Source: Utricularia gibba
Lineage: Eukaryota; Plantae; Magnoliophyta
DNA length: 64,000 nt
Direction: 5' to 3'
Assembly: GCA_002189035.1 (NCBI GenBank)
Contig: NEEC01000010.1
Span: 2,294,001 to 2,358,000, forward strand
Part shown: piece by piece, positions 1-64,000 of the stretch
Numbering within the stretch: the stretch's first letter is position 1
How the letters are laid out: every line of letters begins with the position of its first letter
Notes under the pieces: generated by a model
Databases searched by the model: none
Told to the model about the DNA's origin: nothing
Seen by the model: only the letters and a program-made list of their open reading frames with translations
Program-made: the position numbers and the translations under genes

Positions 1-633
1 CTCCGTTCAAATCGCCGTTGGATGAGGCGATCCTCGTAAACCAGCCGAGCTAAAGTTGTTTTTCCGATCCCTCCCATCCCAACGATGGGAATCACCTCAC
101 GGCTTTTTACGTGACTAGCAATCAGCTCATCCTTATCCAAGAGAGGTGGCTTTCGAATCCGACCACTTTTGGCCGACAATTTTCGGTAAATGAGGTTGAG
201 CGATTTGATTTCAGAGATCGTTGGCTTACCGGGGTGGATTCCAAATTACACCCAGCAGTAGTTACCTTGCAGCTTAACGACTCTAGATCTCGAATAACTT
301 TATCATATCCTCAGTGGAAGCCGCAGACGGCCATTCATCGCCTTCATCCGTAACATCCTCCGCTCTGAGAATTTGATTCACCAAGTACCTGTCTAGAACC
401 TCAGATGCCGCAATGACTGAATCACGAATGTCAAGGGCGATTTGCTCCATCCGTGGATCATCCGGTCCCCGCGGGAGACTTTCGAGAAATTCCAGGAAAT
501 AAAGAGCCTGCCCTTCCAACTCCTCTATCCGCTCCGGATCTATAGAATTAAGCTTGTACTTGTAGCGAAGCTTCAAGGTTTCCAGAAGCTGCAAGAGGGT
601 GAGCAGGGGAATGTAGGCCGAAACAGCAGCCAT
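1..633 (-). pseudogene. 5' part of CC-NB-ARC-LRR (R1-like) paralog with two 1-bp deletions; continues beyond the window start
   Basis: ATG at 633 (MAAVSAYIPLL...). Collinear with 8624-9257 through the P-loop GMGGIGKTT. One base missing near 298 (ATG ATA AAG TTA TTC GAG ATC TAG versus MINVIQD in the intact copy) and one near 134 (TGGATAAGG versus TGGATGAAGG). Confidence 0.75.
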
Positions 634-920
634 AAGATTAATGGCGAGACGGCAGTATTCCGGTACTTCTAAAAAGAGAGAAAACAAAGGTCGTCGATCG
701 GGACAAGATCTGCAAGCAAAGGAAGACCATACAAACTTTTCTTGTTTGATCCACACGGGAAAGGAAGAGAGGCAAACCTGTCAACATTCACGGCATGACA
801 AATAATTGCAAGCTCGACGGAGTGCCGCAGACAGGGAGCAGTGTTGGTGGATGAGGCTGTTTCGTACGCTCATTTGCACGCGGCTCCTGATTTTGATGGA
901 TCATGGGTAGGTAATTTGTA
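634..920 (-). repeat. Duplicated NLR upstream/promoter block, paralogous to ~9258-9560
   Basis: Shared strings such as gtcaacattcacggcatgacaaataattgcaa, ggtggatgaggctgtttcgtac and gcacgcggctc. Further AT-rich matches at ~1300-1405 versus ~9665-9785. Confidence 0.85.
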
Positions 921-1843
921 ACCATATTCATAATAAAATATAAAAAATATATATTTTTCGATGACAATGAATATAACGTATTATTAAAATAATGATAATT
1001 ATAATGTTAAACTGCTTTAATTGTGTGAGATTTTATGACTAATATATAAAAATATTTAAAGAAAATTAGTTTATATAAAAATGAAGAATTTAATAAAACT
1101 TAAATATATTTTTGAAAAATAATTTTCAGAAAGATAATTAATTATCTTATATTCGATAAAAGTAAATATAAAAATCATCAAATACAACTATAATAAAATT
1201 AATAGGGTGAAATTTTTCACAAAATAAGTTGTAATAGTACTTTATGAATCATGGAAGCATATCTAATTCGTTGCATGTTATAGAAAAATGTATATAATGA
1301 ATTGTTTTTCAAATTTTATAACTATAACTAGTTATATTTAGCTATTTTAATTGAAAAAATTTAAAACAATTATTATTGTACATTGATTAAAATGTGTTAT
1401 TTTATCTGATAATATATATTTTATTGATATTTTTAAGTCATAAAATTAGTATGTTTAATAATAAAATTATATATTTTAATTATAATTTTTAATATTTTTT
1501 AATTGTATTATTATTTGTATTTTATGTATAATATAGTTTAAATTGATGATTTAATTTATATTGTGATTTACAATATTTTTAAAATATTACTAACAACTCT
1601 ATAGATAAAATTTAACTAATTTATAAGAACAAGTCCATGAATACAAGATACAAGAATGAAATATGATTGATATTCAATTGTTTACAATCGATAAGTATCA
1701 AGAACAGTATAATAATTTTAAAAAATAGAAAAAATGAGACAAAATCCTAAAAGGAGAGTGAGAAAGTAAAAATAAGATTACTTTTTAGAGGAAAAATCTC
1801 CAAATTCACCCTTTAAGTTTGCACACCACATAGGAGCAAAATT

Positions 1844-2173
1844 GAGGAAAATTCTATGAATAACTGTGTTTTGGGGAATTCATTCCCACTTCTAACTATT
1901 TTTGTCTTTTAGTGTAAATAATACTTTTAATTATTACTTTTTCTACCTCAACTTTATTAATGTTTCTCATATTGACTCATAATTTTACATTTTTTTACCA
2001 AATCTTTCCATATTAATTAGTTTATTACCTTTTTACCCATTTTTTTATTTTATTCCTTCTACCCTACCCAATCCCTTCGCGCTTACGTTGCCACCTGCTT
2101 CTCTTTCACTTCCCCCTTTGTTTTCTTCACATCTCTCGGCAATAAAAATCCATCTTTTCACATTTTTTACCAA
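1844..2173. repeat. MULE left terminal inverted repeat (~330 bp)
   Basis: Reverse complement aligns along its length to 5719-6058 (e.g. cgttgccacctgcttctctttcactt / aagtgaaagagaagtaggtggcaacg). Confidence 0.9.
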
Positions 2174-2343
2174 TGTTGGGTCATTAAATCTTTAAATCAT
2201 GTTTGTTGAATCTCTTTTTTTACTATCTCAAATTTTGTTTACGTAACTGTCTGAATAGATATGATTTGAAGGCTATGAAATCTGTTTGTTTTTAAAACTT
2301 CAATTTAAATGGATGCTACAATGGCCACGGCAAAGATGTTTTT

Positions 2344-2364
2344 GGGGGGGGGGGGGGGGGGGGG
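2344..2364. repeat. Poly-G run (21 nt) inside the MULE
   Basis: Direct count of the G run. Confidence 0.9.
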
Positions 2365-2999
2365 AATTATTAGTTCAAATGAAATGGTATATTATGATAC
2401 GCCCCCTAAATATGTGATACAGTTGCCGAGAGATGTGAGAGCTTCCTATCTTTGCTCCACTATTTGCTCATTTATGCAATTACCAAGTATTATTAATTGT
2501 ATCAATGTTTATGTGAATTATATTGACTTGGATGAAAGTGGTGGAATAAAATGGTTTTATCATCCATTAGTTTTCAATGACAGTTATTTAACATCATTTT
2601 TTCAACAAAATCGTTTGTTAGAGAATATTGATTTTTATATCATTTCTAAACCATCGTTTACCAGTTTATTAATAAGCTTAAATATAGAAGAAGCAGGTAC
2701 TACTTATGCTCTTACTATGATTTTATGGTTTCAAAATTGAAACTATTGCACTATAATGTTTAGATAAATGATATAAAACATTTGCTTTTCTTTGCATTGA
2801 AAAGTTGAAATGGAAGGTGTATAGGGCGATGGTGTTGATCCAAATGGAGAGAGAAATAATAGAGACTATAATACAAATTATGGTATGTTTATAAAATTTA
2901 TTTTATTTTAACATATGATATATTTTGCTGATTTTTGTACTTTAATATAATTTTGTTTATGTAGAGCTTGAGGGTTTATCTATTGATGGCAACGGTACA

Positions 3000-4864
3000 A
3001 TGTTTAATCAATATATTAGTGATGATGATCTTGATTTAGAATTTGATGTTCACATAAGCGAGTATGAGGGGCCAGATTCAGTTAATGAGGATGACATTTT
3101 ATGGGATAGTGACAAAGCCTCTGATTGTGATAATGAAATTGAGTGTGAAGCAGATATACTTACTGATCCATCACCTACCGTTGATTCTTTTGTGAAATCT
3201 ACTAGATGGATTATTTTGATGGGCGTGCTGGTAAACCTCACAAAAAGCATATTTCAAGAATAAAGAACAAATGAAAGAAGCTTTATCTTTTTATGTAGTC
3301 CATATCTTGAAGCATCCCTTTCTTGTCTACAAAAGTAGTAATTTGGAATATGAAGTTCGTTGTTGTCAAAAAAAGACTGATGTGAAATGCATGTGGAGAG
3401 TTAGAGTGATATACAAGGTTACACAATTTTGGACAATAAGCATGTATCTTCACATTTGCTTTACTAGAAATACACGATCACACTTCATTTTAGAAGTTAT
3501 TATTGACCAAATCAGAAAAGATCCTGTACCCTGTGGTTGATGTGACGTCGACGATAGAACGTCAATTTCATTTTGAAGTTACGTATAAGAAAGCTTTGCT
3601 TGCTATTAGACATGCAATAAAGAAGTTATATGGTATATGAGAAACTTCAGTTTTCCAATTACCATTATATCTAGCAGAGATCAAGAAAGCAAATCCAGGT
3701 AAAACATTTGTATGCATAATGTGTTTTTAATTCTATTTAAAAAAATTTATTTAGATGATTTGATACCTTTTGTTTTTAACTTATAGGTACTATTGTGAAA
3801 TATCAATATTACAATTGTGATGATGGTAATCACATGCTGCATTATGTATTTTTCACATTTGCACCTTGCAGAGCTGTTTTCGAACATTGTTGTCCTATTA
3901 TTAGTGTTGATGCTACACATTTGTATGCAAAATATCGACACAAGCTCCTTGTTGCTTGTACAAAAAATGGTGATAATGTTATAATTCCGTTGACATTTGC
4001 TATTGTTGAGGAGGAGTCCCATGACTCTTGGCTTTGGTTTTTTGAACATGTAGTTCGATATGTTATGATACAGATGCGTAAAACTTGTCTTATATCAGAT
4101 CGACATAGTGGCTTGTGTTCTGCAGTTAAATGTATTCCAGCATTTAATGAACTGGAGGGTGCTCATCGCTATTGTCTACAACATTTATGTTCGAACTTCC
4201 GAAGTAAGTATAGATCAAACTCCCTATGTGACTTGTTTTGGGCAGCAGCATTAGCATCACAGAAATCAAAGTTCAAGACCTTCATGAGTAAGATTAAAGA
4301 TCAAAATGAGGAAGCATATGAATATCTTGCTAGAATACCTCCAAAAAAGTGGACTTTTGCATATGATAAAGATTATAGGTGAAAAATGTGTATATGTTTG
4401 AATTTAAATTTATGAGATTGGTTTCTAACATTTGTCTTTTTTATATTCTTTAGATGCGGTGTACAAAGCACAGCATAGTTATGTAAGAGTCTATGAATAA
4501 TGTGTTGTGTGAAGCACGATGGCTTCCTATCAAAGCTCTAGTTGAAGCTATTTTTTAGCAATGCGTTTTGATTTTTATCCGAAATAGAAAGAAAGTGAAG
4601 TCATTAATCAAGAAAGGTCAGAATCTTTCTACTTACAGCATTGAGACCTATCGAAAATGGGATGAAAATTCAACTACTCATATGGTAAAGGAATATAATG
4701 AAGAAGAGCAGATAGCAGTTGTGATACCAAGAAGCAAATGTAAGCGAGATACTGCAACTTATACAATTTGTTTGAAAATGAAGACATGCACTTGTGGAAA
4801 ATGGATGCAATATTTGATTCCGTGTTTACATGCTATTCAGGTTCAATTTTTACTTCTAGTATAA
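3000..4864 (+). pseudogene. MuDR-family transposase, fragmented
   Basis: ORF pieces show a MuDR DBD-like segment (YEVRCC...CMWRV), the MULE catalytic domain (IISVDATHL, CLISDRHSGL, HRYCLQH) and a SWIM finger (CTCGKW...IPCLHAI). Stops/frameshifts around 4455-4500, where the third catalytic residue is expected. Confidence 0.85.
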
Positions 4865-5718
4865 TATGTTTAGATTAATTTAATCAACTATTTATTATGT
4901 TTTCTTAGGTTTTCAAAAAATACGGTGGAGATACAAGGGAGCATATTTCTCATTATTATCTAACAAGGACACTTGCAATGGTATACTTCAAGCAATTCAA
5001 GCCCCCCGTACCCGAGGACAAATGGGGACCTACAGCTTTTTACCTTGTTCATAACCCTGCATGTTTTGTGAAGAAAAAAAAGGGAGATCGTGATCGGATA
5101 ACACCATATGCAAGCTACATGGATAGAAAACATCGAAAGAAAAGAGTTCAGATATAGACTCATATGTGGTGAATTTTATGGAAATATAAGGTACATGTAA
5201 TAGAATTATGGCAGTGTTTTTCTAATTGAAATATTTTAATATGCATGATGATCTAATATTTTTTGCTGAAAATTGATCTTTAAATTTCTATTATATTGAA
5301 GGGTTTAGTTTGTGGATTATATTATTGATTGTTAGAAGTTTTAATAATTTGTTACGTTCGAAATTGTTTGGTTTTAATAACATGATGTTTTGCATATTCT
5401 ATTGTAAATATGATTATATGAATTTTAATAGTATATAATAAATTATAAAATTTGAAACTTCATTTATTATCTTATTTTCTAAAATAAAAATTACAAATTA
5501 TTCTTCACATAAGTGCTATTACAATATTATTATTTGTAAGTAATTATGTAATTATGAATAATTATTAGTTGCATATATTAATTATATTTTATAATATAAT
5601 ATTATCAATTTTATAAAGAAAAGAGGGAAAATCTAAAAAGCCGGGAGGAATTGGGTAAGGTTGAAAGAATAAAATAAAAAATGAGTACAAAATAATAAAA
5701 TAATGAATATGGTAAGAT

Positions 5719-6058
5719 TTGGTAAAAAATATGAAAAGATAGATTTTTATTGTCGAGAGATGTGAAGCAAACAAAGAGGAGAAGTGAAAGAGAAGTAGGT
5801 GGCAACGTGAAGGAAGCACGACCCGGAGGGATTGGATAGGGTAGAAAAAATAAAATAAAATAATAGATAAAAAAGTAATAAACTAATTAATATGAGAAGA
5901 TTTGGTAAAAAAATGAAAAAATATGAGTCAATATGAAAAACATTAATAAAATTGAGGTAGAAAAAGTAATAACTAAAAGTATTATTTACACTAAAAGATA
6001 AAAATAGTTAAAAGTAGGAATGAATTCTCCAAAACACAGTTATTCATGGAGTTTTCCC
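5719..6058. repeat. MULE right terminal inverted repeat; a partial subterminal duplicate lies at ~5615-5735
   Basis: Inverted match to 1844-2173. 5615-5735 resembles 5805-5920. Confidence 0.9.
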
Positions 6059-6584
6059 AACAAAACCGTCATCTTCTTCTTCTCCATTATGGAATTCTTC
6101 TTCTTCATCATCCTCGTCTTCTTTCTCTTCATCACCATCTTCTCCTTCCTCTTCTCCATTATGGAATTCTTCTTCTTCGTCACCTCCATCGTCTTCTTCT
6201 TCTGGCCATCCAAATCAATGGTTATACAGAGTTGGTAATTTCCTGATCTCCCTTGATGCTTCAGTATCCCCTTTCTGGAGTGCTCAATGTCTTCCAAGTT
6301 AACTACCTTGCTCATTGAATCCTCCGATGTACAGAAACAGAGGCCTCAGGCGAATAGGCAAGTAGTCATGACTCCAGCTCAGTACCCTTCTGCTGTACTC
6401 ACTGTCTTCCAAGTTAACCAAAGATGCCACATCTTTGGAACCCAGAAACTGTGGTCCAGTACTCACATGACTTGGAGAGCAACCCAGAACTTGTGGTGAT
6501 TGCCAGAGGGAGCCCTGTGCAAGTCTCTGATATTTCCTTTCCAAGAGTCTCCAGCTTATTAAACATACCACCGATCATCACACA
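6059..6584 (-). pseudogene. Internally deleted NLR relic (GLPL to RNBS-D region fused to the acidic tail); its distal end lies at ~1795-1843
   Basis: 6320-6575 is homologous to 8030-8310 (GLPLAITT, SKDVASLVNLED). 6060-6270 is homologous to 6770-6980 (RSGNYQL...acidic repeats). caccctttaagtttgc occurs at 1807 and 6746. Confidence 0.85.
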
Positions 6585-9257
6585 TCAGTTGTTGCCACCA
6601 ACCTCCTCTTCAAGATCATAGATCTCCACCTTACTCCTTAACTTTGCCCATATTCGAGCAAAACTCCCCTCCCCCTTCTCGTCTTCTTCTTCTTCTCCGT
6701 CATGGTGTTCCCCTTCTTCATCATCATCATCCCCATCTTCCTCTTCACCCTTTAAGTTTGCCCACATTCGGGCAAAACTATCATCATTATCTTCCTCTTC
6801 TTCATCATCGTCGTCCCCGTCTTCCTCTTCATTCCCATCGTCGTCTTCCTCTTCTCCGTCATTGTAGTCTTCTTCTTCTTCTTCTTCATCTCCATCCTCT
6901 TCTTCTTCATCCTGGTCTTCCAAATCAATGGTTAGACGGAGTTGGTAATTTCCTGATCTCCGTTGCTGCTTCAGTATCCACTTCGCTCTCTCAACAACAT
7001 CGTTGTGACAATCAGTCAATTGAATTTCTGTCAAAGTGTCGATATTTTTCAAACCTCGTGGGATCTCATGCAAACCCCACACCTCAAGAATCTCTAGCTG
7101 GGGGAAGTGAATATCCGACCCCTTTCGCCAGTACTTGCACAGCTTAATGATTTCCAAAGATTTCAATCTGCGAAATCCACCTTCAATCGGCGTCCACCCA
7201 CGACCAAGATATTTACTACTGTAGCTGGACACCTCCAGTGCTTCAAGATTAGGCAATGCCCCAAATCCATTCACTTGGCTGCAACTGATTCGGCAATCAC
7301 GCAAACGCAGCACTTTCAGTGACTCCGGGAAACTAAGATGCTCAATATCCCGCGCATTAACCAACATTAGACTCTCTAATTGTGAGGGGAGTGCCACATT
7401 GTTTAAATCTCTTGAGCCGCCTAGAGATAGATGCTTCACATTCGGCATTGCATCAGCCATCTCTCTCGTACACTCATCAGATTTAAGTTCACGAAGGCGC
7501 TCAAAAACAGTGGAGAGTTTCCTTTCATTCACAGGAAAGCTATTGGTCCACAGCTCCAGTGATGAAAGCTGCGGCCAGCTCCATATTTCAGAAACAAGGA
7601 ACTCCATCCCCGTAGCTTGTGTATCATCGAATTTCTGCATGTTCCATAACGCAGAACCAAGTGAAGAAGCCTCCTCGCTCTTATCAGATTTACTACAGCT
7701 TCCACATAACTGGATATCACGCACAAGATAACATGATCCTTTCGAATTCAGGGTGCACTTGGTGCACCTACCCACCAGATCAGAAAACAGTTTTCTGGTG
7801 CTGATCTCTTTCAAGCAAAGATCCCGCAAAAGATCGTGTATCCCCAGATTGATTATTTGCCCAATCTCTTCCCAGGTTCGAATAAAAATTAAGTTTGTAT
7901 GAATAAGCTCGATCGTGTACTCCAATGCAGCCTCTTCGATTCGTCTGCCTTGTATTGGTCTCACAAGCGCAAAGGCAACCAGTGCATTAATCAAATCATC
8001 CAACAGAATGAAAACGTCTTCCTCATAGAATCCTCCGATGTACAGAAACAGGGGCTTGAGGCGAAGAGGCAAGTAGTCGTAACTCAAGCTCAGAGCCCTT
8101 CTGCTGTATTCATTGTCTTCCAAGTTAACCAAAGACGCCACATCTTTCGAAACGCTGCTCCAGTACTCACATGTCTTGTCCGACCTGGAGAGCAACCCAG
8201 CAATGGTGGTGATTGCAAGAGGGTGCCCTCTGCAATTTTCCACTATTTCCTTTCCATAGGCCTCGAGCTCAGTAGGGCAGCACATGCTGCCGAACACTCG
8301 ATCACAAAACAATTCCCAGCTTTTTTCTGGATCAAGAAAGTCGACATTGTAAGCCTTGGATGATCCTAAACCAGCAGCAAGTTGCCAGTCTCTTGTCGTC
8401 ACGATAACTCGACTTCCCTGGTTATCGTCGGGAAGATATTGTCTCAAAGCCTCCCATGCTTTCAGATCCCACATATCATCCAACACAATCAAATACCTGA
8501 AACCTTTTAAACTTTGATACAGATCGGTTCCCAAATCCCTAATGCTGTCACAACCTAAGCCTCCCAGAATACCTTGGAGTATTCGCAGCAAATCGTATTC
8601 TTGTGATACCGTAACCCAATAGCTCCGTTCAAATCGCCGTTGGATGAGGCGATCCTCGTAAACCAGCCGAGCTAAAGTTGTTTTTCCGATCCCTCCCATC
8701 CCAACGATGGGAATCACCTCACGGCTTTTTACGTGACTAGCAATCAGCTCATCCTTCATCCAAGAGAAGTGCCGTTCGAATCCGACCACTTTTGGCAGAC
8801 AATTTTTGGTAAATGAGGTTGAGCGATTTGATTTCAGAGATCGTTGGCTTACCGGGGTGGATTCCAAATTACACCCAGCAGTAGTTACCGTGCATCGGGC
8901 CGCCTCTAGATCTTGAATAACGTTTATCATATCCTCAGTGGAAGCCGCCGACGGCCATTTATCGCCTTCATCCGTAACATCCTCCGCTCTGGGAATTCGA
9001 TTCACCAAATGCCTGTCTAGAACCTCAGATGCCGCAATGACTAAATCACGAATGTCAAGGGCGATTTGCTCCATCCGCGGATCATCGGGTCCCGGCGGGA
9101 GACTTTCGAGAAATTCCACGAAATAAAGAGCCTGCCCTTCCAACTCCTCTATCCGCTCCGGATCTGCAGAAATAAGCTTGTACTTGTAGCGAAGCTTCAA
9201 GGTTTCCAGAAGCTGCAAGAGGGTGAGCAGGGAAATGTAGGCGGAAACAACAGCCAT
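6585..9257 (-). CDS. CC-NB-ARC-LRR resistance protein (R1A/R1B-like), 890 aa, single exon, acidic C-terminal tail
   Basis: P-loop GMGGIGKTT, kinase-2 YLIVLDDMW, RNBS-B GSRVIVTTR, GLPL variant GHPL, MHD variant IHD, degenerate LRRs. Confidence 0.93.
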   Translation of the reverse strand: MAVVSAYISLLTLLQLLETLKLRYKYKLISADPERIEELEGQALYFVEFLESLPPGPDDPRMEQIALDIRDLVIAASEVLDRHLVNRIPRAEDVTDEGDKWPSAASTEDMINVIQDLEAARCTVTTAGCNLESTPVSQRSLKSNRSTSFTKNCLPKVVGFERHFSWMKDELIASHVKSREVIPIVGMGGIGKTTLARLVYEDRLIQRRFERSYWVTVSQEYDLLRILQGILGGLGCDSIRDLGTDLYQSLKGFRYLIVLDDMWDLKAWEALRQYLPDDNQGSRVIVTTRDWQLAAGLGSSKAYNVDFLDPEKSWELFCDRVFGSMCCPTELEAYGKEIVENCRGHPLAITTIAGLLSRSDKTCEYWSSVSKDVASLVNLEDNEYSRRALSLSYDYLPLRLKPLFLYIGGFYEEDVFILLDDLINALVAFALVRPIQGRRIEEAALEYTIELIHTNLIFIRTWEEIGQIINLGIHDLLRDLCLKEISTRKLFSDLVGRCTKCTLNSKGSCYLVRDIQLCGSCSKSDKSEEASSLGSALWNMQKFDDTQATGMEFLVSEIWSWPQLSSLELWTNSFPVNERKLSTVFERLRELKSDECTREMADAMPNVKHLSLGGSRDLNNVALPSQLESLMLVNARDIEHLSFPESLKVLRLRDCRISCSQVNGFGALPNLEALEVSSYSSKYLGRGWTPIEGGFRRLKSLEIIKLCKYWRKGSDIHFPQLEILEVWGLHEIPRGLKNIDTLTEIQLTDCHNDVVERAKWILKQQRRSGNYQLRLTIDLEDQDEEEEDGDEEEEEEDYNDGEEEDDDGNEEEDGDDDDEEEEDNDDSFARMWANLKGEEEDGDDDDEEGEHHDGEEEEDEKGEGSFARIWAKLRSKVEIYDLEEEVGGNN

Positions 9258-9898
9258 AACCTTAATGACGAGATGGCAGTATTCCGGAATCCGGTACTCT
9301 TAAAAAAGAGGGAAAACAAAGGTCGTCGACGCCAACTTTTCCTGTTTGCACGACCTGCAAGCAAAGGAAGACCATACAAACTTTTCTTGTTTGATCCACA
9401 AGGGAAGGGAAGAGAGACAAACTAGTCAACATTCACGGCATGACAAATAATTGCAATCTCGACGGAGTGCCGCCGACGGGCAGCACTTTTGGTGGATGAG
9501 GCTGTTTCGTACGGTCATGTGCACGCGGCTCGTGGTTTTGATTGAACATGGTTTATTAATTTGTAACCTTATTTATAACATAATATTAAAAAATATTTTT
9601 TTCAATGGCAAAGAATATTAAATATTATTAAAAAATGAAAATTATTTGATAATTATACATAATAAATTGTTTCGAAAATTTTATAGTTATAACTAGTTTT
9701 ATTAAAAAAAGTTTACTGGTAAAAAAAAATATAGTACTACATATCAATCATTATTGTGCATATAATTAAAATGTGTTATTTTATCATAATGTAATCTTTG
9801 ATGTTCTACTGAACATGTCCAGAACAAATGAAAGTTAGTAGGAATGTGAATGTGAATTTGAATTTGAATTTGGAAGAATTTCATGTAAATATTGCAAG

Positions 9899-11496
9899 TC
9901 AAAGATACATACAAGAAGAGGAACGTGTGAGATTCAGCGGCACCCCAAGATGCTTTTCTCGTAGAGTGACTTGGCACAAGACATTGGCGTAGAAGTTGGA
10001 TTTCACAAGCTTACCCAATATATAGGCTCTAGAGGTTACCAGCACCGTCAGGTTCAACGGCACCGCCATCAGCGCCGTCTTGCTCCGCCCGCTTCCCAGC
10101 CCGCCGTAGAGCGGCACCTGCCGTCCCTGAACCACGACGGCGAGTCTTCTCTGCGTCCGTCTCGGCTGGTAGAACTTGCCCATCTACGAAATCAACCAAT
10201 TAACACGCTTGGCATACTGCAGACGGGGTACTGCGTACTCACTTGGGCAGACGCGATCTCGAGGTCGAAGTATCGGAGATGGAGAGGAGCGGAGTCGACA
10301 TGGACGCCGAAGAACGTCGCCGGATTGGCGTACGCCATCACGACCGTCGAGTTCAAGGACAGCATGTCCGTCGGCACTCCGGTGGCATCCATCCCCGCTT
10401 GGACGTTCAAATTCTCGAAGCAAATGCTCTACATGAAATTCAAACGTAAATGCAACTTCAAATTTGACATGAGATTTTATTAGTTTTTTTATTTAATTAT
10501 ATGATTAAATTGTACTGCAAATTTTTGCAAATTTTTTTTAATTAATGAGTATTTTTCTAATTTTAAACGAATTTAATTATCTTTATTTTCTAATTATGTA
10601 ATTATCTTAATTGATGTATTTTTAATTATCTACTTCGATTTGAAAAGTTAAAAATTAATAATCTATTCTTTAATTTAAAGTTGTACTTCATATTATATGA
10701 AAAAGAATTATCTGAAATGCAATCAGTTTAAAATTAGCAAACTATTTTGTTAGATAATAGAAAATTACATTATAGAATTTAATACAATGAAATATATTGT
10801 GAGATTTAATATATTAAATTATATAATTTTTATAATTAATTTATTATTTAATTTAGAAAAAATATATAAAAAAATTCAATAATTTTTTAAATTAATTATA
10901 AAATATGAATTTCTAATTTACTATAAAATGATTAAATATTAAAATATTAAACAAAATTAAACAAAATCATTGTCTAACCGTTAATTTTTATTTCAACTAT
11001 TTATTTCTGTGGTACGTAAAGATAAGTGCGTGGTGACTGACCGTAACGGTAATCCTGGGCTTGTAGGCGAAGCTGGAAGCCCAGAGAATGAAGGAGAAGA
11101 GAGCAAAGAGAAGCAGAAACGAGAGCAGGAAGCAAACCATGTACACCTTGACCTGCTGCCCACCTTCGTCGTCTTCATCTTCTTCCCTTCCCCGGCGTCG
11201 AAATACCGGCGCCACCCGGTGGTTCTCGAGTTCTTCATCGAGGAGGAGAATCTGGAGGTGGAGGAGTCTTGCTCCTGAGACTGGAACAGATGGTGAGTGG
11301 GGGAAGCGAAGGGGCTTGAGGCGTACGACATCTTCTCTACATCCTGCAGCAGGGAATGGGCGGGGCTCTGGACGAAGTACCGGGGGAGCGGGGCGGCGAC
11401 ACCGCCATTTCCGACTCTGGGTTGCTGTGAAATGGGAGCTGCAGCTCTTGCATATTCATTTGTCGTAGTGGGATGTGGTGGGGTGCCTTCAAGCAT
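9899..11496 (-). CDS. LEA_2 / NDR1-HIN1-like membrane protein (At1g45688-like family); one apparent 1-bp frameshift at ~11185
   Basis: Exons 11496-11042, 10428-10243 and 10183-9899 with GT-AG introns. Motifs YFVQSP...DVEKMSY.SSP, a TM helix, AGMDATGVPTDMLSLNS and NPATFFGVHV. The frame is restored by adding one G to the GGG at 11185-11187. Confidence 0.85.
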
Positions 11497-12289
11497 TAAC
11501 TTGTGGGGAAAAAAAGAAGATGAGAGTGACTTGGAGTGATGGAAGACCGGAGAAGGCAATAAGTCCGCCATTAAATTGCAACATCCCACCGGGACAGCGA
11601 CTGAGAGAGAATATATGACTCCAAGGCGGTTTCTTGGTCCGGGAAACGAAACACGGTGGTGACTTATTGGGCTCCGGCGAAAATGGAGGACCGTTGGGCC
11701 GAGCTTATTGGTCAACATCAGGCCCATTGGAAGTCCATGCTTTTGAACTATGATACGCATCGGTGGAATGGAGACACGTGTCCCATTCGGGTGCGATGAT
11801 TCTTGGTTGTACCGCCGGTGGGAGTATTCACCGGCGCCTCCTTGTAAAAGGTTCAGGCGTCGAGATCACTGACTCCCGCGATAAGGGATAGGGATGAAGC
11901 CTTGATCCGTATATTCTCCGGCGACCCTCGTCCCTCAGGATGGCAAGATCGCCGACTCCGGCACGGTGGATAAATTCTCCGCAGCCGGAAATATCACCGC
12001 ACAACGACAACACGACGAGGGCAAGCTTTCAGAATCCCAGACCGTTAACTTGTTCTCCGCCGCTAAAAAGATGTAGAAGCCACAGGGTTTCAGGTGATGA
12101 AACTGACTGAGCAACTCGACAACCCTGAATTGTATGCAGTGGTGTTTGAATTTAACTAGACAATGGTGTGTTTATCATGTTCTTAGTGTGGGATTGGATG
12201 AAATTGCTTAATCAAATGAGGGAGATAACATTTATCAACATCCAGAATCAACATGGTCTATCAGATTTGGGATCTAATACAAAGAGAGC

Positions 12290-13231
12290 TTATGATCCAG
12301 GGGCAAACTTGGTGGCATAGACCCAAGCATTGTTGGCAACAGGGTTATCAAGATGATCCAACAGATTCTCAAGAGGCCCTTTACCGGTGACAATGGCTTG
12401 AACGAAGAATCCAAACATTGAGAACATGGCCAACCTCCCATTCTTAATCTCCTTCACCTTGAGCTCTGCGAGAGTCACAGGGTCATCGGCCAATCCAAGA
12501 GGATCAAAATACTGGCCTCCGGGATAAAGATCATTGCCCTCTCCAACACCTTCAAGCCCATTGATTCTGTATCCTTCCACAAGCCCCATGAGCACAACTT
12601 GGACCCCAAGAACTGCAAGAATGCTCTGAGCATGGACAAGGTTGGGGTTCCCTAGATAGTCAAGTCCTCCTTCGGAGAAGATCTGGGCTCCAGCCTTGAA
12701 CCAGACTGGTTCCTTGAAATCAACATTGAGCCATTTCTGAAGAACTTCAGGGGTTATGGAGCCTAGAGCTCCCAGCATTGCCCATCTCCCGTGAATGACC
12801 TGCATTCCAATCGTTGTTAATACACCCCGGGACTCTAAATTTTGCAGGCTGTGCGAGGGGAATTCGGTATTCACCTCAAGGGCTCTGTTTTTAGCGAAGG
12901 CCTCTGGATCCGCAGAGAGTCCGGCGGTATCCCATCCGTAGTCGCCGGGGAATTCTCCAGTGAGATACGATGGAGTTTGAGCGGAGAATGGTCCCAGGAA
13001 CTTGACGCGGTCGGGGCCGTACCACAGATCATTACCCTGTAGAACTCACGATTAAGAACGTCTGAACTCTACATAACAAAAGCTCTGGGGAATGGCGATA
13101 CTGACCATGGTATACTTGGCGCTTCCCATGGGGACAATGAATCTGAGGGGGTTGGAGTTCTTGGTCTGGCCCAAGAAGGGAGAAGGCTTCACGGCGGTCG
13201 TGGAGCTGGCGGCAGCAACCATTGATGCCAT
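12290..13231 (-). CDS. LHCB3: Light-harvesting chlorophyll a/b-binding protein Lhcb3, 265 aa
   Basis: Exons 13231-13106, 13036-12875 and 12799-12290. Mature N-terminus [38 protein letters not shown]. Confidence 0.95.
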
Positions 13232-13377
13232 CTTCAAGCACTTCTTTCCGGTCTGCGTGGGATGAAAAGCAGCTACTGAGCGAGTGTATTTCAAGGAGAA
13301 AAATCAAGGGAACGTGTGGTGGTGAGGCTTCGGGATCTTGGCAATGGGTTGCGGAGACGATAGCCTTCCAGAATTCA

Positions 13378-13449
13378 ACCAATCAGAATGCACTGAAAGA
13401 TTTATTGTATCTCCATGTCATATCCTTTTATCCACCACCCACCACGTCA
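13378..13449 (-). promoter_or_regulatory. Light-responsive promoter module of Lhcb3
   Basis: Three GATA motifs (tatc at 13408, 13421, 13429), G-box-like TGACGTGG (13442-13449) and a CCAAT at 13378. This combination is typical of CAB promoters. Confidence 0.45.
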
Positions 13450-13961
13450 AACGTGATCCAACGGCACACATTAATTCATAGATTCCTGATATTGGGCTTT
13501 CTAAACATTCCGGCCCAACATCTCGGCCCATTTTGTAAGTGGCAAATACTAACATCACCCCTGCTAGTCAATTTTCCCCTCATTTTCAATTTGAAAAAAA
13601 TTTATTCTATACAATTTTCTAAAATATGCAATGGATTAATTATTGATTCATATTAATTTAATTCATCAAAAACATGATTCCTCTTACTTATATGCATTGA
13701 TACCTCATAAATTAAGTATTTCTTCGATTTTAAATTACTTCAATTCGGCATAATTACTTCAGAAAAGAGCATAAGAAATATTTATAGAGTTTTGATTTTT
13801 TGAAAATAACAAAACTGCATATGAATTGTTATTTATAGAAACTAAATAATATATCCAAAATCAAATGCCAAAATTTTATATTGATTAATGGGACAAAATT
13901 TGGTGAAGCAAATAGACACGAATAAAGGGATGAGGAGATAAAACTGGGCGGTCAATTTGTA

Positions 13962-15036
13962 TCAAAAGGAGCGATTAACGTGGAGTGCTGCGGTTTTGGT
14001 GGATTTACACAGCGGGCAATTCTGAACCGCAGCGACGCAGACACCGCAAACGCACAGATGTCGACAGGGAGGAGGAGGACGCACGATTCCTCTCTCCGGC
14101 ATCTACGGCACATGCTGCTGCTGCTGCCGCTGCCGCTCTCGTCGCCGTTGCTGGTGCTGCCGCAGGACGATTCAGCATCGTTTGCTAGATCCGCTTCCTC
14201 GCCGCGGCGCTGCTTGTCGTCCTCGGCCTTGGCGAGGACCTGCTCCAGATTAGATCGGAGAGCGTTCACCGCCGCCTCATTGGACTGTGCCAAATCGCGC
14301 CACAGTTGGTTCTCGGCAGCCAGAGATTTCAATCGATCCTCCAGTGCGAGATTTAGTTGACTAATTTTCGCGATTTCTTCCTCTTTTTCCTTCAGTTTCT
14401 TTGCGACGGCTTCCTCCACCGTCGCCGCGATTTTCCTCGAGTAGTGCTTCCGCCGCTCGTCGATTTTCCTCATCACGATTTCAGTCTGTGGAGAAGTTGA
14501 TCGAAGGCCGATGTCAGGCAGGGGGGAACGATTCTCGGAAATGTGAAACATCGGTGCTTACATTTTGTGCGATGAATCGGTCCATTTCCGCCATCTGATT
14601 GTGGATATGGCTGGAGATATCTTCGCCGAGAAAAGTGAATACTCCACCGGCTCCGCCGCCGTGATTAGCCTTAGCATCAATCTGATCCGGGAAACAGGGA
14701 GTAGGAGGAGAAATAGTCGATTCTCTCTGCCGCTTCCTCGATAAAGGAGCGTACGTCAAACCGCTATCAGATTTCACCGAGTGAAACCCAGCGGCCAGCG
14801 GCGACCAATACACCGTCTCCGGCGCCGCAGCGGCGGACATCATATTCCCATTCCCGTCAACGGCATATCCTCTGCATCGTATTCCCAAGAATGACTGAAC
14901 ACATCTCCAAAACCGCAACAAGAAGAGAGATCGGCGGGTACCTGTTCGGAAACATCTCCTGCGATAACAGGCTGAGCAGCCGCCCTTCCACCGCCACCGG
15001 CGACCGGTAATGAAATTCTTGACTCCCTTTGATCAT
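13962..15036 (-). CDS. BOI-related (BRG/SBP) RING E3 ubiquitin ligase; one apparent 1-bp frameshift at ~14067
   Basis: Exons 15036-14942, 14871-14562 and 14485-13962. SDSGLTY...SRKRQR motif, coiled coil with ENQLWRDLAQSNEA, C-terminal RING (CRRC...LLLP-CRHLCVCGVC...CPLC) after restoring one C. Confidence 0.85.
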
Positions 15037-18000
15037 CGAACAATGACCAGTCTTCCCTTTCTTGCTCTTCGTGGGGGTTCTGTTTATTCAACTGGTCTGC
15101 ATTTGAATCCGTGTTTTGGGCAGAGCAGAGACAGAAGTTGCGGGGGGAGAAGAAAAAACAAAGCATGGGAAAAAAGCAACGACGCATCGGAACAAATATA
15201 TACGGAGAACCGAGACAGAGATGGGCCCCATTCGCTTCTTCCCAAGTCTAACCCCACCCGGGTCGACCCGCATCCGCTTCCCGGTATGATTTGACTTGAA
15301 AACAGAACTTTTTTACTATTTTTTATTCTGAACACAAATGTGAAACAGTGGAATATTTAGGTTGTTGCCCACTGAATAAATGATTCACAATCACACACTC
15401 CTTACCCTCCCACAATTTGTCCCTTTTTATTTAATTTCTATATTTAAAAAAATAAGATTCCTATAAATAAATCAATTGTAGAAATTTAGGGGGATCCGTA
15501 CGTGAAAAGATAAATTTCCAAATATGACAGATACGTAATAAATCAGGAGAATTAGTTTCAATTTCCGAATAAGATAATTACCTTCTAAGTACGAGGGATG
15601 GAAGGGAAACCCAGTTGCTAAATATCTAAATAAATTTTTTTTTCCAGACCCAGAGAAAGGATGGCGAGTGGGTTGAATGTGACAAAGAGAGAAGAAAAAA
15701 GGGTGGATTCCCACTGAAGAAAAAATAATTAATATTTCGAATTTTGGTTCGAATTTCAAAACTCTATTATTGCACTTATCTGTCCCGCTCTACTTTTCTC
15801 TTTTACCCACCACCTAAAATCTTAAAAGACAAGCAATAAAGCGTTTTTTCTTTTTTTCCTCATTCAATTTATTATTATTATTTTTTTTGAAAAAAAAGGG
15901 GGGCGGATTCGATAAGATTGAAGGAAACTTCTCGACGGTTTCTTCTCGTGTCGCATTTCATGTGATGGGCACTGCCAAGTCAATTGCATGTATCGTGGGG
16001 TTGGTTCCTCGTGCTTCCAAAGTTGCTGATCCCGTGTAACGTTTTTATTTAATGCCCATTGACGTAGTGTCTATATTCTATAATTATAACACACACATGC
16101 TAATTTTATATTTAACCAATATAATGATCACATGGAACTCATGGGATAAGATAGTTTGATGATATAACACAGTTTGTGTTCAAAACGATTAAATCACATT
16201 ATGTATTATATGTTAAAATTAAGAATTGGATACGTCTGTACCAGCAAATACTAATTTAATATTTAAAATATTAAATTCAATCAATTATTATTAATCTATA
16301 ATTTATTATATATTTCAATTTAATTTCTAATATATAATATTATAAATTCAATTTTTATTTGTGTGCAACCTAAAACTGTTAAATCACATTATGAATACCA
16401 TAGATGGATATCGCAAATATCATTTTAATATTTTAATTTATAAAAGATTAAAATTCAATCAATTAATTATGATTTATAATTTATTGTATACTTGAATATT
16501 TTAATTTAATTTCTCCAAATGTAAGTGTCCAATTGTTATTTGTTTAAATTTAAAAACGGTTAAATGTTGATTTTTCTAAAACCGAAAGTAACTGAATTAC
16601 AAGAGCACATGCACATAAGGTAGCTAGACAGGGTTCCGCGGTCCAGTGCGGCGGTGGGGAGAGTAGGAAGGGGATGACCCACGCCAGCCAGCAGACAGAA
16701 GCATAAAGCGATGATAAGCAATCCATGGCGTCTTCTGATGTTGGTTTTCCAAAGGTAGGGAAGCAGCGTTTCCCTTTTCTCGTTTCGTGGGTTTCTTCGC
16801 CTTTTTTTCTCAGCTTTAACCCACTAAAGTTTCACGGAGTTATTGTGCTGCATATAACACATGCTTTTCTTTTCTTCTCTTCCTCCGGCCCCCGCCAGCG
16901 CCGAATCCACACCAGCGCAGCGCAATGAATGAACAGCAGCATCCCACAGGACTTTGCAGGGATCCACGAGCTGATAAAGCCGAAAGCGATTCATGGAGGA
17001 TGGAGGCGTTTTAGGGCCAAATGCGCATCCAGGAATATCTCATATCAGCCGCAGCGTGCGTGCGTGAGTGAATGAGTGAGAATGCATCCCTTTTTCGGGA
17101 GGCATCTTTCAAGATGGGAAATGGGAGTGGGAATGGAGGAGGAGATCAGTGGGGAGGGGGGGTGCCCATTTGAATATTTGGTCACACAAAGTAGAGAGAA
17201 TAACAAAAAGGCGTTATTCGAGAGAGACTCCTATGGATGATGGAGCAACCAACACTTGCACACTGCTTTCACCTGTAGCCTGCCTCTAGTGCGCTCCTAT
17301 GGATGGCGCACCCGGTACCATCAGATAGTGCTCGTTATCGATTAAAAAATAAAAGTAAAATAATCAAATATATAAGAATTATAAATTATTAATAATTATT
17401 TGAATTTAATTTTTTAATATAATTTATATTTATTATGTATTTAAATTTTAAATATATGATCTTGAATTTTGATACTTTTGATTCCAAATACTATTAAACT
17501 TCTCCATCACCATCCCATAAATTACTAATAATTGATTGAATTTAATCGTTTGTAATATGATTTATATTTATAAAACCCAATGTGGATCAAGAAAATGAGG
17601 TTTTAGGGTGGTTGTCAGAGATCTGTGTAAAGGAATGAGGTTGGGGGTACGTTGTGAAGTCAAATGATGTGTTCTTCAACATGGCGTGTTGAAAGTCGAC
17701 CAAAAACGACGTCGTCCCCTCCTATCAATTCAACACCTACGCTACTTGGCCTCTTCCTTCCCCTCCCCATATATATATTTTCTTTTTGTTTAATTGGGAA
17801 TATGGAATCATGTCTTTTCGAGTAGTAATCCTGTGAGTCCCGAGCAGTGGACCATGGCGCAATACTCATTCTCCGTTTGTGGGGGGCTAATAAATGAGAG
17901 AATTTATACATTCGCCCCTACTCTTTTTCTTTATTACATAACAATCGCACCGGACACTTGTGTGGATACTTTGAAAGTAGGACACGGCGGGGGTGTTTTT

Positions 18001-18630
18001 TCTCTAGTAATCAGTCAGTGGTTTGGAAGAATTATTGGGTACGAAAAGGTTGGTTTTTTTTCAGAGAAAGTCGAAAAAGGTAGGCTGGAAAACAGGGGAC
18101 TTCTCATGCAGATTGGCACATGAAGATCGGTCGGCAGAATGATGGGAGTGGGTCACGGTCAAGCCCCAGGCCCACCATTTGCTCAGACCAGGCCCACCAT
18201 AGCGTGGGCCGACTCACTCTGTGCAAATTTTTTCCCCGCCTCCAGACCGCTCAGCCCTCTGGACCGGGTCTCCCCACAGACTCTCCATGTGAGGCGTGAC
18301 GCAGACAGACCCGGCCTGGCCAGCACCAGCACCATTTTTTATTTTTTATTTTTTATTTTGAAGGACAATAATTTGATGGGCACTTCCAAATGTTATTCTT
18401 TCAAACAAAAAAATAAAGTTTTCAATTTTTTTGGTAGTGGAATCAACGTTCTCCCGTGGTGAATGAACTACGTGTTCTTCAGGCAAAGCGAATGAGGGAA
18501 ACGCCAAGCGCAACCGCGAATGTCAGAACTCATGAAGAAGAAACGCAAACGGCTAAACAAGCGGTGTAGAACAAATGGAGTCAGTAGTAGTTAAGGTGTT
18601 TGGAAGCATTCAGATTTGAACTCCCACAAT

Positions 18631-21600
18631 AAAAATTGGACAGGAGCAGCATTCATGAGTTCAGAATTGGACAGATGCAAGCATACAATTTCCCCCAGGC
18701 TCCTCACAGCTTATCCTCGTACTTGGACAGAGGTGTGAGAAGCGCAACCGCGAATGTGAGAACTCATGAGGAAGAAAAGAAAACGGACAAACAGGCTTAT
18801 CCGTAGTAGTAGTTCAGGTGTTTGGAAGCATTTAGACAGATTTGAACTCCCACAAAAAAGCTGCAAGTGTTGATCTATCCTCTCAGAGCTTATCCTCGTA
18901 CTCGGACAGCGGTGTCATCTGCTCCTTGAGGCCCTTGCGCTTCCGGATATCGGCGACCAGAGTGGCGGCCTGGGATCCGGATTCCAGTGGGTCGGACGAC
19001 ATCATGTCCCAGTGGTCGAACACGCACTGCGGGAACGCCTGTCCCGAAGTTGCGGCGCGCAGGGTGCTGGAGAAACCGAAGGACTCGATGACGGGGAGAT
19101 ACGCTTTGATGTTGTAGAGGGGAGTGCCCGGCCTCTGCATTTCCTCGAACACGTGGCCGCGCTTCTGGTTCAGCACACTGTAGATGCCACCCAGGGCCTG
19201 CTCCGGGGCCTGGATCTCAACCAGGTATACTGGCTCCAACAGGCGGGGCTTTGCGGTCAGATGAGAGGCGTAGACCACTCTTCTCGCCGTGGGAATGACT
19301 TGGCCGCCGCCCCTGTGAATGGCGTCGGCGTGGAGGACCACGTCGCACACTTCGAAGCAGATGCCCCTCATGTTCTCCTCCGCCAACGGCCCTTCCTTGG
19401 AAGCCCACTGGAAACCGGCGACCACCGAGTCCTTGATCTCATTCAGGTACTGAACTCCCTTGCACATGTCCACGACCATGTTGGGGCCGGTGGTCTCGGG
19501 GCCGAAGCACCATATCTTCTTGGCGAGCTCCTTGTCCCACCCGAACTCTTCCGACAAGATCTTGGAGCGAACCTTGGGATCATCCCTCGGGCCAATACGC
19601 CCGTCGTCAATGGCTTCTGCGAGTCCATCTTCCAGCGGTCTGGCTTCCATGTACAGACGGTTGTGCTTGTTGGGAGATTTGCTCATGACGGTGCGGCTGG
19701 ATCTCTCCAGCACCGTCTCACGGAAGGACACCACCGGATCAGATTTCACGATCTCGGCACCCCCCATGAAGTCCTCCTGCAGGTCCTTGAGGCAGATCTC
19801 AAGGTGAAGTTCTCCTGCACCAGCAATAATATGCTCACCCGACTCCTCGATGCTGCACACCACCATAGGATCAGACTTCGCCAAACGCTTCAGTCCCTCC
19901 ACAAGCTTCGGCAGATCAGACGCAACCTTGCACTGTACAGCAACACGCACGACGGGTGACACGGAGAACTTCATTGCTCGAATCGGGTGTGCATCCACTT
20001 CCTTCTCATTCGTAAGTGTGGCGTTCTTCGTGATGAACTGATCCAACCCAACCATGGCCACGGTGTTCCCACAGGGGACATCCTCCACGGTCTCTTGTCT
20101 CTTTCCCATCCAAATAACAGTTCGCTGCACACTCTTCACGTACAGGTCCTTCTTCTCTCCGGGCACATAATTCGGACCCATGATTCTCACCTTCAAACCT
20201 GTAGACACCTTTCCCGAGAACACACGTCCGAATGCATAGAACCTTCCCTTGTCAGAGGCCGGAATCATCTTCGAGACATAAAGCATGAGCGGCCCCTCGG
20301 GATCACAGTTTCTGATAGCATTCGCATACATATCATCGAGAGGTCCCTCGTACAGGTTCTCCACACGGTACTTCTGGGCCTTTGCAGGTGAGGGAAGATG
20401 GAATATCATCATTTCCAGTAGAGCGTTGCTGGCAGGAAGCCAGGTCTGCATCACCCGCTTCATCAACGCCTTTCCCATCAGTTCCTTTTCTTCTGATTTC
20501 ATCGTCACGCCGAGCTTCTGCAACATGGGCCACAGTTTCTCCTTCTGGTCATTCATGCACGTGGCAATTATCTGCTTGATAGGCTCGTAGCAGAACTGTA
20601 CAAAACCGCGCTTGCAGGTAGGAGACCCAGAATTCTTGGTAGTCCACTTCTTCGTGGCAGGATCAAAGAAATTCTCTCCCCACAGCCTCTCCATCATCTT
20701 CCCCTCATCCACACCAAATTTGGAAGCATACATCTTGGCGAAATTCGTCAAGGTAAACGCCCAGCCGTGCAGACCCGCAGAAAAAGCAACCGTACCCTTT
20801 TCGGGGTACACCATAACATCACCGAGGAGAGGATCTTCGTATGTGGCCATGATAACGTTGGCATTCTCGATGACCCTCTGAAATGTTTGGTAAGCTTCTT
20901 CTCCTTCAACCTGCAGCTCAAGGAAGCACCTGTCCATCTTGTTCACCGTCAACACGGGTCTGATTCTCTCTCCAAGAGCTTGTCGCAGGACAGTCTCCGT
21001 TTGAACACACACGCCCTCTACACAATCCACCACCACAAGAGCACCGTCGGTAATACGGAGAGCAGCCGTCACTTCGGACGAGAAGTCCACGTGTCCAGGG
21101 GAATCAATGAGATTGATGAGGTACTCGTTTCCTTGTCTCTCCCCCTTGTAGTTCTTGAGAGATTCATCAGACATCTCGTAGTACAAGGAGATGCCAGTAG
21201 ACTTAATAGTGATACCACGCTCAGCCTCGTCAGCTCGCGTATCCGTCATTCTCACATCACCAGCAACCTCCTGGGCAATGATACCCGCAGCAGCAACAAG
21301 GGAATCCGTCAGTGTTGACTTCCCTGGAAGAAGATGAAAATACAAAGCGATCAAGCACTGAACGGACATCCCATGGCACAGAATTAATGCCAAATAACTC
21401 TGATATTGTCATACGAAATATAACCACAATCAAACTGAGGCCTCATACCATGATCAACATGGGCGATAACCGACATGTTGCGTATGTTATGCTTCAGGTC
21501 CATAATTCTACGGAGCTCATCTGCTGTGAACTTCACCTGTAATCATCAAGTACAGTAGCACATTAGGGTCCCAAAAAATAAGCCTGCTAGTTTTTCTCAC

Positions 21601-21678
21601 TAATGATAAAAAAAGAAGAAAACTTTCGGCTTACCATCTTCGCAGATCAGATTCAGACGCTAGAGGCTGCTAGTATAA
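18631..21678. repeat. Left arm of a ~3.05 kb inverted repeat (partner 24977-28023)
   Basis: All mirrored ORF pairs have identical translations and coordinate sums of 46655. The only difference I saw is a 5G/4G run in the 3' flank. Confidence 0.95.
18883..21637 (-). CDS. EEF2: Translation elongation factor 2 (copy A), 843 aa
   Basis: Exons 21637-21635 (ATG), 21536-21449 and 21323-18883. [34 protein letters not shown], diphthamide loop [11 protein letters not shown]. Confidence 0.97.
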
Positions 21679-22123
21679 GAAGAATCTGCCACTGGTACAA
21701 ATAAAGATTGTAACTTCGTTCAGAGAAGGATATATAGCAAGTTCAAACAGAACAAGAAAAAACCATATCAAGCTGGAAACTCTAGAAAACTAAAAGAGCC
21801 GCCAAAGCGTAAGTGGCACAAATAATGCCATGAATTTGAAGAACACCCAAATTCTGATTCCTTTCTATGAACGAAAAACAACTGGATTAACCTTAAGAAG
21901 CATTATTATAATATAGCTCTAAAATCGATGACAATAGGGGAAAATGCGATCCATCAAATCATCCAAGTAGCGACGCAAACACATACGTTTAAACACGGTT
22001 AAAATATTCCATTGCCAAAAAAGAAGAATCCTGACACCGCAATCGTAAGGCATATGTATGCATACAGAGAAAACGGAAGAACGTGGCGACAACCTCCGGC
22101 GCACTCTGATGTGTGCCGCGGCA

Positions 22124-22132
22124 AAACCCTAA
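22124..22132 (-). promoter_or_regulatory. Telo-box (AAACCCTAA) in the eEF2-A promoter/5'UTR
   Basis: Exact motif next to a TATA-like element (22136-22141) and a CCAAT (22147). Telo-boxes are established in plant translation-machinery promoters. Confidence 0.6.
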
Positions 22133-22448
22133 GCCTTATAACAGGACCAATCACCGAAGTATAACTGAGAATATTCTCGAATATTTTCTTATTGTGATTA
22201 AATTAATCAATTATTGTAAAAACATTGTTAAATATTTTTCTTAAAAAGATGATCATCTTAAAATTACGTTGCAAATCATGATTTAATCATAATTTATTTA
22301 TTATATTTTAATCAAATTCGTTTTCTAAAGACGATTAGGGCCCCTAATTGAACGCACTGATTTGGGTGAAGTTGTCATATTTGTACATTGGCGCCGAATG
22401 TAACCGCCACCGGCAACCGGGCGGCGGTAGTTTCAGGGTGGGTCGTGT

Positions 22449-23837
22449 ATGGATCGATCCAAGGGGAACAGAAGCCATCCCCAAGGTTGTCTCCTTACCC
22501 AATTCCCAAATTCCTTTTTCATTCTACGCTTAATGCTGCCCAATCAAATTTTGTAGGTGAAATTGCTCGGATCCTCGTTGAGTTCCTGGAGGTTGCCGTG
22601 ACATCGGTAGTTTTTCTCAAAGGAGTGTACCCAAATGGTTTCAATTCGCCGTTTTTCTGCTTCCACTTTTTTTTTTTTTTCTAATTTCTGCTCTGTTCGG
22701 ATTATTGACTCCTCGAGGGAAAATCAATGGGTTGCAGGAGCTTTCGAGAGAAGGCGGTACATGAATGTTGTGGTTCATAAAGCCATACACCCTGAGTTAA
22801 GCGAGTATATTCATTCGGTTGTTCATGGGCTCCTACCGTTAATCACCAAGGTTGCGTTTTTTTGGGTTTCTGTCATCTAAAAATCTTGGATACGTCATTG
22901 AGAAGAAATTTTAACGTGTGGCTTTGTAAATATGAATGAAATTGAAGGTGAAGTGAAACGTGGTTTAACACTTGTTTTTTCATCAGGGGTTGGTGGATAG
23001 AGTAGGTGTGATATTCTTCAATGGTGAAAATGTTACCATGGAGCGATTCGTTTTCAAGATCAACGTGAATCAGTCATATAGTTCTAGGGTGGAACAAGAG
23101 AACCTGGAGTTCTCTCTGAGATCATTTTTGATCAAGCTGCCTTTCTCGCGGCTTTAACAAAAGCTCTTCCTCCGGTAAGCTTACATTACATGCCCTTCAC
23201 TTTTCTTATGCTGCTTCTTGAATACTTATAAATTTGCAGTCTTCTTGAAGTATGAAGTTGAATAGTTTACCGAGTGTTTCTTTTCACGGATGCTCATGGA
23301 TTTCTGTCCTTCTATGTGAGCATTCTGAGATAGCAAAACACCACCACCTAATACGAACCTTGTATTGGTGATATTATAGAAGGGGATGCCTCTTATGAGT
23401 CAAGTATTTTCAATCTCTATGTTCGCTTTCTGCTTTTCTGTCTCAATTCCTGAAAATTGCAAATGTTCCGAAATTGTGAATTTGCTTCATTTCAGTTGGA
23501 GTGGTTTTCTTGCCAGCATTAACTAGTCTTTCAACTCACCAAAGACTTCTTTTGGTGCGTGTGATTCATCATTCAAAAGGGCTTGTACTATGATAGACCA
23601 TAACAGGATACTTTTAATGAATCCATAAGAGTGTTGCTGTCACCAGGTTGCAGGTGGGAGATAATCGGCTACTTCCTACGGTTGCCTGATGCTAGCAGTG
23701 TAGGCAAGGATGATGCAGAGACGTGGATCCCAACCGATGCAAGGCAATGGCAGCAACCACCATTGATAACACCTATCAAGTCCATGTTCAGCGATCCGTT
23801 AAGCTTGCAGCTGTATGTAGAGCACCCAGCCTCTTAG
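22449..23837 (+). CDS. REV7: REV7 / MAD2L2 HORMA protein (DNA polymerase zeta subunit); two apparent 1-bp deletions at ~23150 and ~23174
   Basis: Exons 22449-22485, 22557-22637, 22738-22850, 22987-23174 and 23647-23837. EFLEVA...KGVYP, AFERRRYMNVVV, ERFVFKI, LRSFLIKL, CRWEI, WIPTD..QWQQPP, LQLYVEHP. Confidence 0.88.
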
Positions 23838-24976
23838 AACCACAGAGCTAGCAATGGATGGACAGCTTCTCCTTAAATTATATCATGAGTCATATTCCAC
23901 TCGAAATCTGCAGCAAGATCTGCAGAAAAATGCTCAGGGAAGCTGGAACCAGGCCAAATACTTGCTTCTAGCTACGGATGTTTTCCACTTGGTTGATAAC
24001 CTGTCTCGAGATGCAGTTGGCTTTCATGAATGGTTGTTTATGGTTCCCGATGATTCTTTGTAACGAAGGAAGAAGGGATTTACAAGTATTTAGTATTCAT
24101 ACTAAAAAAAATGTGAATAAAAGATAACATGGGAAATATAAGTATATAAAATTATTTAACGCCCCCTTCCTACGGTACGTTAATTTTATATCCAGCTTGC
24201 AGGAGTGTTCACCTCACACTGCTGCTGCGCTGCCACCAAGGTTGCCGCCGTTCTTCGACTCCCTCTGTTTCTTTGCGATTAGATTTTTACAGTCTGGGGG
24301 ATCGGGGTTAGTTTTTTCATGATGCGGATGCGCTGTAGGTTCTTTTCCCCTTTTTTATTTGGCTCTGATGCGTTGTAGTTAACTGCCGTAATAGTTTGAT
24401 GAGATATTAGAATTTCGCTCTTTGCTTGTATTCAGGTGTGCGGTAGGTACTTTTCACTTGTTCCTCGGATTTCTTGATGGATTCATCTCCCCCTGCTGTC
24501 ATTATTCTTTTTTTAAAAAAGTATTAATATTCAGGTTTTAGATGAAAAACAGGGTTTAAGATTGTGAATTGGAGTCGGTTTGTAGGTGTTGTCCCTAAGA
24601 TTTGAATCTGGGAGCATATTCCTTCAGTGGATTCAACGGAAAAGGGGCAAACTTGATTGTAATATTTATCCCATTTATATTTAACATGCTTCTTAAGGTT
24701 AATCCATCTGTTTTTCGTTCATAGAAAGGAATCAGAATTTGGGTGTTCTTCAAATTCATGGCATTATTTGTGCCACTGGACGCTTTGGCGGCTCTTTTAG
24801 TTTTCTAGAGTTTCAGTGTAGTTAAATCTATGCATTGGATTTGATACGATCTTCAAGGGGCTGTGAAGGATTCTCAAGATAATCTCTTTTGGTTCTAGGT
24901 GTTATAGAACATCATCACTTTCAAGACACTTATAGTCTTTATTGCTCATATGACAGGGTCTTCCGAGAACGGGCCT

Positions 24977-27900
24977 TTATACTAGCAGCCTCTAGCGTCT
25001 GAATCTGATCTGCGAAGATGGTAAGCCGAAAGTTTTCTTCTTTTTTTATCATTAGTGAGAAAAACTAGCAGGCTTATTTTTTGGGACCCTAATGTGCTAC
25101 TGTACTTGATGATTACAGGTGAAGTTCACAGCAGATGAGCTCCGTAGAATTATGGACCTGAAGCATAACATACGCAACATGTCGGTTATCGCCCATGTTG
25201 ATCATGGTATGAGGCCTCAGTTTGATTGTGGTTATATTTCGTATGACAATATCAGAGTTATTTGGCATTAATTCTGTGCCATGGGATGTCCGTTCAGTGC
25301 TTGATCGCTTTGTATTTTCATCTTCTTCCAGGGAAGTCAACACTGACGGATTCCCTTGTTGCTGCTGCGGGTATCATTGCCCAGGAGGTTGCTGGTGATG
25401 TGAGAATGACGGATACGCGAGCTGACGAGGCTGAGCGTGGTATCACTATTAAGTCTACTGGCATCTCCTTGTACTACGAGATGTCTGATGAATCTCTCAA
25501 GAACTACAAGGGGGAGAGACAAGGAAACGAGTACCTCATCAATCTCATTGATTCCCCTGGACACGTGGACTTCTCGTCCGAAGTGACGGCTGCTCTCCGT
25601 ATTACCGACGGTGCTCTTGTGGTGGTGGATTGTGTAGAGGGCGTGTGTGTTCAAACGGAGACTGTCCTGCGACAAGCTCTTGGAGAGAGAATCAGACCCG
25701 TGTTGACGGTGAACAAGATGGACAGGTGCTTCCTTGAGCTGCAGGTTGAAGGAGAAGAAGCTTACCAAACATTTCAGAGGGTCATCGAGAATGCCAACGT
25801 TATCATGGCCACATACGAAGATCCTCTCCTCGGTGATGTTATGGTGTACCCCGAAAAGGGTACGGTTGCTTTTTCTGCGGGTCTGCACGGCTGGGCGTTT
25901 ACCTTGACGAATTTCGCCAAGATGTATGCTTCCAAATTTGGTGTGGATGAGGGGAAGATGATGGAGAGGCTGTGGGGAGAGAATTTCTTTGATCCTGCCA
26001 CGAAGAAGTGGACTACCAAGAATTCTGGGTCTCCTACCTGCAAGCGCGGTTTTGTACAGTTCTGCTACGAGCCTATCAAGCAGATAATTGCCACGTGCAT
26101 GAATGACCAGAAGGAGAAACTGTGGCCCATGTTGCAGAAGCTCGGCGTGACGATGAAATCAGAAGAAAAGGAACTGATGGGAAAGGCGTTGATGAAGCGG
26201 GTGATGCAGACCTGGCTTCCTGCCAGCAACGCTCTACTGGAAATGATGATATTCCATCTTCCCTCACCTGCAAAGGCCCAGAAGTACCGTGTGGAGAACC
26301 TGTACGAGGGACCTCTCGATGATATGTATGCGAATGCTATCAGAAACTGTGATCCCGAGGGGCCGCTCATGCTTTATGTCTCGAAGATGATTCCGGCCTC
26401 TGACAAGGGAAGGTTCTATGCATTCGGACGTGTGTTCTCGGGAAAGGTGTCTACAGGTTTGAAGGTGAGAATCATGGGTCCGAATTATGTGCCCGGAGAG
26501 AAGAAGGACCTGTACGTGAAGAGTGTGCAGCGAACTGTTATTTGGATGGGAAAGAGACAAGAGACCGTGGAGGATGTCCCCTGTGGGAACACCGTGGCCA
26601 TGGTTGGGTTGGATCAGTTCATCACGAAGAACGCCACACTTACGAATGAGAAGGAAGTGGATGCACACCCGATTCGAGCAATGAAGTTCTCCGTGTCACC
26701 CGTCGTGCGTGTTGCTGTACAGTGCAAGGTTGCGTCTGATCTGCCGAAGCTTGTGGAGGGACTGAAGCGTTTGGCGAAGTCTGATCCTATGGTGGTGTGC
26801 AGCATCGAGGAGTCGGGTGAGCATATTATTGCTGGTGCAGGAGAACTTCACCTTGAGATCTGCCTCAAGGACCTGCAGGAGGACTTCATGGGGGGTGCCG
26901 AGATCGTGAAATCTGATCCGGTGGTGTCCTTCCGTGAGACGGTGCTGGAGAGATCCAGCCGCACCGTCATGAGCAAATCTCCCAACAAGCACAACCGTCT
27001 GTACATGGAAGCCAGACCGCTGGAAGATGGACTCGCAGAAGCCATTGACGACGGGCGTATTGGCCCGAGGGATGATCCCAAGGTTCGCTCCAAGATCTTG
27101 TCGGAAGAGTTCGGGTGGGACAAGGAGCTCGCCAAGAAGATATGGTGCTTCGGCCCCGAGACCACCGGCCCCAACATGGTCGTGGACATGTGCAAGGGAG
27201 TTCAGTACCTGAATGAGATCAAGGACTCGGTGGTCGCCGGTTTCCAGTGGGCTTCCAAGGAAGGGCCGTTGGCGGAGGAGAACATGAGGGGCATCTGCTT
27301 CGAAGTGTGCGACGTGGTCCTCCACGCCGACGCCATTCACAGGGGCGGCGGCCAAGTCATTCCCACGGCGAGAAGAGTGGTCTACGCCTCTCATCTGACC
27401 GCAAAGCCCCGCCTGTTGGAGCCAGTATACCTGGTTGAGATCCAGGCCCCGGAGCAGGCCCTGGGTGGCATCTACAGTGTGCTGAACCAGAAGCGCGGCC
27501 ACGTGTTCGAGGAAATGCAGAGGCCGGGCACTCCCCTCTACAACATCAAAGCGTATCTCCCCGTCATCGAGTCCTTCGGTTTCTCCAGCACCCTGCGCGC
27601 CGCAACTTCGGGACAGGCGTTCCCGCAGTGCGTGTTCGACCACTGGGACATGATGTCGTCCGACCCACTGGAATCCGGATCCCAGGCCGCCACTCTGGTC
27701 GCCGATATCCGGAAGCGCAAGGGCCTCAAGGAGCAGATGACACCGCTGTCCGAGTACGAGGATAAGCTCTGAGAGGATAGATCAACACTTGCAGCTTTTT
27801 TGTGGGAGTTCAAATCTGTCTAAATGCTTCCAAACACCTGAACTACTACTACGGATAAGCCTGTTTGTCCGTTTTCTTTTCTTCCTCATGAGTTCTCACA

Positions 27901-28023
27901 TTCGCGGTTGCGCTTCTCACACCTCTGTCCAAGTACGAGGATAAGCTGTGAGGAGCCTGGGGAAATTGTATGCTTGCATCTGTCCAATTCTGAACTCATG
28001 AATGCTGCTCCTGTCCAATTTTT
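24977..28023. repeat. Right arm of the eEF2 inverted repeat, ending in a T15 run (28019-28033)
   Basis: Reverse complement of 18631-21678. Confidence 0.95.
25018..27772 (+). CDS. EEF2: Translation elongation factor 2 (copy B), 843 aa, identical protein to copy A
   Basis: Exons 25018-25020, 25119-25206 and 25332-27772 total 2532 nt, i.e. 843 codons plus stop. Confidence 0.97.
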
Positions 28024-28854
28024 TTTTTTTTTTGACGTACTCTATTTGGAGGCTACGCTGTACGCACTATATATTCGCACTTATACTCTATATTTATGTA
28101 ACTGCAAACTGTACGGTATCAAATTTTACTGGTTAAAAACTTTAGAAGTAAATACAATATGTTACATAAGTTAGATGACGGAACAAACAATCAGATTTAA
28201 TTTAAAATGAAACTAAATTTTATAATACGTTGTTCCACGTTTAATCAAATTATAGGAAATAATGCATATCCATGAAGTATTTCCTAAGCCCTCTCTGATC
28301 ATTTCATGATGCGCCGCCTGCTCTACATTTGTTGGAGTATCTGCAAAAAGCATGGTAGATCTACTTCTGCTCACGCTTCTTCCCACCGTGAAATGAGCAT
28401 CCGAAGTTGAACTTGAAGCGTTTGTCAACCCCTTCATCGTCGAACTTACAGTAATCTTACAACGTTGTCGGCTTCAAAAAAAAAAAAAATGGTATCTTGA
28501 AAAACATAAAACTATTTTTTTTCCCACATTTGCCAACTTAACCTTTGCCTAAAACGCTCGTGTTAGATTAACTTCACATATGCAGCACAGAACGCAGGTT
28601 AGTTAAATATTATGGCTTCAGTTTCATAAAGTTTGCATGCTACGGGTTTGAACTTTTCTGGTTTATTAATGACGCGAAACAATTGGCTAATTGCAGTTAC
28701 TCCAAGTGCATTTTGGAGTCATTTTGCATGTACTCTTAAAGTACATTCGAGTTACTTTGTCTACTCGTAGTGTGTCTCTTTTTCCTCCTCATGCTCTCAG
28801 TCCCTCTATATATATGTCGTGTGTGTGTGCTACAGTCATCACCTCCCTTTTCCG

Positions 28855-29871
28855 ATGGCCGTGGCGATCGTCTCCGCCGTGCTGGTTTCCATGCTGTTAG
28901 GCGTCTCGTGTGAAGATGCGGGATGGAGGAATGCCTTCGCTACGTTTTATGGCTCTGAGGATGGGTCCGGTGGCATGGGTTAGTGTCACCAGTGTGCCCA
29001 TTCTTTGTAGCATTAATCAATTCTTACCGCATTCTCAGTTATGAAATAAATTTTTTATTTATGATAATATATTCCATAAAAATGTTTAGAAATGAAAGCT
29101 TTATAAATAAAAGTTTATTTTTTTAATGAATTATGTAAGTTGATTTTGGAAATGTGTAAAATTTGATGCTCATGCATGCATGCATGCAGGGTCGGCTTGT
29201 GGTTATGGGAACGCAAACGAGCACGGATATGGTGCGGACACCACGGCCTTGAGCACTGCTCTCTTTAACAACGGCCAAACATGCGGTGCATGTTTCCAGC
29301 TCCGGTGCATCAACGCACCTCAGAGCTGCATCGGCGGGACAGCCGTCACGGTGACCGCCACCAACTTCTGCCCGCCGAACCCTGATCTTCCTAACGACAA
29401 AGGTGGCTGGTGCAACCCCCGAGGCGGCACTTCGACCTCTCCAAACCAGCTTTCACCAAGATCGCACACTACAAGGCCGGCATCGTCCCCGTCTCCTTCA
29501 GAAGGTAAAATCATGAGTTCAGTAGTCGTTTCTCTTCGCAGGACTTATAGGGTTTTTTTGGTAACAGGGTGCCATGCGTGAAGACGGGCGGAATTCGATT
29601 CACGATGAACGGAAACCCTTACTTCAATCTGGTTCTGGTGTCCAATGTCGCCGGCTGGGGGGATGTTGTTGCAGTTTTGGTCAAGGGATCGGCGACGGGG
29701 TGGCTGAAGATGACAAGAAATTGGGGGCAGAATTGGCAGAGCAACTCGCATCTCGTCGGCCAGAGCCTCTCGTTTCAGGTGACCACCAGCGATGGCAGAA
29801 CTGTCACCAGCTACAGCGTCGTCCCGCAGAACTGGCAGTTCGGCCAAACGTTTGAAGGCAAGCAGTTCTAG
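28855..29871 (+). CDS. EXPA: Alpha-expansin; one apparent 1-bp frameshift at 29416-29420
   Basis: Exons 28855-28978, 29190-29504 and 29568-29871. Signal peptide, [33 protein letters not shown], and CNP(P)R.HFDLS after restoring one C. C-terminal [15 protein letters not shown]. Confidence 0.92.
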
Positions 29872-30293
29872 AATGTTCTCCAACAAGGTCCTCACTGTGT
29901 TAGGTTCAAGATTTCATTTGTAATAAAGGATTGTACTGTCCTGCTACCCCAAAGAAGAGAGTACAAGAAATGGCAATAAAATCTACCATGAAGCAGTTTA
30001 TTACTGACTAATCCTCATTCCAAGATTGAACACAAAAGCCTTGCTAATCTTCAAACAAAAGTTGTCCTGAATGAGGCATCAAGTATATGATGTATTGATT
30101 TAGTTCAAAAAATCTAGCTAGTAGTTTCTTGAGAAGAGGTGTGTAGTGTCTCTCTTCCATCTCCTTAGCTTCTTTTTCAGTCGCAGGGTTGCGATCTCTG
30201 CAATGAAGTATTCTCCCTGCCTCAAGGTTTTGGATAGCTTGCAGATGATTGTTACCATTTGCAATCAGCCATTCAGGTTTGAGCCCCAGGTTT

Positions 30294-31285
30294 CTAGACA
30301 TGATGAGCTACCAAAGCTGCAAGCATGAGACTGCTGAAGGTGATTACATTGAGTGATATGGGTTGTGCGGAGCTGGGCGATTCGTTTCCATAATCGTATC
30401 CTCCGGGTTCCGAACCAGATCCTCCAGGGGAGTAAGGATTACTTGTCGTTGTGCTGTGATGAAAGATGAAACGATTTTCATTAGATTCCCCTTGCATAAA
30501 CGGCATCATCAAGAACATACCTCGGCGGTGTCATTGGAATTGTTGGTGGGTTCGGCATTGTGTTTGCTGGTGAGTTCGGCATTGTGTTTGCTGGCGGGTT
30601 CGGCATCGTGTTAGCTGGTGGATTGGGGATGGTGTTTGTTGGTGATGCAAACCGACAGTTACCATAACCTGTTGGCCAACAAGAGATGTTTAGCGGACAA
30701 AAGTATGCAGCCACTGGTGTAGGTGTAGTTCAGAGTCTTACTTGGATCAGTGCTAGAAAGCTGGGCTATTCCCCAAATGCACAGCTGGTAGGAACAGGGT
30801 TCCTCTGATAGTAGCTATTGAAGGCATAAGAAGCATGGTCACGAACTGTATTCGGATCATAGCACGGCCCACCTGGTTGAATCGCGGAGCAGTCGGCGCC
30901 ACCATAGCCGCACGCATAGTCCAGGGCTACTTGTAATGCAGTCGGGGAAGCATTGGAACTGGCAATGCACCACGCTCTTCCAGAGGGGGTGGTTGTGGTT
31001 GGATTTCCAGCTGGTGTCGTTCCCGGAATGGTTGGGTTTACGACTGGAACATTTCCTGGAGCTGCTTGCCTCTGCACGCTCACCATTTTAGCAGGAAACC
31101 AAACTTGAACTTGTTGATTGTTCTCTTGGTCTGTTTCCAAAGGCATCATCTCTGCCATAGCTGCAGCTGAATGGAGAGGACATGAAGATTAGCATTCTCC
31201 CATCTCTAAAAATAAATCAGTTAAAATCACCTGAAACGAAGAAGATGCCTAGTATGACGAACAAAGAAACAAATCCTGATTGCAT
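30294..31285 (-). CDS. X8 (CBM43) domain, Pro-rich, putative GPI-anchored protein (PDCB-like); one apparent frameshift at 30771-30774
   Basis: Exons 31285-31231, 31166-30742, 30668-30521 and 30453-30294. WCIA...[44 protein letters not shown], hydrophobic N- and C-termini. Confidence 0.88.
30545..30625 (-). repeat. 24-bp coding tandem repeat (~3.5 copies) encoding PANTMPN(P/S)
   Basis: ttcggcattgtgtttgctgg repeated with a period of 24. Confidence 0.85.
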
Positions 31286-31939
31286 TTCCAATGCTGTGGA
31301 AACTTCAGATTTCTTTCTCATTCGTCAAGAATAAAATGTAGAATGTGTTTGTCTAAATCCTAATGACGAGAGAATCGAGGTTCCGTGAATGGAGAATAAA
31401 ATGGAGAGGAATATGAGAAAACTTCCAAAAAGAGGCATCAGGGACAAAAAAAGCAAGAACAAGAAACAAAATCGCATGCCCAAGTAACATGAAATTTACT
31501 GTTGAAGATTTCTTTTGTCTTTTCCCCTTTTCATCTCTCACCAACAGCACTAACCGACATTTATCCAAATCCATTGCCGTATGTTCCTGCATCTGACCCA
31601 TATCTCGGCTACCTGGAAAGTTACATACCTACATATCGACCCTGTACTTCAAGTTGAGATCTGTATCTTCGTTTGCTACTATTAGCTCACATTTGAAAGA
31701 AAAATACATGAGACAGAGATTAAACTACAACTTTCGAAATCACAAATTCCATCTTAGGGATCCTTACAATGGAAGAGGAGGAAAAGCATATCACAATGAA
31801 GAAATGACTGAGAATCCAGAAACCTAAGCCATTGAATTCAACTAACCTAAAGAGGGGTTGAATTTTGTTGGATTTTTTTCATTGGTTTGTGGAAGTGGTC
31901 AGTGTATAGATTTCAATGTGCAAATGGCGGATCCTACAC

Positions 31940-34583
31940 TTATCCCTGTTCTGGCTTCTGGCACTTGGAGAGGTAGCGAGAGGCATCGTCCATGGCTGAA
32001 GTTGAAACTCAAATAGTTGGGAATAGTATATATAATGACAGGTAGAAAAAAACTTCAAATAAGAAATCTTACTAGGGAGATTCTGAAAGTCGGGTTCAAT
32101 CCCATTGCCGTTTATGTCCAAATGATTCGGCGTGACATACTTGCCAACGGTGACAACCACACCCGATCCATCATGAAGCTCAAAGACGGATTGAATCAGC
32201 CCCTTCAAAAGTTTACAGAGCAATATTACACTGGATCCCAATACACATTCATAGTTACTAATCAAATGCTGTGTGGTGTGAAGAACAAACCCAATAATGA
32301 ATCAGAATGAAAAAACGAAGGCAAGAAATAATCTGAGTATTTAGAAGAACGCATCAGACCTTTCCATAAGTCCTTTCACCAACGAGAATGGCTCTACAGT
32401 TATCATGAAGAGCAGACGCAACCTGTAGTAAAGCAACTGTAGTTGAGTGCAACCGACCCAAAAGATAAATCCTGAAATCCTTACAATTTCGCTGGCGCTA
32501 GCAGTATTTTTATTGACCAAAACCTGCATCAAACATTAGTCCTCAGAATGCATGACAAAAAACATGTGAGCAAACAAATAAAAAAACAGGCCAATCAGAA
32601 TATCATGATGAATGTTACTTACAATAACCGGAACATTAAACGAAGGTGATGCTTCAGCAACAATATTGGTGACTGCATGCACATCCCTTCCAACGGTATA
32701 TGTAACCTGGCCGTAATCAAGGAAACAATTCAGAACTTCGCAGAGAGAATTATTCTTTTTTAACGAATCAACAGATTAACTTTCAATAAACTCTACAGGA
32801 CAAGATGGGAAAAGAGAAAAAAAAACCGATTCAGAGAAAAGCTTCAATTCACCTACTGTATCGCCTTTGTTCAGAAAGAGTTTAGCAATCTCGATGCCTG
32901 CCTGCAACAGAAAGTATTTACAGTATCAATTAGGGATCAGAAAAAACCGAGAGCTCTTCTGTTCAGCCTATAATTTCATAACACATTTCCTCCTCACTCT
33001 CTTTAGGGTGCGGAGTATAATCATGAGAAAAAGCACCTGGACGAGTCCACCAAGATTATCCCTTAGATCAAGGATAAAAAGAGAAGCTCCCATGTCTAAG
33101 AGTTTTCTCATTGCTGGAAAAGAAAAATAAATCAGAAATAAAGCACGGAATTTCACCGCAAGACTCAAGGTACCAAGACAACGTGCTTGAAAAAAAGTGC
33201 CTGGGAGCCGTTGAGTGAATTGTGAAGAAACAACCTAGACCACTCATGAAGCAGGGCAGGAGTTCCTAGGATATAATCTCCACAGGCATACCTATAACTA
33301 AATCTTTCCTAGCTAAGGCGTTGAACTCTTTCAACCGAACATAGCCAACAGGGCCTGAACCATAATTCGCTTGTCTCAGTTGATAATAGACAGGGGTTTT
33401 GGCAATAGATTGTCTTTGAATCTTCATGGATTCAACTGATCCACACTTCCCATGCTTGACCTAAAACATACTAACTGATTTAAGGAAGAAGTCCACTAAA
33501 AGAGTCAAAACTGAAAAAAATTTTGCAAATAAACACATAACTCACCATGATGTTTACAAAAGTTTCACTAGGACCTTGTAGCATAGATGATGCCTCAAAT
33601 GATGATTTCCCTTTGACATCTACCCCATTGATAGAAAGCAATTCATCACCCTAATACATGAGCAGAAACAGAAAACATAGATATTGAAATCAAAAGAACT
33701 TCACTTCACAAAGAAGCATTTCTTTAGATTCAACCCCATACAGAACTGTAGTTACAAATACCTGCCTGACTCCTGCAGAGTGAGCAGGACCATCCAAAAT
33801 AAGCCCTAAAACCTTCAATTTTATATCACCGTTATCATCTGGAATTTCTCTAAGGTTGATTCCAATTCCAGTCATATCATACCTAGCCATCTTTGAGAAC
33901 TGTTGTATAAAAGAAATAACCATGCCGTGGTTATACAAAAAATCAGAAATTGTATCTGATATTAAAAAAAAAATCCTCAAATCAAATGAAGACTCAACCT
34001 CAGCAGGAGTAAGAAATCTTGTATATGGATCACCCATACTCGCGAGCATTCTCCTAATGATCTCATGAGCCCGGGACCTTGTCTGGATCGTCGAGGCTGA
34101 TATATCTTCCTTTCTTTTCTGAAACCAATCAAAATGAAGGTCTCTCCTAATAAATCACGAAGTAAGATTCTGCAACAACTTAAAACAAGTGAAATGAAGA
34201 ACACCCACGAGCCAGGAATCTGGCGTCCATTGGCGGCGCCCCGTGGGAAGGTAAGAATCATTCACAATCTGCCACGCCTCCTCTACAATTTCCGCATTCG
34301 TCACCTCTTCCGGCGACTTATCGTCAACAAAATTTTCGTCCTCGCGGCAAACTACCTCCTCTTGCGGTTTAATTAGTTGCAGAGAGATCGCATCCGAAGC
34401 GCAAGTCCATGAAACCCCCAACGATACCGCCAAGGATAGCAGATTAGTGGTAATGATTCGGAACATTGAATGATTCTCTGGTTTACGGTTTCGATTGTCG
34501 ATGGAGCATGACACAGTGAGTGCGCGGCTGAGTGAGACTGCCCTCGGCGGCGGCATTGGGCAGCAAACTAAAACCCTTATCAT
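31940..34583 (-). CDS. CTPA1: Carboxyl-terminal processing peptidase 1, chloroplastic (multi-exon)
   Basis: Transit peptide, IVEEAWQIVND, DPYTRFLTP, PDZ-like GIGINLRE...LGLILDGPAHSAGVRQ, ILDLRDNLGGLVQ, catalytic TASASEI and ERTYGK, VVVTVGKYVTP. Confidence 0.88.
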
Positions 34584-34949
34584 CTTCCACTTCCAAGTAG
34601 CAGAAGGAACAAGACTTCACGTGAATAGGCAAGTTTCTGCGGTCACAAATAAACACCGAATTAGCTGAAATCAAAGGCCGTAAATGCACAGCACCTCCGG
34701 AGAGCCCCGACCAGGGGATTAGGAGTTTCCGGGGACACAAAGTGAGCAATCGCCAACCTTTATTGCAGTATTCGGTATCTGAGGCCACCGGACAACAACT
34801 GACTTCAAACTCTCCATGCACAAAAGGATTTATTTTCAGTATACATCAGGATGACGAAGAAGCTCAAGAAAAACCCCCATGCAAGTACAACGATGTCAAC
34901 CCATAATCAAATATGCACACATGCAAATCTGGTGAAGATCCAATATGAA

Positions 34950-37900
34950 TCATCTTCCTTCTCCAATTTTTCCATAGGGCAATGTGGGCTGCCCAGGTTC
35001 AGCAGGGGATATTTCACTTGTGCCAACACTTGCAGCAGCAGCAGCAGCAGTGGCATAGCTTGAGGTTAAGCTATCAGTATTCGTGAAGAAGGATGATGTA
35101 TCATCGAACGTCGGGTTAATTAAGTACCCGGGGCGGGAAGTAACTGGAGCCACCTCAATGTCACCACACAGCATTGCCATCACACGGGACATGGGTGGCC
35201 GTAATGCCGGAGATGCTTGTATGCACAGAAGAGCGACACCAATGACCCTCCTCACTTCCTCTGCGTTGAAGTCTTTCAATACTGGATCCACTAGCTCCAG
35301 TTCACTCTTGGTTTCGTGCAGATTCCAAGCCTGAAGAAGCATCAGTGAAACAATCTTAATGTTCTTACCTCAAGAGAATCAAGTATCATTTTGGTCAAAA
35401 TATGGGAAGACGTACCCAGTCAAGAAGATACGTGCCCTTCTTTTCATTGTCTGTATTAGACCTCCCACTGACAATCTCCATAGCCACGACCCCAAAGCTA
35501 AAGACATCTACTTTTTCAGTAAGATGCCCTCGCATAGCATACTCCGGCGGCATATACCCACTAAGCAAAGAAGAGAAAAAATGAATATTTGGTGCTAAGT
35601 GATATGTGATGAAACATTAAAACTTACATTGTACCGGCGACCCTTGTGCTTATGTGTGTCTTCTTATCATCGTACAGCTTAGCCAGCCCAAAATCTGATA
35701 TCTTGGGCATAAGATCCGAGTCCAGAAGGATATTGCTAGCTTTCACATCTCTATGAACAATTCTAATGCGGGATTTCTCGTGGAGATACGTTAACCCTCG
35801 TGCAATTCCCAAGCATATGTCAAACCTTGTTGCCCAGTCGAGGTGTAAGCTTCGGCTACCATCTCCAAACAGTATTTGATCAAGACTCCCGTTCTCAAGA
35901 AACTCGTACACGAGCATACGTTTGTCTCCTTCAATACAGCAACCATGCAACTTCACAAGGTTACGGTGTTGCACAGCTGATATAGAGGCTATTTCTGCTA
36001 CAAACTGGTTCTTTCCCTGATTTGAAGTCACTGAAAGCTGCTTAACAGCAACAACTCTGCTATCCCCAAGTTTACCCTACAGAATATGCCATTGCAAATT
36101 GCATATGTTTCTGCATCTAGCTGAAAAAACTGAATAGTAAGTACCTTGTAAACTGGACCGAATCCTCCTTCTCCAAGCTTGTTCTCGATGTTGAAGTCAT
36201 TTGTTGCAGTTTTAAGCTCAGAATAACTGAATGTGTACGGCCGGAATTCAATGCCGAGTAGTTCTAGATGTTAATATCAACAGAAGCAACAAAATGTCAT
36301 GGCACATAACAAAATAAACACAGATCAACAGTTACACGAATGCAAAGTCACCTTGATCCTCTAAATCTCTTTGCCTTTTTCGGCGGACAAAGATAACTGC
36401 AAGGAGGACAAGCAAGCATGCAGCAGCAACAACTCCCACAACTGCCCCAACAATACGACCAGTAGAATTCTGAGGGGAGTTGCTGGTGACACTTGAATTC
36501 GAAACTGTTTAAGAAAGTACCAACTGATTTTATAAGACTGTTGAGTACTTCAACATCACCTTTGCTAACAACTTAATACGTTGCTTGAAGATTTTGCTTA
36601 CTTCGTCTTGCACTTAAAGCTGAAATAGCTGGTCCATAGGTCCCTGGTGCTGGTACACAGCAAGTTCCTTTGCCAGCCCAAAACAGATGAACTTCGACAT
36701 AGTTATTCACGACAGAAACATTGAAACTCCTCACCACAGCGCGGAAAGAAACACCACCAGCTTCTCTTTGTATGTCGAAATCTCTCAGTAACAAATTCCC
36801 TGAACCATATAGATTCTCTATACTTGAGAGAAGGAAATGTCTGCATACACATGGAGTGTGAAAGTGGGATTACCTGAATATATACATCAAACACACGTCT
36901 TCCGAGGCTCCTCCACGTTCTTGTATTGACAATGGTAGCCTCTGCAAACTGTAGCGTTACTGTGTAGTTGCCATTTTCAAGACCTAAACCGTAGTATCTC
37001 AATGACCCTGCTGAAATCCTAGAAGTCTGAAAAAGCTCAGAATCTAGAGTACTGGTGAACTGCGATGATGAAAATGTTCGATAGAGTGGGTTAATGTCGT
37101 CACTAGGCAAACCAACATTGCTAACACCCCATCCTCTCTCTTGGGCTACATAGTAGTTTGCAGGGCCGAGAGTCTCATTCTCTCTATCATACAGAGTTCT
37201 ATCAGATAATGATGTGATCGACGGGCCTCCACATTTTACTGCAAATCCTGAATCTGCAAGAGGAAGATAGCAAAAATAAAATAAAATAAAATGGAATACC
37301 ATTTTAAACATCATGGAATTTAAGATGGAATGGAATGGAATACAAAAGAATAGTATTCCTTACTTGTGGGTGGAATACGGTTACAAGAAAAGCTTCTCTG
37401 CAGGCATTCCAACCCACTGTAATTATTGGACAAAATAGCTCTGAGAACTATGAGTAAAACCTAAAATACCATGCATAATGAAATTCGTACCTCGTTGTGT
37501 TGACAGTAAGATTGTTTGACACGGCGTTGCTACAATAAATGGTTCACCACATTTAGCTCATATTAAATTTTAAAACGGTGCAAGCAAGAACTTTCTAACT
37601 CTTTTTGCTCATACAGGCTCAAGTTCTGCACATTGATCCATGATGGAAAGCTTCCTGACAACTCATTGTATGAAACATCTCTACCATGAAGAGTGTAGCA
37701 TTTGAGCAAGGGAACCACATAGTTACTGAGATTTTAGGCATTTGGTACATCAAATAAAATCAGGCACATACATAATCAAAAGGTTGGAACTCTTCTGCAA
37801 AGGAAGCCCGCCGGTTAAACTGTTATTTCCAAGATAACTGTAGAGAAAAAAAATGTAAATGAGGCATTTAGTACAATTAAATTCTTTTTGTCTTCTAGCG

Positions 37901-40362
37901 CATGGGTATCGAAGAATGATTCGTTACAGGTTAGTGAGGGAGGGATGATTGAAAATGGAGTCTGGAATACTTCCTGTCAAGTTATTGAAGCTCAAATCCC
38001 TGAAGAACAACAATGATCATATCTCATTTATAGGCCATAGCTTCCATATTGGTATCATAAATTTTCATTCACAATAAGGTCAAACAAGACTCACAGCGTC
38101 AGCAAGCCTTGGAAGTTGTTGAAGAACGTAGGTATTGAATCCGAGATGTAATTGTTCCGCAATATTCTGTAAGAAAACACAGATGGCTTTGCTTGCTGAA
38201 AGAAATAGCTCCATTCACAATCTAAGTAATTATCCATCTTCTTACAAAGTAGTTAGTGAAGTCAAGTTCTGAAGGAAGACAAGCGAAGATGTTACATTCA
38301 ATACATCACTTATTCTCCTGCGATTATAATTGAAATTAGTCATTCTTTAAACGGAAGGAAAGGAAAGGAAAGTATAAAGAACTTACAAATCAGTCAAGGT
38401 AGTCAAGTTGGAAAATGAAGAATGTATTGGACCACTGAAAGAATTACCTTGCAATCTCCTGTCAAGCATTTATCATCAACAACTACGTTAATATGAAGAC
38501 TATTTTGGTGTATAGCATTAACTATATAAAGCTTTTACGTGGTGCTAATGAACTTCGATATGCAGTGCAGAGAAATTTATTCTTACAATACTTCAAGGGA
38601 CGTCCAGTTTCCTATGTACGCTGGTATCTCACCAATAAAATCATTATCAGACGCCCATCTGAAAGCCATACATTTTTCTAGTAAGTAATCAAATTCCATG
38701 TCCGAACATATTATCAATATCCTTGTAATGGGTGAGCTTCTAGGCATTCGAGTTCTTACACTGTACGCAAGTTTTGCAGATTCGCAAAAGTTTCTGGAAG
38801 TGCACCACTGGCTCCGCAGCTATCAATGTGTCTAATCAGGAATTAAAACCAAACATTAGAATGACAAGGGAAGCTGAATACTTCACGTTTCTTTCTCTTT
38901 CTTTTTAAAATCTTGAAGTGATGTTCTCATATTTTACATCTCTTCAAGCCTTGTCAGGCTCCCAAGTTCTCGTGGAAGTAGACCAGAAAAGTTGTTTGTA
39001 CCAAGTGACCTGCGCATGAGCAAATTGCAAGAGGGCTTGAAATCTTAAATAAGTTCCCTTGTAGTATGCCTTGCTGTTTGAGGAAAATATCAGTATGCAT
39101 TTGGTGAAAGCATTGCCTTCCCTTTTACTTACAGTGATATTAAATCAGTAAGCAGTCCAAGTTCAGAAGGAATCCGTCCCGACAAGTCGTTTATGCTCAA
39201 GCTCCTGATATATAAATGCATCTAAGATGGACGCAGGGCTAGTAAAAACTAATCAATAATTCAACTAAAAAAACAACGAAAATACCAACACCAGAAAAGT
39301 GAACATACAAGTACTGCATACGGCGGAGATTTCTAATCGCCGGAGGAATAGGTCCCGTGAGATAGTTCGCAGACAAATTTCTGAACAAAAAAAGATTACG
39401 CAAACAAACTCATCATAAAGCTAAAAAAAAGGACGCATTTATGTAAGAATCACTGTTTGGTCATACAAATTAGTCAAAAAGGTCAAATTCCAGAGCTCAT
39501 CCGGGAGAGTACCCGATACATCCCTTTGATAGACCTTCCTGCGAACCCATTGGAACAAAATTGAACACAATTTCCTTTCGTCCATAGAACTCATGCAGAC
39601 ATACACTACTTACAATGCCGTGATATGGCAAGTGGAATTATTGTCCGCAGAGCAGTCGCATTTGATTCCTAGCAGAACATTGTCGTCTGAAGAGATCGGA
39701 GTGTCATCAATGGCTTCACCGGTGCACAATTCCCCGCTTATATTCCAAGCATTCGATGCTTGAACCCCCCATCTCCCAAGTATTGTGTTCAACAACCTTG
39801 CTGAACCAACGACATGCAAAAAACTTCTTCATTGTGCAACGCGAAATCTTCACAAAAGTTACCTGGAGATTTGGAACACCGTTTCCAGTTCTTCGTTGAA
39901 ACCTCTTATATTTATACAAATAATTTTGTTATTAAATATTAATATTTTTCATTATAAAATATTTAAAAATATATAATATTTGATTATTTTAAAAAACTAT
40001 AAAATCAAAAAAATTAATTTTTCAAAAATATTTGAAAATTACCAACTGGTAATTGTTTTATTTACTGGTTGATCTTTTCTAAAAGCATCTGTACGGAAGG
40101 GTAATCTCCTTAATTTCAAATTCACTCGTTGACTAGGTTTCACGACTCTGATACGAAGCTGGACAGCGCACGGCGCAAAATAGCAGCAGAAATTGAATTC
40201 TCATGCACACACCCAGGAAGGAGAAGTCTACCTACCTTCCGTCGGATCGGTGGTGGCGGTGGAGTTGGTATTTTGAGCTCCGGCGAGATAGCCCAGTTGG
40301 GAAACGACGAAAACAACCCAAAACCAGGGTAACCGCCGCGGCGGCGACGCAGCCAGCTCCAT
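34950..40362 (-). CDS. LRR-malectin receptor-like Ser/Thr kinase (LRR-VIII-2, At1g56130/40-like), many exons
   Basis: Signal peptide ...[17 protein letters not shown], 72-nt LRR exons (e.g. [23 protein letters not shown]), malectin [23 protein letters not shown] kinase HRDVKASN...[22 protein letters not shown]. Confidence 0.92.
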
Positions 40363-43300
40363 GTGAGATCTCCCCATCATTCCACAGAGAACCGAGTAGT
40401 CTACCGACGACACAATTAGCTTCTCGGAGGTGAGGAAAGCACCTTGGAGACCATTTTCGAATAGACCCAATTATTAGAAAAGTCTTTCAAGAGCAACTTG
40501 GGAATCAACGTCTCAACTTAAAAGCCGCCAGGTCCCATGTTTTCTTCATATGTGTTGTTTTTTTTATGATAATTATGTTTTGTTCATATGCATTCAATGC
40601 CGGGCTTATTGTGGTGTTTTCAAATCGCCGATCGACCTGAGAATGATACATGACAAAGAGGACAAGGAAGAGAAGGATCATGCATGACTTCGTTTCCGAT
40701 GTGAAATTCGTACAAGAATTTGGTATCATTTTTTTCATTATTATCGTCATATTTGTGATAATTCAAAATGATCGATCGAATTCAATGATTTAATCAACCA
40801 AAGTTACATCACAAACCATCAATGTTGTCTAATTTTCTCAATTAAATATGTTTTCCATAATTAAATTGCACTGTAACATGATGCGAACCATTCATTTATA
40901 AATTCATACATTCTAACCCAATCTCTATCTTGCAGATTAATACAAAAAATTAATATTGGCGATACTAATTTTTTAATACAGATTTATTAGTCATCATAAC
41001 AGGATCTCGCCACGTGGCATCATATGGAGACTTTATGGAACGGGTATTAGAGTAATTCATACATTCTAACTCATCTTCTATCTTGCACGCGATGTTCGTC
41101 ATATCCGCCTCTGTGGAGGCTGCAGGAGCATGGGCCGCCGGCCTACAGGCGACTGGCAACTCGGCCCATGCCCCAGAGGACATTTTGAGGGGATTGGGCC
41201 GCCAAAACAAATCCAGTAGAGGGCAACTACGTCATTGTTGGGCTTTCTTCTTCACGCTCACTCGACGGAAGGAAGCTATGAGAAGGTCAATCGATTGGCG
41301 TGAAGGTGCAAGCAAAAGGGTGTGGTGCGGTGCCGTGGTGCTGATGGCACCTGATTCCCCAACCAGGGTTAAGTTAAGAAAGCCCATGCAGAATAGAATG
41401 GCGTGGAGAGAGAGGGTCACATCAGGTGCATTAATGGATCCCCGGTTTTGTAGTTTCGCCTCATAAATGTTTCTGTTGACTCAGGTTGCTGAGTGTGACA
41501 CAGATCCTGATCATCATCCACCATCCAACTCCATTTCCATTTTTTACATTGTGGGATTTCAACCATCCATCAACGAATACAAACACACTCTTCCTCCGTC
41601 AAAACACAATGCGCATCATACTCCAGTTATAAAAAAACTGCTGAAAATTGAACATAAAAAATGAAATGATTGTTAGTTTAAAACATCTAATTTTTATGAT
41701 TTTACATTCTATTTTTTCAATGAAAAAATCTCATGTAACATTAGTAAAATACTTTTATTTAAGTATGTTCTCACTTCGTCCGTAACCAATGTAAAATTTT
41801 ATATTGTTACAAGTCTCATAACCTTATATTATTCAATAATCCTATAAAAAACGAGATTTACATTTACATAAATTAATAGAACATGGTTGAATATATACAT
41901 CTAACTTTAATGGGTTTGAATGTATATGTCTAATAAATTAAATCATGTATATGAGAACATTAACTTATTATCAAGTACATCTAAACAAAAAATATTATTT
42001 TATATAAATTAATTGAAATGGATTTCAATTAATATGATATTCCACAAATCTTCTCAAATACCATGTTTCCAACAAAAGCATTGTGATCAAATAAACCCCA
42101 TGTTCATGTTCTTCTAAAAGCAGCGTAGTGCTGAATGTGGAATGGAATACTCCTACTTCCCGTCTCCATCCTGGTTCCCAAATCCCGAAACGTGGGTTGC
42201 CTCGCCTCGCCTCACATTGCACACAGTATTATGCAATGCAATGCATGATATGAATGCCCCCCAATTGAATGCCACAAAATTTAGTTGAATGCTTGTGCTA
42301 CATTTATGGGCGGGGTGACTGACCCGACCCCTACACTACCCTATCAGCTACCTCAATCCCAATCCCACCACCAAGTTGCTGCTTTTTCTTGAATCATTTT
42401 GGTAGAGATGCATGCAGTTGGGGTGCATTTATTCCATGCTCATTCAATGCCTTCATCTGCTTCTTTCATCCAAGATTAACAGGCTCTAGAGGCTTTAAAA
42501 CATCCCGCTGCTCATTAATGACAGAAGATTAACTAACACCTCTGCAAAACAACATGAAGGTGCATTGGGCCACGCTCAATTACACCAACCAGCTGCTCTG
42601 CTCTTGAGATCATTAAGGCATGGCTTAGGCTCTTAATCTGCTGCAGCTTTAATGGCGTACCGTGGTAGGCCACAGATGCATTAACTCCCCCCGATTTTTA
42701 AGCTTCTGGAGGGAATGGGGAGGAGGCAGGAGCCAACAGATGTGGCGTAATCAACGCTTGAATTCAATATTATTACCTTGGCGCATTTAAATCAAAAATC
42801 AAATCTTTTTCGATATGATCTTATTCTCCCCCTTTGTTCTATTACATTTAAATCTTTTCTATTTTCTTTTCAATGCTATTAAAAAACATTTATCATTCCA
42901 TCTTCAATTTATCAATCTTGAAGAAAATGTATTTCTACATATCAGTCTTTAAATTGTAATTTTTTACTATGGAAATTACAGGTTTTTAAAATAGATATTA
43001 ATGCAATTCGAGATAAATGTTTTTTTTAAGGGAAAAAAAGAGGGGGAGAAGGAGGACTGGAGGACGAGGCATCACCTACATATCCACATGCGTGCATTAA
43101 AGTGTAATAACTCCATTTAAAATTTGTGTCCACTCAAGTTTCCTTTTCTTGGCAGTATTATTTTAATCCCCCTATTTAAAGAACAATGACGTGTCATGTT
43201 GGCGACACGCCTCCTTTGAAATGACAAATAAATTTCAAACAATCGCAACTGGGTTCTGACATGAGATGAGGTGAGATGATATGATGCCACGGGTGCACAC

Positions 43301-46300
43301 ACAACATGTTACACTTCAAAAATCATAGTCTCTCAACAGGTTTGTGCGTTGATAAATATCGGGTTTCTGTTGTACTTAATCATTAATATTTCTATTTTTT
43401 TAATACATAAGTGATTTCTTTTTTTTCTTCCCATTTAGATTCTCCGAAACTAATTGTGTTTCATGCTCTTTATTTTTTATGTTAACAGTTAAGGTTTAGG
43501 GTTTTTTTGCACGTGTACGATAAGTTACTTAGTAATAAACTGCGAACAATTGAATTTCATTATGTTAAATTTGTAAGAGAGATTTGAAAAAAAAAACAAG
43601 TTTAACAATCACTCTAATAAATATTAAGTTAAGATTTTTTTAAAAAAAATGCTTTAACCCTTTGCACAAAAGATTTGCAGTTTGATAAATTCAATCATAG
43701 TTCAAACCCTAATCGAACTTTTCATTTTTTAATTTTTTTAATATTTTTTAAATTAATTCAAATTTAACGAAACATGAACAGTTTGTGATTAAACTTGTGA
43801 ATTAGAAAAAATTACAATCATCAGAAACTGTATGATAAAAATGGTCGTTTAATCTTTTTACTTATGCGTGTGAGATAAAGTAACAGCGGTAAATTTTATA
43901 GGATTACAAACCCTCCCTATGATTCCCGAGCTTCTGAGTGCAGCTTAAGCGCATCGGAACATGCAATCCAAATAAAAAAAAAAAAAAGGGAATGGGGGCG
44001 TGGGCTTTGCCTCAGAGAGGGTTCGTGCGGGATAAAAAGGGCAGGAGAGGTGGTACCGGGAACTGGAGGGTGAAAAAATGGAAGTTACTGAGGGAGGGGG
44101 AAGGAGGCGCAAACATCCCATCAGATCGTGGAAGCCGCCATAATGAGGAGTACGAAGAAATGAATAAATGACTCAGGGCGCTTTTATTGCATCCATCCGC
44201 TTGGTGCAGTTGAGTTAAAAAAACTGGGAGAAATTATTGGAACTCTGTAACTCTGCTGCCTTTTCTCTCTGCTTCCATCCTAAACATTTACTTTGTGCTG
44301 CATGTGCATGCATGGCCCCTCTGCCCTTTCACCGTCGTACATTTATATGTAACTGACAAAACCACCCTCCTCTCCTTCTCTGCTCTGCCCCGTCATCTAT
44401 TGCTTTGCACCATACAAGAAGCAACGCGACTTCTTCAGATTCTGTAGTAAAAAAACCCTAATCCCGGATCCCAATTCAGGTTATGTTGCTCAAGTACGAT
44501 TAATCGGGGCTGTTTTTCCCAGAAAAATTGTTACCCTGCGTGGCTGAGCACTGTGGCAGCCCATCATACGCCACACCCAGACAATGGATAAAGTAGACAT
44601 GTCCAGGGCATGCCTGCCATTGATAGAGCCATTGCCTTTGTTTTTTGAAATGCTGTATAATGAGTCGAGCAACTGGGCGTAAACTGGATAACTAGATCAG
44701 AGTTGCACCTCTCTTTGTCAGATACCGCTAAAACCCCTTTTCCTTTGCTTTCGAAACACACATATTCCGGGTGAATCGCGAAAGTAGCGACTGTCTGCAT
44801 TATGGATGATCTCTTTTTTAGTTAACCCCACAAATCTCATCTCAGGGCTAGCTTTCCGTCTTCTTTTGATACAGAAAAGTGGAGGTGGATGATCCTGCTC
44901 ATTATGGAGTTGCTGTTCCACGTTTGTCTGGAAACCCAAATTCAGCAGCGGACATAGAAATTTAACTTAGCCCGGGCCAAACACAACAAATGCAATGCAC
45001 AGTAAATAAACGCATAAGCATCTTCTTCAATTTTGAACCCTCCACTTTTACGATATTGTTCGAATATCAAACTTCCTCAAGTAGTGTCATTTTATACACA
45101 TTTTAAAATAGTATGATTAATTCTCAAATTCATACTATGTGAATTGAGCCTGCAGAATGGACACGAGACAGCACCAGATCAGCTGTGTGCATTTTAGTTC
45201 ACTATTTTATGTAATTAGGGGAAATATTCGATACATAAATTCACAGTTATCGCTCTCGTCAGTACAAATGTCTGGAAAATCCTTCTCTCGATATGCTCGA
45301 CAAGACATTTGTCTTCTTACAATTTAAAGAAAGGTAATAGATACTTTGATCATTAACACTCCAAACGTGGGCGACACACTGCCCAATACCACCATCATTA
45401 AATAATATTCTGGTTCCAGTATCCCTTTTCCATGATATTTAATATTCAACCATATAATATAAAGTTTCTTATTTGCAAATAGGATGAAAAATTATGATTT
45501 ATGTGCCACAAAAATAAAATAATATTGGGTTAATATCATTAATCAATAATATGATAAATCATCTCCAACTATTATTATTATGACATTTGGTATCATACCC
45601 AAATATGGATACGCACCAATAGTGGGATAATATAAGTATATACTATATTAGTTATGAATGTGAAAATAACGTATATAATTAAAGTTATCCTTTTAATATT
45701 ATATAATATGTTTTTTAGTAAATATATAACGTAAAACTGTAAAAATTCAATGATTAAAATGTAGAATATTGTATATGAATATATTGTGGTTTGTGAGATT
45801 AAACCGCCAAAAAAATGTTACTATTGACTTACGAAGTACAAGGGGTAAGCTTTTTTTCCAATTATTTATGTCTGTCACGTGCATAAATAATTCAAAAACG
45901 CATTGGTACGGCATAAAATATTTTCCAAATTCTGACAAATGCACGCTTCTTGTTTCCACAGTCGACACTGCACAAAGAAGAGCAATCTAATTTTGGCATA
46001 CATTGAGCAATAAGTTTTTTTGTTGACCACGATTATATTAAATAATATTTATTAATGAATTTTTATATTTATTTTTTATTTTCGCATTCAAGGAGAGTTG
46101 GGATGGGCATGGGATAGGGTGATAAAGAAGAAAAATTTAATGATGGAAGGGGTAGGTGTGCAATTTTTAATGGGAATAATGATGGTGGAGAATTAATATA
46201 AGTTAGGTATATGGATTTATGGTGGAATAAATGCCAATTACCCGATTCATGAGGGGGGCATATGCAATTAATCAATCCCCTTTAAATGAATACTTGTAGC

Positions 46301-49300
46301 TGGCTACTGCCCCTCTTCTCCTCTCTTCAGACCATTAATATTTCCCCTTCACACGTTTACCTACGCCCTCCCAATGCTTCCTCATTTATTTAAAAATGCC
46401 TACTTCTTGTATTCAAATCCCCCATTGCAATATATTTTATAATTAAAATTATAGATTTTTTTATAAAAATAAAAATAATATATTCGATTCAGATAAAGGA
46501 TACTTAAGAATTTAAATTCGGATCAATATCATTTGTAATTGTTGATTACAAATTTTTATTTATACTCGAATCATTTATTATCCATTCGAATTTATCGGTT
46601 AAAAAACATTCCTATTCCCATTTAATAACAATTTGATCACGAACAAAAGCACAATATTATTAATATTTTAGATTTCCTATTAATATCCGGTTGAACCGGT
46701 TTCTGATTGGACGGGTAGCGTGTTTTACCCAAACGCAGAAGAATCAGGGCTCAGAATCAACCGGTCGGTTGGTGACAAGGACCGCCCAACTTTATTCACT
46801 CCCCGGGTACCGAAAGTGTAATATACGGAAACCGGTGGACTCAAAAGCAGACAAAAGTTTTTGTTACTGGGCATTAAAAGTAATATCATGTTAGTTGGGG
46901 GACGGCTGCCCTAGTTTTCAAGGAATGCAACAGTTCATTTTATTCCTCCAGCTGAAAAATATTCCGTGACATAATTATTTAAGTTCGGTATTTAAAAATA
47001 TGAGAAATAAAAGAAGTATGGCCAAATTTGAAAATAAATTGATTTTAAAGTATTTTTTAAGAGTATAAAATGTTTTAAATAGATCCTAAGAATATAGTAC
47101 AATACTCAGTTTGTTTTATAGACTTCCGGTGCCTTCCCAACACTCGGTATGGCGGCACCGGAGCAAACCCCTGCGTCGGAATCCGCCGAGTGACCAAGAC
47201 ACTCGGTCTGTTTCCGGTGCCGGACGCCGTCCGAGTGTCACATTATCCTCCTCTAATCGCCACGTCATTGAATGATCAATTTGGATAGACTCTTATTCTT
47301 CGGTTTCATTTCTATAATTTACTTGGAAAAATGGCAACCCGTTTGATGAAAAAAATGATTATTTTAATATTAATTTATCGTATTTGTGAAAAATAAACGT
47401 CACGACCCACGTTTCGTTTTACGATATTTTACACTTAGGTCACCTAAAATTCATCATTTTATGTTTTTTTACTTTCAGATAAATCTTCTCATTTGTGTAC
47501 CTTTTTTTAAGCATACATTTTTCTCATTCATAACTAATGTATAATATCGTAATTAAGCATCTTTGGGTTACATTAAAATAAATTGTAGTTAGATACTTTT
47601 ATTCATGAGCACATCATCTTCGAAAATGAATGAAAATTGGGTGAAACTGAATCGGATTAATACGTGTTTTGTATACTCGTCTACGACAAGCATTTGTATG
47701 TAAGAAGGGCGGTTGTCAAGGTTAGGTTTGCGTGCATTAAATGAACCCAATAAAAAAGAAGAGTAAGTTGATGGTCACACGTAATCCCTTAATGACAATT
47801 AAATTGTATGCGTGTCGTGTAGCAATTATTTCCTCAATCGCCTTGTAATTTAGATTATATCCACCATTTGTTTTTTAATACTTGTCACATCCTCAAATAA
47901 AACTACGTTATCAAATGGTTTACAGATCAAAACAAGGTGCTGAAACACACACAAACACAGAAGCCTGTGGGTGACTCGGTTTTCCCAAAATCCAAAGTAT
48001 TTTACAATAATATCAGAGTTATGTTCTATCTGTAGAAACAGACCGATTGTCCCTAGTTGAATGCAGTATCTGGGAAAGGGATGAGCGACTCTGCTATAGG
48101 AAATGTCATATCAGTGATCTTAAAATGAGGAGCGGATTGGGGAGCTTAGCTGGAGTCTTCGTTTTCTGGTGTTAGGGGGCTGGAGCCCCTCCCAACCTCA
48201 CCTGGGATCCGCTGATGGCTTCTAGGGAAGCTTTACTCGAGTTGCAGTAGACATGTAATGCTCTTTGTAAAGTAGAAGACTGAAGTATGTGGAGCTGTTG
48301 TAGCTTCAGCCTTCTACCTCCAATGCTACGACTGAGTAACAATGATAACACATCCATTTCTCATTAAAAAAGAAAAGAAAAAGAAGAGAAAACAGTCCTC
48401 GAGTGTTATCTCAAAACCCTGTGATTGCTATCGGAGTATGTCAGGGCCCCCACACAAACAGGGATGGTGAATCTCACACTTAGTTACGTTAACCCCATCT
48501 TTTGCTACCCTGATTCCAAAAAATTACCCATACTAAAACTATTTTAGATCAAACATGTTTGATTTTAGAATTTCTATTAAAGTAAATTTCATCGTATTTA
48601 AAGAAAAATTTGTATGATCATTCTAATCAACGTATTTATCTTTTTGTTTTCCAATAACATTGAAGCTAGTGAATGGATGATTACACCCACCAACTCCGTG
48701 TATGTGGTGTCTATTGATCCCATCCGAATTCCGAAATTTTGTCCGTTCTAATGGAACTAGACCACGAAATGTGACTGACCACCTGGATAGGTACTGCGCA
48801 AGTAAACTATAGAGATGAGAAGCGGTGGGTGGAGCATCAATATAGGGTTTTGGAGGTTGCGGGCAAAGAGTTGAGTGCCATATAAATAGCATTAGACGGA
48901 AGTAGAAAGGAGAGCAAATTGAACCAAGCTTCTTCATCATTGTGTTGTGTTGCAACTTGGAATTGGAACCAGGGTTGCGTAGGCCAGACATTGATGCACA
49001 CCTGTCCCTTGGAACTAAGATCACAACAAATCGCACAATTATTACGTCTTTAATAAGCCACTAACCCCAGCCCCTACCCCAATCACTCACCTACACCTCC
49101 TCACTATCTATCTGCTTTTGGGTGATTTTGGAAAGTAGTTACTATAAAATGTAATGTTTAGGATGATCAAGTTTAAAATGAAGATGCCCATTGACCTACC
49201 CACATGTTTCTAACAAGAAAGATGTCTTAATTGGACGTGTTTGTAAGGTAAGAAGCAGAGGTGGATTCTTCGGTACTTGTGATTCGCGGAGCTCAACCAG

Positions 49301-49822
49301 ACCAGTACTGGAACACGTCGTGTCATACCATCATCCCAAGTCCACCTATCGATCATCAGAACTCATTAGACAATTTGCATGAATGTATCGAACTACCGCC
49401 GGAATCCGTCACATCACCGCACCGGCCCGTCGCCGGAAACCACCATTGGAACCTGCCTGACCATCATTGTAACCGGTTAGGGAACCACCCCTCACAAATT
49501 TGGTCAAGGGTAAGAGTAATATTATTTTTTTAGATTCTGAAACATGTAAAAGTGGTTCTTGGGTGCCGTACAATTTAGGCAACGCATGCAGTATATGAAA
49601 ATAAAGAGGACGTGGTAACTGGAGGCTTATTTACCGGGTTGTAAATTATTATATGAAAATGAAGAGTGAAAGTCAACGGTTTGAAAATTTGTAGAGAGAT
49701 TACAAAAAATGGCAGTGGGTGGTTCTGTAAAAATATGTTTTCTTTTTTTTTTTCCAGTATCTACAAAATTAATGACAGCAGTGACAGTGAATTTAACCTC
49801 GCCATCACCGGCGAGGCTTTTT

Positions 49823-50766
49823 TCAGATGGACATGTTGAGATCGATTCGTGGCCTTTTTCCGGGGTTTTTCTGCGGCACCCGGATGTCGGAGTTGCACCG
49901 TGGGCACTTGGGATTGCTCCGAGAAACCAAAACGTAGAGAAGGCAGCTGGGGCACCCCGCGGCGAACGCCGCCGACGCCGACTTCTGCTCCTGATCAGTA
50001 TCGCCGCAGGAATCCTTCACGGAGGAGGAAGACGTGGACGAAGACTTGGAAACCGACATCGAAAGCGATCGCTTTCTCCCGGAGGTTTCTCTCTCCGCCA
50101 TCTCCAGAGCGGACTTCACCTTGTCGAGTGTGCACACGCTCGACGACGCGCCGCGGACGGCGAAAAACGGCGTCGAGGAGAAAAGCTTCAAGTCCAACGC
50201 GCCGTCGTCTAATCCCGTGGACTTCGCCGCCGGCGGGAAGTTAAGGTCTTGCACGGTATCCCCGGCGACGCCCCCAGCTCCGCCGTGTTGTCGGACGCCG
50301 AGGACGAGGAGATGGACACCTCCCGCCTCTGGATGTAGACTTTTCCTGACTGCAAGAGTTTTCAACCAATTAATTTTACCGTACCCTCTCCCTTTTTTCA
50401 CCAACAGTACACGTCTCTTTTAATCAAAAAAACACACTTTCATCCCCGTCAATCATCACCAACTCCAAAGCTTTTTCAACCAAATTTACCCTCACACAAG
50501 AACAAGGCGAATGCAGTGAAAGCTGCATATTACCGCCGGCGATTCTCAAAACACAAATTCCGTTCATCAACACCCATGATCATCATCAACAGAAGAAGAA
50601 AACGTACTTTCAAGTCGAGGCGCTTTTCCCATCCCGCAGGGACCTTCAAATCAAGGTCGAGCTCTTTGGAGTCAAGGGGACAGCACCCTCCGAGCAGGTC
50701 CCGCGTGATCAGAGCCGCCGGCTTTCCGGACTCCACCGAGTCGCCGCCGTTCATCACAGCCGCCAT
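49823..50766 (-). CDS. Plant protein with WW-like motif, GIR1-like Cys motif and C-terminal EAR-like DLN; one apparent frameshift at ~50260-50330
   Basis: Exons 50766-50608 and 50349-49823. LDLKVPAGWEKRLDLK|SGKVYIQ, QDLNFPP, AAGCPSCLLYVLVSRSNPKCPRC, RPRIDLNMSI. Confidence 0.8.
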
Positions 50767-53659
50767 CGTGTAGAAGAGAGTTTCAAGGACGGGGGAAGGG
50801 GAAAGAGAGAGAGAGAGAGGGCGGCATGTGAGTGCGGAGGAGGAGGTATTTATAGACGGATATTAAAATAATAATTATAAAGTATATTTTATTGAGTAAT
50901 TTAAAGGAGGAATAATTTCTAATTAATGTATTAATTATGCATATTATTTGAATTAATTAGGAGGGGGAGCGTTGAATAAGAGGGGGTTGAACTGGGGCCG
51001 TCGATACTTAATTGGAGCCACGACAGCTGTGGATTAAATGCTTCATTTCATTTCATTTCCTTTTCCACCTTTGGATACCTGGTGGGTCCCAGTCACCTCA
51101 CTCACTTTATTATTATTTGTTTATTGGTCAAAATTGAATATAAATTCACAAAAATAATGAATATTAGTGCCTCGAATTTTGTGCTCCTCTCTCATCCCCA
51201 ACCTACGGTAACTTTTCAGGGGATTCATACTCGCCGGTGAACTTTTCCACAAGACGTTCAAATACGCAACGCGGCCTGGGAGAAGTCGCCGGCGCATTGC
51301 GCCAAATGTGGTGTTGTGTTGGAAAAGAGCCCTATTTGGACATCCGCCGACGGGCAGGGTGGTTAGGGCTTCGCTAGTCGTTTTATTTTTGTTTAAATTG
51401 TGGTTATGTTATTTTGGGATTTGTTTAATTGTTAATGTTGTTGTTGCTCTTTTGTGTTTCTTTTTTTTTTTTTTTTTCTGTAGAGGTTTCGTGGGTAAGG
51501 TTGATGCACCCCAACCGGAACATGGGTGGCCGTCAAGGAGAAGCCAGATGTTGTTCCTCCGGTTGTACTGCAGCCAGGTACTAATTAAATTATAGATTCA
51601 TGGTAAGTTATAATATACTGTATTTCTGTTGTGGGTGCCTGGAGGATTTGTAGACCATCACATTATCAGCTTTGCTTTTGACTCCAGGTCCAGCAGACTC
51701 AGAGTAATAGTTTGTGTCCGTCTTGACCATGCGCGGGTGGAACTGCAAAGGGCATCCACATAAACAAGTAGGGAAATAAAAGCGAGCACCTTTGATGCAA
51801 ATACAGATCCTGGGAAAGACCCCTGCAGTTGCACCATTTGCCAATTTAAAACGTGAGAAAATGGAGCAGTTTTTAGGGGATGGTCAAGGAAAATGGAAGA
51901 CTCTTCAAAGTCATAAATGGAGTGGTTGGGCTAATTGTCGTTGAACATATTCATTGCGTTTATGGTTTTTATTAAATGCACATTTTTTTTCTACTATCTT
52001 ACTATATTCATTTTCGTTTTCTTCTTTGTTAAATGACAATGCATCTCTATGACAAGACTATTTCTGTCTCAGGAGTACAGTCTTCACATTGGACTGCTGC
52101 TTTCATTTCTGTGGGTATCATTGTTGTGCCTTAAGCTGTGTCATGTCCATTACTGAACACTCTCTAACAAGAAAACATTCAGGATAATCATTGTGCGGAA
52201 AGAATACACTTTTAACGACCTTCCTAGTCTAAGTACTGTACTGAAGCAGTAAATTAACTACCTTCCTAGTTTAAGCGAGTTGGAATGGGAGTGCACCGGA
52301 GACAGATATCCACTTGAGAAGGCATTGAATCAGGAGAACGTAAAACACGGTGTAATGGTGAGCCCCCTTCGAGCTGACCAACAAACACCATTGTGTAAGA
52401 GATGAGGTAATCAGTGAAATTTGGCATCTTTCCAGAAAAAGGGTTTTTTCCTCACCTGAGTGCCAAATTCTTGATGCGGTTTTTCTTTTTGTAAAAGCTA
52501 TGTGTTATTATATGATACTTTTGTCTCCGGATTCCGGAGTACTGCTGTGTCTCCTTCAGGTTGCTTTCGCTTCTGTACGTATCAGTAGCTGTCTGTTTTT
52601 GACTCTACGGCAAACCAAGATTCACAGATGTGCTTCTGCGAGCCTCTTCTGTGGCCTTTCACGGAAATATTGAAATTACCACAGGAAAAAGGTTTGCTTT
52701 ACTCAGGGTGGAGATTGGGATTATAGAAGTAGTCCATTCTTTCAAGAGACCAGATGGTTGAAATTGCAATAAATGGCGGCTCAGAGTGATGGTTGGAGCT
52801 TGCGAATAAATTAAGGGGAATATCTTTTACAACAAAAACAAGGGATATTAATAGCGTGGAAGAAGACCATCAGCTAAGAACAAGAAAATTTATAGTGATT
52901 CATTGTTGAATTGACTATTAAGAATTTCATTCAACGATGCGTTGAACGCCTGACATCTTCATGAATGCGTTTCACTTCATCCATCTCTGACTCTGACCAC
53001 ACCAAGGGGATGTCCTGTGGAGCTGCTTGCTTGCATCAATGTTTCAGATTTTGAACAAAGTTCTGAATTTGCAATGAATTATGAAGAAAAAAAAAAGATG
53101 CCATCTCTATGCTCAGCTCAAGAATAGATGGCGTTGTGCTTTCCAAAGCTGAAGTAACCTACAAGCTTGGGAGCGAAGCAGAGGAGGTGATCATTCGTGC
53201 CATCACTAGTTCGAACTGTAAACAACAAAAACGCAAGGGGGCCAAAATATCCAGAAAAAGAAGTGCTGGTTCATGACTTCGCAATGGTCTTTGTATGTAT
53301 CAGTGGGTCTCCGTTATCGAGTTCATTGTGAACCAGAATGATCATGGAGACCAGAGAAGAACAAACAGAGAGCATCATTTGTACTGAGAGGCAATGTGAG
53401 AGGGCATCCATTGATAAAATGTACAAATGAATCTCTCTGAAACTGTAGGATCATTGAACGTAAGTTTCATCATGATACCAGACAGACGTATACAGCACAA
53501 AAAGGGTTACAGTGGAATAAAAAAATTAAATCATATCACTGAAATGTAGGGTTCTTCATTCAAGAGCCTGGATGGTTGAAAAATGCAATAAATGGGGTCT
53601 CACAAGAGCGACTAAACATCTGGGTTGAAGGGGAAACACACAGAAAATAACTACGCTTG

Positions 53660-54983
53660 GATATCTACATCCCGTGGGGGATCAACTCTTGGAGTAACAC
53701 ACGCATCTTCTTCCCCTGGAGAATGTACTGTGGGGAGATGAGAGGAAGTGGCGTTGTCGGGACTTGCTTTCCTTTTGGGTCCCATTTGAGGATTATTTTG
53801 ACCTGGATACGAAGAACGAGAAGGATGTGAGGAAAACCTGTCTGAGCAGAGCATGTCGCAGCAGTGTCTACGTATTCCATCAGAGGCTGACCGGAGACTA
53901 TCCATCCTTGAGCTTCAATGTCTTTGGACGTTTAGCTCTTGGCTATGCTGAAATGCAGCTCGCATCCTTTTGGGCCACTCTCCATAACAAACGAGGGGCT
54001 CCGATAACGAGCCCTTGAGAGGAAAACAAAATTCATAACCATAGAATTCGAGATTTATGCCTTCAGAAAAACCGAGATACAAAAAGCAAGCATCGATGAT
54101 AAGGGAACGCATCTGCATCCCCATTGCAGGAAAAAAATTATAGATGCAATATCATCAAGTAACATTGGAGCAAAAAGTTCATACCATCACTTAGACATTG
54201 AAACATGAGAATGCTCAACTTCAAACTGGTTTTGATGGAAAACTGTTTCCGTGGAGCTATAATCAAATTTAGTCATTGGAAAAAAGCTTGTCACTTCCGC
54301 ATGTTTCAGTATCAAAATTAGGGCATTTCGAAACCGATAACATGAAGTGAATTGTTCTAGTCATCATCCGACACAACGCGTGGTACTGAAACACCAAACT
54401 TGCTTTTTGGATGACATGGTTGTACACAGATAAAACACCAATAAACAACAATAACAAAATGTCAAGCAAGAAGCCCAATCAAGAGTTTATATCGAAGCGA
54501 CTCTGCATACCACTCCACGCCGTTAACATTCCCAGGATACCACTCCACGATGTTCTCCGGAAACATGAACTTTCTCGCCTGGCGCACACAAAAGCAGCAG
54601 AAACACATTAAATGACACCACAAATCAACCGGAAAAGATAGGAACACACAAAAGGTTCGAACTTCCAACAAGAAGCACGAAAATTTTCACTACAGGAAAG
54701 ATTCAACAATCACCTACAACATTCCACGTGCGAGTAGTCCGAATGATCATCTCAGTACTCATGGGGGTGCCCTGACCTCAACCCAGAGTGCCGTACTCAT
54801 CTTCCGTCAATTCACGCATCAACACCTCATTCAGCTCCACGTAAATGACTCCATCAGCCACAAACTACAACACAACCTAAAAAATCAATAAAACAACAGA
54901 AATCAAACCACACCTACACAACAAATTGCGCAAAAAACATCTAGGACAGTAACCATTCGCCGTTTGCTCATCTGAGCCGCCAT
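53660..54983 (-). pseudogene. RPS3: Intron-containing 40S ribosomal protein S3 (uS3) pseudogene
   Basis: MAAQMSKRR(M)|FVADGVIYVELNEVLMRELTED with in-frame TGA at 54778, then FPEN.VE..., [47 protein letters not shown]. Many substitutions, stops and multi-base indels. Confidence 0.85.
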
Positions 54984-55042
54984 TTTCAGGTTTCGCCGAC
55001 GACGAGGTCTTGGACGGATACTAGGGCTTCATAAGCATTTAG

Positions 55043-55103
55043 TGGGCTCAAGGCCCAATAACTTCCAGTAAGTAGATGTGCCTATTTTCAAGTGCTAAGC
55101 CCA
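55043..55103. promoter_or_regulatory. Three site II (TGGGCY) elements upstream of the RPS3 pseudogene
   Basis: tgggct 55043, ggccca 55052, agccca 55098. Site II elements are established in ribosomal protein promoters. Confidence 0.55.
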
Positions 55104-55913
55104 ATTGCGTATTTTATTTTTTATAATATTTAACGTTTTCACAATATCGAGTTTTCTCCTACATTTAGTGGGACCTGTAATATTTTTTTATTGTAAATTT
55201 GATTTTTTTATTTTAATTTATCAAATATTAAAAAAATATCAAATATTAAAGAAAACTACAATTGTAAATACTTATCATTTTAAAAATAGAAATCATTATC
55301 TTTTGTAATAATACTAATTTCAAAATGATTTTTTAGAGTACATGGCAGATACTTTTTCAACATGGGTGGGTCCCACACATTTTTGAATTTTGTGTGCAGA
55401 TTTCCATCGTTATTGCTGTAAGTGTTTTGAAGAATATTGATTGTGGAGGAGATCTTTTGTTGTTGAGCTCAACGTTGAGAGAATTTGTAAGAATTGAAAG
55501 TTGTTGCGAACCAAAAAACAACATGTTTCTTGCTGTATTAGAGAGAATTTATAGACAAAGTGGATGTCGCCCGTTGGTTCTTGTCAGGGTTAGAAATCGA
55601 CCGTTGACTTCTTCTCGTAGAGTAGTATCTTTTTGTGTGGTTTGTACGGCATACCCTGTATCCTGAACCGCTTTCGTGGACCAGGGTCTTGGGCAGAGTC
55701 TTGGCCCATCAGGCTTGAGTATTCGGGCCCAAGCGGAACGAGACATCTTTCAGGGCTGGAATCAGATTCGCTCCCCTCAGTGTGCTTCGGGACTGCGCTG
55801 CGTCCTTCGGAGCTCTTGTTTTCACAGTTCTTCAGGACTTCATCATTCACCATCAATTGCCTCCCTCTCTGTGGTGGTGGGAGTGGTTTCCCTCATCCTC
55901 GTCCCGCTCTGCG

Positions 55914-58508
55914 ATGGGTCTTCTGTCGGCGTACATTCCCCTGCTCACCCTCCTGCAGCTTCTCGACACCTTGAGGCTCCGCCACAGGTACAAGCTTAGC
56001 GTTATAAATCCGCAACAGGTGGATTATTTGGAAGAGCTGGCTCTTTATTTCCTGGAATTTCTCGAAAGTCGCCCGCCAGGGCCCGATGATCCACAGATGG
56101 AGCCTTTCGTCCTTCAAATTCATGATTCAGTCGTTGCAGCAAGTGAGGCTCTAGACGTTTACGTGGTGGATAAAATCCTTGGAGCAGAGGATTTTACCGA
56201 TGAAGACGATGATTGGCTGTCGGCAGCTTTCACCGAAGATATGATGAAAGTTATTCGAGATCTAGAGACAGTCAGATGCAAGGTAGCTAATGCTGGTTGT
56301 AATTTGGGATTCACACCACTAAGCCAACGATCTCTGAAATCAAATCGCTCAACCTCATTTACCAAAAATTGTCTGCCAAAAGTGGTCGGATTCGAAAGCC
56401 ACCTCTCTTGGATGAAGGATGAGCGGATTGCTAGTCGCGTAAAAAGCCTTGTGGTGATTCCCATCGTCGGGATGGGTGGGATCGGAAAAACAACTTTAGC
56501 TCGGCTGGTTTACGAGGATCGCCTCATCCAACGGCGATTTGAACGGAGGTATTGGGTTACAGTATCACTAGAATACGATTTGCTACGAATCCTACAAGGT
56601 ATTCTGGGTCACGAAGGTTGTGATAGTGTCAGGGATTTGGGAACGAAACTGTATCAGAGTTTAAAAGGTTTCAGGTATTTGATTGTGCTGGATGATATGT
56701 GGGATCTGAGAGCATGGGAGGCTTTGAGACAATATCTTCCCGACGATAACCAGGGAAGTCGAGTTATCGTGACGACAAGAGACCAGCAACTTGCTGCTGG
56801 TTTCGGATCATCCAAGGCTTACAATGTCGACTTTCTTGATCCAGAAAAAAGCTGGGAACTCTTTTGTGATCGAGTGTTCGGCGGCATGTGTTGCCCTGAA
56901 GAGCTCGAGTCTTCGGCGAGGGAAATTGCTAAAAATTGTAGAGGGCTCCCTCTGGCAATCACCACAATTGCTGGGCTGCTCGCCAAGTCGGACAAGACAT
57001 GTGAGTACTGGAGCAGCGTTTCGAAAGATGTGGCGTCTTTGGTGAACTTGGAAGACAATGAGTACAGCAGAAAGGTACTGAGCTTGAGTTACGATTACTT
57101 GCCTCTTCGCCTCAAGCCCCTGTTTCTGTACATCGGAGGATTCTATGAGGAAGACGTTATCATTATGTTGGATGATTTGATTAATGCACTGGTTGCCTTT
57201 GCACTTGTGAGACCAATACAAGGCAAACGAATCGAAGAGGCTGCATTGGAGTACACGATCGAGCTTATTCACAGAAACTTAATTTTTATTCGCGCCTGGG
57301 AAGACTTTGGGCGGATTAATTATCGGGACATTAGGCAGATTAATCCTCTGGGGATACACGATCTTTTACGGGATCTTTGCTTGAAAGAGATCAGCACCGG
57401 AAAACTGTTTGCTGATCTGGTGGGTAGGTGCACCAAGTGCGCCTTGGGTTCAGAAAGATCATGTTATCTTGTGCGTGATCTCCGTTTATGTGGAAGTTTC
57501 TGTAAATCTGGTAAGAGCGAGGAGGCTTCTTCACTTGGTTCTGCGCTATGGAACATGCAGAAATTCGATGATACAAAGGCTACGGGCATGGAGTTCCTTG
57601 TTTGTGAAATATGGAGCTGGCCGCAGCTTTCATCACTGGTGATGGGGACCAATAGCTTTCCTGTGAATGAAAGGAAACTCCCTGCTGTTTTTGAGCGCCT
57701 TCGCGAACTTACATCTGATGAGTGTACGCCAGAGATGGCTGATGCGATGCCGAGTGTGAAGCGTCTAACTCTCCGTGAGACAAGAGATTCAAAAAATGTG
57801 GCACTCCCCTCACAATTAGAGAGTCTAATATTGGTTAAGGCGCAGGATATTGAACATCTTATTTTCCCGGAGTCGCTGAAAGAGTTGCGTTTGCGTGATT
57901 GCCATATCAGTTGCAGCCAAGTGAATGGATTTGGGGCGTTGCCTAATCTTGAAGCACTGGAGGTGTCCAGCTACAGTAGTCTATATCTTGATCGTGTGTG
58001 GACGCCGATTGCAGGTGGATTTCGCAGATTGAAATATTTGGAAATCAAGAACTTTTGCAAGTACTGGCGAGAGGGGTCGGATATTCATTTCCCCCAGCTA
58101 CAGGTTATTGAGGTGATGCGTTTGCGTGAGATCCCACGAGGTTTGAAAAATATCGAAACTTTGACAGAAATTCATTTGACTGTTTGCCACAAAGATGTTG
58201 TTGACAGAGCGAAGTGGATACTGAAGCAGCAACGGAGGAGATCGGGAAATTACCAACTCCGTCTAACCATTAATTTTGAACAACAAGATGAAGAAGAAGA
58301 CGATGGGGACGACGATGAAGAAGAAGAAGAGGAAGAAGAATACCATCGTGGAGAAGGAGAAGAAGATGGGGATGACGATGATGAAGAAGAAGAAGAAGAA
58401 TACTATGGCGGAGAAGAATCTGGGAAGGCAATTAAACATTACCTTTTGGCTCGAATATTGCTCGAGTATACTGGGAGTATGCCATTGAAAACATATTTCG
58501 CTTTTTAA
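55914..58508 (+). CDS. CC-NB-ARC-LRR (R1-like) paralog, 864 aa from the first ATG, acidic C-terminal tail
   Basis: ATG at 55914 (MGLLSAYIPLL). GMGGIGKTT, LDDMW, GLPLA, IHD. Collinear with 6585-9257 in the opposite orientation. Confidence 0.93.
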   Translation: MGLLSAYIPLLTLLQLLDTLRLRHRYKLSVINPQQVDYLEELALYFLEFLESRPPGPDDPQMEPFVLQIHDSVVAASEALDVYVVDKILGAEDFTDEDDDWLSAAFTEDMMKVIRDLETVRCKVANAGCNLGFTPLSQRSLKSNRSTSFTKNCLPKVVGFESHLSWMKDERIASRVKSLVVIPIVGMGGIGKTTLARLVYEDRLIQRRFERRYWVTVSLEYDLLRILQGILGHEGCDSVRDLGTKLYQSLKGFRYLIVLDDMWDLRAWEALRQYLPDDNQGSRVIVTTRDQQLAAGFGSSKAYNVDFLDPEKSWELFCDRVFGGMCCPEELESSAREIAKNCRGLPLAITTIAGLLAKSDKTCEYWSSVSKDVASLVNLEDNEYSRKVLSLSYDYLPLRLKPLFLYIGGFYEEDVIIMLDDLINALVAFALVRPIQGKRIEEAALEYTIELIHRNLIFIRAWEDFGRINYRDIRQINPLGIHDLLRDLCLKEISTGKLFADLVGRCTKCALGSERSCYLVRDLRLCGSFCKSGKSEEASSLGSALWNMQKFDDTKATGMEFLVCEIWSWPQLSSLVMGTNSFPVNERKLPAVFERLRELTSDECTPEMADAMPSVKRLTLRETRDSKNVALPSQLESLILVKAQDIEHLIFPESLKELRLRDCHISCSQVNGFGALPNLEALEVSSYSSLYLDRVWTPIAGGFRRLKYLEIKNFCKYWREGSDIHFPQLQVIEVMRLREIPRGLKNIETLTEIHLTVCHKDVVDRAKWILKQQRRRSGNYQLRLTINFEQQDEEEDDGDDDEEEEEEEEYHRGEGEEDGDDDDEEEEEEYYGGEESGKAIKHYLLARILLEYTGSMPLKTYFAF

Positions 58509-59276
58509 ACATTTTGGTAATCTACGCAAATTTACATATATATTTAAAATATACTTTGATTTTAAAATTTATTTATAAATCAAATTTATGTTATATTTGG
58601 TACTGTCAATAAACATATCATATTATATATTAAAAATAAATTTATTATTTCAATTTCGATAAAAATAACATATGATTTTAATTACAACTATTTCATTCTT
58701 AAATTTTAAAGAATATATATTTAAAATTTTTTTTTTTCAATTGACTATCTTAAACATATATCATATCAAATGTTAATTACAATATTTTATAACATTGATA
58801 ATTATGCATAAATTATATGTTATTTATACTTTTTATAAAGTGATCATATTCATTTTAAATGTACAAAATGAAATATAAAAATCATATCTATTGATTGGTA
58901 TATAATGTATGAATTAAAATCTTAATTGATTGATTTTATTTTTTAAGTACATATTTATTTTAGTAAAACTAATTATTTTTTATTATAAAAACAAGAAAAA
59001 TTACCTAAATTGATTAATTTATTTATATCACAAATTTTAAAATTTTTATAAACATATATTTATCATATATATATATATAACTATAACTATTATTTTGATC
59101 AGACAAAACATGTGAGTACGGATGAATTAGAAATCTGATAATGCATAATATAGTGAAGAGATGATTAGGGATTTTCTAACTTCAAACATCTAGAAACAGG
59201 ATGGGTTTACAGCTTCGTGAATGTGAAAAAATAGGTAACCGTATTCTGACATTCATGTGAGCACAAGGGGAACTTG

Positions 59277-62200
59277 TTACTCCACTTCCTGCAAATAGTC
59301 CTCAATTTCTGAGGGAGTGAGAACCCTACCAACAAAACAAAAGGAAAAATTCTCCATCATGTGGTTAATGATAGCTATTAAAGGAGAAGCCTGAGCTCAG
59401 GGCAAAACTTACTTGAATGTTTTGTCGTTGCCAATGACTCCAATCTCGATGTTCTTGCCTGAAATCTGTCCTTCAAAACTGGTGCAAGTAGAGAGAGTAG
59501 GAAATTATTACATCACCCTATTGTTCGGAACAGATGTGATGAATGAGTAGCATTCAGTGGAAAAAAGGCACTTGAGACATGAAACAAGATGCAACGTCCA
59601 GACTCTATGTAAACATTGGGATCAATTCTGTACATTACAATGGACAAGTTCTTTACTAGAGGACCCTATTATTCATTGCATTTTAGTGACATGAGGGAAA
59701 TACAGAGCCCCATGCGTTGCAACCAGCAACTTTCGTATCTTAATCTCAGTAAATCAAATTATGGATTCTGTGCAGCACCGGCTACAGCGCACAAACAATT
59801 GCTTACCCTTCTTTCAATGTCAAAATAGCCGTATGTACTGCATCATCAAGTTCCATATCTTCGGTGTACCTGCAAAATCCAGGCAGCAACAAATAATTCA
59901 AATGAAAAGCATAGAAACATCCAACGAAAATCAATAATGTATTTTGAGGATTAGTCATCCTGATAATTACATAGAATCATAGATCTGATTTGATTAGAGC
60001 TTGCTAATAGAAGGGTTGGTGTCAGTACATAAAAAAGGATGGGATGCCTAACAACTGTGGTAGCTTGTAGAGCAGAGGCTAAGCCAGGTCAAGTTCAGCA
60101 TTTAAGAATTTAGGACTAATTTCACAAGCGATTATGATATGGCCACACAATAATGTTAGGTGCGGCACGGAATAGAAAAAAAGGCTATTGAAGTGATTAA
60201 AAACGGATGCCACTCAAATAAAACACCACCTCTTCTCTAAGAAGGTCTTTGCGTTTGACACATTCTTCCCCATAGCTGAAGCTTTCCAGGAAAAGTATGA
60301 GCCTGAAGGATCCACCTACGCAAAAATTGAAAATCTCAGAGGATTAAAGGGCAAAGAAAATACTATAAGAAAAAAAAAAAAAAAACAAACCCCATTATAT
60401 TTAAGTCTTTAGAAAGAGCAACCAATAGGAAATGGAGGATATGATCCATTCAAAAAAAGTTATCCATAAAAATGCAAGGACACCATTTCTCACCTGATAT
60501 AGCTGTGGACCCTTATCATCAAATCCAGCCACCAGCAGAGAAACACCAAAGGGTCTCACACCACTAAAACCCAAAGAAATAACAGCAAATATTGAATGAG
60601 GAACTAGTTTCCAGCATATACATGGACAACAGCATACTCAGGATTTGGCATTACCACAGCACAAAGGATGAATAGGAGAAAATCTTGGTGATAGATAATA
60701 CCATAAAAGGCATCAAGAGTATAGAGATTAAGCAAAACCTACCCAGACTGAGTAAATTCCTGCATAACAGTTGCAGTCTCCCTCACAAGTTGAGTAACTG
60801 GAATGGGTTCCTATTTCATCATCCAAACACATAAAACACAATGTACTAAACAACAGTTACAATTCAGAATGTCAACAGAATCTTCTCAGTACAAGGAATG
60901 GAAAACATCAAATAAAAAATCAATTTAATAAAATAGAATAATCGCTGAATGCTTCCATGATGCAAACATGGAAGTAATGAACAATTCAACAACTATAAAG
61001 ATGCAATGGAGGTAAATCTCCACTGTATCAAATGTGTGCATCAAAGCAAAAGACAAGATGCAGAGACTGATGGTCAAAAGATACGAGTGGTGGAGACAAA
61101 AAAGATTACTTTGTATAGACGATAATATTGCTCTGCTTGCTTTCTGCTTTTACGAACCAATACTCGAGAATCAGGACCCATGCCACTGCAAAGAAAACAA
61201 AATGATGGAGCATGGTATCTGAAAATCTACAGGGATTCCAAATGCTGCAGGATACAAACTCCCAAAATCCCTAGATGCCCTTTGAATTTCTCGGTTATCT
61301 AATATTATGTAATATCCCTCAACCTGGTTTGTCTACTTTACTCCTGATGCATTTCATTGATTATCTTACATGCTCAGAAGTAATCATTTTGGACAGAAAT
61401 ACTTAGAAAATAGGTCCCCAAGTGAATAAAAGGGAACACACAAAGAGCACGATGAAATTGTACATATCTAGAACATGAAAACTCAACCTGTAGACAACAC
61501 CAATGTTAGGAGTCAAAATCTGAATCTTTTGCACCTGCAAGTGGTGAATTTGAAATAAAAAATTAATTGTGTTTAATAATAAAAAAAATTTGATTCCCAA
61601 TATCAACCGAGATATAACTCAAGTATTCAAAGGCCCGATGACAAAATCCAGACTCAGTAATTATAAACAACAGGTTTTCAAATTTTTCATACAAAAAAAT
61701 TTAAAACTCATCATGAACTTCCAACAACACGAAAATGGAAAAAATTAACATTTTACATTATTCATGTTTGTCAGTAAAATTGAACGTAATTTCTTACAGA
61801 TGCCTCATCAACCAAAATTGAAGGTAATTTCTTCTCTGTGGCGATAACAACACCATTAGCAGCTGTAGTCATGCAAGATGATCGTAATCAGTTTTTTTTT
61901 TCCCGTTTGACACCGCTGATATAACAGCTTATGCAGACTCCACTAGTTAGCACTTGCTCTTTAGAATGCAAACCAATAAAAACTCAAGATGAAAATTACT
62001 TTAAAATCCCTTTATAGGGTACTTCACTCAAAATAAAAGCATGAAGTATCCGAATCACAATGTATTTCCAACATGGAGATCTAGTGCATTTCAAATGACC
62101 CTGTAGATGAGAAAAATAAACAACCTTTAATTCCTAAAGATGTTTGACCGGATCCAACAGCAGTCAGCGCATGTTCTATCTGAACGAGCTTGCCAGATGG

Positions 62201-62319
62201 ACTGCATCCACCATAATAAGATTAAGCCAAGAACCAAACATGAAGGAGAAACATAATTCCACGATTTATTCTGAGTACCTGAAGGTGGTGAGGGAAAAAC
62301 TGTACTGACTATCACCCAT
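59277..62319 (-). CDS. PAB1: 20S proteasome subunit alpha type-2 (PAB), 11 coding exons
   Basis: [14 protein letters not shown]|[76 protein letters not shown]. Confidence 0.95.
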
Positions 62320-62733
62320 TGATTTCTGTCACGAAGCTTACCAATCGAGAAAATCCACTGAAAAGTTAAAACACTAGCTCTGAAGACCATAGATTTTCCA
62401 AAAAACAATATATGAGGCATAGGTCCTGAACCCTTTTCAGTTTATCCATTGTGGAAAAAAGGCTAAGACAAGGTATACCCAGTCTACGCTTCATCTCCAC
62501 ATAAAAGCTCAACAGAGAAAACAAAACTCCATTGCGGGCAATGAAGCTCGATTATTAAGAAAATCAACTGCAATGCACCATTCTATTCACCTGAAACAAT
62601 TATCCCACACAAAATGCAGATCACGCTTACAGATTCCAAGTACCAAAACGACGAGACTGCAAATTGCAAGCTTTGTAGCGAGGTTTCTTGTTGGAGAAGA
62701 TGGAGTTTGTCGCAGGTACGGGCTCAGTACTAA

Positions 62734-62827
62734 TGGGCCGAAAAGCTCAACGGGGTGCCTAAACTGAGCCGAACCTAGACATAAGTACATTCAAGCCCAT
62801 ATAACCCTGGAAAGTGAACCCAGCCCA
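62734..62827. promoter_or_regulatory. Site II (TGGGCY) cluster in the divergent promoter upstream of PAB
   Basis: tgggcc 62734, agccca 62794, agccca 62822. Confidence 0.5.
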
Positions 62828-63546
62828 TACTGGATTATTAAAAAAAAATCTAAATTCATTTTATATAAAAAATGATTATATAGTCAGTAAAATGGATAAT
62901 TCTTATAGTTAAATGAATGAACAACACAAATTAAATACATGATGATTTTAATAGTACATTTCTCATCATAACTCATTGCCAAAAAATTTAACAATACTAT
63001 TTTTTATACAATATTTTTCATTAAAATTTTTTTTTTACAGTTTTATGTTATATAAGATTTACGTGGATATTTTATTTTACTTTACTTTTTTTCATTTATA
63101 ATTGACGTGAGGTTAATAAACATTCTTTGCCAAGATATTATACTAAAATAAATTTCATTTTTTTAATTTCGACTTGTAAAAGCATCTTCAATTAATTATA
63201 TTTGACACTACCTAAATGGAAAGTATGAGTCATATCAATTTTCATTATTAATTAATATTATTTTACATAAGTAAGAATTATTTTGATTTAATTAATAGGA
63301 TATTTTCATTTTATCAATTTTTGCTGTATCCCATAGCTTACCTGGAAAATGGCGGTGACCACTGACCAGAATGGCTTGGAGTTCGGAAGGGCTTGGTGAC
63401 TCCGCAAATCCAGTCTTTCAGATCACTACAGAAAGAGATCCCGAGAGCCAAGGTGTTTGGAGGGAATCATTGGCGCGAATCCCTAAAAAGACCCTCTTCT
63501 GCCCTGAGCTTGTGGGGTAACTCTTCACTGTAAAGTCACTTACGTT

Positions 63547-63677
63547 ATGGCGTCGAATATTTTGTCCAGAACGCTCTTGTCTCGTTTCGCCTTTCAATTT
63601 TCCTCATCCTCCTCCTCCATATCGAAATCCCACTACATCGCTTCACTCTTGCCCGTGAGATTTCATCCATCATCTGC
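63547..63677 (+). CDS. Possible first exon of a gene with a mitochondrial-presequence-like N-terminus; remainder unresolved
   Basis: ATGGCG start, MASNILSRTLLSRFAFQFSSSSSSISKSHY (Ser/Arg-rich, no acidic residues), GT at 63678 followed by a U-rich intron-like sequence. No family recognised. Confidence 0.35.
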
Positions 63678-64000
63678 GTAAAACTTTTTTTTTATGTGCG
63701 CCTTTTTGCTCTCCTGGAATTGTTGTTGTTGCTTTTTTTTTTTTTTTTTTTGTCGTCAAGTTTTATGTTGGCCGGAATTCTTGTTGCTGACATTAAACTT
63801 GTTGAAACAAATGAATGAGATAACCGGAAATAGAGGGATATAGAAGTTTATAAAATGGAGTATCTCATGATGAGTGACTTTTTGTTTGTGCAGGAGTTGT
63901 TTACCTCTGATCTGCTTCATGTTTTACTAGTTTCCTCTTTCTAGGATAAAAAATATGTTTTTTATCTTAGGCAGCATGTAGATTCTACTACCCACACTCC

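What the first reader, a model, noticed from the sequence alone, without database searches (positions are those of the whole stretch)
18631..28023. Two full eEF2 genes form a near-perfect 3.05 kb head-to-head palindrome
Arms 18631-21678 and 24977-28023 include the ATG, both introns, the CDS and ~250 bp of 3'UTR. Every mirrored alternative-frame ORF is identical and coordinates sum to 46655, indicating no indels and apparently no substitutions, even in introns and synonymous sites. Identity stops abruptly 41 bp upstream of the ATG. Together with the diverged homology in the spacer, this suggests ongoing arm-to-arm gene conversion keeping a dosage-sensitive housekeeping pair identical, analogous to Y-chromosome palindromes (inference).
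Basis: partly seen in the sequence, partly recalled or inferred. Interest (0 to 1): 0.75.

Follow-up and report, generated by a model that had tools for sequence, protein, structure and literature searches.

The report
Identical mirrored eEF2 genes flanking REV7
A plant chromosome carries two mirror-image, letter-identical copies of the essential translation gene eEF2 on either side of a DNA-repair gene; one copy was most likely recently overwritten from the other, which is a well-known process.

Summary
The arms are 18631-21678 (gene on the minus strand) and 24977-28023 (plus strand), 3,048 and 3,047 bp. They have no substitutions and differ by one base in a 3'UTR G-run (G5 vs G4).

Each arm holds a complete eEF2 gene: ATG, two introns, 843 codons, 96% identical to Mangifera eEF2. 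Each also carries 42 bp of leader and 251 bp after the stop codon.

It carries a REV7/MAD2B gene on the plus strand, so the two eEF2 copies do not share a promoter.

A mirrored 141-bp block lies 97 and 162 bp beyond the inner arm ends. It shows 4 substitutions and 3 gap columns (K about 0.03), against none in 906 unconstrained arm sites (Fisher p = 3e-4). [quoted passage not shown] "Ongoing" conversion, dosage selection and the Y-palindrome analogy are not shown. No reads or orthologous loci could be consulted.

The scan has already noted several similar gene palindromes elsewhere in this genome, which is Lamiales and probably the bladderwort family. This is an ordinary kind of event: a new member of a known kind.

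The parts
18631..21678 (-). Left arm: complete eEF2 gene (ATG 21634-21636; main exon CDS down to stop at 18883-18885) plus 42 bp of leader and about 252 bp after the stop
   Evidence: identity to the right arm; tblastn 100% over 812 aa; Pfam GTP_EFTU, EFG_III, EFG_IV, EFG_C
24977..28023 (+). Right arm: complete eEF2 gene. ATG 25019-25021, intron 25022-25118, exon 2 25119-25206, intron 25207-25331, exon 3 25332-27772 (stop 27770-27772), 3' region to 28023
   Evidence: sequence and translation; exons align to residues 2-30 and 32-843 of a plant eEF2, 93% and 96%
18692..18696 (-). The only arm-to-arm difference: G5 run in the left arm against G4 at 27959-27962 in the right arm (gene-strand reading), in the 3'UTR
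21679..24976 (.). Spacer of 3,298 bp. It is not palindromic apart from the 141-bp block and holds both eEF2 promoters and the REV7 gene
21776..21915 (-). Left copy of the mirrored 141-bp promoter block, 97 bp beyond the inner end of the arm
   Evidence: 134 matches, 4 mismatches, 3 gap columns against 24676-24814
24676..24814 (+). Right copy of the mirrored 141-bp promoter block, 162 bp beyond the inner end of the arm
22449..23837 (+). REV7/MAD2B (HORMA) gene in the spacer. Proposed ATG 22449, exon 1 to 22487, intron to 22557, last coding exon ending about 23837. The middle exons were not verified
   Evidence: exon pieces match MAD2B residues 3-41 (E = 0.0026), 33-77 (E = 3e-5) and 165-201 (E = 0.02).
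18506..18633 (-). Relic second copy (A') of the first part of the eEF2 3'UTR, 78% like 18740-18859. It continues outside the left arm and is absent beyond the right arm
27919..27952 (+). Relic copy (B') of the last 34 nt of the CDS including the stop, 91% like 27740-27773. It lies inside both arms (mirror at 18703-18736)
28020..28033 (+). T14 run at the outer breakpoint of the right arm. The left arm reads T5 and then continues into A'

Best explanation
This is a real, small gene-bearing palindrome in a nuclear genome of the Lamiales, probably the bladderwort family. Two intact, divergently oriented eEF2 transcription units sit in 3.05-kb arms around a 3.3-kb spacer, which carries a REV7/MAD2B gene and both eEF2 promoters. 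The inverted duplication is older than the arms look. Its promoter part has diverged: a 141-bp block shows about 3% substitutions plus indels, and a 97/162-bp stretch has become unalignable. More recently, at least one intrachromosomal arm-to-arm gene conversion overwrote one copy from the other. In that process a break in one arm is repaired from the other arm, which lies 3.3 kb away in inverted orientation. The tract fills the whole stretch of contiguous homology. It runs from the outer edge of the duplication (18631/28023) inward to the promoter heterology (21678/24977), which stopped it and left the short 141-bp block to drift. The left copy is probably the parent, because its diverged 3'UTR tandem relic continues past the arm end while the right copy is cut at a T-run. 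The net effect is two identical eEF2 coding units driven by different promoters. The left one shares an 812-bp divergent region with REV7, and the right one lies 1.14 kb downstream of the REV7 stop. What is shown: the anatomy, the identity, the intact genes and the heterogeneity of divergence. What is inferred: conversion as the cause, the polarity of the copies, and expression of both.
For: Arm identity is 3,047 of 3,047 alignable bases with one G-run indel. Introns (97 + 125 bp), the 3' region (251 bp), the leader (42 bp) and 391 four-fold sites are all identical, so purifying selection on the protein cannot explain the identity. The mirrored, collinear 141-bp block has E = 1e-55, 4 substitutions and 3 gap columns, K = 0.030. 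Compared with 0 of 906 unconstrained arm sites, Fisher p = 2.9e-4. The 95% upper bound on arm divergence is 0.33%, at least 9-fold lower than the block. Both ends of the identical tract coincide with the ends of contiguous homology. The flanks are unique on both sides for at least 18 kb and 36 kb, with no DNA or protein similarity between left and right flanks. A unique gene-bearing spacer is unlike a fold-back assembly artefact. The 3'UTR relic A' continues beyond the left arm only. Both copies are intact eEF2 genes. Notes from this scan report other palindromes in the same genome with identical cores and diverged edges; these are leads, not evidence.
Against: The case for an older duplication rests on a single 141-bp block. 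The neighbouring sequences are not significantly alignable (p = 0.12 and 0.015). The block could be held similar by function while the duplication is much older, or it could be an earlier conversion tract, so the age is uncertain. Polishing with cross-mapped reads could have erased a small number of true arm differences. One conversion event is enough to explain the data; nothing shows repetition or selection.
Confidence: 0.62

Rival explanations
1. This is a very young, one-step inverted duplication of the 3.05-kb eEF2 unit with no gene conversion. The 141-bp block would be an unrelated pre-existing inverted repeat pair, such as a small dispersed element that may have primed the rearrangement.
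For: Zero substitutions in 3,047 bp is what a duplication younger than roughly 10^5 generations would give (the mutation rate is assumed from Arabidopsis, from my own knowledge). The outer breakpoint sits in a T-run, a plausible microhomology site. Another follow-up in this genome proposed a repeat-primed young palindrome (unchecked).
Against: The block is collinear and mirrored with respect to the arms, at similar distances (97 vs 162 bp). It occurs only twice in the 64-kb window. A repeat-primed fold-back would place the new copy directly against the repeat, not after 97/162 bp of unrelated sequence.
Confidence: 0.17
2. The structure is real but the perfect identity is partly an assembly product. 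Reads shorter than the arms were mapped to both arms during consensus calling, which averaged out a modest number of true differences.
For: No read data could be examined. Other notes on this genome report systematic 1-nt deficits at G/C runs, typical of lightly polished long-read assemblies (unchecked). The only arm difference here is exactly such a G-run length change.
Against: Cross-mapping can hide differences only when the arms are already nearly identical. At the block's divergence, about 90 substitutions would be expected in 3 kb and reads would then map uniquely. The G-run difference suggests the arms were called at least partly independently.
Confidence: 0.13
3. The second copy does not exist. 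It would be a fold-back or chimeric mis-assembly.
For: None beyond the general fact that palindromes can arise from chimeric long reads.
Against: Artefactual fold-backs lack a unique 3.3-kb gene-bearing spacer. They usually sit at contig ends and would not carry a separately diverged mirrored block. Here the flanks are unique for at least 18 kb on the left and 36 kb on the right, and the right arm ends 830 bp before an expansin gene.
Confidence: 0.04
4. The duplicate pair is ancient and kept identical by purifying selection alone.
For: eEF2 protein is extremely conserved (96% identity to Mangifera).
Against: Introns, UTRs and all 391 four-fold degenerate sites are also identical.
Confidence: 0.01

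Closest known systems
Sex-chromosome palindromes with arm-to-arm gene conversion: human Y P1-P8 (PMC8600007), primate X palindromes (PMC8327919, PMC8981503), willow W palindromes (PMC7023750)
   Same: Inverted arms of over 99.9% identity around a unique spacer. Intact genes lie in the arms. The identity is attributed to intrachromosomal gene conversion, and the arm boundaries are sharp.
   Different: The arms here are 3 kb rather than about 9 kb to 1.45 Mb. The gene is a housekeeping gene, not a reproduction-biased family. There is no evidence of a non-recombining region, and the locus is an ordinary gene-dense stretch with NLR, LHC, expansin and receptor-kinase genes. Conservation of the palindrome between species, which is what demonstrates maintenance in those systems, is untested here.
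Ectopic (non-allelic) gene conversion between nearby duplicated plant genes, i.e. concerted evolution of tandem or proximal duplicates (discussed in PMC6383267)
   Same: A short physical distance (3.3 kb) between the paralogs. A tract of complete identity is embedded in older, diverged homology.
   Different: The tract here covers the entire gene including both introns and ends at the limits of homology, rather than forming a short patch inside diverged paralogs.
Other gene palindromes noted by this scan in the same genome: RNR1, cell-wall invertase, GDSL lipase, patatin (AI notes, unchecked)
   Same: The same pattern of letter-identical inverted arms with diverged mirrored edges, and the same conclusion of recent overwriting.
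   Different: A different gene. Here a third, unrelated gene (REV7) sits in the spacer, and the tract matches almost exactly one transcription unit.
Yeast EFT1/EFT2 and other highly expressed translation-gene duplicates kept alike by gene conversion (from my own knowledge; a literature search gave no direct source)
   Same: Two eEF2 genes encode identical protein and are thought to be homogenised by conversion.
   Different: The yeast pair is dispersed on different chromosomes, derives from whole-genome duplication, and is alike mainly in the coding sequence. Here the copies are adjacent, inverted, and identical in introns and UTRs too.

Membership tests
Gene-bearing palindrome homogenised by arm-to-arm gene conversion | Two inverted arms of at least 99% identity separated by a unique spacer | tested here: met
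   arms of 3,048 and 3,047 bp with one indel; spacer of 3,298 bp
Gene-bearing palindrome homogenised by arm-to-arm gene conversion | Intact genes in both arms | tested here: met
   full-length eEF2, 843 codons, all domains, both copies
Gene-bearing palindrome homogenised by arm-to-arm gene conversion | Arm identity exceeds what the age of the duplication predicts | tested here: inconclusive
   Surrogate test only: the mirrored 141-bp block has K = 0.03 against 0 of 906 unconstrained arm sites, p = 3e-4. This rests on a single block, and neighbouring sequence is not alignable
Gene-bearing palindrome homogenised by arm-to-arm gene conversion | An orthologous palindrome in related species, with arms grouping by species (concerted evolution) | not testable with these tools
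Sex-chromosome-type large palindromes (Y, X, W) | Arms of many kilobases (about 8 kb or more) in a non-recombining or sex-linked region, with reproduction-biased gene families | tested here: not met
   The arms are 3 kb. The gene is housekeeping eEF2. The neighbours are ordinary autosomal-type genes. Sex linkage itself cannot be tested
Eukaryotic elongation factor 2 (eEF2) | GTP_EFTU, domain 2, EFG_III, EFG_IV and EFG_C architecture with high identity to plant eEF2 | tested here: met
   all domains above Pfam cut-offs; 96% over 812 aa with no gaps
Eukaryotic elongation factor 2 (eEF2) | Diphthamide-acceptor histidine in the conserved HRGGGQ loop of domain IV | tested here: met
   ...[13 protein letters not shown]... 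is present and aligned to the plant homologue
REV7/MAD2B (HORMA) for the spacer gene | Sequence similarity across the HORMA domain from N- to C-terminus | tested here: inconclusive
   Exon pieces match MAD2B residues 3-41, 33-77 and 165-201. The middle exons gave no hit, and Pfam HORMA was not reached by single exons

The most novel reading that the evidence does not exclude
The identical tract matches almost exactly one transcription unit, from 42 bp before the ATG to about 250 bp after the stop, in one of the most highly transcribed genes of a cell. The same genome seems to hold many gene palindromes with letter-identical cores. This could reflect an unusually high, transcription-associated rate of break-induced ectopic conversion across this bladderwort-family genome. 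Inverted gene pairs would then be continually homogenised, and this might be linked to the lineage's proposed high recombination and deletion bias.
Probability: 0.08. Interest if true: 0.6.

Novelty: new member of a known kind. Interest (0 to 1): 0.3.

Why it matters
The locus is a clean, compact plant example of an essential housekeeping gene duplicated in mirror image and then copy-corrected. It has a built-in internal clock: the escaped 141-bp block shows that the identity is secondary. It gives two identical eEF2 coding units under different promoters, which matters for annotation, for knock-out design (both copies must be hit) and for read mapping. On its own it adds no new principle. Its wider value lies in a genome-wide census of such palindromes in this small, fast-evolving genome.

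Tried and rejected
1. Further diverged homology. Sensitive local and global alignments of the rest of the spacer and of the outer flanks, with shuffles, found only the 141-bp block to be solid. The 97/162-bp stretch (p = 0.12) and the region beyond the block (p = 0.015) are not convincing. The outer flanks share only AT-rich low-complexity matches.

2. Larger ancient segmental duplication. Left-flank ORFs against the right flank by tblastn gave no hits.

3. Block as a structured RNA or snoRNA. Rfam found nothing at gathering or E-value thresholds. Folding z-scores ran from -0.3 to -1.3. This idea is rejected.

4. Transposon capture (Pack-MULE or Helitron) or retrocopy. No terminal inverted repeats bracket either copy, introns are retained, and the sense strand ends in poly-T rather than poly-A. 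The T14...A14 pair at 28020/28476 does not restore homology beyond it. This idea is rejected.

5. Independent DNA of the same or a related species.

6. Telo-box promoter motifs. There is one at 22124 in the eEF2-L/REV7 divergent region and none in the right promoter. Six occur in the window against 2.2 expected, which is not significant.

7. Literature. No paper describing an eEF2 palindrome in plants was found.

8. The spliced eEF2 and REV7 proteins were never joined.

Full report
**Observation**

An inverted-repeat scan, a base-by-base mirror comparison and blastn all find the repeat.
- Exact alignment of 18631-21678 (reverse complement) with 24977-28023 gives 3,048 vs 3,047 bp.
- There are no substitutions. 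The single difference is a G5 vs G4 run in the 3'UTR (sequence).
- Identity begins 42 bp upstream of the ATG, not 41.

**Gene content of the arms**

The right arm reads as follows:
- ATG 25019-25021
- intron 25022-25118
- exon 2 25119-25206
- intron 25207-25331
- exon 3 25332-27772

Searched exon by exon by reference, exon 2 aligns to residues 2-30 and exon 3 to residues 32-843 of a plant eEF2. Identity is 93% and 96%, with no gaps. The split codon accounts for residue 31. All EF2 Pfam domains score above their cut-offs in both copies, and the HRGGGQ diphthamide loop is present. Both genes point away from each other, with their 5' ends facing the spacer.

**Organism**

eEF2 is too conserved to place the genome. 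A single-exon NLR in the window (6588-9257) has its best 120 relatives almost all in Lamiales, at only 30-38% identity. This points to a Lamiales lineage without close relatives in the database. Other agents' notes on this genome call it bladderwort-family, and I treat that as probable, not shown. The neighbourhood is ordinary and gene-dense: NLR, chlorophyll a/b-binding protein, expansin, malectin-type kinase, a second NLR and a MULE transposase fragment.

**The spacer**

The spacer (21679-24976) is not merely two promoters. Its ORF pieces match human REV7/MAD2B:
- residues 3-41 (E = 0.0026)
- residues 33-77 (E = 3e-5)
- residues 165-201 (E = 0.02)

Reading the DNA gives a plausible start at 22449 (exon 1 to 22487, a 70-nt intron) and a stop near 23837. 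The middle exons gave no database hit.

The layout is therefore eEF2-L (minus strand), 812 bp, REV7 (plus strand), about 1.14 kb, eEF2-R (plus strand). The left copy shares a divergent promoter region with REV7, which holds one telo-box at 22124. The right copy lies downstream of REV7.

**Diverged homology**

The only solid extra homology is a mirrored, collinear block, 21776-21915 vs 24676-24814.
- It has 134 matches, 4 mismatches and 3 gap columns, with blastn E = 1e-55.
- It lies 97 bp (left) and 162 bp (right) beyond the inner arm ends.
- The intervening stretch is not significantly alignable (global alignment against 1,000 shuffles, p = 0.12).
- Sequence beyond the block is marginal (p = 0.015).
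- The block shows no sign of being a structured RNA.
- It occurs only twice in the window.

**Heterogeneity of divergence**

The arms contain 906 sites that should be free to change:

| Site class | Count |
|---|---|
| Leader | 42 bp |
| Introns | 222 bp |
| 3' region | 251 bp |
| Four-fold degenerate sites | 391 |

None of these differs. The block has 4 substitutions in 138 compared bases (K = 0.030), giving Fisher p = 2.9e-4. The 95% upper bound on arm divergence is 0.33%, at least nine-fold below the block. Purifying selection cannot explain identical introns and synonymous sites. A single young duplication cannot explain the diverged, collinear block.

The simplest reading is an older inverted duplication followed by recent homogenisation of the arms by intrachromosomal gene conversion. 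Both ends of the identical tract coincide with the ends of contiguous homology: the outer duplication edge and the promoter heterology. That is what a homology-dependent tract would produce.

With an Arabidopsis-like mutation rate (7e-9 per site per generation, from my own knowledge), the arms were last identical within roughly 10^5 generations. The block last matched about 2 million generations ago. These numbers are rough, and constraint or an intermediate conversion of the block would change them.

**Polarity**

The eEF2 3' end carries a diverged tandem relic.
- The last 34 nt of the CDS (B) and the first part of the UTR (A) recur as B' (91%) and A' (78%).
- B' lies inside both arms.
- A' continues past the end of the left arm (18506-18633).
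- On the right, A' is replaced after a T-run by unrelated AT-rich sequence, and homology does not resume before the expansin gene.

The left copy therefore sits in its native 3' context and is probably the parent. A later deletion on the right is the alternative.

**Artefact check**

- A fold-back mis-assembly would lack a unique gene-bearing spacer, a separately diverged mirrored block, and long unique flanks on both sides. I give it about 4%.
- Cross-mapped polishing could have erased a few true differences. It could not turn block-level divergence (about 90 expected substitutions) into none.
- The single difference is a G-run length change. Other notes on this assembly report systematic one-base deficits at G/C runs (unchecked), so the arms may in truth be perfectly identical.

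**Comparison with what is known**

The structure works like the arm-to-arm conversion described for palindromes on the human Y (PMC8600007), primate X (PMC8327919, PMC8981503) and willow W (PMC7023750). It is not a member of that class: the arms are 3 kb, the gene is housekeeping, and nothing suggests a non-recombining region. It fits better with ordinary non-allelic conversion between closely spaced plant paralogues (discussed in PMC6383267). The scan has already noted several palindromes of the same pattern in this genome, including RNR1, invertase, GDSL and patatin. Those notes agree with my reading but are not independent evidence. I found no paper describing an eEF2 palindrome in plants.

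**Verdict**

- The gene-conversion reading is supported for at least one recent event.
- 'Ongoing' maintenance and dosage selection remain inference.
- The finding is a new member of a known kind, of modest interest.

Noticed in passing
window 22449-23837 (+): A REV7/MAD2B (HORMA, DNA polymerase zeta / shieldin subunit) gene sits in the palindrome's spacer. Its ATG is 812 bp from the ATG of the left eEF2 copy, in divergent orientation. The N- and C-terminal exons are supported by PDB matches; the middle exons were not verified.
   Followed up: partly
window 18506-18915 and 27740-28023: The eEF2 3' end carries a diverged tandem relic of its own last 34 coding bases plus the first part of the UTR (B-A-B'-A', 78-91% alike). 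This is a trace of an older partial tandem duplication or of a lost third copy.
   Followed up: partly
window 18692-18696 vs 27959-27962: The only arm difference is a G5/G4 run. Other notes on this assembly report systematic one-base deficits at G/C runs, so this may be a consensus error rather than a real variant.
   Followed up: no
window 21731-21737 vs 24900-24915: The left eEF2 promoter has a canonical CTATATAT box about 100 bp upstream of the ATG. The roughly equivalent position in the right promoter reads GTTATAGAA. The two identical genes may therefore use different start sites or differ in strength.
   Followed up: no
window 6585-9257 (-) and 55782-58508 (+): Two single-exon CC-NLR genes (890 and 908 codons). 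The first has its best relatives in Lamiales at only 30-38% identity, suggesting a fast-evolving or poorly sampled lineage.
   Followed up: partly
window 3795-4382 (+): An ORF with a MULE transposase domain (Pfam E = 7e-16) in an AT-rich stretch (GC about 0.30), probably a Mutator-like element remnant.
   Followed up: no
window 16246-16565 and 17341-17571: A cluster of short direct and inverted repeats (72-87% alike) in the AT-rich left flank, possibly MITE-like debris.
   Followed up: no
window 28020-28035 and 28474-28489: A T14 run at the right arm's outer edge and a complementary A14 run lie 438 bp apart and bracket an AT-rich segment. Homology to the left flank does not resume after it, so an insertion could not be shown.
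   Followed up: yes
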